From positions 1 through 64,000 of the IMG/VR virus record IMGVR_UViG_3300044522_000179: a stretch of DNA of 64,000 nucleotides; one strand, 5' to 3'. How positions within the stretch are numbered: position 1 is the first letter of the stretch; each line of letters starts with the position of its first letter. The position numbers and the translations under genes were made by a program. Shown in pieces: positions 1 to 64,000 of this stretch. A model generated the notes under the pieces. It saw only the letters and a list, made by a program, of their open reading frames with translations. It ran no database searches and had not been told where the DNA came from. This DNA is from a virus. Its lineage: Duplodnaviria > Caudoviricetes.

Positions 1-2
1 TT

Positions 3-1262
3 GGTAGGAGTAATTGGTATAACAATTAGTTTATTTTTATTTGTTTTTGTGGAAGATGGGGCAATCCAAGTAATAGACGTTTCTGTTTTTGAGATGCATG
101 AAACCTGTTTGTCTCCCCAAAACTCAGCAAGCCATTTATGCCATCCAAGAAGATCTGATGCTGCATAGCGACTCATAATTCCAAACTCAAACATACCATC
201 TTCAAAATTTCTATTATTATCGTCGAATCCAAGCGATACATGTTGCATTTCATGAATCCACCACATTGGGTGTACAAAATTTGATGCACGATAAAATGAT
301 GAAACATTATATGGTGGGAAAATAGACGCACTAACAGATCCTTCGTCTGTATTTATTTGCATTAAGCCTGCCTGTTGAACAATTCCACCAGGAGATCCTG
401 CTGGCAAAACAATAATAACAAAATCTGCAGAAGAAAAATCAATGTACTTATCTACAGCAGAGACAAGGTCTTTGTTAAATCTTAAAGCATTTTCATGCGT
501 TCTTTCATGAATAAGATTATACTCAGATATATTCTTGTCAAACTCTAAGTATTCTTTTGGAACGTTGAACTTAACAGATGATCCATTATCTGAAGAACCT
601 TTTACCCATTCTGAAACAAAGTCAAAGTACTTGCTATAGTCATCTAATGGAGATTTTCCATTTCGTGGAGCATCTTTTGTGTAAATTGGAATTACTTGAA
701 AAACAGAATTTGGTCCAGGATGCTTTGTTTTATCCCAATAAGATTTTTGATCTGCAGTTGGGAAAGCAAGTGTGTTTTGTTTTTGTTTATTATTTTTAAT
801 TTTACATTCTTCAATATTTACCAAAGACTCTGACTGGCTTACAGTTGGTTCAGTTTTTAAAAAATCTACTGGAACTCTAAGAGGCCCTGAACATGCTTGT
901 TGATTTTTAAACCATGACTCAAACTCTTTCCATTCTTGTGGCGTAAGCGGGTCAATGTCACATGGCGTCTTAAAGTATTTTAAAGAAACGCTCTCTACTG
1001 GTGTAGGCGTAGGGTTAGGCACTGGTGCTGGTGTTGGGGTTGGCTTAACAACAGGTGATTTTTTTACAGCCCATCTATAAACTTTTCCATTTTTTAAACA
1101 TATTGTATTGTTTTTAACTTTATTTAAGTTAGACTTAGAGCATGACTTATTAGTAAACTCATACTCTTGAATATTTTTTTGAATAGGCTTTACTTCAACT
1201 GGTGCTTGGGTTGGTGCAAGCAAAGACGCAACTGTTACTGTAGATACACAAACTATACACAT
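3..1262 (-). CDS. Secreted zinc metallopeptidase-like protein (HExxH; M6-like), runs off the left edge of the window
   Basis: Not in the ORF track; translated by hand from ATG at 1262: MCIVCVSTVTVASLLAPTQAPVEVK...CSKSNLNKVKNNTICLKNGKVYRW...PTPTPAPVPNPTPTP...WWIHEMQHVSLGFDD...FGIMS...LLGWHKWLAEF. Hydrophobic N-terminus, Pro/Thr linker, HEMQH motif, downstream Met-turn-like GIMS. Open to the window edge. Confidence 0.75.
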   Translation of the reverse strand, partial: MCIVCVSTVTVASLLAPTQAPVEVKPIQKNIQEYEFTNKSCSKSNLNKVKNNTICLKNGKVYRWAVKKSPVVKPTPTPAPVPNPTPTPVESVSLKYFKTPCDIDPLTPQEWKEFESWFKNQQACSGPLRVPVDFLKTEPTVSQSESLVNIEECKIKNNKQKQNTLAFPTADQKSYWDKTKHPGPNSVFQVIPIYTKDAPRNGKSPLDDYSKYFDFVSEWVKGSSDNGSSVKFNVPKEYLEFDKNISEYNLIHERTHENALRFNKDLVSAVDKYIDFSSADFVIIVLPAGSPGGIVQQAGLMQINTDEGSVSASIFPPYNVSSFYRASNFVHPMWWIHEMQHVSLGFDDNNRNFEDGMFEFGIMSRYAASDLLGWHKWLAEFWGDKQVSCISKTETSITWIAPSSTKTNKNKLIVIPITPT

Positions 1263-1267
1263 TTAAA

Positions 1268-1489
1268 TTACTGCTCCTTTATTTTAAATACTACCTGGCA
1301 AGGATCTCCGCCAGACTCCCACTCTTCTTGCTCTTCATCACTCATGTATGGATCTCCATCATGAGTATTACAGAAAGGCTCTGTTATCCATCCACGATCA
1401 ATTCCATTATTTAGCCAGATTTCAAATTCATCATAATCTAACTCATTCGCTTGAATACCTTTTAGGATCTCATCAAATTCTTCGCTCAT
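1268..1489 (-). CDS. Hypothetical acidic phage protein (73 aa), probably leaderless
   Basis: ORF track; C-x-x-H-D-G and GGDPC motifs; a consensus promoter ends 6 nt before the ATG. Confidence 0.8.
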   Translation of the reverse strand: MSEEFDEILKGIQANELDYDEFEIWLNNGIDRGWITEPFCNTHDGDPYMSDEEQEEWESGGDPCQVVFKIKEQ

Positions 1490-1495
1490 ATATAA

Positions 1496-1524
1496 AGTAT
1501 ATCTCTAAATTCTGACAATGTCAA
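1496..1524 (-). promoter_or_regulatory. Sigma70/SigA-type promoter TTGACA-17-TATACT, leaderless start
   Basis: Minus strand reads TTGACA ttgtcagaatttagaga TATACT ttatat ATG. Confidence 0.85.
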
Positions 1525-1559
1525 ATGACTATCTAATAGTCTTGCTATCATTAAGATTA

Positions 1560-2402
1560 TCACTTATTTTTTTCTAAATATTTTTTATAAATAAAATCAG
1601 CCCAGTACTGATGAAATGGCTCCCCAATATGGTCATTGTCGTCTGCAAGGAATTTTGCATTATCGTTTTCATATAAGTATTTTTTAACAAAACTATTTAC
1701 ATCTGACAATTCATATTGATAGAATGTATTAAAATTATTTATTTTACTATTTTCTATTCCTAAATATTTTTCGTTTTCACAAGGTGCCCAAGAAAAAGAA
1801 TATAACTTTATACTATTGCTTTTGCAGTATAGGTCTAACATCAAGTAATACTGATACGCTAATAAATTTAAAACTTTATCATCTGTTCTAGTTAAAAATG
1901 AAAATTTAATAATATTTTTATTATTTATAGAATAAAATCTTGTAAAATCTGGCATATTTAAAAATATTACATCTGGATTTTTATATGTTTTACAATATTT
2001 AAAAATTAAAGAAATGCATTCCATTATTGAAGATCCACTAGAACCAATATTAAAATATCCAGATGTAGTGTTGTTTGTTTTTATTTGATCATACACAATC
2101 TTTGACCAAACTTTATCGTAAGGCATTCCATTCCCAAAGGTATAAGAACAACCTGAAAATAAAATATGCAATCCTTCATGGTCATTTTTAAAACTATCAG
2201 ATCTAAAATAATTTGAATTTAATTCATTTATATAAAAATTAGGATTTGTTTTTTTAAATAGTTCATCCCAATTGCTTATACTTAATGTTTTATTTCTTGC
2301 AATTGGAACATCTGAAAAAAAATATAAATCATTATCTGGGTCCGCATTTGTTATATCTGGGAACATAAAAGGACCCAAAAAAGATTCTTGAAAGTTATCC
2401 AT
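1560..2402 (-). CDS. SGNH/GDSL hydrolase-like accessory protein
   Basis: ILFSGCSYTFG (block I-like), NIGSSGSS (block II-like), C-terminal DNDHIG (DxxH-like); visibly AT-rich. Confidence 0.6.
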   Translation of the reverse strand: MDNFQESFLGPFMFPDITNADPDNDLYFFSDVPIARNKTLSISNWDELFKKTNPNFYINELNSNYFRSDSFKNDHEGLHILFSGCSYTFGNGMPYDKVWSKIVYDQIKTNNTTSGYFNIGSSGSSIMECISLIFKYCKTYKNPDVIFLNMPDFTRFYSINNKNIIKFSFLTRTDDKVLNLLAYQYYLMLDLYCKSNSIKLYSFSWAPCENEKYLGIENSKINNFNTFYQYELSDVNSFVKKYLYENDNAKFLADDNDHIGEPFHQYWADFIYKKYLEKNK

Positions 2403-2489
2403 TTAATAAATTAGCATTCTTTTTTTAATCTTTTTTTTATTTTTTTTTAATTGAATAATAATTTTTATTTTTTTAATTATTTTCTTCAT
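2403..2489 (-). CDS. 28-aa highly basic peptide MKKIIKKIKIIIQLKKNKKKIKKRMLIY
   Basis: Hand translation; its ATG overlaps the upstream TGA (ATGA) and its TAA abuts the next ATG, so it fills the gap exactly. Confidence 0.6.
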   Translation of the reverse strand: MKKIIKKIKIIIQLKKNKKKIKKRMLIY

Positions 2490-3010
2490 ATACTCACTAC
2501 GTCAACTGGACCCATGCAAGATGGATTAAATTTAATTGCAGAATTGACTGCTTGGACCACTCTGTTCCTTGCATTTTTCTGTTTATCTGTTGCATATAAA
2601 ACCCCATAAGCATACTCTGCTCCTGAGCCCATGGCAAGATATGGAAGTGTGTACTTAGATAAAGACATATCAGCAGAACTGTGCTCATAGATTTGACCAC
2701 GAACTGCAATGATTAAACCAAGGTCTCCGTCTTTAGATGTATCAACCCAAAACTCATTATAAAATTCTTTTAGTTCTTTAATAAATCTAGTCTGCATAAA
2801 CTTATCTGTATCTTTAATATTTGGCGGAGTTGGCTTAAAGTTATAGCGGATTCTTTCTCCGTCCATTGCTCCAGCATACCCAATAAGATAAGGACCTATC
2901 TTCCAAACCTTTGGTGCTTCAAGTGCTAAAATAGTACCATCATCTGATGCTCCACGATCTCCTGCCATATAAATTTTATCTTCATGTCGAACAACAGCAA
3001 TACAAGTCAT
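2486..3010 (-). CDS. HslV/proteasome beta-subunit-like Ntn protease
   Basis: Start moved to MTCIAVV (RBS GGAG upstream); N-terminal Thr nucleophile, MAGD, K-V, IGYAG and AMGSG motifs. Confidence 0.8.
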   Translation of the reverse strand: MTCIAVVRHEDKIYMAGDRGASDDGTILALEAPKVWKIGPYLIGYAGAMDGERIRYNFKPTPPNIKDTDKFMQTRFIKELKEFYNEFWVDTSKDGDLGLIIAVRGQIYEHSSADMSLSKYTLPYLAMGSGAEYAYGVLYATDKQKNARNRVVQAVNSAIKFNPSCMGPVDVVSI

Positions 3011-3042
3011 GGCAAAAGCCCTCTCCAGATAGGTTATACTCA

Positions 3043-3072
3043 AGTATACCATTGCCCAGAGAGGGCTGTCAA
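3043..3072 (-). promoter_or_regulatory. Promoter TTGACA-18-TATACT with extended TG
   Basis: Minus strand TTGACA gccctctctgggcaaTGg TATACT upstream of the protease gene. Confidence 0.8.
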
Positions 3073-3088
3073 GCAAGGTTAATAATGA

Positions 3089-3373
3089 TTAATTAGCCTT
3101 TTTGTCTACAGATTTAAAGGCGTCATTTATTTCTGCCAATGATAGCCTTCCATCGTCCAAAAAAGCCCTTGCCAGTCTTTCAATAACTGTTGCTACTCCT
3201 AAGAGTCCTGCAAGCATAACTGCCTGAACCGTGTCAATTCCTACTACGGCTCCTGCTCCCAAGACTGATAGTCCTGATGCTGCAAATACCGCAAGAATTC
3301 TCATCAGAATATTTGTTATTGCTTTCTGTGGGTGCTCCTGCTTTGGGGGTTCTACTACTTTTTTAATTGCCAT
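3089..3373 (-). CDS. Small membrane protein with 2 TM helices (holin-like, unproven)
   Basis: Two hydrophobic segments and a charged C-terminus (DDGRLSLAEIN). Confidence 0.7.
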   Translation of the reverse strand: MAIKKVVEPPKQEHPQKAITNILMRILAVFAASGLSVLGAGAVVGIDTVQAVMLAGLLGVATVIERLARAFLDDGRLSLAEINDAFKSVDKKAN

Positions 3374-3374
3374 T

Positions 3375-3602
3375 TTATTTCTCCTTTCTTAGCGGGATTG
3401 TAATTAGCCAAATAATTGTTGTTGCAAGCACTGCAATACCAACAATGTCTCTTGCTGATCCCGTCAAAGTTAGCCATGCGATAAAGAAGCCAAGGAGGGT
3501 GAATGCCTGTGCGATTAATTCCATTCCTGCGTCTTTAAACCATTTAGTTAATCCCTTGAGTGCTTTACCCACAAGACTAACTGCTTTGTTGATTATTTTC
3601 AT
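3375..3602 (-). CDS. Small membrane protein with 2 TM helices
   Basis: Amphipathic N-terminus, two hydrophobic segments, basic tail; ATGA overlap with the upstream gene. Confidence 0.75.
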   Translation of the reverse strand: MKIINKAVSLVGKALKGLTKWFKDAGMELIAQAFTLLGFFIAWLTLTGSARDIVGIAVLATTIIWLITIPLRKEK

Positions 3603-5716
3603 TTGTTCCTCCTTATGACTGCCCCTGCAATTTGTGATACGATGATCACTGGGACAATTACTTCTTGCGCTTTCTCTCTCTGATCGTCTGTCATATCCAT
3701 ACCTAACTCAGAGAAATTAGATAGGAGTTCTGTAACATCCACTTCAAATACTGCTGCAAGTGGGTCTGCTAAGAATGCTTCTGTTTGTACTTCTGTTACT
3801 GCATCCGCTAATGTAAATGGCATTGGGGTTTCTCCCGCCTCTGCTTCTCTATCTGAAAACTCAACAAATGCTTCTGCAAGTGCTGGGTTAGATTTCATCT
3901 GCTGTGCAATCTGTGCAACTTCTGAAGGCTTAATACCAAGGTCTTGTGCAACCTCAGCCTTTGCTTCTTGAGTCAATGCTCTAAGTGTTTGGCTAACTGC
4001 TGTTACTTGTTCAGGGGAAAGAGTAACTAACTTATTATCACTGCTTGTAAGGTTAGCAATAACATTAGATAGATCTTCTTCTGTTCCAGTTCCTTTTTCA
4101 GGAACAAGGGCTGCTAATACCTCATCTTCAATTACTACATCTGGTTCAGTCCAAGGGTTTTCTTCTGGCTTTGGCTCTGGGCCAGGTTCTGGTGAAGGTT
4201 CTGGAGCAGGCTCTTCAGTTGTCTCTGGGGTAGGTTCTGGAGAAGGCTCAGGTGTTGGTGGTTCCTCTGGGGTAGGCTCTGGTGTAGGCTCCTCTGCAGG
4301 GTCCACTGTAGGCTCTGGAGAAGGCTCTGGTGTAGGAGGCTCTTCTGCCGTAGGTTCAGGGCTTGGTTCTGGCGTAGGAGGCTCTTCTGGTGTTGGTTCT
4401 GGACTTGGCTCAGGAGTAGGTGGCTCTTCAGCAGTTGGCTCTGGGCTTGGTTCTGGGCTAGGCTGATTGGCTGCAGCGTTGGCTGCTGCCTGTGCAATAG
4501 CAGACTGAATTTCTCTTTGTGATTGCTCATCATAGTAACGCCATGCATCATCAATTGCGCTGTTGACATTATTAATTGCTTGATTATATGCGCTAATAGC
4601 ATTGTTTTTATTTTGCAATGCCGTTGCAACATTTAAAACTGCGTTGTTATATTCATTTGTTTTATTAGTTAGTGTTTGATTGTAACCATTAAGTGTTGAT
4701 ACTGCTTGGTTATAAACATTTAATTTATCATTATATACATCTTGGGCTAAGTTTTTTGCAGAAAGGGCATTGTTGTATTCGTTGGTTTGTTCTTGGGTTG
4801 CTCCAGATCCATGAGAAAATGTATTTAGATTACAACTAAAGTTTTGTCCCCATACTCTTGGGCTTCCAGAATAGTCACATCCTGCACCAGTCCATCCTCC
4901 AGGAATACCCCAACCAAGATTATAGGAACCTACTCCTCCGCCGTTATACCACCAAATTTCTACATCAAAAACCTTGTCACTTGTTACATCATATACTGGA
5001 GAATAATCACTCCAAGTTGCTCCTTGCTCTACCCAGTTATCTATGGCCAATGATCCATCAATATACATTCTAAAACCATCATCTGTATATCCTGCAAAGT
5101 ATGCTTGCGTAAACCATGATGGAACAGTTATCTGTCCAGTAAATTTAACTATAAAGTTTTCATATCTATTACCACAAACTGGGCGAGTCATATAGTTTCC
5201 ATTTAGTGTTCCACTACATAAGAATTCATCTGTGGCTGCAAGTCCATTAACTCTAATTAGACTATAAACATCGTATGCCAAACCAGCAGAACCAGCACTG
5301 TCTAATGCTTGCTGAGCGTTTGAAAGATTAATGTTGGCTACTCCAAGTGCATCGTAGGCATCATTCTTATTGTCTAAAGCAGTGGCTACTGTTACTGTTT
5401 GTTCATCTACTGCTGATTGGGCTAATTCTTTTTCTTCAAGTGCCGTGGTTTCTGCGTCAAGAGAGTCATCATATAGGTCAGAGGTTTGAGACTGGGCTGA
5501 TTGTGCAGATACTGCAAGGTCGTATTTATCTTCTGCTTCTTCAATTAGGGATATAAGTTCATCTTGGTAGCCAAGGTCATCTACGCTATTGTTGAGTTCT
5601 TCAATTTCTTGGGCTGCAACTGTTAGGGGGTCATCAGAGTGGGCACCTTCTGGAGAGATAATAAGCCAGCCAAATGCTAACAATGTGACTGCTGCTATTC
5701 GTATTAGTTTTTTGAT
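3599..5716 (-). CDS. Secreted/surface protein: signal peptide, coiled coil, PA14-like domain, Pro/Glu stalk, C-terminal hydrophobic anchor
   Basis: PA14-like FTGQITVP...TDDGFRMYIDGSLAIDNW...EIWWYNGGG; N-terminus extended in frame to an ATC codon behind an SD-like AAGGGGG, giving MKKLIRIAAVTLLAFGWLIISPEGAHS (ORF track starts at 5683). Confidence 0.75.
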   Translation of the reverse strand: MKKLIRIAAVTLLAFGWLIISPEGAHSDDPLTVAAQEIEELNNSVDDLGYQDELISLIEEAEDKYDLAVSAQSAQSQTSDLYDDSLDAETTALEEKELAQSAVDEQTVTVATALDNKNDAYDALGVANINLSNAQQALDSAGSAGLAYDVYSLIRVNGLAATDEFLCSGTLNGNYMTRPVCGNRYENFIVKFTGQITVPSWFTQAYFAGYTDDGFRMYIDGSLAIDNWVEQGATWSDYSPVYDVTSDKVFDVEIWWYNGGGVGSYNLGWGIPGGWTGAGCDYSGSPRVWGQNFSCNLNTFSHGSGATQEQTNEYNNALSAKNLAQDVYNDKLNVYNQAVSTLNGYNQTLTNKTNEYNNAVLNVATALQNKNNAISAYNQAINNVNSAIDDAWRYYDEQSQREIQSAIAQAAANAAANQPSPEPSPEPTAEEPPTPEPSPEPTPEEPPTPEPSPEPTAEEPPTPEPSPEPTVDPAEEPTPEPTPEEPPTPEPSPEPTPETTEEPAPEPSPEPGPEPKPEENPWTEPDVVIEDEVLAALVPEKGTGTEEDLSNVIANLTSSDNKLVTLSPEQVTAVSQTLRALTQEAKAEVAQDLGIKPSEVAQIAQQMKSNPALAEAFVEFSDREAEAGETPMPFTLADAVTEVQTEAFLADPLAAVFEVDVTELLSNFSELGMDMTDDQREKAQEVIVPVIIVSQIAGAVIRRNK
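4150..4465 (-). repeat. Coding tandem repeat, about 14-aa unit EEPPTPEPSPEPT(A/P)
   Basis: Visible in translation and as degenerate 42-bp units; boundaries approximate. Confidence 0.9.
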
Positions 5717-5753
5717 TACCTTTCCCCCTTGCAGACTGATGTCTGATAGGATG

Positions 5754-5762
5754 ATTATACCA
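5754..5762 (-). promoter_or_regulatory. Extended -10 promoter TGGTATAAT
   Basis: Lies just after a terminator and upstream of the PA14 protein gene. Confidence 0.7.
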
Positions 5763-5773
5763 TTTTATTGCAC

Positions 5774-5805
5774 AAAAAAGGGGCTACCGTAATTGGTAAC
5801 CCCCT
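5774..5805 (-). terminator. Rho-independent terminator
   Basis: Minus strand AGGGGTTACC-aattac-GGTAGCCCCT followed by a T run. Confidence 0.85.
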
Positions 5806-5819
5806 AATTGTTGGACTAA

Positions 5820-6986
5820 TTACTTGACGTAAGTAACCTTAGCCTTTGGATTCTTTGCATTCCACTTCTTTGCAAGTGAATTGAAAGCATCCTTAATTGA
5901 CTTAAGTGCAGCAGCATTATCTGCTGTTAACTTAGCGATAGTTGCATCCTTGGCAAGGACAACTGCATCTGAAGCAGCCTTTGCATCAGCAAGTGCCTTA
6001 GCAGAAGCAGCCTTCTCGGCAGCAAGTGCAGTTGCAGAAGTAGCCTTCTCTGCTGCAAGAGCAGCATCTGAAGCAGTCTTAGCAGCAACAGCATCTGAAG
6101 CAGCCTTTACGACTGCAGCATCTGAGATTGCCTTAGCAGCAAGTGCTGCATCCTTAGCAGCAGTTTGTGCTGCGAGTTCTGATACTAGATCACGAACTGC
6201 AATCTCTGCAAATGGTGCGAGTGTACGAGCAGTTAGACCAACTACATCTGCATCTGATGCATCTGTTGATGTTGTTGGAGCAAATGTGATAAGTGATCGT
6301 GTTCCAGTTGCTGGAAGTGTTGCGCTAAACTTTGCAACTCCAAAATCTGAAAGTGTTGCACCAGTTGTTGCTGTTGCAGAAGTTAGCGTTGCTGTTGCAG
6401 CGAATACTGTTGCTGTTAGAGACTTAGCAGAAACCTTGTTTCCAAATACGTCTGTTGCAGTAACTGTAATATCCTGCTTTGTTCCAGCAGCACCTGTTGT
6501 AGGTGCAGAAACTGTTAGGTTATTAATTAAACCAGCAGTACCTTGTACGTAATAAGTAAGAGTTGTTCCACCATTAGTGATTACAACTGTACCAATTGCT
6601 GTTGTCTTTGTGTAGACATAGAATGTTGCTGTTGTGCCTGTACCAGTTGCAATAGTCAAAGATGATGATCCTGACGTTGCTCCAATTGGTGCAGCAGATG
6701 TGTGTAGTGCAGACACGATTGTTGCATTTGTTGCTACTACAGAAACGACTGTTCCTGTGTCAACTGTTGAAACAAACTTTAGTGCATCAGTAATGTCAAC
6801 TGTGTTGTCTGCAGGCACTGGTAATACAGCAGGTGTAGAAATTGATGAAGCAGATGACTTATCTGTATTTGCCGCTCCAAGAGTTACTGCTACTGTCATT
6901 ACAGCAGCACTTGCAGGTGTTGCTACCATTGTGCCCAAAGTCATGGCTGCAACCATGGCTAGTGCGATTTTCTTGAATGAATTCAT
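5820..6986 (-). CDS. Host-like secreted surface (S-layer/Ig-like) protein with Ala/Lys coiled coil
   Basis: Clear signal peptide MNSFKKIALAMVAAMTLGTMVATPASA; Thr/Ala/Val-rich beta region with TATDVFGN; Ala-rich heptads; RBS AAGGAG; own promoter and terminator. Confidence 0.75.
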   Translation of the reverse strand: MNSFKKIALAMVAAMTLGTMVATPASAAVMTVAVTLGAANTDKSSASSISTPAVLPVPADNTVDITDALKFVSTVDTGTVVSVVATNATIVSALHTSAAPIGATSGSSSLTIATGTGTTATFYVYTKTTAIGTVVITNGGTTLTYYVQGTAGLINNLTVSAPTTGAAGTKQDITVTATDVFGNKVSAKSLTATVFAATATLTSATATTGATLSDFGVAKFSATLPATGTRSLITFAPTTSTDASDADVVGLTARTLAPFAEIAVRDLVSELAAQTAAKDAALAAKAISDAAVVKAASDAVAAKTASDAALAAEKATSATALAAEKAASAKALADAKAASDAVVLAKDATIAKLTADNAAALKSIKDAFNSLAKKWNAKNPKAKVTYVK

Positions 6987-7002
6987 TCGTTATTCTCCTT
7001 GT

Positions 7003-8799
7003 TTATAGTGTTTTTAGTCCATCCAAATAGTCTTTTATCTCATCTATTTGGCTAGGTTTATATTGTATCACATTGCGACTCTCCAGGTCAAATTGCTCTT
7101 CTGGAGTCTTTGGTCTGTCTTTAAAGGTGTGAACCTCTACTTCAGTGTCTATATTTTTTGGAGTATGTGATATTGCTCCAAATATTGCTCCACACACAGC
7201 ATCAGCCAAGTCCTTTGACTTTTTGCGTGGGTGATCAACTCTGTCATTTTTCATAATCTTTAACTGTGTTAGTTCATCAAATAATAAATCTATTGCTGGC
7301 ATAGCAAGTCTTTCCTCATATACAAGCATAGCCATATCTTCATAATGTTTTTTAGCAACAGAAACAGTATCAGTTTTCATTCCAACCTGCTTGAGTTCAT
7401 TCTGAATATCAAATGATTGCCAACGGTCAAATGAAACCATGCCAATATCAAAACCTATTCTTCTAAGGTTCTGAATCCATTGCTTAACTTCTGAAAGATT
7501 AACTGGGCCTTCTACCTTTGGTTCCCACCATGCTACTGCATCTACTACTACAATTGGTGCTACTTGTTCGTAGTTGTTGATGACTTGTATGTTTACCCAT
7601 TTTTCTACATGTGCAATAGCAACAGCACACTTATCGTGCTTCTGGGCAAGGTCAGCATGCACATAATACTTTTTAGTTGGATCTGGTTTAAAGGCTTCGT
7701 CAAACCTTCTAAAGTTATCCACAGGGTTTCTAAGTGTCATGCAGGCTTTTACTTTTTCTTGTTGCTTAAAGAATGCATCAGAAGCAAAGGTTGGTACGCA
7801 GGTAAAGCGCATCATTGCATCTCCAAGGTCAGTCATAAAAGCAATCTTAAAATCATCAATCTGTCTTGTTGGGTTTACTTCCCATGTAGGTCTTTTTAGT
7901 GCGAACACTCCAGGGTATTTGTACGAGATTATGTGGTCTTCATCCCAGGAAATTTCAAACTTATTGTTTGGGTCTGTATCTGGTAGCAATGGGTTAATGA
8001 TAAACTCGTGGGTTCTTTCAACTACTTCTTTTTCTGCAACAACTGCATCATACTTCTCTGAGATATAGTCTCCTGGGTATCTTGGGAATGAAAGCAAAAC
8101 AACTTTGCCAAGGTCTGGGAAACGAGAGTCAACTGATCCACGGAAAGCCTTGTAGATATTCTCAGCAGTCTTACCTTGTTCATTACCTGTTCCAACTTCA
8201 GATGCAAAACCAGAGATCTCATCAAGCACTGCAAGAAGAAGGTTTAAACCCTCATGCGATTCTCTTTCTGAGTGACCAGAGTAAACAGTTATAGACTTAT
8301 CAAACTCAACTGAGTCTGCTTTTGCATAGTACTTTCCAGCAAACCATGGGGATCTTTCAATCTTTGATTTAAAACCTTTAAAGAAAACATTCTTAGCCTG
8401 TTGAGCGTTAATAGCAACGTTAATTAAATCAATAGCATCTCCTGCTGGCTTACCAAAATACTTTGCTGGGTCTTTCAAACATAAAAGTTTGTATACGATA
8501 TATGCACATGCTACTGTTGATACAAAGTCTTTTCCAGATCCCTTGCCAAGTTGCAGGATAATCTCATTCTTGGTATATTTTTCAAAGTATCTTGTACCTT
8601 CTTCTTCTCCCATTATGTCAATGAGATCTTCTTTACGATATATCTGACTCATTGCTTCAACAATGTCATATTGAATATCAGAAAGTCCAGGCTGACCTAG
8701 ATAGGCTTCACCCTCAACAAATGTCTTTGCATTTACTGGTGTCTCTTGAAAATGGTTATCCTTAAGTACTTCAAGAAAATCATTGAACGTCGTGGACAA
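7003..8799 (-). CDS. terL: Terminase large subunit
   Basis: Walker A GKGSGKD, Walker B LLAVLDE, nuclease HADLA, and DHP...KDLADA. Confidence 0.9.
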   Translation of the reverse strand: MSTTFNDFLEVLKDNHFQETPVNAKTFVEGEAYLGQPGLSDIQYDIVEAMSQIYRKEDLIDIMGEEEGTRYFEKYTKNEIILQLGKGSGKDFVSTVACAYIVYKLLCLKDPAKYFGKPAGDAIDLINVAINAQQAKNVFFKGFKSKIERSPWFAGKYYAKADSVEFDKSITVYSGHSERESHEGLNLLLAVLDEISGFASEVGTGNEQGKTAENIYKAFRGSVDSRFPDLGKVVLLSFPRYPGDYISEKYDAVVAEKEVVERTHEFIINPLLPDTDPNNKFEISWDEDHIISYKYPGVFALKRPTWEVNPTRQIDDFKIAFMTDLGDAMMRFTCVPTFASDAFFKQQEKVKACMTLRNPVDNFRRFDEAFKPDPTKKYYVHADLAQKHDKCAVAIAHVEKWVNIQVINNYEQVAPIVVVDAVAWWEPKVEGPVNLSEVKQWIQNLRRIGFDIGMVSFDRWQSFDIQNELKQVGMKTDTVSVAKKHYEDMAMLVYEERLAMPAIDLLFDELTQLKIMKNDRVDHPRKKSKDLADAVCGAIFGAISHTPKNIDTEVEVHTFKDRPKTPEEQFDLESRNVIQYKPSQIDEIKDYLDGLKTL

Positions 8800-9316
8800 C
8801 GGTAATCACCTCGTTGTCTTTTGCAAACGAAGAAAGTCTACGCATAATCTCATCACGAACCTGTGGATACTCAGATGCAATATCTTTTAATATTAAAACA
8901 AGAACTTCTTGACGTCTCTCAATCTCCATCATTTCTTCTGCAAGTTCTTTATTCTCAAGCAGACCAGCCTTTTGTAGCATGTCAATACGCTTAGACTCAA
9001 TATCCATGACAAGTTTAATTGCAGCAGTCTTTGCGCTAAGATTGTTTGTCATTGATGCTTCATCAATAACTTCATATGTACGAGAAACTAATTTGCTATA
9101 ATGAGTATCTGCTGCTGCAAGGGCTTCCTTAGCACGAGCACGGATAGCATCATTAGCAGATGCCATAACCTTCCACTCATTGATAAGTGTTACAACTCTT
9201 TGTCTTGGTATTGAAAGTTGCTTAGAGATTACAGTTGGGTCATTGCCCTTAAGGTATTCTTCTACTACCTGATTTACTTGGTCAAGGTGCTTAACTAGAT
9301 CATCTTCAGTTGACAT
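8780..9316 (-). CDS. HTH/helical protein, candidate terminase small subunit
   Basis: N-terminal HTH-like PTVISKQLSIPRQRV; overlaps the terL start. Confidence 0.55.
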   Translation of the reverse strand: MSTEDDLVKHLDQVNQVVEEYLKGNDPTVISKQLSIPRQRVVTLINEWKVMASANDAIRARAKEALAAADTHYSKLVSRTYEVIDEASMTNNLSAKTAAIKLVMDIESKRIDMLQKAGLLENKELAEEMMEIERRQEVLVLILKDIASEYPQVRDEIMRRLSSFAKDNEVITVVHDVQ

Positions 9317-9548
9317 ATTTTCCTTCTAGTCTATTAATTTCATCCTTGATATAGAAAATTGCTTTCTCAAGATCTTGTATTGTCTTTGCTTCATCTTTAA
9401 GTCCTGCTCTCCACAGATACTTAAATGCATTACCAATATTAAAATTACGATGACGAGTTATCTCAATGCACTCAATGCCAGATGGGTCTGAGGTGTAGTG
9501 TAAAGGGTTGTTAACTTGGTCAACTGTTATGTTTAAACTATCACTCAT
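9306..9548 (-). CDS. DUF3310-family protein (T7 gp1.7 nucleotide kinase-like)
   Basis: DQVNNPLHY...IECIE...FNIGNAFKYLWRAGLK...DLEKAIFYI; start moved to MSDSL. Confidence 0.8.
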   Translation of the reverse strand: MSDSLNITVDQVNNPLHYTSDPSGIECIEITRHRNFNIGNAFKYLWRAGLKDEAKTIQDLEKAIFYIKDEINRLEGKYVN

Positions 9549-9663
9549 CGTCTGTCTCCCAATCAAATGCTTCTGGAATTCCTTTTAATGCAGCAAATGC
9601 AAAAGCAAAACCAACAGCACCTGCTACAGCAAGTGCTACTAACGCTTTCTCAACTTTATTCAT
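9541..9663 (-). CDS. 40-aa single-TM protein MNKVEKALVALAVAGAVGFAFAFAALKGIPEAFDWETDDE
   Basis: Hand translation; RBS GAGGAGG; ATGA overlap with the upstream gene. Confidence 0.7.
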   Translation of the reverse strand: MNKVEKALVALAVAGAVGFAFAFAALKGIPEAFDWETDDE

Positions 9664-9815
9664 CGTTTTGACCTCCTCAATCCAAACTTAGCAAGGTATA
9701 CGTAAATAGTCTCTAGACTAACTCCGCACTCCTTCGCAATCTCTTCTGGAGTCTTCTTGTCCATAAGATATCTCTTACGCATAAAGACTTCTGATGTATA
9801 TAGTTTAGCAGCCAT
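9660..9815 (-). CDS. 51-aa HTH DNA-binding protein
   Basis: Hand translation MAAKLYTSEVFMRKRYLMDKKTPEEIAKECGVSLETIYVYLAKFGLRRSKR. Confidence 0.8.
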   Translation of the reverse strand: MAAKLYTSEVFMRKRYLMDKKTPEEIAKECGVSLETIYVYLAKFGLRRSKR

Positions 9816-9819
9816 AATA

Positions 9820-10410
9820 TTATTTGTCAACTCCAATTGCTTTCCCCCAATTTTTTACAGCCCAGTGACCAATCCCACAAGCATCTGCAACATCATTATC
9901 AGTAATAGTTCTATCATAGATTGTGTTAATAAATTTTATTGTTCTTTCTTTACGAAGGTTTCTTTCGTATGTCTTATACCAAGAGATAGACTTTCCAGGA
10001 TATTGATATCTTATGACAACCTGTTCATCTTTAGATATTTTTTTATTTCCTATGTAGTTCTGCCAAGTAATCGGAGAAACAGTTCCAATTACTTTTGTTC
10101 CTGATTGGCCTGCTGCCCCAAGGATTGCTCCCTGAACTAATGCAAGATCAGCAGCAGTTTTTGGACTATTCATAAACACTGTGTGCTCAATAATTATTGC
10201 CTCAAACCCTCCATAGTAATCAAAAAATCCCTTTACTTTTTTCCCTGCGTCCATAACTTTTTCATAGGTATTGTTTCCTTGAAAATTAATCTTACCCACT
10301 ATACCTAGATTTTCTCCAGAAAACAAAGAAAAAGCAAGGCTGTTGGTACTGGCGTCAATGGCACAAATGGTTTTTGGAGGTAATTCCATACCCCACTTAT
10401 TCTTTGCCAT
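9820..10410 (-). CDS. RuvC-like Holliday junction resolvase
   Basis: AIDAST, IIIEH and DNDVADACGIG acidic catalytic motifs. Confidence 0.8.
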   Translation of the reverse strand: MAKNKWGMELPPKTICAIDASTNSLAFSLFSGENLGIVGKINFQGNNTYEKVMDAGKKVKGFFDYYGGFEAIIIEHTVFMNSPKTAADLALVQGAILGAAGQSGTKVIGTVSPITWQNYIGNKKISKDEQVVIRYQYPGKSISWYKTYERNLRKERTIKFINTIYDRTITDNDVADACGIGHWAVKNWGKAIGVDK

Positions 10411-10681
10411 TCATGTACCCCTTAATATTTTTTATTGCTTTCGTTACATCCTTTGGATTAACATTACAAATACTACAAAGTTCTTCATCATTATAAATAG
10501 AAAGTTTTTCGTTACAAGATTTACATCTTCTATCTTTACCAATCCTATTTTTTCTTTTACCCATCATATAGCGAAGAGCAATTTTTTCTTTTGTTGATTT
10601 TTCTCTACACTCTGAAGAGCAATATATTTGATAATTTATCTCTGTTTGAAATTGTTTGTCACACCATTGGCAAATTACCAT
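10397..10681 (-). CDS. Cys-rich zinc-finger protein
   Basis: CQWC...YCSSEC...CKSC...CSIC. Confidence 0.7.
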   Translation of the reverse strand: MVICQWCDKQFQTEINYQIYCSSECREKSTKEKIALRYMMGKRKNRIGKDRRCKSCNEKLSIYNDEELCSICNVNPKDVTKAIKNIKGYMNGKE

Positions 10682-11459
10682 CTAGAGGCTCCATAGACTT
10701 TAGTTTAAAGTCTCCCTTACCAGCAGCATCACATGCCTTTTTAATTGGACACGATTTGCAAATTTTTGAATTTGAGCGATAGTTCTTTTCAGGAAGGGTC
10801 CTGTCAACCCAAGCCTTACGAACTGATCTCATCCATTCAAACGTCTGGTCTACCCACCGACGATAATAATCATTTACTTCTACTGGAAGAATAAGCAATT
10901 CATGATTGTTTTTATTTTCATAAATAAGAACTGCTTTAGGCTTCTTAAGAATTTTCATATAAATAAGCAACTGGATTAAATGACCAGTCTTTGGTTTCAT
11001 GTGCGCCTTACGGTACTCAAACCCTTCGTTCATCATTGTTTTAATTTCACCAAGAAGTTCTTCTCCCTGCCAATTAACAATAACATCTCCGTAACCAAAG
11101 ATTGGTGGATCGTTATGTGTAATCTTAAACTCTGAATCAACAAGGAAATCTGGTACATTGCCCATAGCCTCTTGAATTCTTTCATGGGACTTTGTCCCAG
11201 CAGTCATGTTTGCTGCGCTATATGGTGTTGCATCATCCTCAAACATTTGTCCGTCAAAAGCAAGGTACCAGTATCTTGGACACTCTCCATGCCCATAGGC
11301 AATAGTTGATGGTGCAAAAGTTTTCTTTTGTGTTTGTTTGTCAATACGGTTAACTGTATAACCAGACTGAATTTTTTCAGTTAGCCCAGCAGCATCCACT
11401 GGGTGGATAGGTGCCTTTTCTTGCTTAACCATAATCTGTTGCAATAAACTTTTTGTCAT
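10659..11459 (-). CDS. Cas4-like PD-(D/E)xK exonuclease
   Basis: CPR, GTKSHE, GYGD...EIKT, QLLIY and C-terminal CKSCPIKKAC. Confidence 0.85.
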   Translation of the reverse strand: MTKSLLQQIMVKQEKAPIHPVDAAGLTEKIQSGYTVNRIDKQTQKKTFAPSTIAYGHGECPRYWYLAFDGQMFEDDATPYSAANMTAGTKSHERIQEAMGNVPDFLVDSEFKITHNDPPIFGYGDVIVNWQGEELLGEIKTMMNEGFEYRKAHMKPKTGHLIQLLIYMKILKKPKAVLIYENKNNHELLILPVEVNDYYRRWVDQTFEWMRSVRKAWVDRTLPEKNYRSNSKICKSCPIKKACDAAGKGDFKLKSMEPLDGNLPMV

Positions 11460-11494
11460 ATTTTACTCGTTTCTATTACTATAAGTATAGCAGA

Positions 11495-11800
11495 CTAGCG
11501 TGTAATATATTTGAGTGCCGACACTAAATTGTTAATAGATTCTGCAGCAGTGTAGTAGATATTCTTTTTACCACGATCTGATTTGTCAACATTAGCCATC
11601 CAGGTGGCTTTAAAGGCCATTTTAGCAGCAATGGCTTGTAGTCTCACTATTTCAACCGTAGCAACATTTAAAGGTATGTCTGGCTTAAGAATGACTTTGG
11701 CTATAAAAGTTAAAGCAGTTGTAAGTTCTTCGTCACCCATGTAGTCTGCAATTTCTGACAATCCATTTATCATGTCTATCGTTGTATTGTTTTGTTCCAT
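11495..11800 (-). CDS. Hypothetical helical phage protein
   Basis: ORF track; tightly packed in the operon. Confidence 0.75.
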   Translation of the reverse strand: MEQNNTTIDMINGLSEIADYMGDEELTTALTFIAKVILKPDIPLNVATVEIVRLQAIAAKMAFKATWMANVDKSDRGKKNIYYTAAESINNLVSALKYITR

Positions 11801-11801
11801 T

Positions 11802-12608
11802 TTATCCCATCGATTCTATTGATATACCATCTAAAATTCCGTCTTCATTCCATTTTTTAAATGCTGACTGCATATCCTGTCTTGATTGTAACTCATCTAA
11901 ATATTTTTTTCTTTTGTCTTTATTTTTTTCTGGATCAATAGGATTATCTTCACCAGTAAAACGATAACTTGTTGTAGGGCAATAGTCCATGCTTATAATC
12001 TCACAAAACTCACCTTCTTTAAACTTACGCTTTGGTCGCCAATGTATTTGATTAACAGCACTAAAGACAATTGTTTGTCCGCTCTTCAGGGAGTATTTTG
12101 TAAAATTATTAGTATCATCCCAGTTACTTACATACAGGTCCCAATCTATATTTGTGTTTGGACAGTAGTTAATAGTTACAAGATTTTCATCAGCATCTAG
12201 GTGTGGTGGTAAGGCTGGAGAGTTATCTCCATAACCATAGTTTATATTATAATCAATATAGTTCCAGTGACATAAGGCTATGTCTCCCTTATATAGTGGC
12301 TTTGCGATTTCATCTAAACGCTTTTCGCAATCTTCTGGCATGTCAAATTCAATTAACATTCTTGCCATGTTGCGTGGGATCTTTGGCTGATATCGACTTT
12401 TAAATTCTGATTGACGAATATATCCATCTTCAATCTTATCACCAATAAAGAAAGGCTCAATAAGTCTATTCTCTTCAATTCTTCTTCTTATCTCTGCATC
12501 TTGTTCAGCAGTAAATAGATCATCTATATAGAATGGCAATGGCTTTGTATAGTTTTCAAAGCCAGTTAGATATTTGTGAAGACCTGGAACACTATTCTGA
12601 GTCGTCAT
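11802..12608 (-). CDS. 2OG-Fe(II) oxygenase-like protein
   Basis: LPPHLD (HxD) ... NQIHWR (distal His); start moved to MTTQN. Confidence 0.7.
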   Translation of the reverse strand: MTTQNSVPGLHKYLTGFENYTKPLPFYIDDLFTAEQDAEIRRRIEENRLIEPFFIGDKIEDGYIRQSEFKSRYQPKIPRNMARMLIEFDMPEDCEKRLDEIAKPLYKGDIALCHWNYIDYNINYGYGDNSPALPPHLDADENLVTINYCPNTNIDWDLYVSNWDDTNNFTKYSLKSGQTIVFSAVNQIHWRPKRKFKEGEFCEIISMDYCPTTSYRFTGEDNPIDPEKNKDKRKKYLDELQSRQDMQSAFKKWNEDGILDGISIESMG

Positions 12609-13209
12609 TAGTAAAACCACCGTTTGCAAAGAACTGTTCCATATAGATAGACGCTTTTTCTTTTAGCACCTTATTAATTTCTAGGTCTTTTGTTTCTGCT
12701 TCTGGATCTACAAAATGAAAAAACACCATCTCCACAAACTCATTGTCTGCAAAGTTCTTAGGCTCTCTCCAGTGAATCTGATGTGTTCCACTAAATGTTA
12801 ATGCCTGATTATCTTTTAATGTAAAACTTTGATCTGGCTCAACAATAAGTGGCCACTCAACATTTGACTGTATCTGATAATCAAAAGTGAATCTAGGCTC
12901 TTTAAATGTTTCATCGTAATGTGGAAACAATGATGGCTTGTAATGAAATTTACCACAGTTACTTGTTACGTTATTGTACCTTGCGTGGCAGTACTCTGAC
13001 AAAATAATTCTTTTATTTCCACTTACAGATCTTGCAATACTCGTAACTTTTTCAATAATTGCATCTGGCAACTGAATAAAAGTATTTGCCTGGGCATGGT
13101 TCTTTATAAAAGATCCACCGCTATTATTCTGTACGGCCTTATAAATTTCGTTGACTTCTTGGCTAGTAAAGACATTCTCTACTATTGTATTTATTTCATC
13201 TTGTTTCAT
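12592..13209 (-). CDS. 2OG-Fe(II) oxygenase-like protein
   Basis: LFPHYD ... FTFDYQ ... THQIHWRE ... MVFFHF. Confidence 0.75.
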   Translation of the reverse strand: MKQDEINTIVENVFTSQEVNEIYKAVQNNSGGSFIKNHAQANTFIQLPDAIIEKVTSIARSVSGNKRIILSEYCHARYNNVTSNCGKFHYKPSLFPHYDETFKEPRFTFDYQIQSNVEWPLIVEPDQSFTLKDNQALTFSGTHQIHWREPKNFADNEFVEMVFFHFVDPEAETKDLEINKVLKEKASIYMEQFFANGGFTNDDSE

Positions 13210-13233
13210 ATTGTCTCCTTGTATTGTAGTAGT

Positions 13234-13899
13234 TTAGTCTTTATATAACTCTTCATTTGCTTCAAGATTGTAAAATTGAGAAAGAAATCTTGTTCTTTCT
13301 GATAAAATCATATCTTGATCTTTATCAAGAGGTGTTGGATCTATGTATTCTAAATGACAAAAAATCATATCTATTTTGTTTCCAGGAAGAATTTTTGTAA
13401 TTTCCCTCCAATGCGTTTGCTGTGTTCCAGCAAAAACTAGTGCTTGATTGTCTTTTAAAAAATAACTTTTATCTTCTACAACAAGGCCCCAGTCTTGATC
13501 AGCGTGAACTTGAATATCAAACGTAATTCTTTGTTCATCTCTTAAGTCGCAATGTGGAAAAAGTTTACACTCATATCCGTAGGCTGGATCATACCTTGCA
13601 AACGAATAATCCCCAACTAATCTAACCTTGCCAGCAAGAGATGTCTTTTCTATAGCCTTGTTAATTTTGTCTTCAATTTCTGGAAGTTTTACATGCCAGG
13701 CTCTATGCCCAGCCCACTTTTGTAATTTTGTTTTGTCTTCTGGGGTATTATTTACAATGCTATAAATATAAGCAACATCTGCTTCATCAAAAATATCATC
13801 AACAATCATAACTTCAAAGTCTTGGTTAGAGACCTTTTCTTGAGATTTTACTAGGTTTTGATATTGATCGTAAGCCCTACCCTTAATTCCTTGTTCCAT
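13234..13899 (-). CDS. 2OG-Fe(II) oxygenase-like protein, leaderless
   Basis: LFPHCD ... ITFDIQ ... QQTHWRE ... MIFCHL; TGGTATAAT ends 6 nt before the ATG. Confidence 0.75.
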   Translation of the reverse strand: MEQGIKGRAYDQYQNLVKSQEKVSNQDFEVMIVDDIFDEADVAYIYSIVNNTPEDKTKLQKWAGHRAWHVKLPEIEDKINKAIEKTSLAGKVRLVGDYSFARYDPAYGYECKLFPHCDLRDEQRITFDIQVHADQDWGLVVEDKSYFLKDNQALVFAGTQQTHWREITKILPGNKIDMIFCHLEYIDPTPLDKDQDMILSERTRFLSQFYNLEANEELYKD

Positions 13900-13901
13900 A
13901 A

Positions 13902-14192
13902 TTATATTATACCACTATCTGATATCTGTTCCAATATTGACATCTCTATTATTGCAAGCCTAACCTTTGCGTTTCCTTCGCCAATCACAACAACTATGGC
14001 AGGATCTTTTCCATTCTTCATTGCATCTGTTGTTGCCTTTGCCCAAACCTCTTTGTTTAATGTAAAAGACTTTCCAACTTCTTTAAAATCTACAACAAAG
14101 TTTCTCCAAGAGGCATCCCCCTTTTGAGTGTTACGACCAGAGTTCTTATGCTGCTTAGCCCCTATTCTTTTGGACTCACTCTTCTCTGTCAT
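13902..14192 (-). CDS. Small PD-(D/E)xK endonuclease/resolvase-like protein
   Basis: NSGR...KGDA...VDFKE...SFTLN; start moved to MTEKSE. Confidence 0.7.
   Translation of the reverse strand: MTEKSESKRIGAKQHKNSGRNTQKGDASWRNFVVDFKEVGKSFTLNKEVWAKATTDAMKNGKDPAIVVVIGEGNAKVRLAIIEMSILEQISDSGII
13906..13914 (-). promoter_or_regulatory. Extended -10 TGGTATAAT, leaderless
   Basis: Sits in the last codons of the upstream gene; 6-nt spacer to the ATG at 13899. Confidence 0.75.
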
Positions 14193-14352
14193 TACCCTTC
14201 CATTTCTGCTTTCCAAACTTGACCGTGCTTAGATGTTTACTTGGACACATCCAGGTCATTGTCTTTGTTTCTGAATAAAGTCTTAGTGACCTTACTTCTA
14301 CCTTGCATTCATGGCAAACAAACTTTCCATTGTAAACAGTAAAGTTAGCCAC
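14176..14352 (-). CDS. Small zinc-ribbon protein
   Basis: GTG start, CHEC...WMCPSKH; overlaps both neighbours. Confidence 0.65.
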   Translation of the reverse strand: MANFTVYNGKFVCHECKVEVRSLRLYSETKTMTWMCPSKHLSTVKFGKQKWKGNDREE

Positions 14353-15355
14353 TGAGTTTTGCCTTGATTGATTCTTGCAAATCAAGATCCTCTCTTACAC
14401 GATTAACAAATGCCTCTTTGCCTTGGACTTTTGATCCATCAGGAAGAATGTACCATGCACCTGTACGCTCTACGATACCATTTAATTCAGCAGTAGTAAC
14501 AAGATCACCGATGGTGTCAAGACCAATATCATTACCTCTAAAATAAAAATCATACTCGCCAGATTGAAACCCTGGGGAGGTTTTTGAGAACTGGAGTTCC
14601 CATTTAATAGTTCTACCAATTTTTTCTTCAATTAATTTGTCTCCTACCTTAATCTTTCCTTTAATCGCTTGATTGTCTGACTCGGAACTAAATAACTTAA
14701 CAATGCAAGAAGAATAAAACTTAGTAGCCTGACCACCAGAAGGCTGCTGGCTAGTATACATAGCGTTAATATTATTGCGAGACTGGGAAATAAGAACAAG
14801 AAGAGTAGGCTTAACCTTGTTGTTAGCATAATTAAGCATTTTCCATGCGTTACTAAAGTCACGAGATTCTGCCCCAATCTGCTTTGTATTTTCTAATGCC
14901 TTCATCTCATCTGTATCTTTTTCAAAATAGATTGCTGGAAGCATTGATGTAATAGAGTCTACCACGATTAAGTCAACACCAGCGTTCATTAATCCAACAC
15001 CTACATCTACCATGTCACTAATAGTTCTTGCCTGTGAATAGATTAGTTTTTCTGGATCTACCCCCAAAGTTCTAGCCCAATCTTCTGAGTATGACATTTC
15101 TGAGTCTATCCATGCACACAGTTTTCCTTCGGCTTGTGCTAGAGCAATCATCTGAAGGCACATAGAAGACTTTGCAGAGGACTTGGAGCCCCATATAAGA
15201 ACTTGTCTGCCATAAGGTAGGCCTCCTCCTAGAGCACGGTTTAAACCAAAACTAGGTGTTGGTTGATATTCATAGTTAACCCCCACACCAGTTCCAAGTC
15301 TTTTCCTTAACTTAGGATCAAGTTGTGCTAACGCCTCTTCTATACTAACTGACAT
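14345..15355 (-). CDS. recA: RecA-like recombinase
   Basis: LNRALGGGLPYGR, variant Walker A GSKSSAKSS, WIDSE, LIVVDSI, ISQSR, GGQATKFYSS, GAWY. Confidence 0.9.
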   Translation of the reverse strand: MSVSIEEALAQLDPKLRKRLGTGVGVNYEYQPTPSFGLNRALGGGLPYGRQVLIWGSKSSAKSSMCLQMIALAQAEGKLCAWIDSEMSYSEDWARTLGVDPEKLIYSQARTISDMVDVGVGLMNAGVDLIVVDSITSMLPAIYFEKDTDEMKALENTKQIGAESRDFSNAWKMLNYANNKVKPTLLVLISQSRNNINAMYTSQQPSGGQATKFYSSCIVKLFSSESDNQAIKGKIKVGDKLIEEKIGRTIKWELQFSKTSPGFQSGEYDFYFRGNDIGLDTIGDLVTTAELNGIVERTGAWYILPDGSKVQGKEAFVNRVREDLDLQESIKAKLSG

Positions 15356-18300
15356 GTACATCCTCCAATGTTACGGTTCCGTCTTTAGTCTTGCCAAAAT
15401 CAAACTTGTATGACTTTCCTTCTTCGATATGCATGTATGCCTTTGCAAACGATGTAGGAAAAACTGTAATAGAATGTAAGTCTCTGCTTGTATCTGCAAG
15501 TGTAAGAGATGCCATCTTCTTTCCAGTCTTTGTTATTCTTGGCTTAAAAGATACAACAAACATTTCATCATCCTTGTATGGAAGTTGCTTATAACTTAAG
15601 AACTTTACAAGAGCGTGTGATGATTCTTTTATCTCATCTGAAGGTATGAAAGAAACAATCCTGTTATCATTACACAAGACCAGATAAGAACGACCTGTCT
15701 CAATAGTCGTATTTTCATCATCAAATATACCGACACTGCCAGTTTTGTCCAAAATTTCAACTCGTGACCATCCTGTTCCTCGTTTAATTGATTTTACCAT
15801 ACCCATAAAAATGTATGATCCTTTTTCTTCAAAGTCAACAATGTCCTCAATAAATGCATAGTAGTGAGAAGGGATTGTAATGTTAAACTCTGGTAGGTTT
15901 AGATACTCATAAAGATTTTCTTTAATCTCTTGATCATTTCTAGGATTATCATTAAATGTTGCAGCACCAATTACTCTTAGTGCCTGAAGTGCACGGCTAT
16001 TTACTCCGTTTCCTTTTGTGAAGGTAAATTCTTCAAGTTCTTTATACGAATTGAATGGTCGTGCAGATATGTATCTTTCACCAATTTTGTCAGATATGAA
16101 CTTGATAGCACTGAGTCCAAACCTAATACCTTTACCCTCAATTTTAAAATCAATATCCGAATCGTTAATGTGAGGTAACTTAACGCTAATGCCCATTCTT
16201 TTTGCTTCAATAAGGTATTCAGTTCTCGCATCTTTGTCCTTTTCATTTTTTAGCACTGAGTACATAAACTCAAGTGGGTAATAATACTTTAACCATGCTG
16301 TCCAATATGATAGCGTTGAGTATGCTACTGCGTGAGACTTGTTAAATGAGTACCCTGCGTGGGCCTCAAAGTCATGCCAAAGGTCACGGGCAAGGTTTGG
16401 AGAGATAAACTTAGATGCACCCTCTACGAACTTCTCTTTAAACTGATCAAACTCTTTAGCATCTTTTTTCTTTCCAATGATCTTTCTAACTTTGTCTGCT
16501 TCCGACATGGACATACCGCCAAGGTGTACGCATGCTTGCATAACTTGTTCCTGGTAAAGAATACAGCCATAAGTGTCCTCCGTAAATTCTTTTAGTACTT
16601 GGTGGGTATAAGATATATTTTGACGACCATGTTTACGATCAACATAGTCTTTTCCAATAGTATTCATAGCACCTGGGCGAACTAGAGCATTGGATGCTGC
16701 AAGTTCATTCAGGTTCTTAACTCCCATTTTAACAAGAAGGTTTGTGTACGGTGCTGCTTCACACTGGAAGACACCCTTAGTATATCCATCTGAAAGCATT
16801 TGATAAACATTTGCATCGTCCATCTTAATCTTAAGAAGGTCAATCTTTTTACCATCTCGCTCTTTGATTATATCAATTGTATTCTTAAGAACAGATAAAG
16901 TCTTAAGACCCAAAGCATCAATCTTAATCAAACCAATTCTTTCAGCCTCTTCCATGTCAACACCAACAACAGGAATTCTTTCGTCTGATCCTGTAGAAGA
17001 TCTTGTTTCAAGCGGTGCATATCTAAAGATTGGTTCCTTACTTGTTACTACACCTGCTGCGTGAATTCCAGTACCACGAATTCTTCCACGAAGTTGTTCT
17101 CCATAGATCTCTACTTCTGGATACTTCTCACGAAATTCTCTTGTTGATTTTGATGTACAAAAATCATCCCACGAGTCTACAGTCTTTAAAACCTTATTAA
17201 CATCTGATAAAGGAATATTTAATACTCTTGAAACGTCTCTAACAATTCCTTTACCAGTAAACTCAAGGAAGGTAGCAATAGATGCAACATGTCGATACTG
17301 TCTAACTAGATAGTCTTTAACTTCTTCACGACGAGTATCTTGAATGTCTGTATCAATATCTGGAAAGTCATTTCGTTCTGGGTTAATAAAACGGAAGAAC
17401 AAAAGGTTGTGCTCAATTGGATCAATGTCTGTAATCTTGAGTGCGTAACAAACAAGAGAACCAGCAGATGAACCACGACCTGGCCCCACCATAATCTCTT
17501 CCTTCTTTGCCCAGTTAATCATATTACTTACGACAAGGAAGTATGAAGCAAACTTTTTATCCTTAATAATCTGCAGTTCTTCTTCAAGTCTGTCAAGGTA
17601 TTCTTGATTTTCTGACAACCCACGCTCTACCAAACCTTCTAGTGCAGCCTTTGCGAGTTCTTTGTCAGGACTCTTGTACTGTACAGGAAGAAGGTTTAGT
17701 CCTTCTTGAATGCCATAGTCTCCTACTGTATCTGCTAATAGGAGTGTGTTTGAGTATATGTCTGGTCTATCAATACCCTGCGATTCCATGGCTGCTTTAA
17801 TCTCTTCGTATGAGAGCAGGTGAATATCAAATTTGTTAAATGTTATCTGACGGTCTTCGCCGTAGAGATAGTCAAGGCGTTCCATCATGCTGCCTTTTTT
17901 CTTTGACTTCTCGTATGTTGCATCTTTTACAAACTTGCCATGTGTATTCATTAGCAACTTAAACTCTTGTACTTCTTTTTGTGACGAGTCTACATGGTGA
18001 CAGTCTGGTGTTACAACAACCTTAATTCCAAACTCATCTGCAAGTTCTATAAGGTACTTGTTAATCTGTGAATCATTGTGAGGCATGACTTCAATATAGT
18101 AGTCATCTTCAAATCTTTCTTTAAACCACAAAATGTACTTCTTAGCAAGAGCAAACTCTTCTTCTTCAAGGGCTTTAACTAAAACGCTACTTGGACAAGC
18201 AGAGGTTACAATAATTCCCTCTTTATACTTTTCAAGAATAGTAAAATCAAAGCGTGGTTTCTTAAAGAAACCATCTGTCCAAGATAGTTCACTAATCTTA

Positions 18301-18620
18301 TTAAGGTTTTCCAAACCAATTTGATTCTTGGCTAGAAGGATAATGTGATTGTAGACAAGATCTTGTTGACCTTCTCTTTCAGACTTATCTCTTGTATCAG
18401 ATATGTCTGCACACATGTATCCTTCTAGACCTAGAATTGGCTTAATGCCCTTTGCTTTTGCAATACGGTGCAGTTCCCTATGCCCAGATAAAGTACCGTG
18501 GTCAGTGATGGCAATTGCTGGCATCCCTAACTCAACTGCACGGTCAACGTATTCTTCTGGAGTAGCAATCCCATCAAATAAACTAAAATGGGTGTGGACA
18601 TGTAAGCCTACGTAGTTCAT
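15345..18620 (-). CDS. dnaE: DNA polymerase III alpha subunit (family C)
   Basis: LHVHTHFSLFDG PHP domain, GPGRGSSAGSLV, PDIDTD, GIHAAGVV, KIDALGL, YSFNKSHA; start moved to MNYVG. Confidence 0.95.
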   Translation of the reverse strand: MNYVGLHVHTHFSLFDGIATPEEYVDRAVELGMPAIAITDHGTLSGHRELHRIAKAKGIKPILGLEGYMCADISDTRDKSEREGQQDLVYNHIILLAKNQIGLENLNKISELSWTDGFFKKPRFDFTILEKYKEGIIVTSACPSSVLVKALEEEEFALAKKYILWFKERFEDDYYIEVMPHNDSQINKYLIELADEFGIKVVVTPDCHHVDSSQKEVQEFKLLMNTHGKFVKDATYEKSKKKGSMMERLDYLYGEDRQITFNKFDIHLLSYEEIKAAMESQGIDRPDIYSNTLLLADTVGDYGIQEGLNLLPVQYKSPDKELAKAALEGLVERGLSENQEYLDRLEEELQIIKDKKFASYFLVVSNMINWAKKEEIMVGPGRGSSAGSLVCYALKITDIDPIEHNLLFFRFINPERNDFPDIDTDIQDTRREEVKDYLVRQYRHVASIATFLEFTGKGIVRDVSRVLNIPLSDVNKVLKTVDSWDDFCTSKSTREFREKYPEVEIYGEQLRGRIRGTGIHAAGVVTSKEPIFRYAPLETRSSTGSDERIPVVGVDMEEAERIGLIKIDALGLKTLSVLKNTIDIIKERDGKKIDLLKIKMDDANVYQMLSDGYTKGVFQCEAAPYTNLLVKMGVKNLNELAASNALVRPGAMNTIGKDYVDRKHGRQNISYTHQVLKEFTEDTYGCILYQEQVMQACVHLGGMSMSEADKVRKIIGKKKDAKEFDQFKEKFVEGASKFISPNLARDLWHDFEAHAGYSFNKSHAVAYSTLSYWTAWLKYYYPLEFMYSVLKNEKDKDARTEYLIEAKRMGISVKLPHINDSDIDFKIEGKGIRFGLSAIKFISDKIGERYISARPFNSYKELEEFTFTKGNGVNSRALQALRVIGAATFNDNPRNDQEIKENLYEYLNLPEFNITIPSHYYAFIEDIVDFEEKGSYIFMGMVKSIKRGTGWSRVEILDKTGSVGIFDDENTTIETGRSYLVLCNDNRIVSFIPSDEIKESSHALVKFLSYKQLPYKDDEMFVVSFKPRITKTGKKMASLTLADTSRDLHSITVFPTSFAKAYMHIEEGKSYKFDFGKTKDGTVTLEDVHVS

Positions 18621-18621
18621 A

Positions 18622-19275
18622 TTACCAATCAGCGTTTGTTGCTGATGTGGCAGATGGGCCATCAAAGCCCAAGTAGAACGCTTCTTGTTCTGCGTATGGA
18701 ATCTTGCGTAGTGCAGACTCTAGTGGATAAGGCTTGATGTCTCCCCAATTAAATGGTTCCTTATCTGGTGCTGATGGAATAAGTGTGTAATTAGTTTCAG
18801 TTCCCTGACCATTACGCTTTAACTTCCACTGTACGTTTGAAATGCTTCCTGTCTCAAGAGCATACTCACGAATTGTATTGAATGATGATTGCTTGCTAAC
18901 ACCCATTGACCAGATTGCAACATATGGTGCCTCAATACCGTCATCTACAATTACGTTGCAATAGAAACGAAGACGTGCTCGCCAGCCAGCCTTTGGATCC
19001 TTGCGGTGCATTTCTTCAGCCCAGTCACGACCTTCTGTGTCCATCGTGTCTACAGCCTTGCGCTTGTAGTCCTTTGGGTTTGTGTGTTCTGATACAACAA
19101 TTGCTAGTCCACGATCTGCGTTATAGTTTGCTGAATCTTCATCTAGTTCTTCTAAGAACCTAATCTTTACTGATTGTCCGTCAGCAAGTTTTAACCACTT
19201 AACCTTTGGACCATCGCCACCCTTTGGGCCATCTAGTACTGGGCCCATTTCTTTTATTCCTCTTAGTATTGCCAT
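18622..19275 (-). CDS. Probable single-stranded DNA-binding protein
   Basis: WLKLADGQSVKIRF...KLKRNGQGTETNYTL pattern; lies between primase and dnaE. Confidence 0.65.
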   Translation of the reverse strand: MAILRGIKEMGPVLDGPKGGDGPKVKWLKLADGQSVKIRFLEELDEDSANYNADRGLAIVVSEHTNPKDYKRKAVDTMDTEGRDWAEEMHRKDPKAGWRARLRFYCNVIVDDGIEAPYVAIWSMGVSKQSSFNTIREYALETGSISNVQWKLKRNGQGTETNYTLIPSAPDKEPFNWGDIKPYPLESALRKIPYAEQEAFYLGFDGPSATSATNADW

Positions 19276-19305
19276 GTGTTTTCTCTTTTCTTTTATGTTA
19301 TTGTT

Positions 19306-20250
19306 TTAGTTTAGCATAGACTGTATTGATTTGTCAAACTGGAAGTCCAGTTCTTGAATTGACTTATCGTCCATATCGCCTATATCTTTATATTTTTTAT
19401 CTAGTTTAATTACGGATACACGAGAACCAAGTTTTTCAAGTATCTTAGTTTTCATATTTCCACCTGCTTCATCGTTATCCGCAATGACAATTATATCATT
19501 AAAGTACTTTTGAAGCAATTCTATTTGTATGTTTGATACATTGGATCCAAGTGTTGCTACTGCTGGAAAGCCACACTGGTCAAGCCTAATAGCATCAAAT
19601 GATGATTCCACTATGTAAACTTTGCCAGAACTTTTTACTCTATGCAGATTAAATAGTGTCTTAGATTTTGGCAACCCTGGAGTATTCTTAAACTCCTTGC
19701 CTTCAACAGACCTTCCAACAAAGCCAATTGGCAATCCATCTGGACTGTGTACTGGTACAGTTACCATGTCCTGTTTAACTGAGTAGCCCAAAGAAAACTT
19801 TGACCAAGAATCCATATTTATTTTTCTATATTTAAAATAGTTTTTTGCTCTATCGGAAACCAACAATCCATTATATAAACGCTTTAAGACTATCTCGTCA
19901 AATGAAATAAACTCTGGTTTTTTATATAAGGCTTTATCAACGTCTTGTTCAATACTTGTTTCTATTTCTTTGCTCTTGATAAATCTCGCAGCCTCAAAAT
20001 ATGTTCTATTGGACATATGCATAACAAACTCTGTTAATCCAGTAACATGATGACAGGCAAAACAGAAAAATGTACCACTTGATTTATCTATTTCCCCTGC
20101 TGGGGTTCTGTTATTATTGTGATAGGGACAAAAAATTATATAGTCTGAGTCAACCTCTGACTCAATTGTTACACCTGTTCCTGTAATAATTCTTTTGATT
20201 TGCTCTTTGCTATAAGAATTGGCTTGCTTGCGTCTATCCCTACTATCCAT
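19306..20250 (-). CDS. dnaG: DNA primase (Zn finger plus TOPRIM)
   Basis: CPYH...CFAC, IVESSFDA, ATLGS, DNDEAG, KDIGD. Confidence 0.9.
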   Translation of the reverse strand: MDSRDRRKQANSYSKEQIKRIITGTGVTIESEVDSDYIIFCPYHNNNRTPAGEIDKSSGTFFCFACHHVTGLTEFVMHMSNRTYFEAARFIKSKEIETSIEQDVDKALYKKPEFISFDEIVLKRLYNGLLVSDRAKNYFKYRKINMDSWSKFSLGYSVKQDMVTVPVHSPDGLPIGFVGRSVEGKEFKNTPGLPKSKTLFNLHRVKSSGKVYIVESSFDAIRLDQCGFPAVATLGSNVSNIQIELLQKYFNDIIVIADNDEAGGNMKTKILEKLGSRVSVIKLDKKYKDIGDMDDKSIQELDFQFDKSIQSMLN

Positions 20251-20495
20251 TTACTTTTTCTCTTTCCCGTGTATGTTCCGTATATTGTTATTTCAAAATT
20301 AAAATAGTTCTTTATCTCATTATAGTCTATAGTAAAATCTATGTTTATGTCAAGTCTTGGGACATACCCATTAAGACGCATTTCTGATACTAATAGCCTT
20401 TCATATTCTTCTCTTAATCGGACAATAGAGGATTCATCCTGAATGATGCCTTCAAGATTAAACCTTTTAATTGCTTTGTGGTGAAAGTTGTCCAT
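20169..20495 (-). CDS. Hypothetical phage protein
   Basis: ORF track; TATAAT 5 nt upstream of the ATG. Confidence 0.7.
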   Translation of the reverse strand: MDNFHHKAIKRFNLEGIIQDESSIVRLREEYERLLVSEMRLNGYVPRLDINIDFTIDYNEIKNYFNFEITIYGTYTGKRKSKWIVGIDASKPILIAKSKSKELLQEQV

Positions 20496-20507
20496 GCCAT
20501 ATTATAA

Positions 20508-21728
20508 CTACTTATCTTCAAAATCTTTATATCTATAGTATCCCTTGTCAAAATCGCACTGAACAAGAAAGTCACCCATAAATCCATTACGGTTTTTGCG
20601 AAAAGCACATTCAATAATATCACTATTTGTAGCACGTCCTAGGGCCAAAACCCAGTCTGCATCATATGCAATCTGTCTGGACCAAGAAGTTTGTCCAAGA
20701 GTGGGGACGCTATTTAAATCATTTGCATCGTCAGGTGTGGCGGATGAAATAGCAATGATTGGAACTTCTTCACCAATAGCCATAAGTTTTAGTTCTCTAG
20801 AAAGATTCTTCATTCGTACCGTTTCATTATCTGATTTCTGGTTAGGAGCCATCAACTGAAGGTAGTCAACAATTACAAAGTCTGGCTTATACTGATCAAT
20901 CTTTCCACGAAGAACTGATGGATTAATTTCTCCACCTTGGTCATTTGAAATAATATGAAACTCTGGTTTTCCTTTAAGATTTTTTTCATGCCAGTCTTTT
21001 AACATATCCATTTCAACTTCGCCATTGCTTAATTTTCTATGAGACCATCTACCTTCTCCCATAATTGTAAATACACGGTTGCGAACTTCTGTTTCACTCA
21101 TTTCAAGACTAATGACTAATGGGCTACGACCTTGTTTCCAGGCCTGTACAGCAAAGTAGAGAGCCAACCATGATTTTCCAATACCTGGGTATGCAAGAAA
21201 AACTCCTAATTGCCCTGGCATGATTCCAGAAGGAAGATAATTATCAAAGCCTGGAAGTCCAGTCTTAATACCAACGTGACCAAGTGCTTGCTGTTTCTTT
21301 AAATTTTCAAAGTAAGCAATTGCAGACTCTAGATCTGTTACATCAATGTCACGAATTGCAGATGTGTTCTTTTTTAATTCTGAGGTTTTTGTAATTAATT
21401 CATTCAGAGCATTTGTTCCATTGTTATTCTGAATCTCTGTTGCTGCTGATCTAATAATATCCTTTAGGCTATCTGTAAGGTACTCTCCCTGAAGTTCTTC
21501 AAGATGGTGCTTTGTTGCGCCTACTCCCTGAATTGGTTCAAAGTCACGAAACTTTTCTCTAACCAAATCTACTGGTGGCACTGTAGAGTTATTTTCAAAA
21601 TATAATCTTACAAAATTCCAAATATCTCCATGAGTTCTTAGAAGGTTTTCTACATTGGCTTGAAGTAAAACGTGGATTTGTTTATCTTGTAAGACTGCCG
21701 TGATCAACTTTGATTCCGTACTATTCAC
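20508..21728 (-). CDS. dnaB: DnaB-like replicative helicase
   Basis: AYPGIGKS, ISLEM, IVDYLQLM, LSRELK, DADWV, KNRNG. Confidence 0.92.
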   Translation of the reverse strand: MNSTESKLITAVLQDKQIHVLLQANVENLLRTHGDIWNFVRLYFENNSTVPPVDLVREKFRDFEPIQGVGATKHHLEELQGEYLTDSLKDIIRSAATEIQNNNGTNALNELITKTSELKKNTSAIRDIDVTDLESAIAYFENLKKQQALGHVGIKTGLPGFDNYLPSGIMPGQLGVFLAYPGIGKSWLALYFAVQAWKQGRSPLVISLEMSETEVRNRVFTIMGEGRWSHRKLSNGEVEMDMLKDWHEKNLKGKPEFHIISNDQGGEINPSVLRGKIDQYKPDFVIVDYLQLMAPNQKSDNETVRMKNLSRELKLMAIGEEVPIIAISSATPDDANDLNSVPTLGQTSWSRQIAYDADWVLALGRATNSDIIECAFRKNRNGFMGDFLVQCDFDKGYYRYKDFEDK

Positions 21729-22029
21729 TTAGCCACTCCTTTGCCATTCTTCTGCGCTCTTCTCTCTCTTTGTCGTCTTTCTTTTTATCTTTTTGTGCCT
21801 GTAAAATTTTTTCTGCATTATATGTAAAGTGATTCCAAGAAGGAGTCTGTGCAACTTTAAAATAATACTCAAGTATATCGTAGCAACCTGACAAACCGTA
21901 TGACTCTACAAGGGCATCTGATGCCCACTGTTCTACGTTTAAGTTTAGAGATGGCTTTGATTCGTACCTTTCGGCATGATACTTACTGTATCTTGAAAGC
22001 AAAGCCATACGGTCTTTGCGTTCTGCCAT
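21721..22029 (-). CDS. Hypothetical phage protein
   Basis: ORF track; overlaps both neighbours. Confidence 0.75.
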   Translation of the reverse strand: MAERKDRMALLSRYSKYHAERYESKPSLNLNVEQWASDALVESYGLSGCYDILEYYFKVAQTPSWNHFTYNAEKILQAQKDKKKDDKEREERRRMAKEWLSE

Positions 22030-22235
22030 TATTCGTTAATTTCTGCCTTTGCTTCGTTAATCTTTTCAGTTAACTTGTCTTCAACAAATTTATACACACG
22101 CTCAAAAGCATCGTTTGTATTTTCTGCATCACGTTTTGAGTCTACCACTCCTAAGTCCAATCTAAGTGATTGAAAATTTCCCAAGTTTAACGTATATCCT
22201 AATGTTACAGATACTTTAGTTGTTTCATTCTCCAT
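22029..22235 (-). CDS. Hypothetical phage protein (GYTLNLGNFQSLRLD)
   Basis: ORF track; TAATG coupling to the next gene. Confidence 0.75.
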   Translation of the reverse strand: MENETTKVSVTLGYTLNLGNFQSLRLDLGVVDSKRDAENTNDAFERVYKFVEDKLTEKINEAKAEINE

Positions 22236-22249
22236 TTATATACCCTTCG

Positions 22250-22318
22250 CTAAATAGATCCAAACCGAATTGATATGAATCGTTTATCCTATGTTTCCTT
22301 GTATTTAATTGTACCATT
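22250..22318 (-). pseudogene. Decayed duplicate of the last 23 codons of the gene at 23007..23549, retaining an extended -10 promoter (TGGTACAAT)
   Basis: Reads NGTIKYKET*DKRFISIRFGSI* versus DGILTYTRTEDGRYIPIWGESI*; ungapped, 42/69 nt identical by hand count. Confidence 0.7.
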
Positions 22319-22327
22319 TCTGAGCAA

Positions 22328-22996
22328 TTACTGCAACATAGAAAGTATGCCAAATTTATGATTTTTATCTACTACGTACGGAATAATACCTTCTACCACT
22401 CCCTTAGTAAAAACAACTAGTGGCAAATATACTGTTTTATTATTTTTTGAATATTCTTTAACATATTTTGCATTTTCTGGAATATGTATTTTATATTCAG
22501 CACATGACCAATCAACAAAACTATTAGATATCCAATAGGTGGGGTGGACAGAATAAAATGACATTCTACATCCAGGATTAACATGACTTTTTAATACTTG
22601 ATTATAAAAATATGTACCTCTTAAGCCGTCTTTATCTTCATGCTTAGAGTTTGGGGCATCATCAAAGAATATACTATCAAACTTTCCTAAATTTTTTAAT
22701 TGATTTTGCCATGTTCCTTCTACAATAATAACTTTATGTTTTTGATTTTGTGCCCACAAGTAAAGTTTTTCTAGAACAATTGGATTATCTTCAATGATTG
22801 TATGAGTATCTATATTATGTTTTTGTATTTGATTTGCTGAGTACCCTAGGCCAAAACCAATTTCTAAAACATTTCCATACGGATTAAGATGATCTATTAA
22901 AGCCTCCATGTAAGGCTTTTCCCACTCCATCATTACCTGATAGCCAGTGCTATCGATTAATATATCTTTACCATTTTCATCTATTTCATATTTCAT
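22328..22996 (-). CDS. Class I SAM-dependent methyltransferase, GAMT/Rmt2-like
   Basis: QVMMEWEKPYM, VLEIGFGLG, HTIIE, FDSIFFD; start moved to MKYEID (RBS AGGAG). Confidence 0.8.
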   Translation of the reverse strand: MKYEIDENGKDILIDSTGYQVMMEWEKPYMEALIDHLNPYGNVLEIGFGLGYSANQIQKHNIDTHTIIEDNPIVLEKLYLWAQNQKHKVIIVEGTWQNQLKNLGKFDSIFFDDAPNSKHEDKDGLRGTYFYNQVLKSHVNPGCRMSFYSVHPTYWISNSFVDWSCAEYKIHIPENAKYVKEYSKNNKTVYLPLVVFTKGVVEGIIPYVVDKNHKFGILSMLQ

Positions 22997-23006
22997 AAAC
23001 CAACTC

Positions 23007-23549
23007 CTATATAGATTCTCCCCAAATAGGGATATACCTTCCATCTTCGGTTCTTGTATATGTAAGTATACCATCCCCCATTCTTCGCGTCAACTCTTGC
23101 TTGCTGGGCGTAATATCATTAGTAATTAATTTATCTTTTCTTGGTCTTCCAATATGATTTGTAGCAAGTATATCACGTATCTCTTTTACTTGTGATTCTG
23201 AGTAATATGATCTTACTTGAAATCCTCTAGCCCCACCTTTTTGAGAACCCATTGGAAATGGAATAACACCTCGTTTCATTAGTGATGGCATATATTTTTT
23301 ATGACGATTAACTAAATCAGCAGTCTGGCCTACTGTGTATGCTCGTTCTCTTTTATTTTTAAAATCACTAACTAAACAACTTTCAATTTGATCTTTTGTA
23401 ATATTATAAACAGACATTATTCCATTAGACTGATTTAAATGATAAATTCTTACAAGGCTACCATTAAGGAACCAGACCTTTTTGTTTCCTTTTATTACAG
23501 GGAGGCTATTGTAGCCTTCGCTCTCAATTGTTCCTTTTTTAGTAGCCAT
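23007..23549 (-). CDS. DNA-binding protein with a MerR/excisionase-like HTH
   Basis: AYTVGQTADLVNRH...KRGVIP...RSYYSESQV. Confidence 0.65.
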   Translation of the reverse strand: MATKKGTIESEGYNSLPVIKGNKKVWFLNGSLVRIYHLNQSNGIMSVYNITKDQIESCLVSDFKNKRERAYTVGQTADLVNRHKKYMPSLMKRGVIPFPMGSQKGGARGFQVRSYYSESQVKEIRDILATNHIGRPRKDKLITNDITPSKQELTRRMGDGILTYTRTEDGRYIPIWGESI

Positions 23550-23686
23550 CTTCCCTCTTCATAATTTTGTGCTGGATTAAAGAATTTTCTATTTCCACAT
23601 GTAATACAATAAGTTTCCATATGGCTATTTTCACTAAATATCCTGTCAATGAACATTCGCCCTTTGCATCTATTACAGATAAGCAT
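23495..23686 (-). CDS. Small zinc-ribbon protein
   Basis: CNRCKGRMFID...YCITCG. Confidence 0.7.
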   Translation of the reverse strand: MLICNRCKGRMFIDRIFSENSHMETYCITCGNRKFFNPAQNYEEGRWLLKKEQLRAKATIASL

Positions 23687-24129
23687 TAATTTGGTATTCC
23701 AATAATTACCAAGTTAATACCAATGCTTGTGTCGCCTCCAGCATTAAACTTGACTGTACCCTCGACCTTTGAAGTTGAAATACTTTTTAGTGTGACTGTA
23801 ACATCCTTACCAGCATCCGTATTTCCAACGTTAACTGGTGTTGCTGTTACTACTGGTGCAAACTTAAACTCGCTTGGAAAATCATAAAAGAACGGCTGAG
23901 AAGATCCAGCAGTTTGTGTTGTGCTTGTTGTAACTTGAACATACCCTCCAATAATTCTTGCCTCAGATGCTTTGACGCTTTGTTTTCCAGCGTTGGGTGT
24001 GTCTATTGTTACATACTTGTAGGCTGATGGAGATACCTGAACAGAAAGATCATTAATAGCCTTAACAATCTGATAGATGTATGTTACGTCTAGTGGTTGA
24101 CCTCGTTCTGGTACGGGTAATATTGCCAT
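23686..24129 (-). CDS. Probable minor structural/tail protein, leaderless
   Basis: End of the tail module; beta-rich C-terminus; TGGTATAAT (24136..24144) ends 6 nt before the ATG. Confidence 0.6.
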   Translation of the reverse strand: MAILPVPERGQPLDVTYIYQIVKAINDLSVQVSPSAYKYVTIDTPNAGKQSVKASEARIIGGYVQVTTSTTQTAGSSQPFFYDFPSEFKFAPVVTATPVNVGNTDAGKDVTVTLKSISTSKVEGTVKFNAGGDTSIGINLVIIGIPN

Positions 24130-24136
24130 AATATAA

Positions 24137-24565
24137 TTATACCAGACTTACGATTCCAGAGTCATATACTTCTAGGTTTTCTGTAAGTGCTGGATTAATA
24201 GATGATATTTGAACTATAGCCCTTACTGACTGTGTTCCTGTTTTTAAAAATGAATAGTTTTGTGATCCAGATGTTCCTAGATAAGACGGAGTTGCTCCAT
24301 CAAACCCTACAAAGATATCATAGGTTATTTGTATTGAAACTTCTCCTACTGCCCAATTTAGAAAAATTGTATTACCAATAATATTAAGATCTCCTGGGCC
24401 AGTAACAACAGCCTCAGAACCAAGAATAAATATTTTTGAATATGCTGACTTTCTGTTTTTATCTTCTGCTATTAATCTAAATCTTAAAACTCTTGAATTA
24501 GACGATGTTACTTTTCCAAGTAAATCTTTTTTAATAATAACATTTTTTATTCCTTTGTCTGCCAT
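24137..24565 (-). CDS. Probable minor tail protein
   Basis: ORF track; coupled in the tail-tip operon. Confidence 0.6.
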   Translation of the reverse strand: MADKGIKNVIIKKDLLGKVTSSNSRVLRFRLIAEDKNRKSAYSKIFILGSEAVVTGPGDLNIIGNTIFLNWAVGEVSIQITYDIFVGFDGATPSYLGTSGSQNYSFLKTGTQSVRAIVQISSINPALTENLEVYDSGIVSLV

Positions 24566-25719
24566 TATCCAACATCCAAGGCAAATCTAAACTCAATATA
24601 GTTTGTTGTGTTTGCTGATTTTATAATTGGTTTTGCACCTACACTTTTAATTACAGAGTATCCAGTAAGTCCATACAAAGAATTTGTAGAAGTAATATTT
24701 TCAAGTCTTAGCCCATCTAAACAAACATAAAATAAGTCAGAAGGCAATCCAGCCTCTGTTACGCAAGCATAAATTTTTGCTACAGTAACTTCTCTCCAGT
24801 CAAAGTTATCTGTTTTGTTTAAATCTTTAAGTGCTTTTGTAGCAACAACGTATCTGTTTAAAGCAAAATTTGTTTCTTTTACTGCTGTTCCAGCAGAGTA
24901 TCCTACATCATCAATATCTACCTCAAACCTTGCATACTCTTGTGAAGAGTTTAAGCCAGTATAAGAAAATTCCAATAAAATTTTAACATTGTCTGGCACT
25001 GTATTGGAGTTGGCAACTTTATTAACAACAGAAAATGCTAATCTTAGTTCATCTAATGGACTATTTTTTGTAAGATCTACTGCTGTATCGTTTAGCCTTA
25101 TGTATTTAGATCCAGTGCCAACTACAATTTTACCTAACTGGTTACTTGTAAGGGTTGAATCATTTCCAACTATAGCAATAATATTATTTAAGAATCTACA
25201 TCTTTCATTTCTTGCAACTCTGTCTGACTGAGTAAATATTCTATTGTCTGCATTTGTCTTAAATACATTGAGGGACTGGTTTATAATCCCGTTTTCTGCA
25301 ACACCATCAAGTGGTTCATATTTTGATTCTATATCAATTGCAGCAGAACCAAATGGTTGATATAGCCAGTTGTCAGTATCTGCAAAAGAATAAATTGTTC
25401 GGCTATCAAAAGATCCAGCAATTGGGTTTGACGCAGCAGAGAATATTCCAACCTCAGTAATCTCATATCTTTCTTCTGTTGGCAACTCTGCTGTTAATAC
25501 TACCTTATCTATCCCGCCCTCATTTACGAATCCTCTAGAAATAATAGGAACACGAAACATCTCAAAATCTAAGGAATTTTTTAGTGCATAGTCTCCAAAA
25601 ACACCCCCATCAGAAGCCACTGGGCTAGGCCCACAGCCCACAGCAATGTGTGAGGCATATGATTGTGTCTGACCCACAAGATACTTGGCTAAAAGATTTT
25701 TACCTATATTAGTTATCAT
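24565..25719 (-). CDS. Probable minor tail/baseplate protein
   Basis: MITNIGK...IAVGCG...ITEVGIFS N-terminus typical of tail/baseplate proteins. Confidence 0.65.
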   Translation of the reverse strand: MITNIGKNLLAKYLVGQTQSYASHIAVGCGPSPVASDGGVFGDYALKNSLDFEMFRVPIISRGFVNEGGIDKVVLTAELPTEERYEITEVGIFSAASNPIAGSFDSRTIYSFADTDNWLYQPFGSAAIDIESKYEPLDGVAENGIINQSLNVFKTNADNRIFTQSDRVARNERCRFLNNIIAIVGNDSTLTSNQLGKIVVGTGSKYIRLNDTAVDLTKNSPLDELRLAFSVVNKVANSNTVPDNVKILLEFSYTGLNSSQEYARFEVDIDDVGYSAGTAVKETNFALNRYVVATKALKDLNKTDNFDWREVTVAKIYACVTEAGLPSDLFYVCLDGLRLENITSTNSLYGLTGYSVIKSVGAKPIIKSANTTNYIEFRFALDVG

Positions 25720-26237
25720 TAATTACTCCCACTATGTATTGTATCATCAAAAATACTTCCACTGTTCAATATATTAATTTCTGCTTGCTCGCCCTCTTTG
25801 ACATTAACTAAGTTAATAACTAGGTCTCCGCTTATCGGATCTATGTAGACTGACTTACAGTTTGGAACTTTAACTCCATCCACCAGATCATATCCTGTAC
25901 CACAAACTGGCAGATGGTCAAATATGGATAAAGATAAAGACTTAAGATACGAATCAGATGCCTGGAGTCTTAAAACATTATTTGGATTGTATTGTAGATA
26001 TAAATCTGTCAAATTTTTAATCGGGGTATAAATAACCTTTTGTCCATTTACCAGGTCATGCCTAGATATAGTGGCAAGTTCATATCCTCCAATATCCTCA
26101 AATATAAGGTCTGTCATTATTTCAATAGACATGGCCTCATCATTTAAAAGAATTAAATCTGGAGTAGCAATTTTTACTGAGTTATCTTGAGATGCACTTT
26201 CTGGATATGGAAGATTTGCTGTTGCGCTTGTTGTCAT
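25719..26237 (-). CDS. Probable minor tail protein
   Basis: ORF track; position and TAATG coupling. Confidence 0.6.
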   Translation of the reverse strand: MTTSATANLPYPESASQDNSVKIATPDLILLNDEAMSIEIMTDLIFEDIGGYELATISRHDLVNGQKVIYTPIKNLTDLYLQYNPNNVLRLQASDSYLKSLSLSIFDHLPVCGTGYDLVDGVKVPNCKSVYIDPISGDLVINLVNVKEGEQAEINILNSGSIFDDTIHSGSN

Positions 26238-29200
26238 TATAGAACCTCACTTAAAAATACTGTCATGTCTGGACCACTTGGACCTCTTGAAAAATCAATA
26301 TTATATACAACGAACCTGCTTGATGCATTTGATGCCATACTTATTCCGTTTTCTTGATAGTCTAAACTTACTATGTCACCAAGTTGAATTGTAGGGATTG
26401 CAAATATTTTAACTCCAATAGACTTTCTTGGCTTTGATGTTTTTTCAACCATCCACTTCATTAAGTTTGATGCTTCATCTTGTGATTGAATATACGGAGT
26501 AGTTAATGAAAAATCTTTTTTCCCATAAGTCATTCTGCTTAATTTTATATCTTGATAATCTTGTTTAAATTTAAAAGGATTTGAAATTAATTTATCTGCA
26601 ACAAACTGTGGGTTTGATTCAAGAGTATTCTTATTAAAATATTCATCGACTGTTAGGTTGTTATCTGACTCCTGTGTAAAAGTAATTCCCTGAATTCTTA
26701 AATAGTTCCCACTTGTTTCATCTAGACTAAGTGCAGTGTCTGTTGCATTAAATATCATAAACTCAGCACCGTATGATCCTGCTCTAAAACCAGAAACGAC
26801 ATATCCTTTTATTTTATTAAATGTTGGAGAGATTTTTGCAGTTAATGCTGGATAAGCCTTATCATATTTAAAATTAAACACTGCTGCTTCTCTCATGATG
26901 CTGCCAAACTCTTCAAAATATATGTCATACTTTGGAGGTTCTGAAGAACCAATTCCAGAAAGATATGTATTTTGTATCAAACCACTGATTGCATATTTTC
27001 TAAAAGACTCATTTGCGTCAATTTCAGAATCTCCAAATACAGAATTTACTGGTGCGCCCAAAGAGAATGATGTGTTTTGAGAATAGTTATTACATAGGGC
27101 ATAAACATTTTCAAACATTGCTCTTGAAGACCCTCTTGTAAATAATGCTATGTTAGAGTATACTGGAAGTGGATCATTATCATCTACTGTTTTTATTAGT
27201 TTGCCGTTAATGTATAAGTAGAATCTTCTTGTCTTTCCTATGTCTTCATATTCTACTGCTAAATCATATACCGTTGGATTTTCTTCAGCAAAAACTCTTG
27301 ACTGTCCAGTAAATCTTCCATCATCAACAGTGATTGTAGCAAGACCATCCCAAAGTCCTACAGGAATGGCTTTGCCATTATTAGATTTTACTTTGTAGAA
27401 AAAAACATTACTAACGCTTTGTCTATCTGTTTCTGAAAGATTACCTAGTCCAAGTGCTGCTATCTCAAAATAATATCCTACATTTGTTGTTGGATTTAAC
27501 ATTACTGCAATTCCAGCAGAACCACCAGCAACGTTAATATTTTTATCTGGCGTAGAACCATTTACAACATAGTAAGTTGAAGATCCATTAGTTGTCTGAC
27601 CACGGTCTTCATTGCTTTCAATCTTGCCAATAATTCTTAGTCTTGTTCCAAAGTGTTTATACTTTTTCCCTTCTAATGATTTATGAACATATGAAATAAA
27701 ATTTCTTGGCTTTTCTTTAGTAGCAAAGTTTGGACCAGTTAAAGAAAGTGCTGATGATTGAACCGAACCTGGAACTTGTTGAGTATTTGTGGTTATCTCT
27801 CCTACAATAGAGGTTGACAGAAAGTTTTTAATAATTCCGCTTCTAGATGAAGTTCTTGCTAAAGCATCAGAAGATATTCCAGAGTCAGTTAATTTTCCAG
27901 ATGAAGCAACGGTGGTTGCAGGTAAAGTTAAATCTTTTTGAAACAAATACTCTGATGACATGTAACAACCTTTAACATTGTCATCTGATTTCCAGTAGTC
28001 AGCAATTCCAGCATTATGTGCAACAACAGTAGTTCCAAATTGTCCACGACCATGCTTTTGAACTTCTCCATTTTGTAATCTAATAACACCAGATTGCTCA
28101 AAATATTTTGGTTCAGAATAAATTCTTACAAGGCCAGTTGGATATATCTTTCCATTGAATGGAAGTTTAGAAAAATAATTTTGATAGTCTTCTGTAGAAG
28201 TTATCCAAACATTTCCAAAACCAGTAACGTTGTATTGAACTGCATCATATTTTATAATTTCTCCTTGTGAATAAAAATATCCATTATATCTTGTAATCCA
28301 ATACGCTGCTTCACCAAGACTAAATGTATTATTAATTACAATGTTATTTTTTACAATTGGAACATCTGCCGAAAGATTAGAGTTTAGTGGTATAGCACTA
28401 AGAACATATGCCGACTGTCTATTTACTTCGTTATTTATTGATTTTGTATTTTCTGTTCCAGAAACTTCCCACAATAGGGCAGGCTTATAAGTGTAAAATC
28501 TTTCATCATCTAAGAGGCTTGCCTGCCTTAGAGAACCGATAGATCTTTGTATATGTCTTGTTGTGTAATTAATTACTCCATCATTGTAGACATTGTTTGT
28601 CTGGCTAGATACAGAAATCACATTTGCAAGTTTAGCATTTGCAAGTGTTTTATTTTTAATTTCATTATCTTGAAACAGATCGTTAGTTCCCCTAAGTTCA
28701 AATGTTGTTGGTCTTTGTTCTTTTGTTGGCATAATATAGTCTTTGCTCATCATAACAAAGTTATTGTATTCATCAAAAAACATTGCAGTTTGAGTTGATA
28801 CCGCTAAATCTTGAAGAATTTGTGCAACGCTGTTGTCTGGCCCAACAAAGAAATATGGAATTATTGTTTCTTTTTCATTTGCCACTCTTCTAAATGTGTA
28901 ATTAGAAAAACCAATATGGTCTAATAAAAGAGAAACAGCAGAACTTACAGATACTTCTGTCATTAATATTTGTGGTGCAGTTATTGATTCTAGATACCAA
29001 TACATATCTCTTAAGGAAAGGGACACAGTTTTATTCATAAGATCCTGCTTGGGAAATGAATCGGCATATAGTGTTTTAATTGGAACCCAGTAATCCCAGC
29101 CTGCAACATCAACAATTACTTCATAAAACTTAAACTGAACATGTCTATTTATATATTTTGCTATAATACTTGACTGATTGTTTTCATTAAATGCTTGATC

Positions 29201-30529
29201 ATAATCAAATATATTAATATTTCCATTAGATGCAATTAACTGTCCAACTGGTAAACCACTTAGCCCAAGATCTGATGCACTTTTATTAATTGAATAGTCT
29301 AAAGTTTTATCAGATACATTTAAAACAAGTCTTGGAGATATTTCTATAAGGTCAAAGGTTGAGTCTTTTACGTTCATTGAGTCAACGACAATTCTAATTC
29401 CAGAGATATATTCAAACTCTCTATACTGTTCTTTTCCATCTAATGATTTAGTAAATACATTTGGAGATGTAGCATCTACTACAAAGTTTGTAAGTCTATC
29501 TACTGTCTCATCCTGGATATACCAACCATACTTTGGGGTTATGATTGTATAATCTGTACCGTTCCAAATATAAAACTTGCCTATATCGTTTTCATTTTCT
29601 TTAATAAGATAAGCATATCCAACTACAGACTGCTCAGGAAGCAAAGAAATACTTGAGTATACTTCTGCAAAAACAAAATTTGCTTTCCATTCATCTGGAA
29701 CAATTAGTCCATAGGATATTTCAACATAGCCATCACTTTTGATAACTGAAGATCCGTCTACTCTTCGTATTGCGGGATTAAATGAGATAACATCTTGCCA
29801 GTTTGAATCTTTTAAGAACTGAATCTTCCATTTAGTTGGAACCTTTTGATTTAACTCTCCAAAGAATGGATCTGAAAATGCTCCAGTTGGGGATGAGAAG
29901 GGGCCTAGATTTTCTGTACCAGTATGGGTTTGCATCTTAACAACAACTCTATTGGCTGGAATTTTTTCTTTATAGACAACAAAAGGACAAGCATCTTCTA
30001 TAGAGTTTTGAGAACCTCTTACCTTTGAGGCAATTCCGTATTCTTGACCAGACTCTGTTCTGTATGAAGTCCAATACTTAAACTTATCATTTTTATCTGG
30101 CATATAGTACCTTGGCCTATCGGCCATAACTAGATTTGGGTGGTGCAGTTTTCCGTTCTCAAAGAACACTGCCTTGTTAATTCCAGATCTTGGTCTAAAC
30201 TGATTAAAGCATTCCTCTAAAGAATAAAGAGTTTTTAACTTTTCTTTCTTTGTTAAAAATGTTGTTGGAATATTGTCATTGTCAAATGTTCCATCTACAA
30301 GAGTATCTGCATCAGTTGCTCCTGTATAAAAATTTCCATCATCATTAATATCAAAACCTGTTGGAAGTGATGAATAAATAGATCCAGACTGCGTTGGTCT
30401 ATATCTATAGTTACCAATATGTTTTATATTGGTTGGTATGTTCATATTCCATTCTGCTGTTATTATTGACTTGTTCCGTACCGTCGGAGAAGTCTCTAAA
30501 AATGTTTGCAGGTCTTTGTCTTCAAACAT
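26237..30529 (-). CDS. Large tail-tip/baseplate hub protein (1430 aa)
   Basis: Second gene after the tape measure; QDLAVSTQTAMFFDEYNNFV and C-terminal PTIQLGDIV hub-like motifs. Confidence 0.7.
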   Translation of the reverse strand: MFEDKDLQTFLETSPTVRNKSIITAEWNMNIPTNIKHIGNYRYRPTQSGSIYSSLPTGFDINDDGNFYTGATDADTLVDGTFDNDNIPTTFLTKKEKLKTLYSLEECFNQFRPRSGINKAVFFENGKLHHPNLVMADRPRYYMPDKNDKFKYWTSYRTESGQEYGIASKVRGSQNSIEDACPFVVYKEKIPANRVVVKMQTHTGTENLGPFSSPTGAFSDPFFGELNQKVPTKWKIQFLKDSNWQDVISFNPAIRRVDGSSVIKSDGYVEISYGLIVPDEWKANFVFAEVYSSISLLPEQSVVGYAYLIKENENDIGKFYIWNGTDYTIITPKYGWYIQDETVDRLTNFVVDATSPNVFTKSLDGKEQYREFEYISGIRIVVDSMNVKDSTFDLIEISPRLVLNVSDKTLDYSINKSASDLGLSGLPVGQLIASNGNINIFDYDQAFNENNQSSIIAKYINRHVQFKFYEVIVDVAGWDYWVPIKTLYADSFPKQDLMNKTVSLSLRDMYWYLESITAPQILMTEVSVSSAVSLLLDHIGFSNYTFRRVANEKETIIPYFFVGPDNSVAQILQDLAVSTQTAMFFDEYNNFVMMSKDYIMPTKEQRPTTFELRGTNDLFQDNEIKNKTLANAKLANVISVSSQTNNVYNDGVINYTTRHIQRSIGSLRQASLLDDERFYTYKPALLWEVSGTENTKSINNEVNRQSAYVLSAIPLNSNLSADVPIVKNNIVINNTFSLGEAAYWITRYNGYFYSQGEIIKYDAVQYNVTGFGNVWITSTEDYQNYFSKLPFNGKIYPTGLVRIYSEPKYFEQSGVIRLQNGEVQKHGRGQFGTTVVAHNAGIADYWKSDDNVKGCYMSSEYLFQKDLTLPATTVASSGKLTDSGISSDALARTSSRSGIIKNFLSTSIVGEITTNTQQVPGSVQSSALSLTGPNFATKEKPRNFISYVHKSLEGKKYKHFGTRLRIIGKIESNEDRGQTTNGSSTYYVVNGSTPDKNINVAGGSAGIAVMLNPTTNVGYYFEIAALGLGNLSETDRQSVSNVFFYKVKSNNGKAIPVGLWDGLATITVDDGRFTGQSRVFAEENPTVYDLAVEYEDIGKTRRFYLYINGKLIKTVDDNDPLPVYSNIALFTRGSSRAMFENVYALCNNYSQNTSFSLGAPVNSVFGDSEIDANESFRKYAISGLIQNTYLSGIGSSEPPKYDIYFEEFGSIMREAAVFNFKYDKAYPALTAKISPTFNKIKGYVVSGFRAGSYGAEFMIFNATDTALSLDETSGNYLRIQGITFTQESDNNLTVDEYFNKNTLESNPQFVADKLISNPFKFKQDYQDIKLSRMTYGKKDFSLTTPYIQSQDEASNLMKWMVEKTSKPRKSIGVKIFAIPTIQLGDIVSLDYQENGISMASNASSRFVVYNIDFSRGPSGPDMTVFLSEVL

Positions 30530-31164
30530 TATACTTCTTCCAAAGTTATTGAGACGTTCCAGTAATCAAAGTTAGTTCCTCTTTTTTCAACAGAATATGA
30601 AAAATCACTAATAAACATTTCTATAAGTTGATTGTATTGCCCAAGGTGGTCGTATGGTTCTGATGTTCCCTTAAAAATTCCTTTTCTATCATATGCAAGA
30701 AATACCCAGAAAGATCCCTTATGTGAATCATACCACTCAAGCATATCTGCTCCACCTGCTCCGCCATCAGTTGTATAGGATACATATGGAGAGGCTCCAG
30801 TAACAGTATCAAAACTTGGAATGTTTGCATGGGATCTAGAAGGAATTAAATTCCAACTTGTACTTAGTGTTATTTTGTCTGCAATATGATATGATCTCAT
30901 GCGACCATTAATCATTCTTTCACGCTTTTCAATTCTTTCTTCTGAAAAATCAAGTGGCTGTCTATTATCATCAGTAATAAACAAGAATTGATCTAAAAGG
31001 GTTTGGTCTTCAACACTTTCTGGGTCTACTCCAACTTCATATCCGTAGGGGATGTACAAACCATCTTTAAGAGTGCCAGAGTTTTCAGACCACAGCATAC
31101 CGCTTGGTCTGTTGTATTTCTTACGACCCTGAACATAGGTGACTCTTGGATCAATTTCTGGCAT
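30529..31164 (-). CDS. Distal tail (Dit-like) protein
   Basis: Directly follows the tape measure; ERMINGRMR...WNVSITLEEV. Confidence 0.65.
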   Translation of the reverse strand: MPEIDPRVTYVQGRKKYNRPSGMLWSENSGTLKDGLYIPYGYEVGVDPESVEDQTLLDQFLFITDDNRQPLDFSEERIEKRERMINGRMRSYHIADKITLSTSWNLIPSRSHANIPSFDTVTGASPYVSYTTDGGAGGADMLEWYDSHKGSFWVFLAYDRKGIFKGTSEPYDHLGQYNQLIEMFISDFSYSVEKRGTNFDYWNVSITLEEV

Positions 31165-34100
31165 TTAATGACACCCCTCTAATTCTTCTATCATCAACTT
31201 GTTTAATTGTTGACATCACTGCTTGTGCAATTTCATTTGGATTAGCATTTGTTTTTGCATTAACAGTTAATGTATATGTATTATTATACACTGCCCCGCT
31301 ATTAAGATCTCCATTATTCATTTTTTTCATATGATCTACACCGTAAGAATCTACAGCATACTTGCTCATTACAAATTCTCCTGGAGTTAGCATTGCTGGC
31401 ACTGTATCAGTACCCTTTGCAAAACCACCTGCAGCAAACATTTTTGGAACCATTCCGCCTGCACTTAGCCCCATAGACTTCATTGCTTGTCCAGTATATC
31501 GTGCCGTAGATAGCGCTCCTGCTGTTCCACCTAAAGACTTTGTCATTGTTTTTGAACTTAAAAGCGCTCTTGACATATTAATTGCAATTGATTCTGGAGA
31601 AAGATTTCCTTCAGCAAGAGCAACGGCCTTGTTTAAACTTGTAGTATTTGTTGCTTTTCTAATAGCAAGCGCTGAAATTCCAGCAGCAACTTTTCCAATC
31701 TCTGCTGACTGACTTTCAAGTTCTGCAATGGCTGCTGCTGCTGCTAACGCTGCTGCAGTTGCTTCTGAAAGAGCAGCATTTGCTTCTGCTTCTGCATCTG
31801 CTGCTGCTTTGTGAGCATCTTCTGCTTCTTTATTTGCTTCAGGTGATGCCTCTGGATCTGGAACATATGGCTTTGAAATTATTGGACTTGGTCCTTGTGC
31901 TGCAGAGTTACTTGATGTATTCCCTGGTTGAGCCTGATATGCTGCAATAAGTTTTGCTTGAATCTCTAGTGCAAGTTTCATAGAATCAACAAATGCTGCG
32001 CTCTTAATTAAGGCAAGGTCTACTTGATTTTTAATTGCTTCCCAAGCATCTTTTGTTAATCCAAGAACGGTAAGACCTTCTATATCTTTGTCTAATACTA
32101 TTTGTCTTAAACGAATAAACTCTTGTGCTGGTTCTAGTTTATCTTCTTCAATTTTAAATATTTTATCTTGAAGATCTTTAATTTCTTTTTCAAGGTCTAG
32201 TCTAGTTTTTCCACCCTGAGTTTTTACTCTAGACAATTCATATTCTCTAGATTTTTCTATTGCATCTTTTTGTTTTGTTACAGCATCTGCTGCTGCCTGG
32301 GCTCTCATATCCTGTACGGCCCGTGCTGCTGCTGAAATATCGCCAGAGGTTAGTGCCTCAGCAAGAGTTAGTTGACCCTTTTGCTGATTAGAAATGGAAG
32401 AGTTTAACTTTTCTACTTCATCTAAAGCCTTAATTCTTTCATCATACTTATCATTAATTTTTTGCTCTTGATCTTCAATACCTTTTAGTGCTGCTTCTTT
32501 ATCATCTATCTCATATTGAATTGCTGCAATTGTATTTTGTGCCTCTTTAATTATTGCATTTTGTGATTTTGTATCTATTTTAAACTGTATGTTTAGTGCT
32601 GTCTCTTGAACATCAAAAGCCTGCATTGCATTGCCAAACCCCTTATCAAATAAACCTTGCATAAATTCAACGGTAGACTTTAATTGATTTAGTCTTGTAT
32701 TAAACAACTCAACTAATTCACTTAACTCTCCTAATGCAGCCATAATAACTGCTGGTGGTGCTCCAATTGTTTGCAACCTCTTTACTTGTGCTTCTTTTGC
32801 TTCTAACTGACTTTCCATTAATTTTAAGTTTTCATCTGATGAAATTGCAAAAGCATCTTCTGCTCCATACTTTGATCTTAGTCTTCCTTCTTGAATTGTG
32901 TTTTTCTTAAATTGTGCGATATCTGTTTTTACCCCGCTAATTGCTGCATATTTTTCTTTTTCTTTTGTTAAACGCTTATAATTATTAATTAAAGTTTCTA
33001 GATTTTTATTACTTACGCCATTAGCAATTGCTTCTGCAATTCCTGCATCAGTAACTAATTGGTATGCCTCTGCTACTGGAACTCCAAGGTTTGCCAACTT
33101 ATTAAAGGCAGTGGATTGATTTTCAATAGCCTTGAGGTCTGCCTCCATGCTAGACTTCCAGTCACCCATAGTTATTGAGTTTAATGCTTCCTGAATATTT
33201 TTAGCATCTTCTTTTAGTGCAACAATATTTCCTTTATTGTCAAACTTAAACAATGAGTTCTTTTTCTGTTCATATACCTTTGGATCCATGCCGACGATTA
33301 GTTCGATAAAGTCTTGGCTTGTACCTAAGCCTCTTAGATCGTTTTCTATACCGCTAAATACACTGATGGTCTTGTTACCACCAAACAGTTTATCTAATGC
33401 CTTACGAGAAGCACCCCAGCCTTCTGTGACCTTGATCTGGTTCATTCTTACATCTCTTAGTTTCTTTACTAAGTCATCTAGTGGTGAGGACTGGACTTTG
33501 TTTCCATCGCCATTTGGGGTTGTTCCTGTTGGAGCCTTTGTTCCTACTGATGTATTATCTGTAACGGCTTTGTATCCTTGTGCTTCTCTATATTTTTGTA
33601 TTTTATATGAAATACTACCGCTGACTCCTGCTCCTCCATGTGGTGCTGGCTCTTTGAGCCAAGCCTTATAGTCTTCACTTGCTTCAATTTGTGGTTCTGG
33701 AATATTAATTATTGATGCAATAGTAGTTGTATATACAAGTTTTTGATCATCTGTTAATGTTTTAAAATATGCTTCGTCAAAGTTTGCGGTCCCTTTAAGT
33801 TGTGGCATTATATTATAAACAGCATCTATTGTCTTTGGCTTTTGTGTTTCAATTGCATCAAGAACTCGATTTAGTTCCTCGTATGCTGTTTTATTTTTTG
33901 GATCTACATAAAAACTAACCATAAAGTCTGATGGTATAACTGTATTAAGATTATTTAATTTGATCATGTTCTTTGTAAAATCAAGAGCATCTGAGTCTTT
34001 TTCAAATGCTTCTACCTTAGTTATAAATTTTGTTTGAACTGTTTTATTAATGTCACCCTTTGCATTAAGAATGTTTTGTGCTGCTACACCTATTGACTCA

Positions 34101-37100
34101 GATGTTGCACCAGAAAACTTTGTAATAATGTTCATCATCTTTGGTGCAATGTCTTTATTATCTGTTGCCATTTGCAAAAGAGTTCTAAATACGGCTGGAG
34201 GAATATCTCCACTTGCCATCTTTGCTTGAATTAAAAACTCTTGTCCACTATCAATAAGACCATCTTTTCTTAGATTTTTTGATTGCTGATTTACAGTATC
34301 TATATATGCTAACTGGTTAGGATCATTTTTGTATTTTGCAGTTGTGGCTTTTTTCATTCCAGACATCATTGCTTCTTGAAGTCCACCAGCACTATTGTAT
34401 TGAGATACTATGTCTCCTTGCATTTTTGCTTGGGCTGCAGTTAGTTGATCTCTTTTTCCAACTTTGCCTTTTTCTTTATCTCCTAAATACTCTTTCTCTA
34501 GTTCTAACGCCTCATTAATTTTACCCTGCAGCCTTAACTCTTCAATTTTTTTCTGATAATACATATCAAGTGAATCTAGCATTTGTTTATTTTGTTCCAT
34601 TGCAATTTTAGCATCTACTGCGTAGGTTGCTCCAAGAACTGCTGCCTCTTTTGCATATTTCTTTGAGGCAAAGTATCCACCAATTGCTCCTACTGCTGTT
34701 CCAATTCCAGCACCTATAATTGCTCCTGCTAGAGTTCCTGCAGGTCCTAGTGCTGTTCCAATTCCAGCACCTGCTGCTGCTCCACCAAGAGCCGAAGCGC
34801 CTATACCTAGTCCTTGTGTTACTTTTTGTCCAGCAAGTTGTTGCAAAACACCAGCATTTTTTACATTATCAGCACTAGTTTTCATATTCGTTGCATTTGC
34901 ATTTACCATATTTATTCTAACATTCAATGGATCGTTAACAAGGTTTTCTCCATTTGGTCCAAGCAAACTTTCTAATTGAGCAATAACCTTTATACCAATA
35001 GACATATCTCCTGCTTGTCTAGCAGCATTCATAGCCAAACTTTTTGCCTGTGACATATCCATAGCGCCAGACATAATTGCTGCAGAAAGTTGGCCACCTA
35101 AATCTTTCACTGCAACATTTCCCTTACCTTCAGCGTTCTGTTTTGAAATTCTTGCAGTCAAAGCCTTTCCTTCTGCTGTTTGAGCATATGCTTCTCCATA
35201 TGTAGTCTTACCAGTTGCTGGGCCAAGCATTGCAAAAGAATTTTTTCTTCTTAGGTCCATTTGTTCTGAGGCTGTTGTCTTACCACCAAATTTTGCTATA
35301 GTCTGTAATGCAGATGTAGATCCTTTAAACTTTTCACCCTCTTCTAAAACCTGATCTGCTGCTTTATCAAATGACATTCTCAAGGCAGCAAATGATCCAA
35401 CTGTTGCAAGAAGTCCTACTGCTAAGGCTGAAGCAGGACTTTTTAACATTGGAATTATCATAGACAATCCCATAAGTGGCATCATTAATTTTTGTGAGAT
35501 TTCTCCAACTTTACCTGGTACCATAGAACCAATCATTGCTGCACCTGCTGCCATTCCGACACCGCCAGCAATTCCCATACCACCCTTACCTGCTACTTTT
35601 GCATTTTGTCTATTATTTTTAAGTCTTTGCAATTTAGTGGTTTCAAATTTACCATTTGCCATTGAAGGTCCCATTGGCGTTCCAGAAACTGAAGGTGCTG
35701 GTGTAAACTGTGCTGCTGCTCTTTCACTAATAATTCTTTTTTGATATGCTACAGAGTTTGCTAATTTAGTTCTTCTTTCCATTTGTCTACGCATAGACTT
35801 GGCATCTGCATCCATTGGACCCATGCCGTATAGTTTAGTTCTTGATGCTGCCATCTTTGCTTGTGTTTTTGCTTCTGCCCTTTGGCGCTTTTCCATTTGT
35901 CTACGTAAAGATTTAGCATCTGCATCTATTGATCCCGTTCCATACAAAGCAGTCCTTGATGATGCTGCTGCGGATTGAGATATTGTTTTTCCAATAGTGG
36001 CACCAGCAGCCTTGGCTTTTGCAACAGATCCTTTTACTCCCGCAAGAATTGCGTTTACAGTTGCATTCTTTGATCCTGGGGCATTTGCTTTTCCAACAAT
36101 TCTTCCCTTGGGGCCTTGACGAACCGATGAAGCAACACTCGCTGGAGCAAGTCTTGTATCCTTTATGCTGCCAGAGTCTGATTTTAACTTTCCGTTATTT
36201 GGCTTTGTTGGTATTGGCTTTAGGTTACCCTTTTTGTCTTCAAGTACTTCATCTGGCTTTACCAAAATTGAACGATGGAAGTTATAAACCTTTTTCCAGT
36301 CTGCGTTTAAGCCAGCCTGAAGTCTCTTATACATATCTTCATAAACTTTTTTGGCTGGATCTCCAGTCTTAAGTTTAAAGCCATCTATAGTTTTTCTTAA
36401 TTTTGGAAGAGTTCTATTGATTTCTTCTTTTATTTTTCTTTCATATTCATCTGCAGACTGAATATTTTGTGGAATATCAGCAGTGGCATTTCCAAACCAG
36501 AAAGGAGAGCCATTAGCATTTGGTCCTGTAACACCCTTAAAGTTATGCATAGCAATTGCTTCCATTGATGGAAGACCACTTGAATAGGCTCTTTTACCAG
36601 AGGCTGTATCAAATACACCTGCAGCGCCAACATCGGCTACAACATTTCCTCCAAGGTTGCCCTTCTTAAGGTCTTTGTCTCCACGAAGGGCTGCTGCTAC
36701 TGTTTGCTTAATATATTCTTTTTCAGTAAAAGTTTTTGGCATTGTGTTTGGATCAAATCTTGAGTCATACGGAGATTCCAAAACAATAATTTTTCTTTTT
36801 TTCTTAACATCTGGTTCATCAATATCTGTAGGATCAATCATTGTTTTGATTGTTTGTCTTGGTGCTAGTAAGCCTTGTGCTCTAGCAATCTCAGTTCCTC
36901 TTTTTTCTGCTATAGCGTCTAACTCACTCAGCATTGGTTTTACAAATACTTTTGACCCATCTGGCTTTGTAAATATTCCGCCGATGGTTGACATAAAATT
37001 ACTTCTACCAGAACTCTGTGTTTCTTGAACACCAAAGTTTGTAGGCTTCTTTGCTCCAAAGGCAGTTTGAGATGCCTCTATTGCAACTGCTCTTAGTTTT

Positions 37101-40100
37101 TCTTTGTGCTCCATTGCTTTTTCAAGATCAAGCAATTGTGGGGCTGATAGCGGTGCTGCAACCTTTGTTTTCTTTGCTGCCTTTGTGCCTTGAGAAATTA
37201 CAGGGGTTGTTCCTGCTCCAAGTCTGTTCATATTAACTACTGTTCCTTCTGGAACTTGAACTCCATGGTATGTGCCTGCTGGAAGAGTTATAGTTGATGA
37301 TCCAGTTACTACTCTTTTTTTACTATTAACTCTTTCATCAATGCTGTAGTCTAAGATTAAACCTTGTCTTTTTGCCTCATCAAGAATTTTTCTACTTTCA
37401 TCAGGTGTAGTTCCTAATCCCTTACCCATATTAAATCTATAGTCTGTTGCATACAATCCTTGAGATTTTACATAGCCTGGGTCGTTTGGACTTATTATTT
37501 TTGGAATTTCTTTCTTATATAAATTGTCAACTATTGAATCATTTATAAATGGGCTTTTAGATTCTTGAATTGACTTTAAGAATGCATTATCTAGCGCTTG
37601 TGCCTGTACTGCAGACATTCCAGATGGAGACCATTTGCCTGCTCCACCCTTAATCCATTCATCTATAAACTGTTGCTTAGGTACTCCACCAGTTAGGCTA
37701 GGCATTGCTTTATTCATCCACTCAGGGAAGTTGAACATAAGACTGTGCTTTGTTGTTGTTACTGGTGGCAAACCTTGTGATATTAGAACCTGTTCCATAG
37801 TTATAAGTTTTAACTTTTGATCGGGAGACATATTAGGATTGCTCTTAATAATGTCTGATATTAGTCTTGGCTCGCTGCGTCCGCCTACGTGTGTTTCATT
37901 AATTGCAACTGATTTAGCATCTGTTGTTGCTGCTACTTCAGGAGCAAATGCTAATCCTTGAACTCTTCCGCCTGCAACCATGTGTGCAATGGCTGGTCTA
38001 TTTGCTGGATCCTGTGCTGATTGTTGAGGGATTACTGCTTCGCCAGGAGTTAGGTCTGCGTTTACGCTATCTTTATTTCCAGTTCCTGGAACGCTTGTTG
38101 TTCCTTTACCATATTTTTTAGGTGTAGGCAAGCGCTTTCCAGCACTGGGACCCGTAAATCCTATTTGTGCTGCAATGGCTCTTCTGTATGCATTTGCCAA
38201 CATGTTAACTGCTGCTGTTTCAGAAGTAAAAGTTTGTCTTAATCTTTGATGAACCTGATCAAGTGATGCTGCAACTGCTGATGCTTCTAACTGTTCTTTA
38301 GTTAAATAGTTTGTCTGCTCGCCTAATATTTGACTTGATTGGCCTGTTCTGTTGTACATAGATTTTAATCCTGCAAACATTTTAATTATGTTAGCAACAG
38401 CGTTTGCAATCAAACCAAATCCCATTAAAAGAACTGGTCCAACACCAGCAAGGGCAACTGTAAGAATAGTTAAGAATTTTTTAGTACCGTCTCCTAAGTT
38501 ATTAAACTTGTCAAGAATTTTTCCAACAAACTCAACAATAGGGGTTAATGCTTTTAAGAATTGTTCTCCTACTGGAGCAATAGCCAATTTTAAATCTTCC
38601 ATTGATTTTTTAAATTTGTATGTTGTTGTATTCTGAATTTTATCTAATTCTCGTTGTGACAAGATTGCAAGTTCTTCTGTAGTTGCTTTTGTTAATGATA
38701 AGACTCTCTGTGCTTGTGTACCCTGGGTTGTTACGTTTTGGAACAGTGTGGAAAGTCTTGAAAACTGGAACTTACCAAATAGTTGTTCAATAGCACGAGC
38801 ACGGTTAAGTGGGTCAAGAGTATCAAGTGCTTGTGCAAAACCAACAACAGTTGCTTTAATGTCTCCTTGGTTGGCTTCAACAATTCCTTTAATATTTACG
38901 CCAAGTTCTCCAAGAAACTTGCTTGCCTTTGTTGATGGATTAATTAAAGATGCAAGACCAGACTTAAGTGCGTTGGCGCCTTCGGATGCATTGATTCCAC
39001 CTTCTTTCATTGCTGTAAGGAAAAATGCTAAGTCTTCAACGTTTCCACCAAGTTGCTTAACAACTGGTCCAGCCTTTGGAATTGCTATTGTTAAATCTTC
39101 AATAGATACTACAGTCTGGTTTTCAACTGCGTTAAGGAAATCAATTTTGTTTGCAAGATCTTCTGCTGCAACGCCAAAAGCGTTAGTTACAGAAATTGTT
39201 GTCTCTAATGCCTGCGTTTGTTCTACTCCGCCAAGAACTGCAAGCCTTGTTGCCTGTACAACTTGTGCAACTAATTCTGCACCCATCTTGCCCATTGCTG
39301 CAGCATCTGCAGCCATTTTCATTGTGTCTTCTATTGCAACGCCATACTTAGTATATTCTGTTGCAAGTTTTTGAATTTGCTTAACCATTGCATCAGTTTC
39401 TGCTTGTGTTGTAAACATTTCTCCATACACACGCTTAAACCTAATTGCCTGCTCTTCAAGTTTCATAAATGTTTTTGAAGCAACTGTACCAAGCATTGCA
39501 AGTGGAACAGTAAAACCAACCATTAACTGACGTCCTGCCCACTGAGTATTCTTACCAAAGTTTAGGAGATTGGTTGATCCTTGTCTTAATAATTGATTAA
39601 GTAGTTGTTGTCTCTGTGCAGCGATGGCTGTTTGTGTACCCAGATTTTTCATATCAAGCGTTAGAGGTCTTACCGCAATTGCTTGTAGTGCTCCATTGGC
39701 ACCTCTGCCCATCTTTACATACTGGGTCTGTATATCTTTTACACGCTCTCGTGCAACTTTATTTAATGTTTCAAATTCAGATCTAAAGAATCTTCCAAAA
39801 GTTTTTGTTGCTGCTCCAGTATATCTAAAATATTCTCTAGATGTTAACTTGTTTCTTTCTAAAGCATTAGTAAAAGACTCTGTACTTGATGTTACTGTTC
39901 GCATAGATGCTTGGAATTTTCCAGTAGCATTTATGCTGTTCATCAAGTTCTGTGCTTGATTTGCTGCTACCGCTGAGGCTGCGGTACCAGACTTTGCCAT
40001 TTGTGTATGGAAGGCTGATATTTGACGTTGTAGAAGTTTTAGACTTGCTAAAGCATCAGACGTATCAATATTTACATGAATATTGGATTCTACATCAGCC

Positions 40101-40102
40101 AT
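31151..40102 (-). CDS. Tape measure protein (2983 aa) with inserted non-helical region
   Basis: Size, position after the tail chaperones, TP901-like core (AMKEGGINASEGANALKS), Gly/Ala hydrophobic segments, coiled coils, terminal DTVPAMLTPGEFVM. Confidence 0.92.
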   Translation of the reverse strand: MADVESNIHVNIDTSDALASLKLLQRQISAFHTQMAKSGTAASAVAANQAQNLMNSINATGKFQASMRTVTSSTESFTNALERNKLTSREYFRYTGAATKTFGRFFRSEFETLNKVARERVKDIQTQYVKMGRGANGALQAIAVRPLTLDMKNLGTQTAIAAQRQQLLNQLLRQGSTNLLNFGKNTQWAGRQLMVGFTVPLAMLGTVASKTFMKLEEQAIRFKRVYGEMFTTQAETDAMVKQIQKLATEYTKYGVAIEDTMKMAADAAAMGKMGAELVAQVVQATRLAVLGGVEQTQALETTISVTNAFGVAAEDLANKIDFLNAVENQTVVSIEDLTIAIPKAGPVVKQLGGNVEDLAFFLTAMKEGGINASEGANALKSGLASLINPSTKASKFLGELGVNIKGIVEANQGDIKATVVGFAQALDTLDPLNRARAIEQLFGKFQFSRLSTLFQNVTTQGTQAQRVLSLTKATTEELAILSQRELDKIQNTTTYKFKKSMEDLKLAIAPVGEQFLKALTPIVEFVGKILDKFNNLGDGTKKFLTILTVALAGVGPVLLMGFGLIANAVANIIKMFAGLKSMYNRTGQSSQILGEQTNYLTKEQLEASAVAASLDQVHQRLRQTFTSETAAVNMLANAYRRAIAAQIGFTGPSAGKRLPTPKKYGKGTTSVPGTGNKDSVNADLTPGEAVIPQQSAQDPANRPAIAHMVAGGRVQGLAFAPEVAATTDAKSVAINETHVGGRSEPRLISDIIKSNPNMSPDQKLKLITMEQVLISQGLPPVTTTKHSLMFNFPEWMNKAMPSLTGGVPKQQFIDEWIKGGAGKWSPSGMSAVQAQALDNAFLKSIQESKSPFINDSIVDNLYKKEIPKIISPNDPGYVKSQGLYATDYRFNMGKGLGTTPDESRKILDEAKRQGLILDYSIDERVNSKKRVVTGSSTITLPAGTYHGVQVPEGTVVNMNRLGAGTTPVISQGTKAAKKTKVAAPLSAPQLLDLEKAMEHKEKLRAVAIEASQTAFGAKKPTNFGVQETQSSGRSNFMSTIGGIFTKPDGSKVFVKPMLSELDAIAEKRGTEIARAQGLLAPRQTIKTMIDPTDIDEPDVKKKRKIIVLESPYDSRFDPNTMPKTFTEKEYIKQTVAAALRGDKDLKKGNLGGNVVADVGAAGVFDTASGKRAYSSGLPSMEAIAMHNFKGVTGPNANGSPFWFGNATADIPQNIQSADEYERKIKEEINRTLPKLRKTIDGFKLKTGDPAKKVYEDMYKRLQAGLNADWKKVYNFHRSILVKPDEVLEDKKGNLKPIPTKPNNGKLKSDSGSIKDTRLAPASVASSVRQGPKGRIVGKANAPGSKNATVNAILAGVKGSVAKAKAAGATIGKTISQSAAASSRTALYGTGSIDADAKSLRRQMEKRQRAEAKTQAKMAASRTKLYGMGPMDADAKSMRRQMERRTKLANSVAYQKRIISERAAAQFTPAPSVSGTPMGPSMANGKFETTKLQRLKNNRQNAKVAGKGGMGIAGGVGMAAGAAMIGSMVPGKVGEISQKLMMPLMGLSMIIPMLKSPASALAVGLLATVGSFAALRMSFDKAADQVLEEGEKFKGSTSALQTIAKFGGKTTASEQMDLRRKNSFAMLGPATGKTTYGEAYAQTAEGKALTARISKQNAEGKGNVAVKDLGGQLSAAIMSGAMDMSQAKSLAMNAARQAGDMSIGIKVIAQLESLLGPNGENLVNDPLNVRINMVNANATNMKTSADNVKNAGVLQQLAGQKVTQGLGIGASALGGAAAGAGIGTALGPAGTLAGAIIGAGIGTAVGAIGGYFASKKYAKEAAVLGATYAVDAKIAMEQNKQMLDSLDMYYQKKIEELRLQGKINEALELEKEYLGDKEKGKVGKRDQLTAAQAKMQGDIVSQYNSAGGLQEAMMSGMKKATTAKYKNDPNQLAYIDTVNQQSKNLRKDGLIDSGQEFLIQAKMASGDIPPAVFRTLLQMATDNKDIAPKMMNIITKFSGATSESIGVAAQNILNAKGDINKTVQTKFITKVEAFEKDSDALDFTKNMIKLNNLNTVIPSDFMVSFYVDPKNKTAYEELNRVLDAIETQKPKTIDAVYNIMPQLKGTANFDEAYFKTLTDDQKLVYTTTIASIINIPEPQIEASEDYKAWLKEPAPHGGAGVSGSISYKIQKYREAQGYKAVTDNTSVGTKAPTGTTPNGDGNKVQSSPLDDLVKKLRDVRMNQIKVTEGWGASRKALDKLFGGNKTISVFSGIENDLRGLGTSQDFIELIVGMDPKVYEQKKNSLFKFDNKGNIVALKEDAKNIQEALNSITMGDWKSSMEADLKAIENQSTAFNKLANLGVPVAEAYQLVTDAGIAEAIANGVSNKNLETLINNYKRLTKEKEKYAAISGVKTDIAQFKKNTIQEGRLRSKYGAEDAFAISSDENLKLMESQLEAKEAQVKRLQTIGAPPAVIMAALGELSELVELFNTRLNQLKSTVEFMQGLFDKGFGNAMQAFDVQETALNIQFKIDTKSQNAIIKEAQNTIAAIQYEIDDKEAALKGIEDQEQKINDKYDERIKALDEVEKLNSSISNQQKGQLTLAEALTSGDISAAARAVQDMRAQAAADAVTKQKDAIEKSREYELSRVKTQGGKTRLDLEKEIKDLQDKIFKIEEDKLEPAQEFIRLRQIVLDKDIEGLTVLGLTKDAWEAIKNQVDLALIKSAAFVDSMKLALEIQAKLIAAYQAQPGNTSSNSAAQGPSPIISKPYVPDPEASPEANKEAEDAHKAAADAEAEANAALSEATAAALAAAAAIAELESQSAEIGKVAAGISALAIRKATNTTSLNKAVALAEGNLSPESIAINMSRALLSSKTMTKSLGGTAGALSTARYTGQAMKSMGLSAGGMVPKMFAAGGFAKGTDTVPAMLTPGEFVMSKYAVDSYGVDHMKKMNNGDLNSGAVYNNTYTLTVNAKTNANPNEIAQAVMSTIKQVDDRRIRGVSLNARN
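35771..35965 (-). repeat. Two-copy internal coding repeat (114-nt period) in the tape measure
   Basis: SRTALYGTGSIDADAKSLRRQMEKR / SRTKLYGMGPMDADAKSMRRQMERR. Confidence 0.85.
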
Positions 40103-40120
40103 CCATTAACACCTCTTTAT

Positions 40121-40444
40121 TTAGTTATTTGCAAGGTTGCCGAGTAGTGATGCGTCAGAAAGTTTAATTCCTGATGCCTCTTCGACAATCTTGTATACTG
40201 TTGGAAGATCTAGATTTTCTTCTAGGGCTTCCTTGTCTTCTGCCAATTCTGGCTTGTATTGTTTCATTGCGATTTGAACACAGTCCATTAACAAATCCAT
40301 AGACTTTTCGTTATCTTCTGCGACCTTTGCAATGTCTTCAAACTTCTTCATAAACGGACGAAGTAGAGAAATCTTAAGTGGTCTTACCTTGATCTTTGTT
40401 CCGTCGATCAGAGTTACTGTCTTTTCTTCAGTGGCGATTGCCAT
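40121..40444 (-). CDS. Tail assembly chaperone, short (G-like) form
   Basis: Between major tail and tape measure; paralogous to the N-half of 40501..41181; RBS AAGGAGG and own TGGTATACT at 40471..40479. Confidence 0.75.
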   Translation of the reverse strand: MAIATEEKTVTLIDGTKIKVRPLKISLLRPFMKKFEDIAKVAEDNEKSMDLLMDCVQIAMKQYKPELAEDKEALEENLDLPTVYKIVEEASGIKLSDASLLGNLANN

Positions 40445-40500
40445 TTATTCCTCCTTATAAGGTTTAGTAAAGTATACCACAAATCAGGCTTATTTTCCGC

Positions 40501-41181
40501 CTATTCGTAAACCTCATAATCAAGGCCCATGCCAATACCAAACCCTGCTCTTTCAGCATTTACTCCTTGTAGGGCCAGAATATCATTTCCATTTCCTGTT
40601 GCACCCTTGCTAAACACTCTAGCCTTCATATCTTCCCATTCATTACCGCTACCAGAATTTTTGTCTAAATCTACTCCCTGCATAGCAGCAGCAAACTTTT
40701 TATCACTGTAGTCTAATTCTCTTTTTATCTTTAGTGTGGCTGTTAGTTCTTGCATAGACATTGATGACTCTAATTGATCATAGTCTTTCCATATACCGAT
40801 TAAAAAAACCTCTGACTCTAGTTTTGCTAAGTCTAAGGTTTCCCATGTTGATCCACTGTCAACTGCCTGATTTTTAACAGTGTCTTCTGACTTCTCGTTA
40901 ATTTTGATTCCTGCTGCAACATCAATAACATCATAGATAGTTGGTAAGTCTAGGCTATCTTCTAAGTCTTCAATAGTTTTAATTGATGGGCAATATTGTT
41001 GCATTGCAATAAGAGCGCATTGAGCCAAAATAGATATTGATTCATCATCACTTTTTGCTTCTTTAATTTTTTCAAATGTTTCTAAAAATTCTCTTAGGTA
41101 TTTTATTTTTAATGGGGCAGCAACAATAACTCTATCATCTACTAGTGATATTTTCTTTGTATCATATATTTTTGTTGCCAT
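40501..41181 (-). CDS. Tail assembly chaperone, long (GT-like) form, leaderless
   Basis: Start moved to MATKIY; G-like N-half plus C-half IGIWKDYDQLESSMSMQEL...FAAAMQGVDL. Confidence 0.75.
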   Translation of the reverse strand: MATKIYDTKKISLVDDRVIVAAPLKIKYLREFLETFEKIKEAKSDDESISILAQCALIAMQQYCPSIKTIEDLEDSLDLPTIYDVIDVAAGIKINEKSEDTVKNQAVDSGSTWETLDLAKLESEVFLIGIWKDYDQLESSMSMQELTATLKIKRELDYSDKKFAAAMQGVDLDKNSGSGNEWEDMKARVFSKGATGNGNDILALQGVNAERAGFGIGMGLDYEVYE

Positions 41182-41196
41182 TATATAAGTATACCA

Positions 41197-41232
41197 AACA
41201 GAAAGGCCCAACCCCGAAGGATTGAGCCTCTC
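41197..41232 (-). terminator. Terminator hairpin with cUUCGg loop after the major tail gene
   Basis: Minus strand AGGCTCAATCC-TTCG-GGGTTGGGCCT-TTCTGTTT, followed directly by TGGTATACT (41188..41196). Confidence 0.8.
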
Positions 41233-41245
41233 ATATTAAGTTGTA

Positions 41246-41902
41246 TTATGCTGATAGTGTGCGGTCTACGATCTTACCGTAAGACGCATTATCGTTTGGA
41301 AGAAGACGGAATGAAACTTCAAACATTGAAGCCTCGTCGCGCTTTGCAGATACTGTTACGTTCTCAATTGAGAGTGCACGGTATGCTACATAAATTCTTT
41401 CCTTTGGATCTAGAGAAGAACCAGAACCTGGTCCTACTGCTACTAGACCACGCTCTAGTGGAACGTCGCCAATATCTCCAGCAGAAATCTTCATTGTTTG
41501 AAGTCCTGATGCTGTTGATAGATCTCCTGTATCTCCTGCAATTGCTACTAGAAGATTCTCTAGTGTTGCTTCTGCGAAAGATGTATTTAGATTAACTGTC
41601 ATACCTTGCTTGAATAAACGAGCAACGTCGAGAAGTTGATCTACTGCTACATCACCAAAGTCTGGTTGGAATGCGAGTTCTAAACCATTTGATGTGTATC
41701 CTATGTTTGTGTAATCTTCGTCAAGTGACAAAGTTTCCTTATAGGATGTTGCGGATGCTGTAAGTGCTGGAAGATCTAACGCTGCTTGAGTGTCAGTGAT
41801 TGCTCCTGTTGCGTCTACGTATCCGATTGGGCCTGCATCATGCGTAAATAGTGCTGCTGCACCTACGATAATGTTACTACTTGAACCACGGCTGTATGCC
41901 AT
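41246..41902 (-). CDS. Major tail (tube) protein
   Basis: NIIVGAAALF...IGYTSNGLELAFQPDFGDVAVDQLLD...FAEATLENL; position; RBS GAGGTG; start moved to MAYSRG. Confidence 0.85.
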   Translation of the reverse strand: MAYSRGSSSNIIVGAAALFTHDAGPIGYVDATGAITDTQAALDLPALTASATSYKETLSLDEDYTNIGYTSNGLELAFQPDFGDVAVDQLLDVARLFKQGMTVNLNTSFAEATLENLLVAIAGDTGDLSTASGLQTMKISAGDIGDVPLERGLVAVGPGSGSSLDPKERIYVAYRALSIENVTVSAKRDEASMFEVSFRLLPNDNASYGKIVDRTLSA

Positions 41903-41969
41903 ATATTTCACCTCTTTCATTTTTATTAAAAGGGGGTTGTTTCCTCACCTTAATTATACAACCTTTTTA

Positions 41970-42488
41970 TTATGCTGGTAGTTCTAATGGGTGCCAGTCG
42001 TAGTCGATAATTATCTTATTCCCCGCATAAGTACGGGCTGTTCCAAAGTCAACTATGTCTCTAGTTTCTTCGAGTTGGTATATCTTAAAATTGTGAAAGA
42101 ACATAGGCTTAGAATCTATGGTCTCATAATCTAGGTTTGCTTGTGCCCATTCATTAAGGTCTTTTGCTGAGTCGTCACCGTTATCAAGTAAGTCGCTTAC
42201 CTGTTGCTGTGTTATAACCATATTCCTTTGTGCGTCATTTCCTACTGAGTAAAAATAATATAGAAGTTGCTCACATTTAATGTATGGGAATGGAGTCCTT
42301 CTCATTTTAAACATTCTGTCGTATACTCCAAATACCCCGTTACTCTGTGGAAAGGTTTCAGTTAGTGCATCAATTTCTGTTGGAAGTGTTGGGAAAAAAT
42401 ATGTTGTTCCTTGAGAGTTAAATCCAGGATCTATTTTTGCTGCTAAGTATGCGTTAATAATTGTAGGTGGGTGATGAATAAGAGCCAT
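41970..42488 (-). CDS. Probable tail terminator/completion protein
   Basis: Synteny (immediately before the major tail gene). Confidence 0.55.
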   Translation of the reverse strand: MALIHHPPTIINAYLAAKIDPGFNSQGTTYFFPTLPTEIDALTETFPQSNGVFGVYDRMFKMRRTPFPYIKCEQLLYYFYSVGNDAQRNMVITQQQVSDLLDNGDDSAKDLNEWAQANLDYETIDSKPMFFHNFKIYQLEETRDIVDFGTARTYAGNKIIIDYDWHPLELPA

Positions 42489-43162
42489 TATGCACCCATC
42501 CCTGCGTTAGCAATCCAGCGATATCCAGTTGAAAGACCTTTAGCCTTACCAATTCTTTTGCCTGCTGGCATATCTTTTTTATATACCTGTGGATTTTCAA
42601 GATATCTTGCAACGCCACTTGTTCTTAAAAACGCTTGTGAGAAATATTTATTAAAAAACATGTCAAAGACTTTTTCAAAACCGCCTTCTACTTCTGTTCC
42701 TCCAGGGTTTAAAATTTCTACAGGCCCTCTTGTAAACACCGTTTCTCCGTTATCATCAAACGCTAATATCTGTGCAACTCTTGGTCTAATTGTAACTGGA
42801 ATTCCTTCTTCCATGATTCTTGCTTTATCATAAAATGGTGTGCGTGATCCATCTTTAATAGATTTAGACTGACTAAAAGATGATCTAAAAGATAGTCCTA
42901 GATTGCTTGTTGTGTATGAAATATCGTATAGCCTTGCTTCTGGGCTTCCAGTCATAGTCCATTCATAAACATGATGAAGCATCTGTGGGTTAACCCTTGC
43001 ATTAGAATCTATAAACTCTTTCATTATTTCTACTGTTTCCATTCCTAGAGTTTTTAGGAATACAGTCTTTCCTCTTTGAATGCCCTCTAAAAATCCTACA
43101 GAATAATTAACAATATTGTTCATATCTTTTTTAAATTGTTTTGAATTAAATGTTGTTATCAT
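42488..43162 (-). CDS. Probable neck/tail completion protein
   Basis: Synteny; LHHVYEW and KARIMEEG motifs. Confidence 0.55.
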   Translation of the reverse strand: MITTFNSKQFKKDMNNIVNYSVGFLEGIQRGKTVFLKTLGMETVEIMKEFIDSNARVNPQMLHHVYEWTMTGSPEARLYDISYTTSNLGLSFRSSFSQSKSIKDGSRTPFYDKARIMEEGIPVTIRPRVAQILAFDDNGETVFTRGPVEILNPGGTEVEGGFEKVFDMFFNKYFSQAFLRTSGVARYLENPQVYKKDMPAGKRIGKAKGLSTGYRWIANAGMGA

Positions 43163-43608
43163 ACATCACCTGATTGATTTTCTGATCTTCTAATTACAAT
43201 TTTGTAAGATTCAACTACACCAAATGGACCAGTAAAAGGTTCATAAGTTGCTACCTCAAACAAAGTACCTTTACCAGATCTTGGACCCGAAGTCTCCATA
43301 TAAACAAGGTTTCCTTCTTGGTCTTTGATGTCAGATATTAAGATATTTGTTAGGGCATTTTTGCTATCTAGCAAAGAAATTCTGATGTCAGACTTTATTC
43401 TTCCAACTAAGATTGAGTTCTGTGTAATATTTACGTTCGGTTTTACCTCTTCTTTAAATGCTGATCCACCTGAAGAAAAACTACAAGCAAAAACTCTATC
43501 AAGAACCCACTGCTTTTTAATTACTCCAAAGTCACCCTGATCAACTATTGGATGATATAAAGATGCCTGCATTGGGAACATAAAGTCTGGTGTTTCGCAA
43601 ACTGTCAT
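43159..43608 (-). CDS. Probable head closure (stopper) protein
   Basis: Synteny and size. Confidence 0.55.
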   Translation of the reverse strand: MTVCETPDFMFPMQASLYHPIVDQGDFGVIKKQWVLDRVFACSFSSGGSAFKEEVKPNVNITQNSILVGRIKSDIRISLLDSKNALTNILISDIKDQEGNLVYMETSGPRSGKGTLFEVATYEPFTGPFGVVESYKIVIRRSENQSGDV

Positions 43609-44504
43609 TATAACACCCCAAGTTTTGTAATAGACTTAGCATACTTTGAAAGTATCTTGTCTACAATTATATTTCCCGTTCCTTCGAAAAGACCCTTGTC
43701 AAATTGAATTCTAAATTGATCTGTATTGTAAGAAGAAATAAATCTCTTGTAATAATCTAATTTGCCACACTCTATATCGTGAACAAGCATTTCTGTTGCT
43801 CTAACAATGTCTGATGGAACTGCAGTATATCCATGCTCAACAGTTACTAGATAATCCCAACCTCTTCCAAACCCTCTATAGATAAACTGAGGATCTAGTG
43901 AGTCAGATGCTGCTGCAGGCAAAACTAGTGGTGCTGATTCTGCTCTATTAATGTTGTCTGTTGACTTTTCAATAATTGCTGTCTTGTCTGACGAGACTTC
44001 GTATTCTCTATCTTCTACTAATTTATTGTTTTCATATACCGTCAAAACTTTTTTAACATCATCCCAAACTGGAAGATAATCTGCTCCAGTTCCTTCAAAG
44101 TGTAAAACTTTTTTCTTATAATAAAATCCTTCTGGAATTACAGAATCTATTACCGCTCTTGCAATTTCTTCATTTAAAGCATAGGCTGCAATGTCTGATG
44201 CTGTTGTTGCCTTTGTTGATGGGGCTACATAAGGTCTTACGATTTCATAAGTTTCATCTTTAAGAATTGTTTCTCCAACTGCACCAAGATTTTTAACAAT
44301 TTCAAGCCTATAAGAAGAATCATACTTTCCTGGCAAAGATATATTAAGAATGTTTCCTGATACTTTATTTAAAAATGTTAATGTTGATACTGAAAGATCC
44401 GCCATATCTGTTATGCTGGCAGTTATTGTTGATGATGTGATTCCAACAGGAACAACAAAATTAACAGATATATCTGCGTATGGCGAAACTCTCAATATCT
44501 CCAT
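43608..44504 (-). CDS. Probable head-to-tail adaptor
   Basis: GYTAVPSDIVRATEMLVHD...GTGNIIVDKILSKY adaptor-like C-terminus. Confidence 0.65.
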   Translation of the reverse strand: MEILRVSPYADISVNFVVPVGITSSTITASITDMADLSVSTLTFLNKVSGNILNISLPGKYDSSYRLEIVKNLGAVGETILKDETYEIVRPYVAPSTKATTASDIAAYALNEEIARAVIDSVIPEGFYYKKKVLHFEGTGADYLPVWDDVKKVLTVYENNKLVEDREYEVSSDKTAIIEKSTDNINRAESAPLVLPAAASDSLDPQFIYRGFGRGWDYLVTVEHGYTAVPSDIVRATEMLVHDIECGKLDYYKRFISSYNTDQFRIQFDKGLFEGTGNIIVDKILSKYAKSITKLGVL

Positions 44505-44510
44505 CTTTAA

Positions 44511-44927
44511 TTATCCAAAAGCCTTTTCGACTTCTTCAGGTGTAGCAATACGAACATGTGAGCGAGTTAGCCACTTGTCTGCTTGCTTTTGTGTTACGAT
44601 GTTGTAGCCCCTATTAAGAGTTCCAACCTCTTCCCAACGAACGCTCTTTGTTGAAAAAAGCGCTACCTTTCCTGAAAGGTTTACATCTGTGTTAATTGTC
44701 TTACTTGCGCCGTCTGCTGCCATTGATCCAATAGCACCTGTCTCTGTAAAGCCTAGTGCTTGAACTGGCTCAACTGCTGCTGGTGCTTCTACCACTGCTT
44801 CAACTACTGCTTCGACTACAGGTTCTACTGTAGGCTCTACTGCAACTTCTACTACTGGTGCTTCGACATGGTCATTCTCTTCTGCATTTTCTGCTGAAAA
44901 CGGATTGTTATAATTATTATTTTCCAT
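44511..44927 (-). CDS. Hypothetical acidic Val/Glu-rich protein
   Basis: ORF track; RBS AAGGAGG; TGATATAAT at 44946..44954. Confidence 0.75.
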   Translation of the reverse strand: MENNNYNNPFSAENAEENDHVEAPVVEVAVEPTVEPVVEAVVEAVVEAPAAVEPVQALGFTETGAIGSMAADGASKTINTDVNLSGKVALFSTKSVRWEEVGTLNRGYNIVTQKQADKWLTRSHVRIATPEEVEKAFG

Positions 44928-44960
44928 TGTATCCTCCTTGTTTGTATTATATCATTAAAG

Positions 44961-44996
44961 TATTAAGGGGGACAGGAGAGTGAACTCCCGCCCCCC
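44961..44996 (-). terminator. GC-rich hairpin after the major capsid gene
   Basis: Minus strand GGGGGGCGGGAG-ttcact-CTCCTGTCCCCC-TTAATA; the U tract is weak. Confidence 0.65.
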
Positions 44997-45017
44997 ATTA
45001 AAGGTACTGATTACAGA

Positions 45018-46160
45018 TTATGAATCTGATGCAGAATCAGCGAATGCAATTGCATCCTCTTCTTCCCACTGAATACCAAAGCGGACGAATACTGTGTACT
45101 CAATTGTGTCCTTCTTTGCTACGTACTCACGGTTTACAACGATGTCGCGCTGGAATCCCCATACACGGTTTGCAGGGAATGTCAAGTCGATATAGCCTGC
45201 TGGGTAGTAAGGAACTTCCTGAACTTCAATTCCGAGAACACGTGTTGTACGTGCTCCACCGAATGTCTGTCCTACGCCATCAAGGTATGATTGACGATTT
45301 GACTGTGTGCTTCCGATAGGAATTCCTGAAAATGCTTCAGCAACTGCATCTGCAAGGGTACCGTTATTCTTAACGATTCCTCCAAATGTATCTGTACCTG
45401 CGTAGAACTTAAGATTGTTCTTAAGTGCACGGTACTTACGTGGCATTGCATTAATGATTCCCTGCATAACTTCAGGTGTCCAGGCGTTATCTGCTACAGT
45501 TACAACTGACTCATGTGCTTGTCCAGCACCTGTTCCAGTCTTTGCTTTATTGATAAATCCGTCCATGATTGACAGGAATGAACCTGTTGAACCATCACCG
45601 TTGATAGCGAGATCTTCGATATCGTTTGCGAATGCGTTGGTCATTAGGCGTACCAAGTGATCTTCTAGAGCGTCACCTTCTACACCATCTTCCAATGATT
45701 CTGCTGTTACTTCCCAATCAAGACGAATCTTCTTGGTAGTAAGTTCGACCTTAGAGAATGTTGCACCTGTGTTTGTGTATGTACCAATTGCTTGCGCTGC
45801 TGCACGAATTACACGCTCACCGACGTTTACCTTCTCAAGTTCCATAGAATTAGCCTTCATTGTTACACGACGGCCATCCTTTGCTAATACTGTTGCATCC
45901 CAAACATAGTCGATAAAACGACGTGCCTGCTCGGGGCGCAAAATTCCAGAAGCCGCTGAACCACTAGGGTTTACAGCATTGGCTCCGCTTGTAGATCCAA
46001 GTGTCGCTGTTGGAATATTTCCAAGTGTACTTGCACCTGGTGTTGATACTCCACCAATTCCACCTGATGCGAAAGCACCTTGACCCTGGTAAAGCCCTGG
46101 TGCTGTTGCACCGAGATCTCCACTTGCGCCTGGCTGGTTTTTGATTATTTCTTCTGACAT
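45018..46160 (-). CDS. Major capsid protein (HK97 fold)
   Basis: GILRPEQARRFIDYVWD, KIRLDWEVTAESLED, FANDIEDLAINGD; RBS AGGAGGT; start moved to MSEEII. Confidence 0.9.
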   Translation of the reverse strand: MSEEIIKNQPGASGDLGATAPGLYQGQGAFASGGIGGVSTPGASTLGNIPTATLGSTSGANAVNPSGSAASGILRPEQARRFIDYVWDATVLAKDGRRVTMKANSMELEKVNVGERVIRAAAQAIGTYTNTGATFSKVELTTKKIRLDWEVTAESLEDGVEGDALEDHLVRLMTNAFANDIEDLAINGDGSTGSFLSIMDGFINKAKTGTGAGQAHESVVTVADNAWTPEVMQGIINAMPRKYRALKNNLKFYAGTDTFGGIVKNNGTLADAVAEAFSGIPIGSTQSNRQSYLDGVGQTFGGARTTRVLGIEVQEVPYYPAGYIDLTFPANRVWGFQRDIVVNREYVAKKDTIEYTVFVRFGIQWEEEDAIAFADSASDS

Positions 46161-46183
46161 ATTGTCACCTCCTAGTGATTTTT

Positions 46184-47512
46184 TCATTTGAATAGATCGG
46201 CTGTTTTGAGGAAACTACCGCCCCATAGGGATTTTTCAACCATTTCAGGTTGAGACTGAAAGATATCGCCGATATCTCCAGACTTTCGGAATGCGGTTTC
46301 TGCTTCCACAGCGTCTACTCGTTTTCCAAATTCATTAAACTCACCTGAAACTGCTGCAATATCTTTTGCAACTGCTTCGAATGAATCTTTTACTGTGTCA
46401 ATGTCTACCTTTGAAGACTTAAGAAGTTCTACTTCTGCTTGCAAAGACTTTACTGTTGACACTAGATCGCTAAAGGCTGATTCTAGAGTATTTTTCATTT
46501 CAGTAACTGCATCTGCAATTACCTCTTCTGACTTAGATACTTCTACAACTGCTTCAACTACTGTTTCGACTGCTTCAGCATCTTCTGCCTTAACAATCTC
46601 TTCTGCTACAACATCATCAGTTTTAGCAACTTCTGTTGCTTCAACCTCTTCTGCCTTAGCAATTTCTTCAGTAACTTCTACAACTGCCTCTGGAGCGACC
46701 ACAACATCTTCAATTACGTCTGTCTTTTCAACTTGTGTTTTTGATTTTGTCATAGGTTGTACCTCCTTGTTAATCTTAGAAGTATTAATGCCTTTAGCAC
46801 TATCAACTAAGAATTTTATCATGTCTGTTTTTTCATTATCCGTTTTTTCAACGAAACCTATATTTGCCATTTGCTCACCAGTAGTTGGACTTAACTCTGA
46901 TTCATTTTCTGAAACCATAACAATGCCTGATTCCTTGTCATAAAAAACATTTTCTAAAACTGTTTCGTCACCCTTAACAACATCTACTCCGTCAACTTTT
47001 TCAACAGATACAATGTTTGCAAACTGATTTGCTGGGGAATCTACAAGACTCAACTCAATCAAATCGTATTGCTTAATAATTCTAATTGCTTTGTCTGATT
47101 TCTCGTCAAACCCATCGTCCCATTTGTTCATACGTCCACCAATAGAAAAACCAGTTAGTGTTCCATCTAGAACCTTTTCCCAAGTATCTTGTGCACCCTT
47201 TGAAACATATGCTGATACGAATACACCGTTATAAAACTTCTTTGAGTCTGGATCAAAATATTTATCTGCTTTGAATGAAACCATCTTGCCTACTGCTAGT
47301 GGCTGATGCATTTCTCTGATGTTCCCTCGGAATTTTGCAAAGGCATCCATTGATGCTTCTGCTGTTACAATGTCATCTTGCTTATCGACATTGTCTAAAG
47401 ATGCAAAACCAGAAACGACTCTACGCTCTTTGTCCACTTTGGTAAGGGGCATAGAAAGACGAAGATTATTCCCATCAGTATTCCAATGGGCTTTGGATAT
47501 ATTGCTCACCAT
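46184..47512 (-). CDS. Prohead protease fused to an acidic scaffold region
   Basis: IREMH, GFSIGG and ELSLVDSPAN (HK97-type protease) followed by an acidic coiled coil; the true start may be the GTG at 47509 (leaderless). Confidence 0.88.
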   Translation of the reverse strand: MVSNISKAHWNTDGNNLRLSMPLTKVDKERRVVSGFASLDNVDKQDDIVTAEASMDAFAKFRGNIREMHQPLAVGKMVSFKADKYFDPDSKKFYNGVFVSAYVSKGAQDTWEKVLDGTLTGFSIGGRMNKWDDGFDEKSDKAIRIIKQYDLIELSLVDSPANQFANIVSVEKVDGVDVVKGDETVLENVFYDKESGIVMVSENESELSPTTGEQMANIGFVEKTDNEKTDMIKFLVDSAKGINTSKINKEVQPMTKSKTQVEKTDVIEDVVVAPEAVVEVTEEIAKAEEVEATEVAKTDDVVAEEIVKAEDAEAVETVVEAVVEVSKSEEVIADAVTEMKNTLESAFSDLVSTVKSLQAEVELLKSSKVDIDTVKDSFEAVAKDIAAVSGEFNEFGKRVDAVEAETAFRKSGDIGDIFQSQPEMVEKSLWGGSFLKTADLFK

Positions 47513-47564
47513 TATATTATACGCCCTTTTTTACACATATATCACAATATGGACATATGGGACA

Positions 47565-49157
47565 TTAAGGAGTTTTTCTTCCCTCTCCTTTTGGGGCTCT
47601 TCCAGCAACTGTTGAAGTGCTGTCTGAATTATTATTTGTTCTTGCAGAGTCTCTGGCTCTTGTAGTTGTTGCTTCTGCTGCTGCAGTTGCTTTAAGATCT
47701 AAGACCTCGTCGCCACCTTCTCTTTGTGGCATATCCAAAAGAACTCTTGCCTCGTTTGGAGTCATAATTTGATTCTTAACATATCTTTCAAGAATTTGAG
47801 ACTGTGCAATTTCATCTGTTAAGGTTAATTCATTAAAAACAAACTCAAGAATATCGGTTTTTTCACGGACAATCTTGTTGATCATTTTTTCAATTTGTCT
47901 TTGTGCTGGTCTTGCTACCTGCTCTTTAAAGGTGCGATCCTGTGCAAGTGCTGCTGCAATAGATCCAGAATCGCCACCTCCAAGTTTAGACAATGGAACT
48001 TGATGTGCTACCAGAATGTCATCACGGTTTTGTTTACGATACTCTTTAAAGGAGCCATCTTGTATACCGTCTTCAATGGGATCCATTTTAAACTCTACCT
48101 TATTGTTTTCGCTATCTCCTGGTAATGGAATATATAGAGTTCTATGTGACTGCCCTCTGAGATTTGTCTGTAAGAATCTAAACATCTTATCTTCTGCGTC
48201 TCCAGAAAGTTTTGCACCCTTTAGGGTTACAACGTATCTTGGTACTGCTTTATTTGCAAAGTAATCAATATTGTATTGTGAAGCAAGTGAGTCTCCATGC
48301 AATGAGTTAATTGCCGACATAATGTCTGGCACTCCATAGAATGTGTTAAGAGGCGAGTACTGCTTAAAGTGAATAATTTCATTTGGTCTAGCATCTGTAG
48401 TTAGTGGATTCTGATTTTTTGCTCCAAAGTTACGGAAGTAAACAATCTTGTTTCCAATAATCTGAACATAGCCATCTTTGATTCTTCTAACTCTCATTGT
48501 TGTTGATGGGATATGTCCAACATATCCAATCTCTCCACGAGTAGTTCTTCCTATTTCTAAGTATCCGTTTCCAGTTGACTGTAGGTCTGTGTAAACTTTT
48601 TCCATTGTTGCTGTAAATGAATCGTCATCGTTAAGAGACTCTATCCAATCACGCATTTCAATTTTTGCTCGTTCAATTCTTTTTCTTGCTTTTTGCGTTG
48701 CGCTATTATCTTCTGATGATTCAAGTCTCATCATTGTTCTTTGAGAAACCTTAAACTCATAACCTAGACCAACGATGTTCTCTACCTTAGCATCAATGGC
48801 TGCGTGGTTTGCAAAAGATGTGTCGTAATAGTTTGCCAACTCATACAAGTTCCATGGTGGGGTGATTACATCAAACATTCCATAGCCGTTTATATATACT
48901 AGTCCTGGGTTTATTTCTTTTGATTGTGCTCCATCAATACCGCTTTTTCCAGCAAGTGCTGCAGTTGTGTATTGAGTTGTTGGTTCAACCATCTTTGTTG
49001 AAGATCTGCTTATACGTCTTTTAAAGTTTGCTTCTAGTCCGTCAAGAGATTTTAATGAATCCCAATTTCCGTTAAATGGATCTGACTTTGAAAAAGTATC
49101 ATCTTTCTTTATTGATTCATCAATCCTTGCACTAATCTCATAATCGTTGTCTTCCAT
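47565..49157 (-). CDS. Portal protein
   Basis: TGNGYLEI, EIIHFK, YGVP, YFANKAVP, ILVAHQVP, MTPNEAR. Confidence 0.9.
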   Translation of the reverse strand: MEDNDYEISARIDESIKKDDTFSKSDPFNGNWDSLKSLDGLEANFKRRISRSSTKMVEPTTQYTTAALAGKSGIDGAQSKEINPGLVYINGYGMFDVITPPWNLYELANYYDTSFANHAAIDAKVENIVGLGYEFKVSQRTMMRLESSEDNSATQKARKRIERAKIEMRDWIESLNDDDSFTATMEKVYTDLQSTGNGYLEIGRTTRGEIGYVGHIPSTTMRVRRIKDGYVQIIGNKIVYFRNFGAKNQNPLTTDARPNEIIHFKQYSPLNTFYGVPDIMSAINSLHGDSLASQYNIDYFANKAVPRYVVTLKGAKLSGDAEDKMFRFLQTNLRGQSHRTLYIPLPGDSENNKVEFKMDPIEDGIQDGSFKEYRKQNRDDILVAHQVPLSKLGGGDSGSIAAALAQDRTFKEQVARPAQRQIEKMINKIVREKTDILEFVFNELTLTDEIAQSQILERYVKNQIMTPNEARVLLDMPQREGGDEVLDLKATAAAEATTTRARDSARTNNNSDSTSTVAGRAPKGEGRKTP

Positions 49158-49159
49158 AA

Positions 49160-49546
49160 TTATTCCTCATCCCCATACTTAGCAATTGTATCTTTTGCTG
49201 CTTGTACTGCTCCAAGGTCGTTTAGGTTTGGTATAAGTCCAGACTTCATACGATCAACTTGCTCAGAATATTCTTCTTCTGAAACTCTTGTTAGCCCTGG
49301 AACAAATACGCATGTACCATCTCCTGGATCTCCGTAATGCATTGCAGTCTTTTTTAGTTCTGCCATTCTAGTAAAGTCGTTTTTATCTGAAGGTATATTG
49401 AGTACAGAACCGTTTCCATCTGTAAACCATTTACCATTTGCTTTCTTATACACATAAAGGCCCCAGTCATAGTTCTTTTCAATGACCTGACGTCTAACGT
49501 TTTTTACAATTGGTTGACCAGTTTTTGGGTCTATAAGGGAATCCAT
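49160..49546 (-). CDS. Hypothetical phage protein upstream of the portal, leaderless
   Basis: ORF track; TGGTATACT (49554..49562) ends 7 nt before the ATG. Confidence 0.75.
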   Translation of the reverse strand: MDSLIDPKTGQPIVKNVRRQVIEKNYDWGLYVYKKANGKWFTDGNGSVLNIPSDKNDFTRMAELKKTAMHYGDPGDGTCVFVPGLTRVSEEEYSEQVDRMKSGLIPNLNDLGAVQAAKDTIAKYGDEE

Positions 49547-49564
49547 AACTACAAGTATACCATA

Positions 49565-52500
49565 TTAGGCTGGGGTCTCTACGAACTGACTCCATTTTAC
49601 GTCAGTAAATATAGTATATGCATACTCTTCAAAACGAACTGGTCTATCATCATCTACAATAATTTTGTTTGTGCCCGTATAACTCTTATAAACATCTGAA
49701 GGGTTTACACCATAATAACTTGTTTCTGATAAGACAAGAACCTTATTCCAGTTAAAAGATGGACTATCCCAGAACTCCCAGTCAAGGGGCGAAGACCCCA
49801 AAACCTTAACTCTAAACCAAGGTCTTTCTGCTATGTTCTGAACTTCTTGTAGATTAGTAGACTGATAGTATGAAAGGCTGTTAAATAGTAGTGGTCCAGT
49901 TAATCTTACTGCCCCTTCAAAAAATGAAAAATTAAGACTGTTTGCAAAATTAATCCCAAGGAATCCCCACTCTTGAAGAGTTATTACTGGCTCTTTTACT
50001 ATTTTTCCATTCCAATAAAATCCAATACCGTTTTGGACTAGGCCAGTATTTGCATCTATTGCGTAAATTTTTGCTCTGCGTCCAGAAGGATCATTAGCAA
50101 CCATGTAAAATTTTATGTAAGAATCTTTGCTTTGGATTTCAAATATCTGTGTTGGTGCATATGGGAAATAGTCTCCGTCAAACCTTACGGCCATTTGCAT
50201 TGCTATAGCCTTAAATCCTTCGGCTCTGCTTTCATTTACAGGAATCATAAGACCTCTATTAACTAATGGATCATACCTTCCTTTTAATTGAATTCCGCTT
50301 GTTTTGGTTAAATAAAGATACGGAGATGATCCTGGATAGATTGCAAAAGGATTATTCTTTTTAAAGTTATAATAAATTCCAGTCTTTGTATATGGATAAA
50401 CAGATGTTCCAAACCTTGTTCCAATTGGACTAGCATCAGATTCATTAAATGCTTGTGATGCATAAGAAAGTTTTTTAATTAATACATTGTTTGTTTCTGA
50501 ATTTTTTACATTCATTTCTATGTGTGTAACAATAGACAAGTCATTAAAGTCTACTCCAGTTGGTGGGTATATAATCATATTATCTACAACTTCATATTTT
50601 GTTGTCATCCAGTCTGAACCAGGAACTAATACTCCATCTCTTGAAGGTCTTTCTGTTTTTGTAAAATAATAGTATGTTTGGTTTGCACCCAATTCTGTAT
50701 ATTGAAAAGTTACATAACTTTTTACAATTGATCCATCTGTGTCATATTTATATTCTTTTGCTATTTTATTTTTTAAATCATCGTAATCATTGTATCCAGT
50801 AAAAAGGTAATTGTCTAATGATGTGTATGTTCTTTGAACTGGGGTTCCGTATTCATCTGATAACTCTGCATATGTCCAAGCCTCTGGCTCTGTTTCTATT
50901 GCTATAGTCTTTGATGGTATTGGGTAATCAATATTAAACTGAATAAAGTCAAGATCAAAATATTGGTCCCCTCGTTTATCAAGAACGGATTCAGCAAAAT
51001 ATGTTAGTGGAAGTTGATCTTCCCAATATGCGCTTGCAGATACAGCAAGTTTGTATGTATCAAAAACTATCTCTGGTAAAAGAGTATAACTTGCAACATG
51101 GTCTAAAAGGGAATCCTCTTCAGCAACAACCACATCTCCACCAGTAAGTGCTCCATTTACAGTGTATGTTCCAAGAGGCAAATGAAAAGATGTTGTATCT
51201 ATTCCTCCGTCTATGTTGATTAACTGGTTATTTTGGTAAATAGCAAACAAGTCTTCATTCCATACTGGAACACCTATCTCATTAAACAAAGATCTAATTT
51301 TTTGAAAGTTATATTCTGTACATAGTCCTACATTGTATATTTTTCCAGTAAAAGTTGATAGACCGTTCTTGTCTCCACCAACATACATCCTTAGGTCTGA
51401 TAAAGATCCAAAAAAGTCTGATGCTGGGTTTCCAAATCTTGATACAAATGCTGGAATGTTTAAGCCTATGTCTACCAACTCTCCTGGCTCAGCGACTAAA
51501 GGAGAATAGATTGTTTCTGATATTCCGTTATAATTAATAATATAAGATATTTGATTATTTAAAAGTTGTATCTTGAAATAACTATTTGTATTTTCTTTTT
51601 CTATTTTAAAAAGTGTTTGGGCTGAACTTGAGGTTTGTGGCAATCTAAAACAACCATAGAAAGCAGAAATGGGAGTTTTTATAAAATCAAAGTTCTTAAA
51701 AAACAAATATCCAGAAACATTATTCCAAGAAGTGTTTGGTCTAAAGGAAAAAAAGTTTCTTGTATCTGATGATTGAACTAGACCACAATCTGACAAAAGT
51801 TCTTTTTCTGTTTTTGATGACAAGATTGTTTCTGGAAGTGGGTGAGACAAAACAGAAAGAGACTTATTCACAACTAATGTATTGTCATTAAAGGCTTGAC
51901 TCCATGAACCTACCTTTGGATATGAGTAGTTTGAGGTGTAGTCTGCAAATGAGTAATCAATAAAAACAGATGTTCCACTATAAGATGTATTAATATTTTC
52001 TGGAATATCAACGCCTTGCCCAAATACAAACCTTCTTTTTGCAACAGCAGTTGCAACAATGTATGGATAAATTCCAACGCAGTCAACCTCTATTGGATAT
52101 ATATCATCATATGCGTAAAAGCCTATCCAGTCTTGATCCTTAAGACTTTCATTTAACATGGAAGGTAAAGAAAGTGACTCAGTTAAATAGTTTAAAGAAA
52201 CAACTTCTTGGCCATTTATTACAAGAGATGCAGTGTCTTTTCCAACACGCATGTGAACCAGCATTGGCCTTGTCCACTCACCAACATAGTATGTACCATA
52301 GTTATCTCCTATCTTTAATCCTATTGATGGTCCATCAACATATATTCCATCTTCTGATGCAATTGGACCAATAATTCTTTTCCTGTCGTTACTGTATGAA
52401 TTTATTCTAAGCCAAGTTTCAAAAGTATACTGCTTAAATTTTCCAGACTCATTTAAAAATCCAGAACCAGGAACTATAAGGGAGGGCAAATCTGTATTTG

Positions 52501-53278
52501 GATATATAGTTGTAAGACCAGATGTTCCATAAACAATTGGAATGCCTGAGTTTTTTGCTTTAAGCATATTATCAGAAACTAAATAATATGCATCTAACTC
52601 TTGCAGTCCGTAACATTTTGACACAACACCTTTTTGTGGTGCAATAGATATGGTGGATGGTATGTCAATTACCTCAACACCAAGTGATGTAGATGCAAAC
52701 TCTTCTGACCATTGGCCAAGACTTATTCCGTTTACTAAAAATACATCTTCTGTTTCTGATCCACCAATAAAGTTAATTTTAAAGACTAATCTTATGTTTG
52801 TGTCATCTGGAGGCGTATCAAAAGTTTCTGATATAAAAATCCAGTTGCTATTTATTACTGTGTCATAGTTTTTTAAATGAACTATGTCATCTCCACTTGT
52901 TGTGTCTGTGTATTGGTAACCAATTTCAAGACCAGCAATATATGCGCTTTCAGAATAAAAGTATCCACCTACAGAAAATGTTCTTAAATAAGTATTAAAG
53001 TCTCTTAGGCTCATTATTTCATTACTTGTTGCAACTATAGAAGCCAACTCGTTGTCTGTTGGTGTAGCGGTAATTTTACCAACATAACTATTTATAAATG
53101 GTTCGTCTACTGACTGGGTATAGTTTTGATATGTACCGCCAACAATTGTCCAATTTGATAAATTTCTTTGTGACTCTGAAAGTAAAGAAATATAGTCTGC
53201 TGTATCGTCTAAAGCCCATAGACCAGTCGGATGCTCAGCAAATACTTTTTCGGCATATAGGTTTGATGGGGTAGACAT
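49565..53278 (-). CDS. Large probable virion protein with LamG/ConA-like segments (1237 aa)
   Basis: YAEKVFAEHPTGLWALDD N-terminus; YTFETWLR...LVINGQEV LamG-like pattern. Confidence 0.65.
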   Translation of the reverse strand: MSTPSNLYAEKVFAEHPTGLWALDDTADYISLLSESQRNLSNWTIVGGTYQNYTQSVDEPFINSYVGKITATPTDNELASIVATSNEIMSLRDFNTYLRTFSVGGYFYSESAYIAGLEIGYQYTDTTSGDDIVHLKNYDTVINSNWIFISETFDTPPDDTNIRLVFKINFIGGSETEDVFLVNGISLGQWSEEFASTSLGVEVIDIPSTISIAPQKGVVSKCYGLQELDAYYLVSDNMLKAKNSGIPIVYGTSGLTTIYPNTDLPSLIVPGSGFLNESGKFKQYTFETWLRINSYSNDRKRIIGPIASEDGIYVDGPSIGLKIGDNYGTYYVGEWTRPMLVHMRVGKDTASLVINGQEVVSLNYLTESLSLPSMLNESLKDQDWIGFYAYDDIYPIEVDCVGIYPYIVATAVAKRRFVFGQGVDIPENINTSYSGTSVFIDYSFADYTSNYSYPKVGSWSQAFNDNTLVVNKSLSVLSHPLPETILSSKTEKELLSDCGLVQSSDTRNFFSFRPNTSWNNVSGYLFFKNFDFIKTPISAFYGCFRLPQTSSSAQTLFKIEKENTNSYFKIQLLNNQISYIINYNGISETIYSPLVAEPGELVDIGLNIPAFVSRFGNPASDFFGSLSDLRMYVGGDKNGLSTFTGKIYNVGLCTEYNFQKIRSLFNEIGVPVWNEDLFAIYQNNQLINIDGGIDTTSFHLPLGTYTVNGALTGGDVVVAEEDSLLDHVASYTLLPEIVFDTYKLAVSASAYWEDQLPLTYFAESVLDKRGDQYFDLDFIQFNIDYPIPSKTIAIETEPEAWTYAELSDEYGTPVQRTYTSLDNYLFTGYNDYDDLKNKIAKEYKYDTDGSIVKSYVTFQYTELGANQTYYYFTKTERPSRDGVLVPGSDWMTTKYEVVDNMIIYPPTGVDFNDLSIVTHIEMNVKNSETNNVLIKKLSYASQAFNESDASPIGTRFGTSVYPYTKTGIYYNFKKNNPFAIYPGSSPYLYLTKTSGIQLKGRYDPLVNRGLMIPVNESRAEGFKAIAMQMAVRFDGDYFPYAPTQIFEIQSKDSYIKFYMVANDPSGRRAKIYAIDANTGLVQNGIGFYWNGKIVKEPVITLQEWGFLGINFANSLNFSFFEGAVRLTGPLLFNSLSYYQSTNLQEVQNIAERPWFRVKVLGSSPLDWEFWDSPSFNWNKVLVLSETSYYGVNPSDVYKSYTGTNKIIVDDDRPVRFEEYAYTIFTDVKWSQFVETPA

Positions 53279-53293
53279 TATAAGTCTATTTTA

Positions 53294-53803
53294 TCATACT
53301 ATGCGTGTAAACCAGCGGGGTATTGTATACCTTGTCCCCTGAGAAATTGGCTTAACTCCATGAACAAAGTCTGGGGTGTCTGGAAAGCATATAAGATCTC
53401 CTGCGTCAGGCTTAATTGACACATCGTATTCTGGAAAATAGATTTCTCCACCTAAATAGTTATTGTTTAAATATATCAGTGTGGCTATGTCGTTTGGTTT
53501 TGTAGAGTCAAAATGTTCATGCATTCCAAACCCCTCATCAAATTTAGCAATATGTGTCTTAGAACTATCGTAATCTTCAAACGGGCCAGGATAGTTATCT
53601 CTTACAAACTTGAGTACAAGTTCTCCATAAGAATTTATCAGGCTTTCGATGTTTGCATCTTGGAATTCTGAGTGAAATGTAAACTCTTTTTCACCATTTC
53701 CAAACTCATTAAAAGACTTATCCATAGACTTGGCATATGAAAAAGCAAGAGTAGAAGCCTGTGGACTCATAAAATCTTTAACAACTTTTATCTGATCACT
53801 CAT
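53294..53803 (-). CDS. 2OG-Fe(II) oxygenase, prolyl 4-hydroxylase-like
   Basis: HEHFD, LIYLNNNYLGGEIYF, PDAGDLICFP, HGVKPISQGTRY: full HxD...H...R set. Confidence 0.88.
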   Translation of the reverse strand: MSDQIKVVKDFMSPQASTLAFSYAKSMDKSFNEFGNGEKEFTFHSEFQDANIESLINSYGELVLKFVRDNYPGPFEDYDSSKTHIAKFDEGFGMHEHFDSTKPNDIATLIYLNNNYLGGEIYFPEYDVSIKPDAGDLICFPDTPDFVHGVKPISQGTRYTIPRWFTRIV

Positions 53804-54401
53804 GAAAACCTTTTATCTCCCAATCGTCCCAAGATGTTTCTTCATAGGAAGATCTGTTTGGCATAAAGTGTTGGCCTTTCTTTCCCATCCAGGCCTCTGA
53901 TAAAAACAATAGTCCAGACTTGATTTCAGAAATGCCGTGTAAATTTTCTCGATCATCCTTAAAATAGATCAAGTCTCCAGGGTTTGGCTGAAAGGTTTTA
54001 TCTAATTTTGAAAAGATGAAGTCTCCACCCTCGTCTGCATTTTGCCAAACAATATAAGATACGTATGTACCTTCTGGCTTTGAATCTTCATTATGATGCT
54101 GAGGTTCTGAAGAACCAGGATTGTACCTTAGAATATAGTGCTTTGAAAACATTGGTGGGTGATATTCTGAATCATTTTCAGATTGAACAATATCGTAATA
54201 CCCTTTTGAATACTTAGAAAATATATCTAAGATGTGATCTGGCATTTCTCCACGAGTGTGGATATCAAATGGGGCACCGCCATTGTACAGATCGTTATGC
54301 AAAGGTACATGTTCTTCTCTTGTGTGGAATACGATTGTTCCAATATAGTCTTGAACAATTTTTAAGTCTTCTTTTGATATAAAGTTTTCTACTATTTTCA
54401 T
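53796..54401 (-). CDS. 2OG-Fe(II) oxygenase-like protein with divergent active site
   Basis: EGGDFIF, PNPGDLIYF, HGISEIKSG; HHNED in place of HxD and Leu where the 2OG-binding Arg is expected. Confidence 0.72.
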   Translation of the reverse strand: MKIVENFISKEDLKIVQDYIGTIVFHTREEHVPLHNDLYNGGAPFDIHTRGEMPDHILDIFSKYSKGYYDIVQSENDSEYHPPMFSKHYILRYNPGSSEPQHHNEDSKPEGTYVSYIVWQNADEGGDFIFSKLDKTFQPNPGDLIYFKDDRENLHGISEIKSGLLFLSEAWMGKKGQHFMPNRSSYEETSWDDWEIKGFHE

Positions 54402-56431
54402 TACTTTACCTTAATTTCACAATAGTCTGTTGTGCAATAGGCTTCGCCTTGCGCTTCAAGATTTTCTGCTCCATCATAAATAGCAGAAAAATCAATGTGC
54501 TTTAACTTGCCAACATATGACTCATATTGCTCTTCAGTAATACCTGTGTATGGTTGCTGTGGATAAACTGTGTTTCCCATTGGTAGGAATGAGACAGCCT
54601 TTAATTGTCCCTCGTACATATTGAGTGCTGGAACAATGTGCTTTGATTCTGTTTCTTTATCAAAAGATAATGTTACAGAAACACCATTGTCAGACCAATA
54701 CTTTTGAGCAGTTGCAGCAAGAGCAATCTTCTCAAACAATGTCACATCTTTTTCAGATCTTGGATGACCTGACTTAATTGGGAAGTAAACTACTGACGTG
54801 TTTGCTGATACTACGTCATCTTCAATTGTGTACCCTGCTGCTTTGAACAAATGAATCATTGGATCTGTGTTTCCAAAACGAACGGCACGAAGGAAGAACT
54901 CTCCTCCAGGACCCCAGTGAACTCCAGGAGTTGCACCAGAAAGAATTGAAACTGATCCTGATGGCTTAACTGTTGTTACACGAATTGATTCACGAACACA
55001 CAGCCATTCTGAATACTGGTGATCATAATGACGAATCTTGTTATAACCTTCATCCATCCATTCACGAACAACTGGCAAACCCTTTTGATCTGCAAATGAT
55101 GCAATACCAGTAAGCGATGTACCAATACGACGGTTGCGTTGCATGATACCGTTTGTTTGTGGCCAGTGTGTTGGAACAAGTGTTACAGTCTTTCCATAAA
55201 GATATGCAAACTTCAGGGTACGCAGGAAGTCCTCCTTAGATTCATGACGATTTAAGTGTACTTCTACAAGTGTACATAATTCGTATGACTCCAATGGCTG
55301 CTCCGCACAGGGGTTAAAGCCCATCACACGATAGTCTTTTCCATCTGGCGCATCCTTTAGCCTGCCATAATTACGAGCAACATCAAGCCAGATAAAACCT
55401 GGTTCTCCGTTTTCCGTAATTAAATCTACATAGTCTTCGTACTTTGTTCCTACTTCTGCTGAAATAGAATTATTAGACATCCAAGCCCATCCTGGATTTT
55501 CTGGATCAAACGAGTTACGCTCTGGGAATAGTTCTGAATTCTTTAGATTCATAAATGTTTCATCCCCCGCATTTCCCAAAGCAAGTGTTGCTGAGCGTCG
55601 AACATTGCCTGATACCACGCAGGTGCCAATGAGGTTTACAAGGTCTACGATAGCACGAGAGTCTAGTGTTTCACCCGCTCTGGAGCCGATTACACGGTCT
55701 ATATGGTCATGCAACTTGATAAGAGGTGCAGGTCCTGATGCAACGCCTCCAAAACCCTTGATGGGGGCTCCTAGGGGCCTAATCGAGTCGTAGTTAAACT
55801 TCTGAATACTCTGGTTTGCTCTTAGGTATGAGTTGATAAGAAGTCGTACTGACTCTACCCATCCTTCACGAGTGTCTGGGATTTCGAACACCTGTTCTGG
55901 TTCTGTTGGGGCATAGATTGAGAAATGCTTATCCTGTCCTACTGTATCAAACCCTACACCAATTCCAAGCATAAGTGCATCCATGACCCAAGCAAACAGG
56001 GCTCCTGGATCATTCTTATCAAGATCTTTTGTAGATACCATTGCACAATTTTGTAGTGCTGCTGAATTCTTTTTCTCCATGGTCATAGGAGTTCCAAATG
56101 CCCACATGCCTCGTCCTGGTGGTGTCCACTTTAATTCAAACATTCTTTGGAATGCTTCCTGTGCAGATTTCTGAGCCTTATAGTCATTCCATGGTAGACG
56201 GTTCTCTTTAGCATGATTCTTCTGAACTGAATACATACCCTCGATTACACGACGACAAACCTCGTGCCATCTTTCTTTAGTTCCATCTTCCTTCATACGA
56301 GAATACGTACGAATAAAAGTAATTTCTCCAAGTGAATTTTCTGCTGCATCCTTAAACCCAAATGGGCTTTCTTGGCTCTTGTACTTTTCTACGAAGTCCT
56401 CTGGAAGTTTAAAACTAAAAAAATCTGACAT
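54401..56431 (-). CDS. nrdJ: Class II (adenosylcobalamin-dependent) ribonucleotide reductase, monomeric RTPR type
   Basis: RTYSR, PPGRG, LQNC, GNVRRSA, NPCAEQ...ELCTLVE, TTVKPSGSVS, C-terminal CTTDYC; no ATP cone or beta subunit. Confidence 0.92.
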   Translation of the reverse strand: MSDFFSFKLPEDFVEKYKSQESPFGFKDAAENSLGEITFIRTYSRMKEDGTKERWHEVCRRVIEGMYSVQKNHAKENRLPWNDYKAQKSAQEAFQRMFELKWTPPGRGMWAFGTPMTMEKKNSAALQNCAMVSTKDLDKNDPGALFAWVMDALMLGIGVGFDTVGQDKHFSIYAPTEPEQVFEIPDTREGWVESVRLLINSYLRANQSIQKFNYDSIRPLGAPIKGFGGVASGPAPLIKLHDHIDRVIGSRAGETLDSRAIVDLVNLIGTCVVSGNVRRSATLALGNAGDETFMNLKNSELFPERNSFDPENPGWAWMSNNSISAEVGTKYEDYVDLITENGEPGFIWLDVARNYGRLKDAPDGKDYRVMGFNPCAEQPLESYELCTLVEVHLNRHESKEDFLRTLKFAYLYGKTVTLVPTHWPQTNGIMQRNRRIGTSLTGIASFADQKGLPVVREWMDEGYNKIRHYDHQYSEWLCVRESIRVTTVKPSGSVSILSGATPGVHWGPGGEFFLRAVRFGNTDPMIHLFKAAGYTIEDDVVSANTSVVYFPIKSGHPRSEKDVTLFEKIALAATAQKYWSDNGVSVTLSFDKETESKHIVPALNMYEGQLKAVSFLPMGNTVYPQQPYTGITEEQYESYVGKLKHIDFSAIYDGAENLEAQGEAYCTTDYCEIKVK

Positions 56432-56465
56432 GTGTATCGTCCTTTCAAAAACGGATTAAGTCCTA

Positions 56466-56474
56466 AGTATAGCA
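56466..56474 (-). promoter_or_regulatory. Extended -10 TGCTATACT upstream of nrdJ, next to an inverted repeat (AGAGTTTT-N9-AAAACTCT)
   Basis: Seen directly in the intergenic sequence. Confidence 0.65.
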
Positions 56475-56536
56475 GAGTTTTATGAAAAGCAAAACTCTCC
56501 CTAAAGCAATGGTTTATAGTTATTTAAAAGTAATTA

Positions 56537-57136
56537 CTAAATACGTTTTTCTGGATGCTCAGATAGTAATTTTAATATTTCAAGATCTATATCATAAAAA
56601 GAAAGATGTTGTGTTTTTTTAAAAAATTCTAAACGCAAGTCTTCATTGCGATTTTCCTCAAATACTACATTTCTATATTTTTCTGTGCTTAAAGGGTGGC
56701 CTGAAGACTTAAAGGCTTCTGGGTTTAATTCTGGTTTTGGACAATTGTTGTCTAAAGAATAAAAAATTTTATAAATTGTACTATCTATATCTTTAATTAA
56801 ATCATTAAAAACAATATAATAAGAGTTGTCACTTAATTTTATGTTTTTTAAAAAGTTTAAATAGTTATTTTTAAAAATTTTAAAAACATCATCTATGCCA
56901 TCAAACTTTTTATCCTCATAGTCAAAAATAAGAATAGATAAAAAAACATCTTTTGGGTTTCTTATTATAGTTAAACATTTATCGTACTTATTTTTTAATA
57001 AAAGGGATGGATTGTGCTGTCCAAACTCACAAAAATCGTAATCAAGTCTATTCTCATTAATGTATAAATTAATCATATATTGTAAAAAGTTATTTCCACT
57101 TCTTGGTGGACTAGATACAACTGTTTTATTGTTCAT
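56537..57136 (-). CDS. Sulfotransferase-like (P-loop) accessory protein
   Basis: SPPRSGNNFL (5'-PSB-like), IIRNPKDVFLS (3'-PB-like), IVFNDL; very AT-rich. Confidence 0.7.
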   Translation of the reverse strand: MNNKTVVSSPPRSGNNFLQYMINLYINENRLDYDFCEFGQHNPSLLLKNKYDKCLTIIRNPKDVFLSILIFDYEDKKFDGIDDVFKIFKNNYLNFLKNIKLSDNSYYIVFNDLIKDIDSTIYKIFYSLDNNCPKPELNPEAFKSSGHPLSTEKYRNVVFEENRNEDLRLEFFKKTQHLSFYDIDLEILKLLSEHPEKRI

Positions 57137-57264
57137 TTAAAAGTCATCACTGCATGCTTGCCTGTTCCCGTGCATCTTTCACATATTGTTTTTGATGCTG
57201 AAGTAACTGGACACTGCTGTGTTATAATTTTGTGGCCAAAGATTAAACACTTAATTTTGTTCAA
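57133..57264 (-). CDS. 43-aa Cys/His protein (DUF1660-like) MNKIKCLIFGHKIITQQCPVTSASKTICERCTGTGKHAVMTFK
   Basis: Hand translation; TTGA and ATGA overlaps with both neighbours; C-x3-GH...C-x-RC pattern. Confidence 0.7.
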   Translation of the reverse strand: MNKIKCLIFGHKIITQQCPVTSASKTICERCTGTGKHAVMTFK

Positions 57265-57893
57265 AGATTTATCCAAATTGGATCTGTTGCGCCTGAACTT
57301 GCTGGAGCAATATCATAAGCAATAGTAATTCTTGGCTTATCTTCATACCAGTCATCTCTTCCATGTGGGTGTCCTGTTTCTGAAATAATTGCTCTATTGT
57401 TTTTGTTATGATTTTCAAATGGAGTATTGTTATTAATACTATAATAAGTTATTGATGGCTCAGCATTTACACAATAGTAACCATGAAATACTGGTGCACC
57501 TTCTCCACCCATATGATCATGCATAAATACATCATTTTTTAATGGGTTTACTCCAGAACCACCTTCTGTTTTTGGATCTAAGTTGTACCATCCATGGACT
57601 TTATATTGCATTTTCTCAAAGTCAATACCGTAGTATTCTGCAGCCTCTTGTATGGCCTCTTTGAGGGCTTCTTTGAGGGCTTTAATTCCTGGGTGATCAA
57701 AGTCAAAAACATTATAAAACATTCCCAACTGTGTAGTTGGACCATTATAAATACTGTATTTAGACAAAGTTTCTTCTGGAATATTACCAATTTTTCCACT
57801 TAAAATTTCTAACTGCTTAGACTTTAAGTATGTGTAAAGGCTGTCTAAATCATTTTCTAAAAATCTTTCAAAAAACTTATGTTCTTTTTTCAT
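57261..57893 (-). CDS. Putative 2OG-Fe(II) oxygenase (HxH type)
   Basis: GWYN...MHDH...FHGYYCV...GHPHG...RITIAYDI; start moved to MKKEHK. Confidence 0.7.
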   Translation of the reverse strand: MKKEHKFFERFLENDLDSLYTYLKSKQLEILSGKIGNIPEETLSKYSIYNGPTTQLGMFYNVFDFDHPGIKALKEALKEAIQEAAEYYGIDFEKMQYKVHGWYNLDPKTEGGSGVNPLKNDVFMHDHMGGEGAPVFHGYYCVNAEPSITYYSINNNTPFENHNKNNRAIISETGHPHGRDDWYEDKPRITIAYDIAPASSGATDPIWINL

Positions 57894-58549
57894 ACAAGAG
57901 GAATCCAATGCTGCTCTTGATTCATTGCAAATTTTTGAAGATCTCTTAATGGAATTATGTCATAGGCAACTGTAATTCTTGGACCTTCCCAATCCCAATC
58001 AGCCATTGCATGTGGATGACCCATTTCAGAAAGAACAGCACGGTTGTTTATATTGTTATTTTCTATTTCTTTGTCAAATACTAGATAATGTGTTTTTGAT
58101 GGTTCTGCTGCTACTGAATAGTACCCGTGAAAATTTGGAGCACCAAATGGACCATGATCGTGCCAGTCTAATTTTCCTTTTCCAGTATGAGTAATATTAA
58201 ACCAGCCCTGAACCATAAATTTTTCTTTATTAAAATCAAGTCCATAATAATCACAAGCCTCAACTACCATAGACCTTACTGCTCCGTAAAGATTATGAAT
58301 TCCTGTTGAGTGAAACTGAAAAACATTATATTGTCTCCATTTCATGGTAGACACACTATTAGACTGCTTCCATATTTCATTTTCTCCAACAGCAGAGACA
58401 CCAATTAGTTTAGCCTGTTCAATTTTTGCATATCTATCTTGTAATTCAGCAGAAAGAACTGGCAAATTATTGTCTAAAAATCTTTCAAAAAACTTATGTG
58501 GTTGACTTGATGTGCTTACACTTTTTGGTTTATTTGGATCAAATTGCAT
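57890..58549 (-). CDS. Putative 2OG-Fe(II) oxygenase (HxH type), paralog of 57261..57893
   Basis: HKFFERFL, YNVF, GWFN, WHDH, FHGYYSV, GHPHA, RITVAYDI. Confidence 0.7.
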   Translation of the reverse strand: MQFDPNKPKSVSTSSQPHKFFERFLDNNLPVLSAELQDRYAKIEQAKLIGVSAVGENEIWKQSNSVSTMKWRQYNVFQFHSTGIHNLYGAVRSMVVEACDYYGLDFNKEKFMVQGWFNITHTGKGKLDWHDHGPFGAPNFHGYYSVAAEPSKTHYLVFDKEIENNNINNRAVLSEMGHPHAMADWDWEGPRITVAYDIIPLRDLQKFAMNQEQHWIPLV

Positions 58550-58573
58550 GCTTTCTCCATTCGTAGTTTATTT

Positions 58574-58582
58574 AGTATACCA
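58574..58582 (-). promoter_or_regulatory. Extended -10 TGGTATACT for the oxygenase operon
   Basis: Immediately downstream of the terminator hairpin. Confidence 0.7.
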
Positions 58583-58583
58583 T

Positions 58584-58613
58584 AAAAAGATAAAGCCCTC
58601 AATTTATGAGGGC
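58584..58613 (-). terminator. Rho-independent terminator after the FN3 gene
   Basis: Minus strand GCCCTCA-taaat-TGAGGGC-TTTATCTTTTT. Confidence 0.75.
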
Positions 58614-58647
58614 AAAATCTTAATATAGACCTTTAACTAGATTATTT

Positions 58648-59763
58648 TTAGCCACGGCTATAAGGTGAGAATGGTGAGAAACCAAATGGTGAGAAACCAA
58701 ATGGTGAGAAACCAAACGGTGAGAAACCAAACGGTGAGAAACCAAACGGAGAAAATCCAAATACTCCAAATGGGGAGAATCCAAATACTCCGAACGGAGA
58801 GAAACCAAATACTGCAAATGGAGAGAATCCAAATACTGCAAATGGTGTAAACGAGAATGCTGATGTAATTGATCCAGATGCTGCAGAAGTTGAAGAACTT
58901 CCATTTGCATTGTCAGCACGGACTGTGTATGTCTGGGCTGTTCCAGATTCTTGTGAAACAACTACTGATGTAGAGCCTGTGTTTCCAGTTTTTCCATCAG
59001 AACATGTCCAATAGTAATTTGTAATTGCAGATCCACCATTTGCTGGTGCTGACCATGAAACTGTATCATTTGCAGTTGCTGCTGCTCCCTGCGCTGCTGC
59101 GCCACCTACTGCTGCTGTAGTTGCTGTTGGAGCAGATGGAGTGTTTGGCACAGTTGTTGCAGTAATTGTATTAGATGCTGAAGAGTATGTTGAGTCTCCA
59201 TTTGCATTTGTTGCTTTAACTGTAAAAGTGTAGGCAGTATTTGATGAAAGACCTGCAACTGATATTGGACTTGTTGCACCAGTACCAGTATGTGACCCAG
59301 ATGACAACACTGTATAACCAGTAATTGCAGATCCACCTGTTGTACCAGCAGTAAATGTTACTGAGGCTAAACCATTGTTAAACGCTCTTGTTGATGGACT
59401 ATTTGTTGCAGTTCCAATTGTTGGTGCTTGAGGTACTGTTGTAACTGTTACAGAGTTAGATGCAGCAGATGCTGGACCAGTTCCTTCAGCGTTAGTTCCT
59501 GTTACTGTAAAAGTTGCTGTTGCTGCTGAAGCAATTCCAGTTACAATAATTGGAGATGATGCCCCAGTTGCTGTTTGTCCTGTGCTTGCTGTTACAGTAA
59601 AAGATGTCGCAGCATTAGGCCCTGTAGGGGTAAATGTTACTGATACAGCGCCATTGTCATAAGGACGGGCTGTTCCAACATTTGTTGCTGTACCTATCGT
59701 TGGTGCATATGGGGTAAGGAAGTCATTTGCTCCCTGACTCATTCTACCTGCTTGCTTTGACAT
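58648..59763 (-). CDS. Fibronectin type III repeat protein (3 domains) with a C-terminal (FGFSP)n tail
   Basis: P-x-APT...GGSAITGYTV...YTFTVKATNANG motifs three times; no signal peptide; last gene of the fibre cluster. Confidence 0.85.
   Translation of the reverse strand: MSKQAGRMSQGANDFLTPYAPTIGTATNVGTARPYDNGAVSVTFTPTGPNAATSFTVTASTGQTATGASSPIIVTGIASAATATFTVTGTNAEGTGPASAASNSVTVTTVPQAPTIGTATNSPSTRAFNNGLASVTFTAGTTGGSAITGYTVLSSGSHTGTGATSPISVAGLSSNTAYTFTVKATNANGDSTYSSASNTITATTVPNTPSAPTATTAAVGGAAAQGAAATANDTVSWSAPANGGSAITNYYWTCSDGKTGNTGSTSVVVSQESGTAQTYTVRADNANGSSSTSAASGSITSAFSFTPFAVFGFSPFAVFGFSPFGVFGFSPFGVFGFSPFGFSPFGFSPFGFSPFGFSPFGFSPFSPYSRG
58663..58860 (-). repeat. Coding tandem repeat: 4 x 24-bp (F[A/G]VFGFSP) plus 5 x 15-bp (FGFSP) units
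   Basis: Plus strand shows ggtgagaaaccaaa(t/c) units and longer degenerate units. Confidence 0.95.
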
Positions 59764-59793
59764 ATTTAATCTCCCTTGTTTCTTTAATTTTTA

Positions 59794-61581
59794 TTATGCT
59801 GACAAATCTCCGAAGACTAACCATCCTGCTGCAGTCTTCATTGCTGTAACTACTGAGTTTGTAGTTCTAAACTTAAGTCCTGGTGTTCCTACTACGCTGT
59901 TGGTTGCAGCAAATGATGCTCCAGTTCCTGATGCTTGGTAGAAATCAATTGACTGACCAGTAGAGTATCCTGATGCAGGAAGAGTAATGACTACTGTTCC
60001 AGCAACTGGTATAAACTTATCTTGTTCTCCTGCTGCAAGTGTTCCTGTTGCTGCAAAAGATGATCCAAATGCTGTTATAGAAGGAACTCCGACCTTTGTT
60101 TGTGTACCGTCTGAAAATACGATACCAGCAGATGGAGTTACTGTTGTTGCTTCAAATGCTGCAACCTTAAGATCATCAAGTGATCCCTCTGTAAAGTCTA
60201 CTGTTGTTGAAGGCTCTGTAGTGACTCCCTTGAACAACTTCCACTTAGCATCAGATACATCTCTAACAAGACCTGCATGCTTATTTGCACCATCATTGTA
60301 ACCAACGACAAGACCTAAGTCTACGGTGTTTGCTGCATTTTGGTGAGCAAGTTGAAGCATGTTATCTTCGATTGTAATAGATGTTGCTGATGCATTAAAT
60401 GTTGTACCGTTTACAGTTAAGTTTCCATTAACAACAACATCGTTTGTTGATGTTACTGTTCCTGTAAATGTTGGTGCAGAAAGATTAGCCTTAAGATCAA
60501 GCGCTGTTTGTGTAGCAGTTGATACTGGCTTGTTTGCATCTGATGTATTATCAACAGATCCAAGCCCAACCATAGTTGATGTGATACCAGAAACAGTACC
60601 TGTAAATGTTGGTGAAGCAAGTGGTGACTTTAGATCAAGGGCAGTCTGAGTTGCTGTAGAAACTGGCTTGTTAGCATCTGAAGTATTGTCAACATTTGCA
60701 AGGCCTACTGAAGACTTTGTTAGTGCTGCTACTGCAGTTGTTACTGCTCCGTCAGCATATGTCTTAGTTGCTAATGCTGCAGTGTCTTCGATACCGTGAA
60801 CATTTGTTGTATCAGCATTGTGATCTGAAATCTTTGTGTCTGCTGCAGTTCCTGCTGCAGTAATTGCTTCTGACTTTGCTGTTGTAGCAACGCCTTCTGC
60901 ATATGTCTTTGTTGATAAGGCTGCTGCATCTGCAATACCGTGCACATTTAATGTAACGGCAGCGTGGTCAGTAATATCCTGCATTTCTGCAAGAAGTGCA
61001 GTATTTGCAATTCCATGAACTGATGTTGTAACAGAAGCATGGTTTGTTATGTCTGTAAGTCTAGCAAGTAGTGCTGTATCTGTAATTCCATGCACATCTG
61101 TTGTGTCTTCCCTGTGACTTTCTATATTTGCGGTAGTTGCTAGAAGTGAAGTATCTGCAATTCCGTGAATGCTTGTTGAGTCGTTTGAGTGTGTTGTAAC
61201 TGATGAATCTGCATATGACTGTGTTGCAAGTAGTGCTGTATTTGCAATACCGTGAATATTTGTTTGATCTGTTTCATGAGTAGAAAGGGCTGTTCCTGTA
61301 GCAGTAATTGCTGTGTTCATTGTTGTTAAAAATGCTGGGTCATCTCCAATTGAATATGCCAACTCATTAAGAGTATTTAGAAGATCTGGGGCACCGTCAA
61401 CAATTGCTGCTAGTTCGGCTGCATTAGCAAAATACTGTAGGGCTGACCATGTTGATGATCCGTTACCCATCTTAAACTTACTTGTGTCGGTCTCAAAACC
61501 GATTTCTCCTGCTGCGAGGATTGGGTTAGCAGCCGTCCATTGTGCTGCAGTACCTCTGCGCTGTTGCATTCTTGTTGCCAT
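59794..61581 (-). CDS. Tail fibre/appendage protein with Mtd-like N-terminal domain and HGI repeats
   Basis: MATRMQQRRGTAAQW...GEIGFETDT...KMGNG; six T-x-(V/I)HGI-x-(D/N) repeats; two NTSDANKPVSTA repeats. Confidence 0.8.
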   Translation of the reverse strand: MATRMQQRRGTAAQWTAANPILAAGEIGFETDTSKFKMGNGSSTWSALQYFANAAELAAIVDGAPDLLNTLNELAYSIGDDPAFLTTMNTAITATGTALSTHETDQTNIHGIANTALLATQSYADSSVTTHSNDSTSIHGIADTSLLATTANIESHREDTTDVHGITDTALLARLTDITNHASVTTSVHGIANTALLAEMQDITDHAAVTLNVHGIADAAALSTKTYAEGVATTAKSEAITAAGTAADTKISDHNADTTNVHGIEDTAALATKTYADGAVTTAVAALTKSSVGLANVDNTSDANKPVSTATQTALDLKSPLASPTFTGTVSGITSTMVGLGSVDNTSDANKPVSTATQTALDLKANLSAPTFTGTVTSTNDVVVNGNLTVNGTTFNASATSITIEDNMLQLAHQNAANTVDLGLVVGYNDGANKHAGLVRDVSDAKWKLFKGVTTEPSTTVDFTEGSLDDLKVAAFEATTVTPSAGIVFSDGTQTKVGVPSITAFGSSFAATGTLAAGEQDKFIPVAGTVVITLPASGYSTGQSIDFYQASGTGASFAATNSVVGTPGLKFRTTNSVVTAMKTAAGWLVFGDLSA

Positions 61582-61621
61582 TTATTATCTCCTTTATGGG
61601 GGCTGCCCATTAACTTATCTT

Positions 61622-61630
61622 ATTATAACA
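61622..61630 (-). promoter_or_regulatory. Extended -10 TGTTATAAT
   Basis: Intergenic, upstream of RBS AAGGAG and the ATG at 61581. Confidence 0.6.
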
Positions 61631-61638
61631 CCCAATTT

Positions 61639-62094
61639 TTAATTGAAGTTATCTACTACACTACCGCCATCAAATACAACTGTCCAAACTGTTGAGTCTG
61701 GGCCACCTGCATCCAAACCTACACCCAATGGGCTGTTGAATGATCCACCTTCATAGAACTGGGATACTATGAAACCAGTTCCATCAATTGCGGTATCGTG
61801 GATATGCTGTGGTAGATTATTTGTATCATCAATAGTTGCCTGGGTATACCATGCTCCATTGTAATAGAAATTGACTCTGTTTGTTGCAGTGTCTAACCAC
61901 TGTGTTCCGTTAGTTGGTGAAGAAGGAGCAGTTGATGAAACAACCATAGATCCTGTTAATGAATCTACATACTCCTTAGTTGCTGCGTGTGACGCTGATG
62001 TAGGTGCTCCTACTGTCACTGCACTTCCGAATGTACCGCCGTTTGCTACGACTAATCCATTCTTGACTCTGAAGTCTTTATCGACTGTTGCCAT
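61639..62094 (-). CDS. Short tail fibre-associated protein
   Basis: HAATKEYVD and TAPSSPTNGTQWLDT...YYNGAW fibre motifs; N-terminus shared with 62130..63893. Confidence 0.7.
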   Translation of the reverse strand: MATVDKDFRVKNGLVVANGGTFGSAVTVGAPTSASHAATKEYVDSLTGSMVVSSTAPSSPTNGTQWLDTATNRVNFYYNGAWYTQATIDDTNNLPQHIHDTAIDGTGFIVSQFYEGGSFNSPLGVGLDAGGPDSTVWTVVFDGGSVVDNFN

Positions 62095-62129
62095 TTACTG
62101 CTCCTTCTTCCAACTATTTTTATTTTTTA

Positions 62130-63893
62130 TTACGCAAGTAGTGTTCCGACAACAGTCACTGTTGAAGTGTTGTTGGCAGTTGTTACTAGAAGTTGTACAT
62201 TTGCTCCTGAGATTGATGCTGAAACTGAACCAAGAGATGATCCTGTTGAGACCATTCCGTATTCAGTAATTGCAATGTTGTCTGAAGAATCAAGTGTTAA
62301 AAGTACCTTTGAAACGTCTGTATTAGATCCATTGGCAATCTTAACAAGGTATTCTGCTGAACGGTATGAAGCCTTTGCGAAAGCATGTGCTGTCTGAACT
62401 CCTGCTGTTGCTGCTTCAAGAGTTGCTGCAACCTGCTTAGCAACTGAGTTAATTGCAACTGATGTAAATGAACGATCTGTTCCATCTACCGCAGTACGAG
62501 CACGAGCATCTGTGAAGTAAAGATTTGTACCTTCTGCAAGGTTAGTGGTTGTAGAATCTGCTACACCGTTTTCTGCGGTAATAACAAGGCCTGAACCTGA
62601 ACCTGTAATTGTAATATTTGTAAGTGTTGCACCAGTCAAAAGATCTGCTGCTGAAGACTTAGCACGAACATCTGTAAAGTACTTGTTTGTTGTAGCCTCT
62701 GCTACATCGTCTGTATCAAGTGCGTCTGCGTAAGCCTCTGCTGCAGTCTGTGCTGCTGCAATTGCTGTAGCCTGTGCAGTTGAAACTGGCTTGTTAGCAT
62801 CAGAAGTATTATCTACGTTGGCAAGACCAACTGAAGACTTTGTTAATGCTGATACTGCGTTTGAAATTGCAGTACCTGCTGCGGTTCCTGCTGCGGTGAC
62901 TGCATCTAATTCTGCTGTATCAACATACTGCTTTGTTGCTGCTCCAAGGTTTTCTGATGGATCTGCTGAAAGGACAAGAAGTCCAGTCATTGTGTCGCCA
63001 GCCTTTGATACCTTAGTTCCTACTGATGTAGTAAGAGTTGTAGCAAAGTTAGCATCATCTGCAATTGCAAATGCCAACTCATTAAGAGTATTAAGAAGTT
63101 CTGGTGCTCCATCTACAAGTGATGCAATTGCTGCATCTGTATATGCTGTTGTAGCAACCTGAGTATTATTTGTTCCTGCAGTTGCTGTAGGAGCAGTAGG
63201 TGTACCAGTTAATGCTGGAGATGCAAGAGGAGCCTTTAGGTCAAGCGCTGTTTGTGTAGCGGTTGAAACTGGCTTGTTTGCATCGGAAGTGTTATCTACG
63301 TTTCCAAGGCCAACCATTGTTGATGTAATACCAGATACTGTACCTGTAAATGTAGGTGATGCAGTAGGGGCCTTAGTATCAATCTGTGTTTGAATTGCAG
63401 ATGTTACTCCGTCTACATAGTTAAGTTCTGTTGTTGAAAGCGTTGCACCATCAAGAATATTAATCTCTGCATAATCTGCAGTGACACCATCAAGGATGTT
63501 TAACTCTGCTGTAGTTGCTGTTACGCCATCAAGAAGATTAATTTCTGCTGCTGTAGCATTTACTCCTGTTAGATCTGTTGGGGCAATGTTAATATTAGCA
63601 CTACCGTCAAATGATTGACCAGCAATAGTTCTTGCTGTAGCAAGTGTTGTTGCTGTACTTGCATTACCAGTTAATGCTGCTGTAACTGTTCCTGCAGCAA
63701 AATTACCTGATGCATCACGCTTTACAACCTTGTTTGCTTCGTTAGCAGATGTTGCTGTACCACCAATAAGACCAACTACATAATCTTGGTCTGCTTGTTT
63801 CTTTGTAAGAATGTCATATCCGCCAACTGTTGCTGATGAACCTTCAACGACTAAACCACTCTTAATTTTAAAATCTTTATTTACTGTTGCCAT
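62130..63893 (-). CDS. Tail fibre/appendage protein
   Basis: T(T/A)AE(L/I)N(I/L)LDG repeats, NTSDANKPVSTA, GAPELLNTLNELA, AATKQYVD, LAEGTNLYFTDARA. Confidence 0.8.
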   Translation of the reverse strand: MATVNKDFKIKSGLVVEGSSATVGGYDILTKKQADQDYVVGLIGGTATSANEANKVVKRDASGNFAAGTVTAALTGNASTATTLATARTIAGQSFDGSANINIAPTDLTGVNATAAEINLLDGVTATTAELNILDGVTADYAEINILDGATLSTTELNYVDGVTSAIQTQIDTKAPTASPTFTGTVSGITSTMVGLGNVDNTSDANKPVSTATQTALDLKAPLASPALTGTPTAPTATAGTNNTQVATTAYTDAAIASLVDGAPELLNTLNELAFAIADDANFATTLTTSVGTKVSKAGDTMTGLLVLSADPSENLGAATKQYVDTAELDAVTAAGTAAGTAISNAVSALTKSSVGLANVDNTSDANKPVSTAQATAIAAAQTAAEAYADALDTDDVAEATTNKYFTDVRAKSSAADLLTGATLTNITITGSGSGLVITAENGVADSTTTNLAEGTNLYFTDARARTAVDGTDRSFTSVAINSVAKQVAATLEAATAGVQTAHAFAKASYRSAEYLVKIANGSNTDVSKVLLTLDSSDNIAITEYGMVSTGSSLGSVSASISGANVQLLVTTANNTSTVTVVGTLLA

Positions 63894-63911
63894 TTTTTAT
63901 ATCTCCTTTTA

Positions 63912-64000
63912 TTACGCCTTAAGTCCCAAACGAGCATATCGTACGGTGACTGGCTTTATCGCAGAATCTGGAGTGACTGTAATAGCCACGGTATTTCCAG
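63912..64000 (-). CDS. 3' end of an upstream gene (...GNTVAITVTPDSAIKPVTVRYARLGLKA*)
   Basis: Hand translation; stop TAA at 63912..63914, just before the next RBS. Confidence 0.65.
   Translation of the reverse strand, partial: GNTVAITVTPDSAIKPVTVRYARLGLKA

Follow-up and report, generated by a model that had tools for sequence, protein, structure and literature searches.

The FG-x-Pro class of Phe-rich tail, which ends an FN3-domain protein encoded in the 64,000-nucleotide stretch of viral DNA analysed here (the window), is genetically coupled to the neighbouring genes OX219, OX215 and mini47 and to p4h169 and p4h201. Because a Hint domain usually follows the repeat in relatives, and because the type of repeat shifts with the hydroxylase genes, this is probably an enzyme-modified sticky tail and not the precursor of a peptide antibiotic. 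The protein itself is probably a structural, adhesin-type protein of an uncultured phage, displayed on the virion; to the full proposal, that its tail is hydroxylated and perhaps sulfated by the enzymes of the adjacent island, we give about an even chance. The sequence-only reading had regarded the tail as a modified substrate, either displayed or cut into penta- and octapeptides; a displayed tail that would carry modifications is still the best reading, while the cutting part is not supported.

The FN3 gene (58648..59763, minus strand) was delineated from its open reading frame, the Pfam fn3 family, internal repeats and IMG/VR relatives, and is surrounded by fibre and head genes. Its 371-aa product has a short conserved N-terminus, three FN3-like modules and the Phe-rich C-terminal tail. 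A Pfam fn3 match spans residues 133-198 (E 7e-12), and the three segments of approximately 95 aa resemble one another (a-b 54%, E 4e-25; b-c 49%, E 7e-9; a-c 32%, E 9e-4), in keeping with the three FN3 domains described earlier. The tail repeat (58651..58860, minus strand) was examined by reading its units, by Tandem Repeats Finder and by codon comparison. It consists of one AFSFTP, two FAVFGFSP, two FGVFGFSP and five FGFSP units, in this order, followed by FSP, YSRG and the stop; the 70-residue composition (F25 S12 G12 P11 V4 A3 T1 Y1 R1) bears out the earlier description of an FGFSP-type tail rich in Phe and Pro. Tandem Repeats Finder returned a period of 15 with 6.2 copies (58670-58762) and a period of 24 with 4.3 copies (58742-58845). 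Six of the eight codon columns vary among the four 8-residue units, five of them purely synonymously and one as A/G, and the sole codon difference among the five FGFSP units is CCG/CCA; unit differences, previously called mostly synonymous, are almost all so.

A pattern search of IMG/VR gave 450 matches, 344 of which encode relatives of the FN3 protein (175 of 225 for a tail-only query), and 94 unique related loci from uncultured phages made up the comparison set. The same kind of tail, a portable C-terminal module, is found in relatives behind FN3, PASTA or Cys-rich domains. It had been asked whether other alleles extend into a further domain, and they do: in 64 of the 94 loci the repeat runs on into an autoprocessing domain of the Hint (bacterial intein-like) type, 150-200 aa long. 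Among PDB entries, the Hint profile matched a bacterial intein-like domain as well as inteins (2.7e-5 to 4.9e-5), and the model of the domain (pLDDT 90.8) came closest in fold to Tetrahymena BIL2 6tmm (E 9.6e-8, TM 0.68), with inteins and Hedgehog next. Position 1 is Cys or Ser, five residues ahead of a conserved Thr. The block-B His is missing from a Cys1 subclass that ends in HN and a short LKYY-type tail; many copies end in Asp where Asn is expected, and one class ends in His-Asn. The domain is predicted to cleave itself off at Cys1/Ser1, which would leave the repeat as the mature C-terminus, just as the window allele encodes it directly.

Since Hint is absent from the window allele but present in 64 of the 94 relatives, one could propose that the window tail is a functionless, decaying remnant of a Hint-bearing gene shortened by deletion. 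We consider this most improbable. In 30 of the 94 loci the ORF ends 1-24 residues past the repeat, and these ORFs are intact, with varied short endings; the repeat units differ almost only synonymously; and Hint-bearing alleles, once self-cleaved, would yield the same kind of C-terminus. Neither frameshifts or stops inside the repeat nor relaxed selection in Hint-less alleles were seen in the loci examined.

The tandem, near-identical units kept at the peptide level and the tailoring-type enzymes nearby would also suit a multi-core RiPP-type precursor, from which FGFSP or F-x-VFGFSP peptides are cut, tailored and released. Against this stands the architecture: a leader/core layout is absent, and the repeat comes after 300 residues of folded FN3 or, in paralogues, after PASTA. 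The only processing domain found, Hint, cuts once, after the repeat and not between units, and no island protease, cyclase or exporter occurs in any layout listed, in agreement with the earlier remark that a dedicated peptidase or cyclase was lacking. In some lineages, moreover, the residue that varies from one unit to the next does so in a set order common to two paralogues, which suggests that each unit has its own place in one polypeptide. With the gene located among fibre and head genes as well, release of penta- or octapeptides is not supported, and we give the precursor explanation only a very slight chance.

Downstream of the FN3 gene the order is OX219, OX215, mini47, a sulfotransferase-like gene, nrdJ, p4h201 and p4h169, all on the minus strand. 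OX219 (57890..58549) and OX215 (57261..57908) had been read as 2OG-Fe(II) oxygenases; neither has a Pfam or NCBIfam match, but the AF2 model of OX219 (pLDDT 87.3) has the double-stranded beta-helix fold of this family, with PHD1 5v1b (1.5e-6), the P. putida P4H 4iw3 and PHD2 as top PDB matches in Foldseek, and PF13759 is present among its Atlas neighbours. Residues H130, H132, H180 and R191 of OX219 are invariant in the alignment (A1), the motif being H-D-H, a departure from the usual H-x-D, and the invariant columns are retained in OX215, its paralogue (43% identity). The Cys/His mini-protein and the sulfotransferase noted earlier were both matched above cut-off. The former, mini47 (57133..57276; 47 aa), matched DUF1660 (E 1e-4, 23.2 bits, cut-off 21.4) and belongs to an island family of 78 ORFs, placed behind the OX genes in the majority of FG-x-Pro loci. 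The latter (56537..57136; 199 aa; Sulfotransfer_1, 27.6 bits, cut-off 22) has 11 relatives in the protein collection; neither the 80 loci fetched first nor two IMG/VR scans yielded a homologue. It is an accessory gene, the window being alone in having it among the loci fetched.

Beyond lies nrdJ (54401..56431), a class II ribonucleotide reductase by Pfam and PHROG, which is 92-94% identical in DNA to relatives of either repeat class; it is inside the island yet part of the conserved backbone and outside the tailoring set. Of the prolyl-4-hydroxylase-like pair reported past it, one member stood up well: p4h169 (53294..53803; 2OG-FeII_Oxy_3, 46.1 bits, cut-off 27) has an intact H-x-D...H...R motif with conserved H97, D99 and H148, and matched human prolyl 3-hydroxylase 1 (9e-6) and B. 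anthracis P4H (1e-4) among PDB sequences. Its divergent paralogue p4h201 (53796..54401; 23.6 bits, under the same cut-off) looks degenerate, with Asn in place of the first iron-binding His and Leu in place of the Arg, and is possibly non-catalytic. The islands of relatives add further protein-modifying types (Sulfotransfer_2, an Asp/Asn beta-hydroxylase and a weak GNAT match), and their content is highly variable, with at least 20 layouts.

The proposed check, a comparison of repeat class with the oxygenase genes alongside, was positive: the two co-vary across the 94 unique loci and in trees. FG-x-Pro tails occur in 61 loci, 56 of which carry both OX and P4H, three OX only, one P4H only and one neither. 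OX and P4H were absent from all loci of the (GAF)n class (0 of 27) and of the YSFTP class (0 of 5); another gene, X240, is present in loci of these two classes, where the oxygenase sets are missing. YSFTP tails are Pro-rich (about 20% Pro) yet lack both enzyme sets in all five loci, as does L122, so proline alone is not the determinant. The exceptions are L033, an FG-x-Pro tail without OX, and L174, L197 and L204, with OX and without P4H. When the 80 loci fetched with an OX profile were inspected, an aromatic-repeat gene was located just upstream in 78, the other two being truncated too early to show one. In further support of the coupling, the motif variants of the tail recur in another repeat protein at a distance of 5-9 kb.

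Neighbouring genes served as the backbone for both trees. On the nrdJ DNA tree (70 rows), 12 changes of class label are required, and among 12 independent pairs P4H changed in the same direction in 12.0 and OX in 11.0, whereas X240 changed in the reverse direction in 10.3. On the tree of a 1237-aa ORF (87 rows, older two-class labels) there were 7 label changes, and in 6 pairs P4H went the same way in 4.9 and the other way in 0, with no difference in 1.1. Such contrasts would overcount events if a few island haplotypes moved blockwise while nrdJ was homogenised.

The repeat adjoins the OX genes, so the association could be plain linkage. A rival explanation is that the genes for the oxygenases, the sulfotransferase and nrdJ form a generic, hypervariable AMG-type island with small molecules, nucleotides or host proteins as its targets. 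Its correlation with repeat class would arise only because recombination spreads a few island haplotypes in which the 3' end of the FN3 gene is included, and the tail would be an unmodified structural or anchoring element. This would fit the variability of the island, the presence of nrdJ, a nucleotide-metabolism gene, in its middle, and the Pro-rich YSFTP tails that occur without enzymes. A hairpin resembling a terminator, with a T-run (58613-58595), and a promoter-like site that overlaps it (58602-58574) also lie between the FN3 gene and the first oxygenase gene, as previously noted; both are on the minus strand and are matches of a pattern scan only. In cyanophage ACG-2014b, distant OX-like and P4H-like genes are clustered with no aromatic repeat within 8 kb. 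A distant P4H-like gene was also seen 9-10.5 kb upstream in six (GAF)n loci.

The window itself offers a natural swap that bears on this explanation. Its DNA aligns colinearly with that of (GAF)n relatives (77-94% identity) apart from two separate blocks, one (56532-58855) comprising the repeat, both OX genes, mini47 and the sulfotransferase, and the other (53297-54404) the P4H pair, in place of which the (GAF)n relatives have 14 bp. The DNA comparison thus portrays the window as a (GAF)n backbone into which both enzyme blocks were apparently swapped, on either side of nrdJ. Window nrdJ is about equally near to L116 ((GAF)n, 94.0%) and L001 (FG-x-Pro, 93.7%). As the best-conserved DNA nearby, nrdJ should be the most recombination-prone gene; still, the P4H block across it goes with repeat class in all 12 contrasts, and P4H was seen in none of the 27 (GAF)n loci. 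Homology to the nearest (GAF)n-type relatives ends at 58856, exactly at the start of the repeat. In addition, the enzyme folds are closest to protein prolyl hydroxylases, and the sulfotransferases recruited to this island come from two unrelated families and are joined there by an Asp/Asn hydroxylase. We judge the rival explanation to be unlikely, though well short of negligible.

For the modified, displayed tail the following course can be proposed. In relatives, Hint self-removal at Cys1/Ser1 would free the repeat as C-terminus, at the point where the window allele simply stops. OX219/OX215 and p4h169/p4h201 would hydroxylate the tail, most likely at prolines after Ser, Thr, Ala, Val or Gly, and a hydroxyl, whether newly made or already there, may be sulfated by the window sulfotransferase. 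Modification would tune a hydrophobic, self-associating or surface-binding tail; what it binds is a matter of speculation.

Several known systems resemble parts of this arrangement. Multi-core RiPPs (cyanobactins, fungal MSDIN/cycloamanides) likewise have tandem protein-level units beside tailoring-type enzymes, but in the window the repeat forms part of a domain protein of 371 aa, encoded among structural genes, and there is no leader, inter-unit recognition sequence, macrocyclase, protease or exporter. Peptidase S74 is a self-cleaving C-terminal intramolecular chaperone of phage tail fibres and spikes; the autocatalytic removal of a C-terminal domain once its task is done is shared, whereas fold and chemistry differ (a Ser-Lys dyad versus the Hint N-S or N-O acyl shift), and no Peptidase S74 Pfam match was obtained among the relatives scanned. 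Hedgehog moves its upstream C-terminus onto cholesterol. With its HhC domain and the BIL domains of Tetrahymena BUBL (BIL2, 6tmm) and Clostridium thermocellum (2lwy), the relatives share the Hint fold, the Cys/Ser1 nucleophile, a position directly behind the segment to be released and, in one class, the His-Asn ending. In the account of BIL2 given in PMC8616854, the upstream C-terminus is moved onto a lysine. Unlike these systems, the window allele lacks Hint, and cleavage or ligation in relatives is a prediction. What lies upstream is also of another kind, the Phe-rich repeat of a phage structural protein in place of a signalling or ubiquitin-like domain; in many copies the terminal Asn is replaced by Asp, and the block-B His is absent from one class.

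Prolyl 4-hydroxylases with Pro-rich repeats as substrates (collagen P4H/P3H, B. anthracis P4H) are approached by p4h169 in sequence and by OX219 in fold, and in the window too a Pro-containing repeat protein, with Pro after Ser, Thr, Ala, Val or Gly, is encoded beside the enzymes. Further P4H substrates are (PAPK)n, for the enzyme of chlorovirus PBCV-1, and plant hydroxyproline-rich glycoproteins. The differences are that the window tail is not collagen-like X-Pro-Gly, that its hydroxylation is proposed here from gene content, and that there are four paralogous fold members, one apparently degenerate, while the Pro-rich YSFTP class has none. The FG repeats of nucleoporins and aromatic-rich adhesive repeats, such as those of mussel foot proteins, resemble the tail, an uncharged, Phe-Gly-rich repeat of low complexity, in composition only; the tail differs in having no hydrophilic spacers and in its Pro-containing units of 5 or 8 residues. 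Residues in mussel protein repeats are enzymatically hydroxylated, which provides an analogue of the proposed chemistry.

The best reading available to us, to which we give about an even chance, is that the FN3 protein of the window (58648-59763, minus strand; 371 aa) displays a modified tail: its 70-residue Phe-rich C-terminus would be hydroxylated, and perhaps sulfated, by enzymes of the island that lies between its gene and a 1237-aa ORF. All genes of the region are on the minus strand. In transcription order, a fibre-like gene (62130-63893), a 151-aa ORF and a second fibre-like gene with an Mtd_N N-terminus (59794-61581) come first, followed by the FN3 gene, the paralogous oxygenase-like genes OX219 (57890-58549) and OX215 (57261-57908), an ORF for a 47-aa Cys/His protein (mini47; 57133-57276), a sulfotransferase-like ORF (56537-57136), nrdJ (54401-56431), and the prolyl-4-hydroxylase-like (P4H-like) pair p4h201 (53796-54401) and p4h169 (53294-53803). 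The 1237-aa ORF downstream of p4h169 gave no family match; after it come portal, head protease and a capsid-like gene, in that order. Since fibre-like genes precede the FN3 gene and the portal, head protease and capsid-like genes stand at the far end, the FN3 gene was placed within the structural region. The two fibre-like proteins have a near-identical segment of ~45 residues in common, and in the 595-aa one a motif of ~14 residues, built around H-G-I-A-D/N-T-A-L-L-A, occurs about six times. Elsewhere in the window, the tail region includes a 2983-aa ORF (31151-40102, minus strand) and then a 1430-aa minor-tail-like ORF (26237-30529), and 78- and 42-nt tandem repeats lie at 4188-4456, within a 694-aa ORF (3599-5683).

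A match to PF00041 (fn3) was found at residues 133-198 of the FN3 protein (45.8 bits; cut-off 25), and internal similarity adds two FN3-like modules, in keeping with the three FN3 domains of the sequence-only reading. That reading's observation as a whole holds, including its description of the tail, which contains 25 Phe, 12 Ser, 12 Gly and 11 Pro in 70 residues and is made up of four F-x-VFGFSP and five FGFSP units. Its claim that the units differ mostly synonymously was borne out as well: five of the six variable codon columns of the 8-residue units vary at synonymous positions only, and the sole difference among FGFSP units is a Pro codon. The window tail does not fit a collagen-like triple helix: its Gly spacings are 5 or 3+5, and no uninterrupted Gly-X-Y occurs. 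ORFs lying over the repeat in alternative frames (58620-58961 on the minus and 58665-58850 on the plus strand, with LVSHR and MVRNQ repeats) are a side effect of the 15-nt period and do not represent genes. The 76.9-kb contig from which the window comes encodes only one repeat protein.

No match for the region (megablast) or for the FN3 protein (tblastn) was obtained among GenBank phages (50,697 records). IMG/VR yielded 344 relatives of the FN3 protein, all of which have an aromatic repeat at the same place, followed by a stop or by a domain of 150-200 residues. The question raised earlier, whether other alleles continue into a further domain, was thus answered in the affirmative: in 94 unique complete loci, an intein-like (Hint) domain follows the repeat in 64, while the remaining 30, the window among them, end 1-24 residues past it. 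The window protein stops 3 residues beyond the delimited repeat region, and no Hint domain was detected in it. The start region of the domain gave weak Pfam matches to three Hint-clan families, from three different relatives; a 26-sequence profile matched inteins and a bacterial intein-like domain in PDB; and the structural model (pLDDT 90.8) matched BIL2 from the Tetrahymena BUBL locus best, with inteins and Hedgehog next. Proteins of the Cys1 type end in His-Asn plus 1-4 residues and those of the Ser1 type in [H/Y/F]-Asp; one Cys1 subclass is without the block-B His. On the simplest reading, predicted self-cleavage by Hint would leave the repeat as the mature C-terminus, and the window allele would encode that product directly. 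BIL2 itself is known to pass the upstream C-terminus to a lysine (PMC8616854).

The repeat is not confined to FN3 proteins. Many relatives have, 5-9 kb upstream, a second gene with a like tail, often with its own Hint domain, in whose product the tail comes after either a PASTA domain (Pfam E 1e-11 to 2e-5) or segments of the TP-linker/Cys-rich kind. The two repeat proteins of one genome have motif variants in common and, in some lineages, also the order of variable residues in successive F-x-VFGFSP units. PASTA domains point to the Gram-positive cell wall, which agrees with the actinophage affinity of the window nrdJ (best phage match a predicted actinophage, 62%), itself a weak hint as to the host; PASTA proteins with the Phe-rich tail suggest peptidoglycan binding and a Gram-positive host. 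Small PASTA proteins with the same tail, with or without Hint, were seen in the related loci at L034:2507-3223, L063:1000-1332, L080:2074-3381 and L338:1918-2805. Cys-rich insert domains, for which no family match was found, stand between long (Thr-Pro)n linkers inside or before aromatic repeats in the L009 repeat protein and at L080:2074-3381, L005:351-1907 and L002:107-1363.

Other repeat classes occupy the position of the FG-x-Pro tail of the window. A (GAF)n tail, formally a Gly-X-Y repeat, was seen in L009-L027, L081-L116 and others (e.g. L015:10859-11092); these relatives alone fit Gly-X-Y, and their Pfam Collagen match is sub-threshold (22.3 vs 27.2 bits). Behind this tail there is always a Hint domain of the Ser1 type, as well as X240, a DUF6065-like gene product of 237-250 aa whose gene takes the place of OX in some relatives. 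The same place is taken by yet other aromatic classes, namely YSFTP/YAFTP pentapeptides, (FYN)n and (FFSPP)n, in L117, L120, L121, L123, L124 and L126/L127, in L186 and L199, and in L068 and L079.

The enzymes of the island differ in how well they can be assigned. OX219 and OX215, described earlier as two HxH-type 2OG-Fe(II) oxygenases, gave no Pfam, NCBIfam or PDB-sequence match, and the best 120 of their 711 homologues are all unnamed or called hypothetical; a language-model neighbourhood with PF13759 was the sole family-profile lead. The fold part of the description stands, in predicted structure: a model built from 40 family members (AF2 pLDDT 87.3) has the double-stranded beta-helix of 2OG oxygenases, with 178 PDB matches at E<=0.001, among the best of which are PHD1, P. 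putida P4H, PHD2 and two uncharacterised proteins. H130, H132, H180 and R191 are invariant in the 40-sequence alignment, and D131 and H178 nearly so; the putative iron motif reads H-D-H as against the usual H-x-D/E...H. The prolyl-4-hydroxylase-like pair proved to be unequal. p4h169 is clearly a P4H-type oxygenase by sequence: it matches 2OG-FeII_Oxy_3 (46.1 bits; cut-off 27) and, in PDB, human P3H1 (9e-6) and B. anthracis P4H (1e-4), and its H-x-D...H...R is intact, with H97, D99 and H148 nearly invariant and the Arg of a conserved RYT motif kept. p4h201 scores below the same cut-off (23.6 bits) and has Asn for the first His and Leu for the Arg, and in a relative Gln and Cys stand in for the two His. 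p4h201 may serve as a partner without catalytic activity.

The sulfotransferase-like gene of the sequence-only reading was upheld by a Sulfotransfer_1 match (27.6 bits; cut-off 22). Twelve aligned sequences have an invariant P-x-R-S-G-N-N near the N-terminus and R-x-P-K-D later, which we take to be the PAPS-binding loops. It has just 11 relatives in the protein collection, and none in the 80 first-fetched loci or in IMG/VR scans with the single protein and a 12-sequence profile. A Sulfotransfer_2 gene, of a different family, lies in the island of 12 unique loci, every one with Hint; an Asp/Asn beta-hydroxylase (E 5e-13) and a weak GNAT match were also found in relatives. These look like further protein-modifying types recruited to the island, a hint in favour of a modified tail. 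The beta-hydroxylase gene lies at L040:3562-4125, with relatives in L153, L171 and L172; three of the four loci have Asn-bearing tail units (F-N-VFGFSP), too small a sample for a claim.

Does the repeat class co-vary with the oxygenase set, as the sequence-only reading asked? Additional loci were fetched by three queries (the OX profile, X240 and the tail by itself), and clustering was applied to the ORFs that separate the FN3 gene from the 1237-aa ORF. In the 94 unique loci the answer was yes: FG-x-Pro tails (n=61) occur with both OX and P4H in 56 cases, with OX only in 3, with P4H only in 1 (L033) and with neither in 1 (L122), whereas OX and P4H are absent from all 27 (GAF)n and all 5 YSFTP loci, every one of which has X240; the single FYN locus has OX only. 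The tail-only query returned 68 new loci (60 with an FN3-domain match, 8 short contigs with a PASTA-type paralogue) and no lineage beyond this synteny group, so the evidence for co-variation comes from one phage synteny group. In a scan of genome contigs, 145 of at least 600 pattern matches proved to be relatives, the majority generic FN3 proteins, and just 4 of the 80 loci kept, all small MAG contigs, have an aromatic repeat. On trees of neighbouring genes, used as the phylogeny and liable to count too many events should a small number of haplotypes travel as blocks, the class label changed 12 times for nrdJ DNA (70 rows), where over 12 independent pairs P4H followed the class in 12.0 and OX in 11.0, with X240 opposite in 10.3, and 7 times for the 1237-aa ORF (87 rows, earlier two-class labels), where over 6 pairs P4H followed it in 4.9, opposed it in 0 and did not differ in 1.1.

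On the latter tree the window stands alone as an FG-x-Pro row among 20 (GAF)n rows, in a clade with good support. Two separate blocks aside, it is colinear, at 77-94% DNA identity, with its nearest backbone relatives (L116, L112, L024 and L019, all (GAF)n). One block (56532-58855) opens with the beginning of the repeat and carries OX219, OX215, mini47 and the sulfotransferase, where the relatives show (GAF)n, Hint and X240; the other (53297-54404) holds the P4H pair and measures 14 bp in the relatives. The nrdJ gene between them has the highest DNA conservation nearby (92-94%) and should therefore readily allow crossovers, yet (GAF)n + P4H recombinants number 0 of 27, which argues for selection that ties the P4H block to the OX/repeat block. 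For OX and the repeat themselves, adjacency alone could account for the link.

These swaps bear on the main rival, a possible if rather doubtful account in which the island is accessory, tied to the repeat by haplotype structure, and acts elsewhere. Several observations run against a modified tail: YSFTP tails are ~20% Pro yet occur without OX and P4H; L033, L122, L174, L197 and L204 are exceptions; in six loci of (GAF)n phages, a distantly P4H-like gene is found 9-10.5 kb upstream; in one cyanophage, distant OX-like and P4H-like genes form a cluster that has no aromatic repeat within 8 kb of it; the window nrdJ is about equally close to an FG-x-Pro (93.7%) and a (GAF)n relative (94.0%); and a terminator-like site, noticed already in the sequence-only reading, lies downstream of the FN3 gene, before the oxygenases. 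Synechococcus phage ACG-2014b (L290, NC_027130.1, 18.0-21.1 kb) has consecutive small genes labelled 'DNA endonuclease', 'DNA endonuclease V' or hypothetical, gp024 among them being a distant OX219 match (31%). The window p4h169 matches PHROG families that bear 'DNA endonuclease' names, and the labels in ACG-2014b are therefore likely misnomers.

The proposal that the repeat is a RiPP precursor beside its tailoring cluster is not supported. About 300 residues of FN3 domains stand ahead of the repeat, with no leader/follower and core layout; the gene families of the island include no protease, cyclase or transporter, as had been cautioned for peptidase and cyclase; and the repeat ends domain proteins in a structural cluster. 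In the literature, as far as its text was available to us (including PMC12014285), nothing relevant was found on hydroxyproline or prolyl hydroxylase in phage virions, BIL/Hint in phage fibres or Phe-rich repeats, nor a paper on this repeat, its Hint cap or phage virion protein hydroxylation.

The displayed, modified tail can be joined with the Hint and PASTA findings into a larger scheme, unlikely in its entirety, of a dedicated tailoring system for 'sticky tails': Hint release and possible ligation, then class-matched hydroxylation and sulfation, serving Gram-positive adsorption. Small cell-wall-binding modules (FN3, PASTA) would bear the aromatic oligopeptide repeats; the Hint (thio)ester would release the repeat and possibly ligate it to a virion or cell-wall nucleophile; OX/P4H would modify FG-x-Pro tails and X240 the (GAF)n and YSFTP tails, by hydroxylation and sulfation; and the modified tails would aid adsorption to Gram-positive hosts. 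Aquatic phages have many 2OG-Fe(II) oxygenase genes, for which we know of no substrates; here a concrete, testable candidate substrate is encoded next door, with a link backed by natural 'swap' genomes. For phage structural biology, the aromatic-repeat tails (FG-x-Pro, (GAF)n, YSFTP, FYN, FFSPP) of hundreds of IMG/VR contigs, mostly Hint-capped, are an added family. Were the tails hydroxylated, sulfated or ligated, this would amount to enzymatic tailoring of virion adhesins, relevant to how abundant uncultured freshwater phages recognise their hosts, and would supply self-cleaving, self-associating protein modules. BUBL and Hedgehog offer a model for possible ligation of the phage repeat through the Hint (thio)ester, and the proposed hydroxylation and sulfation would resemble the chemistry of mussel adhesive and plant hydroxyproline-rich proteins.
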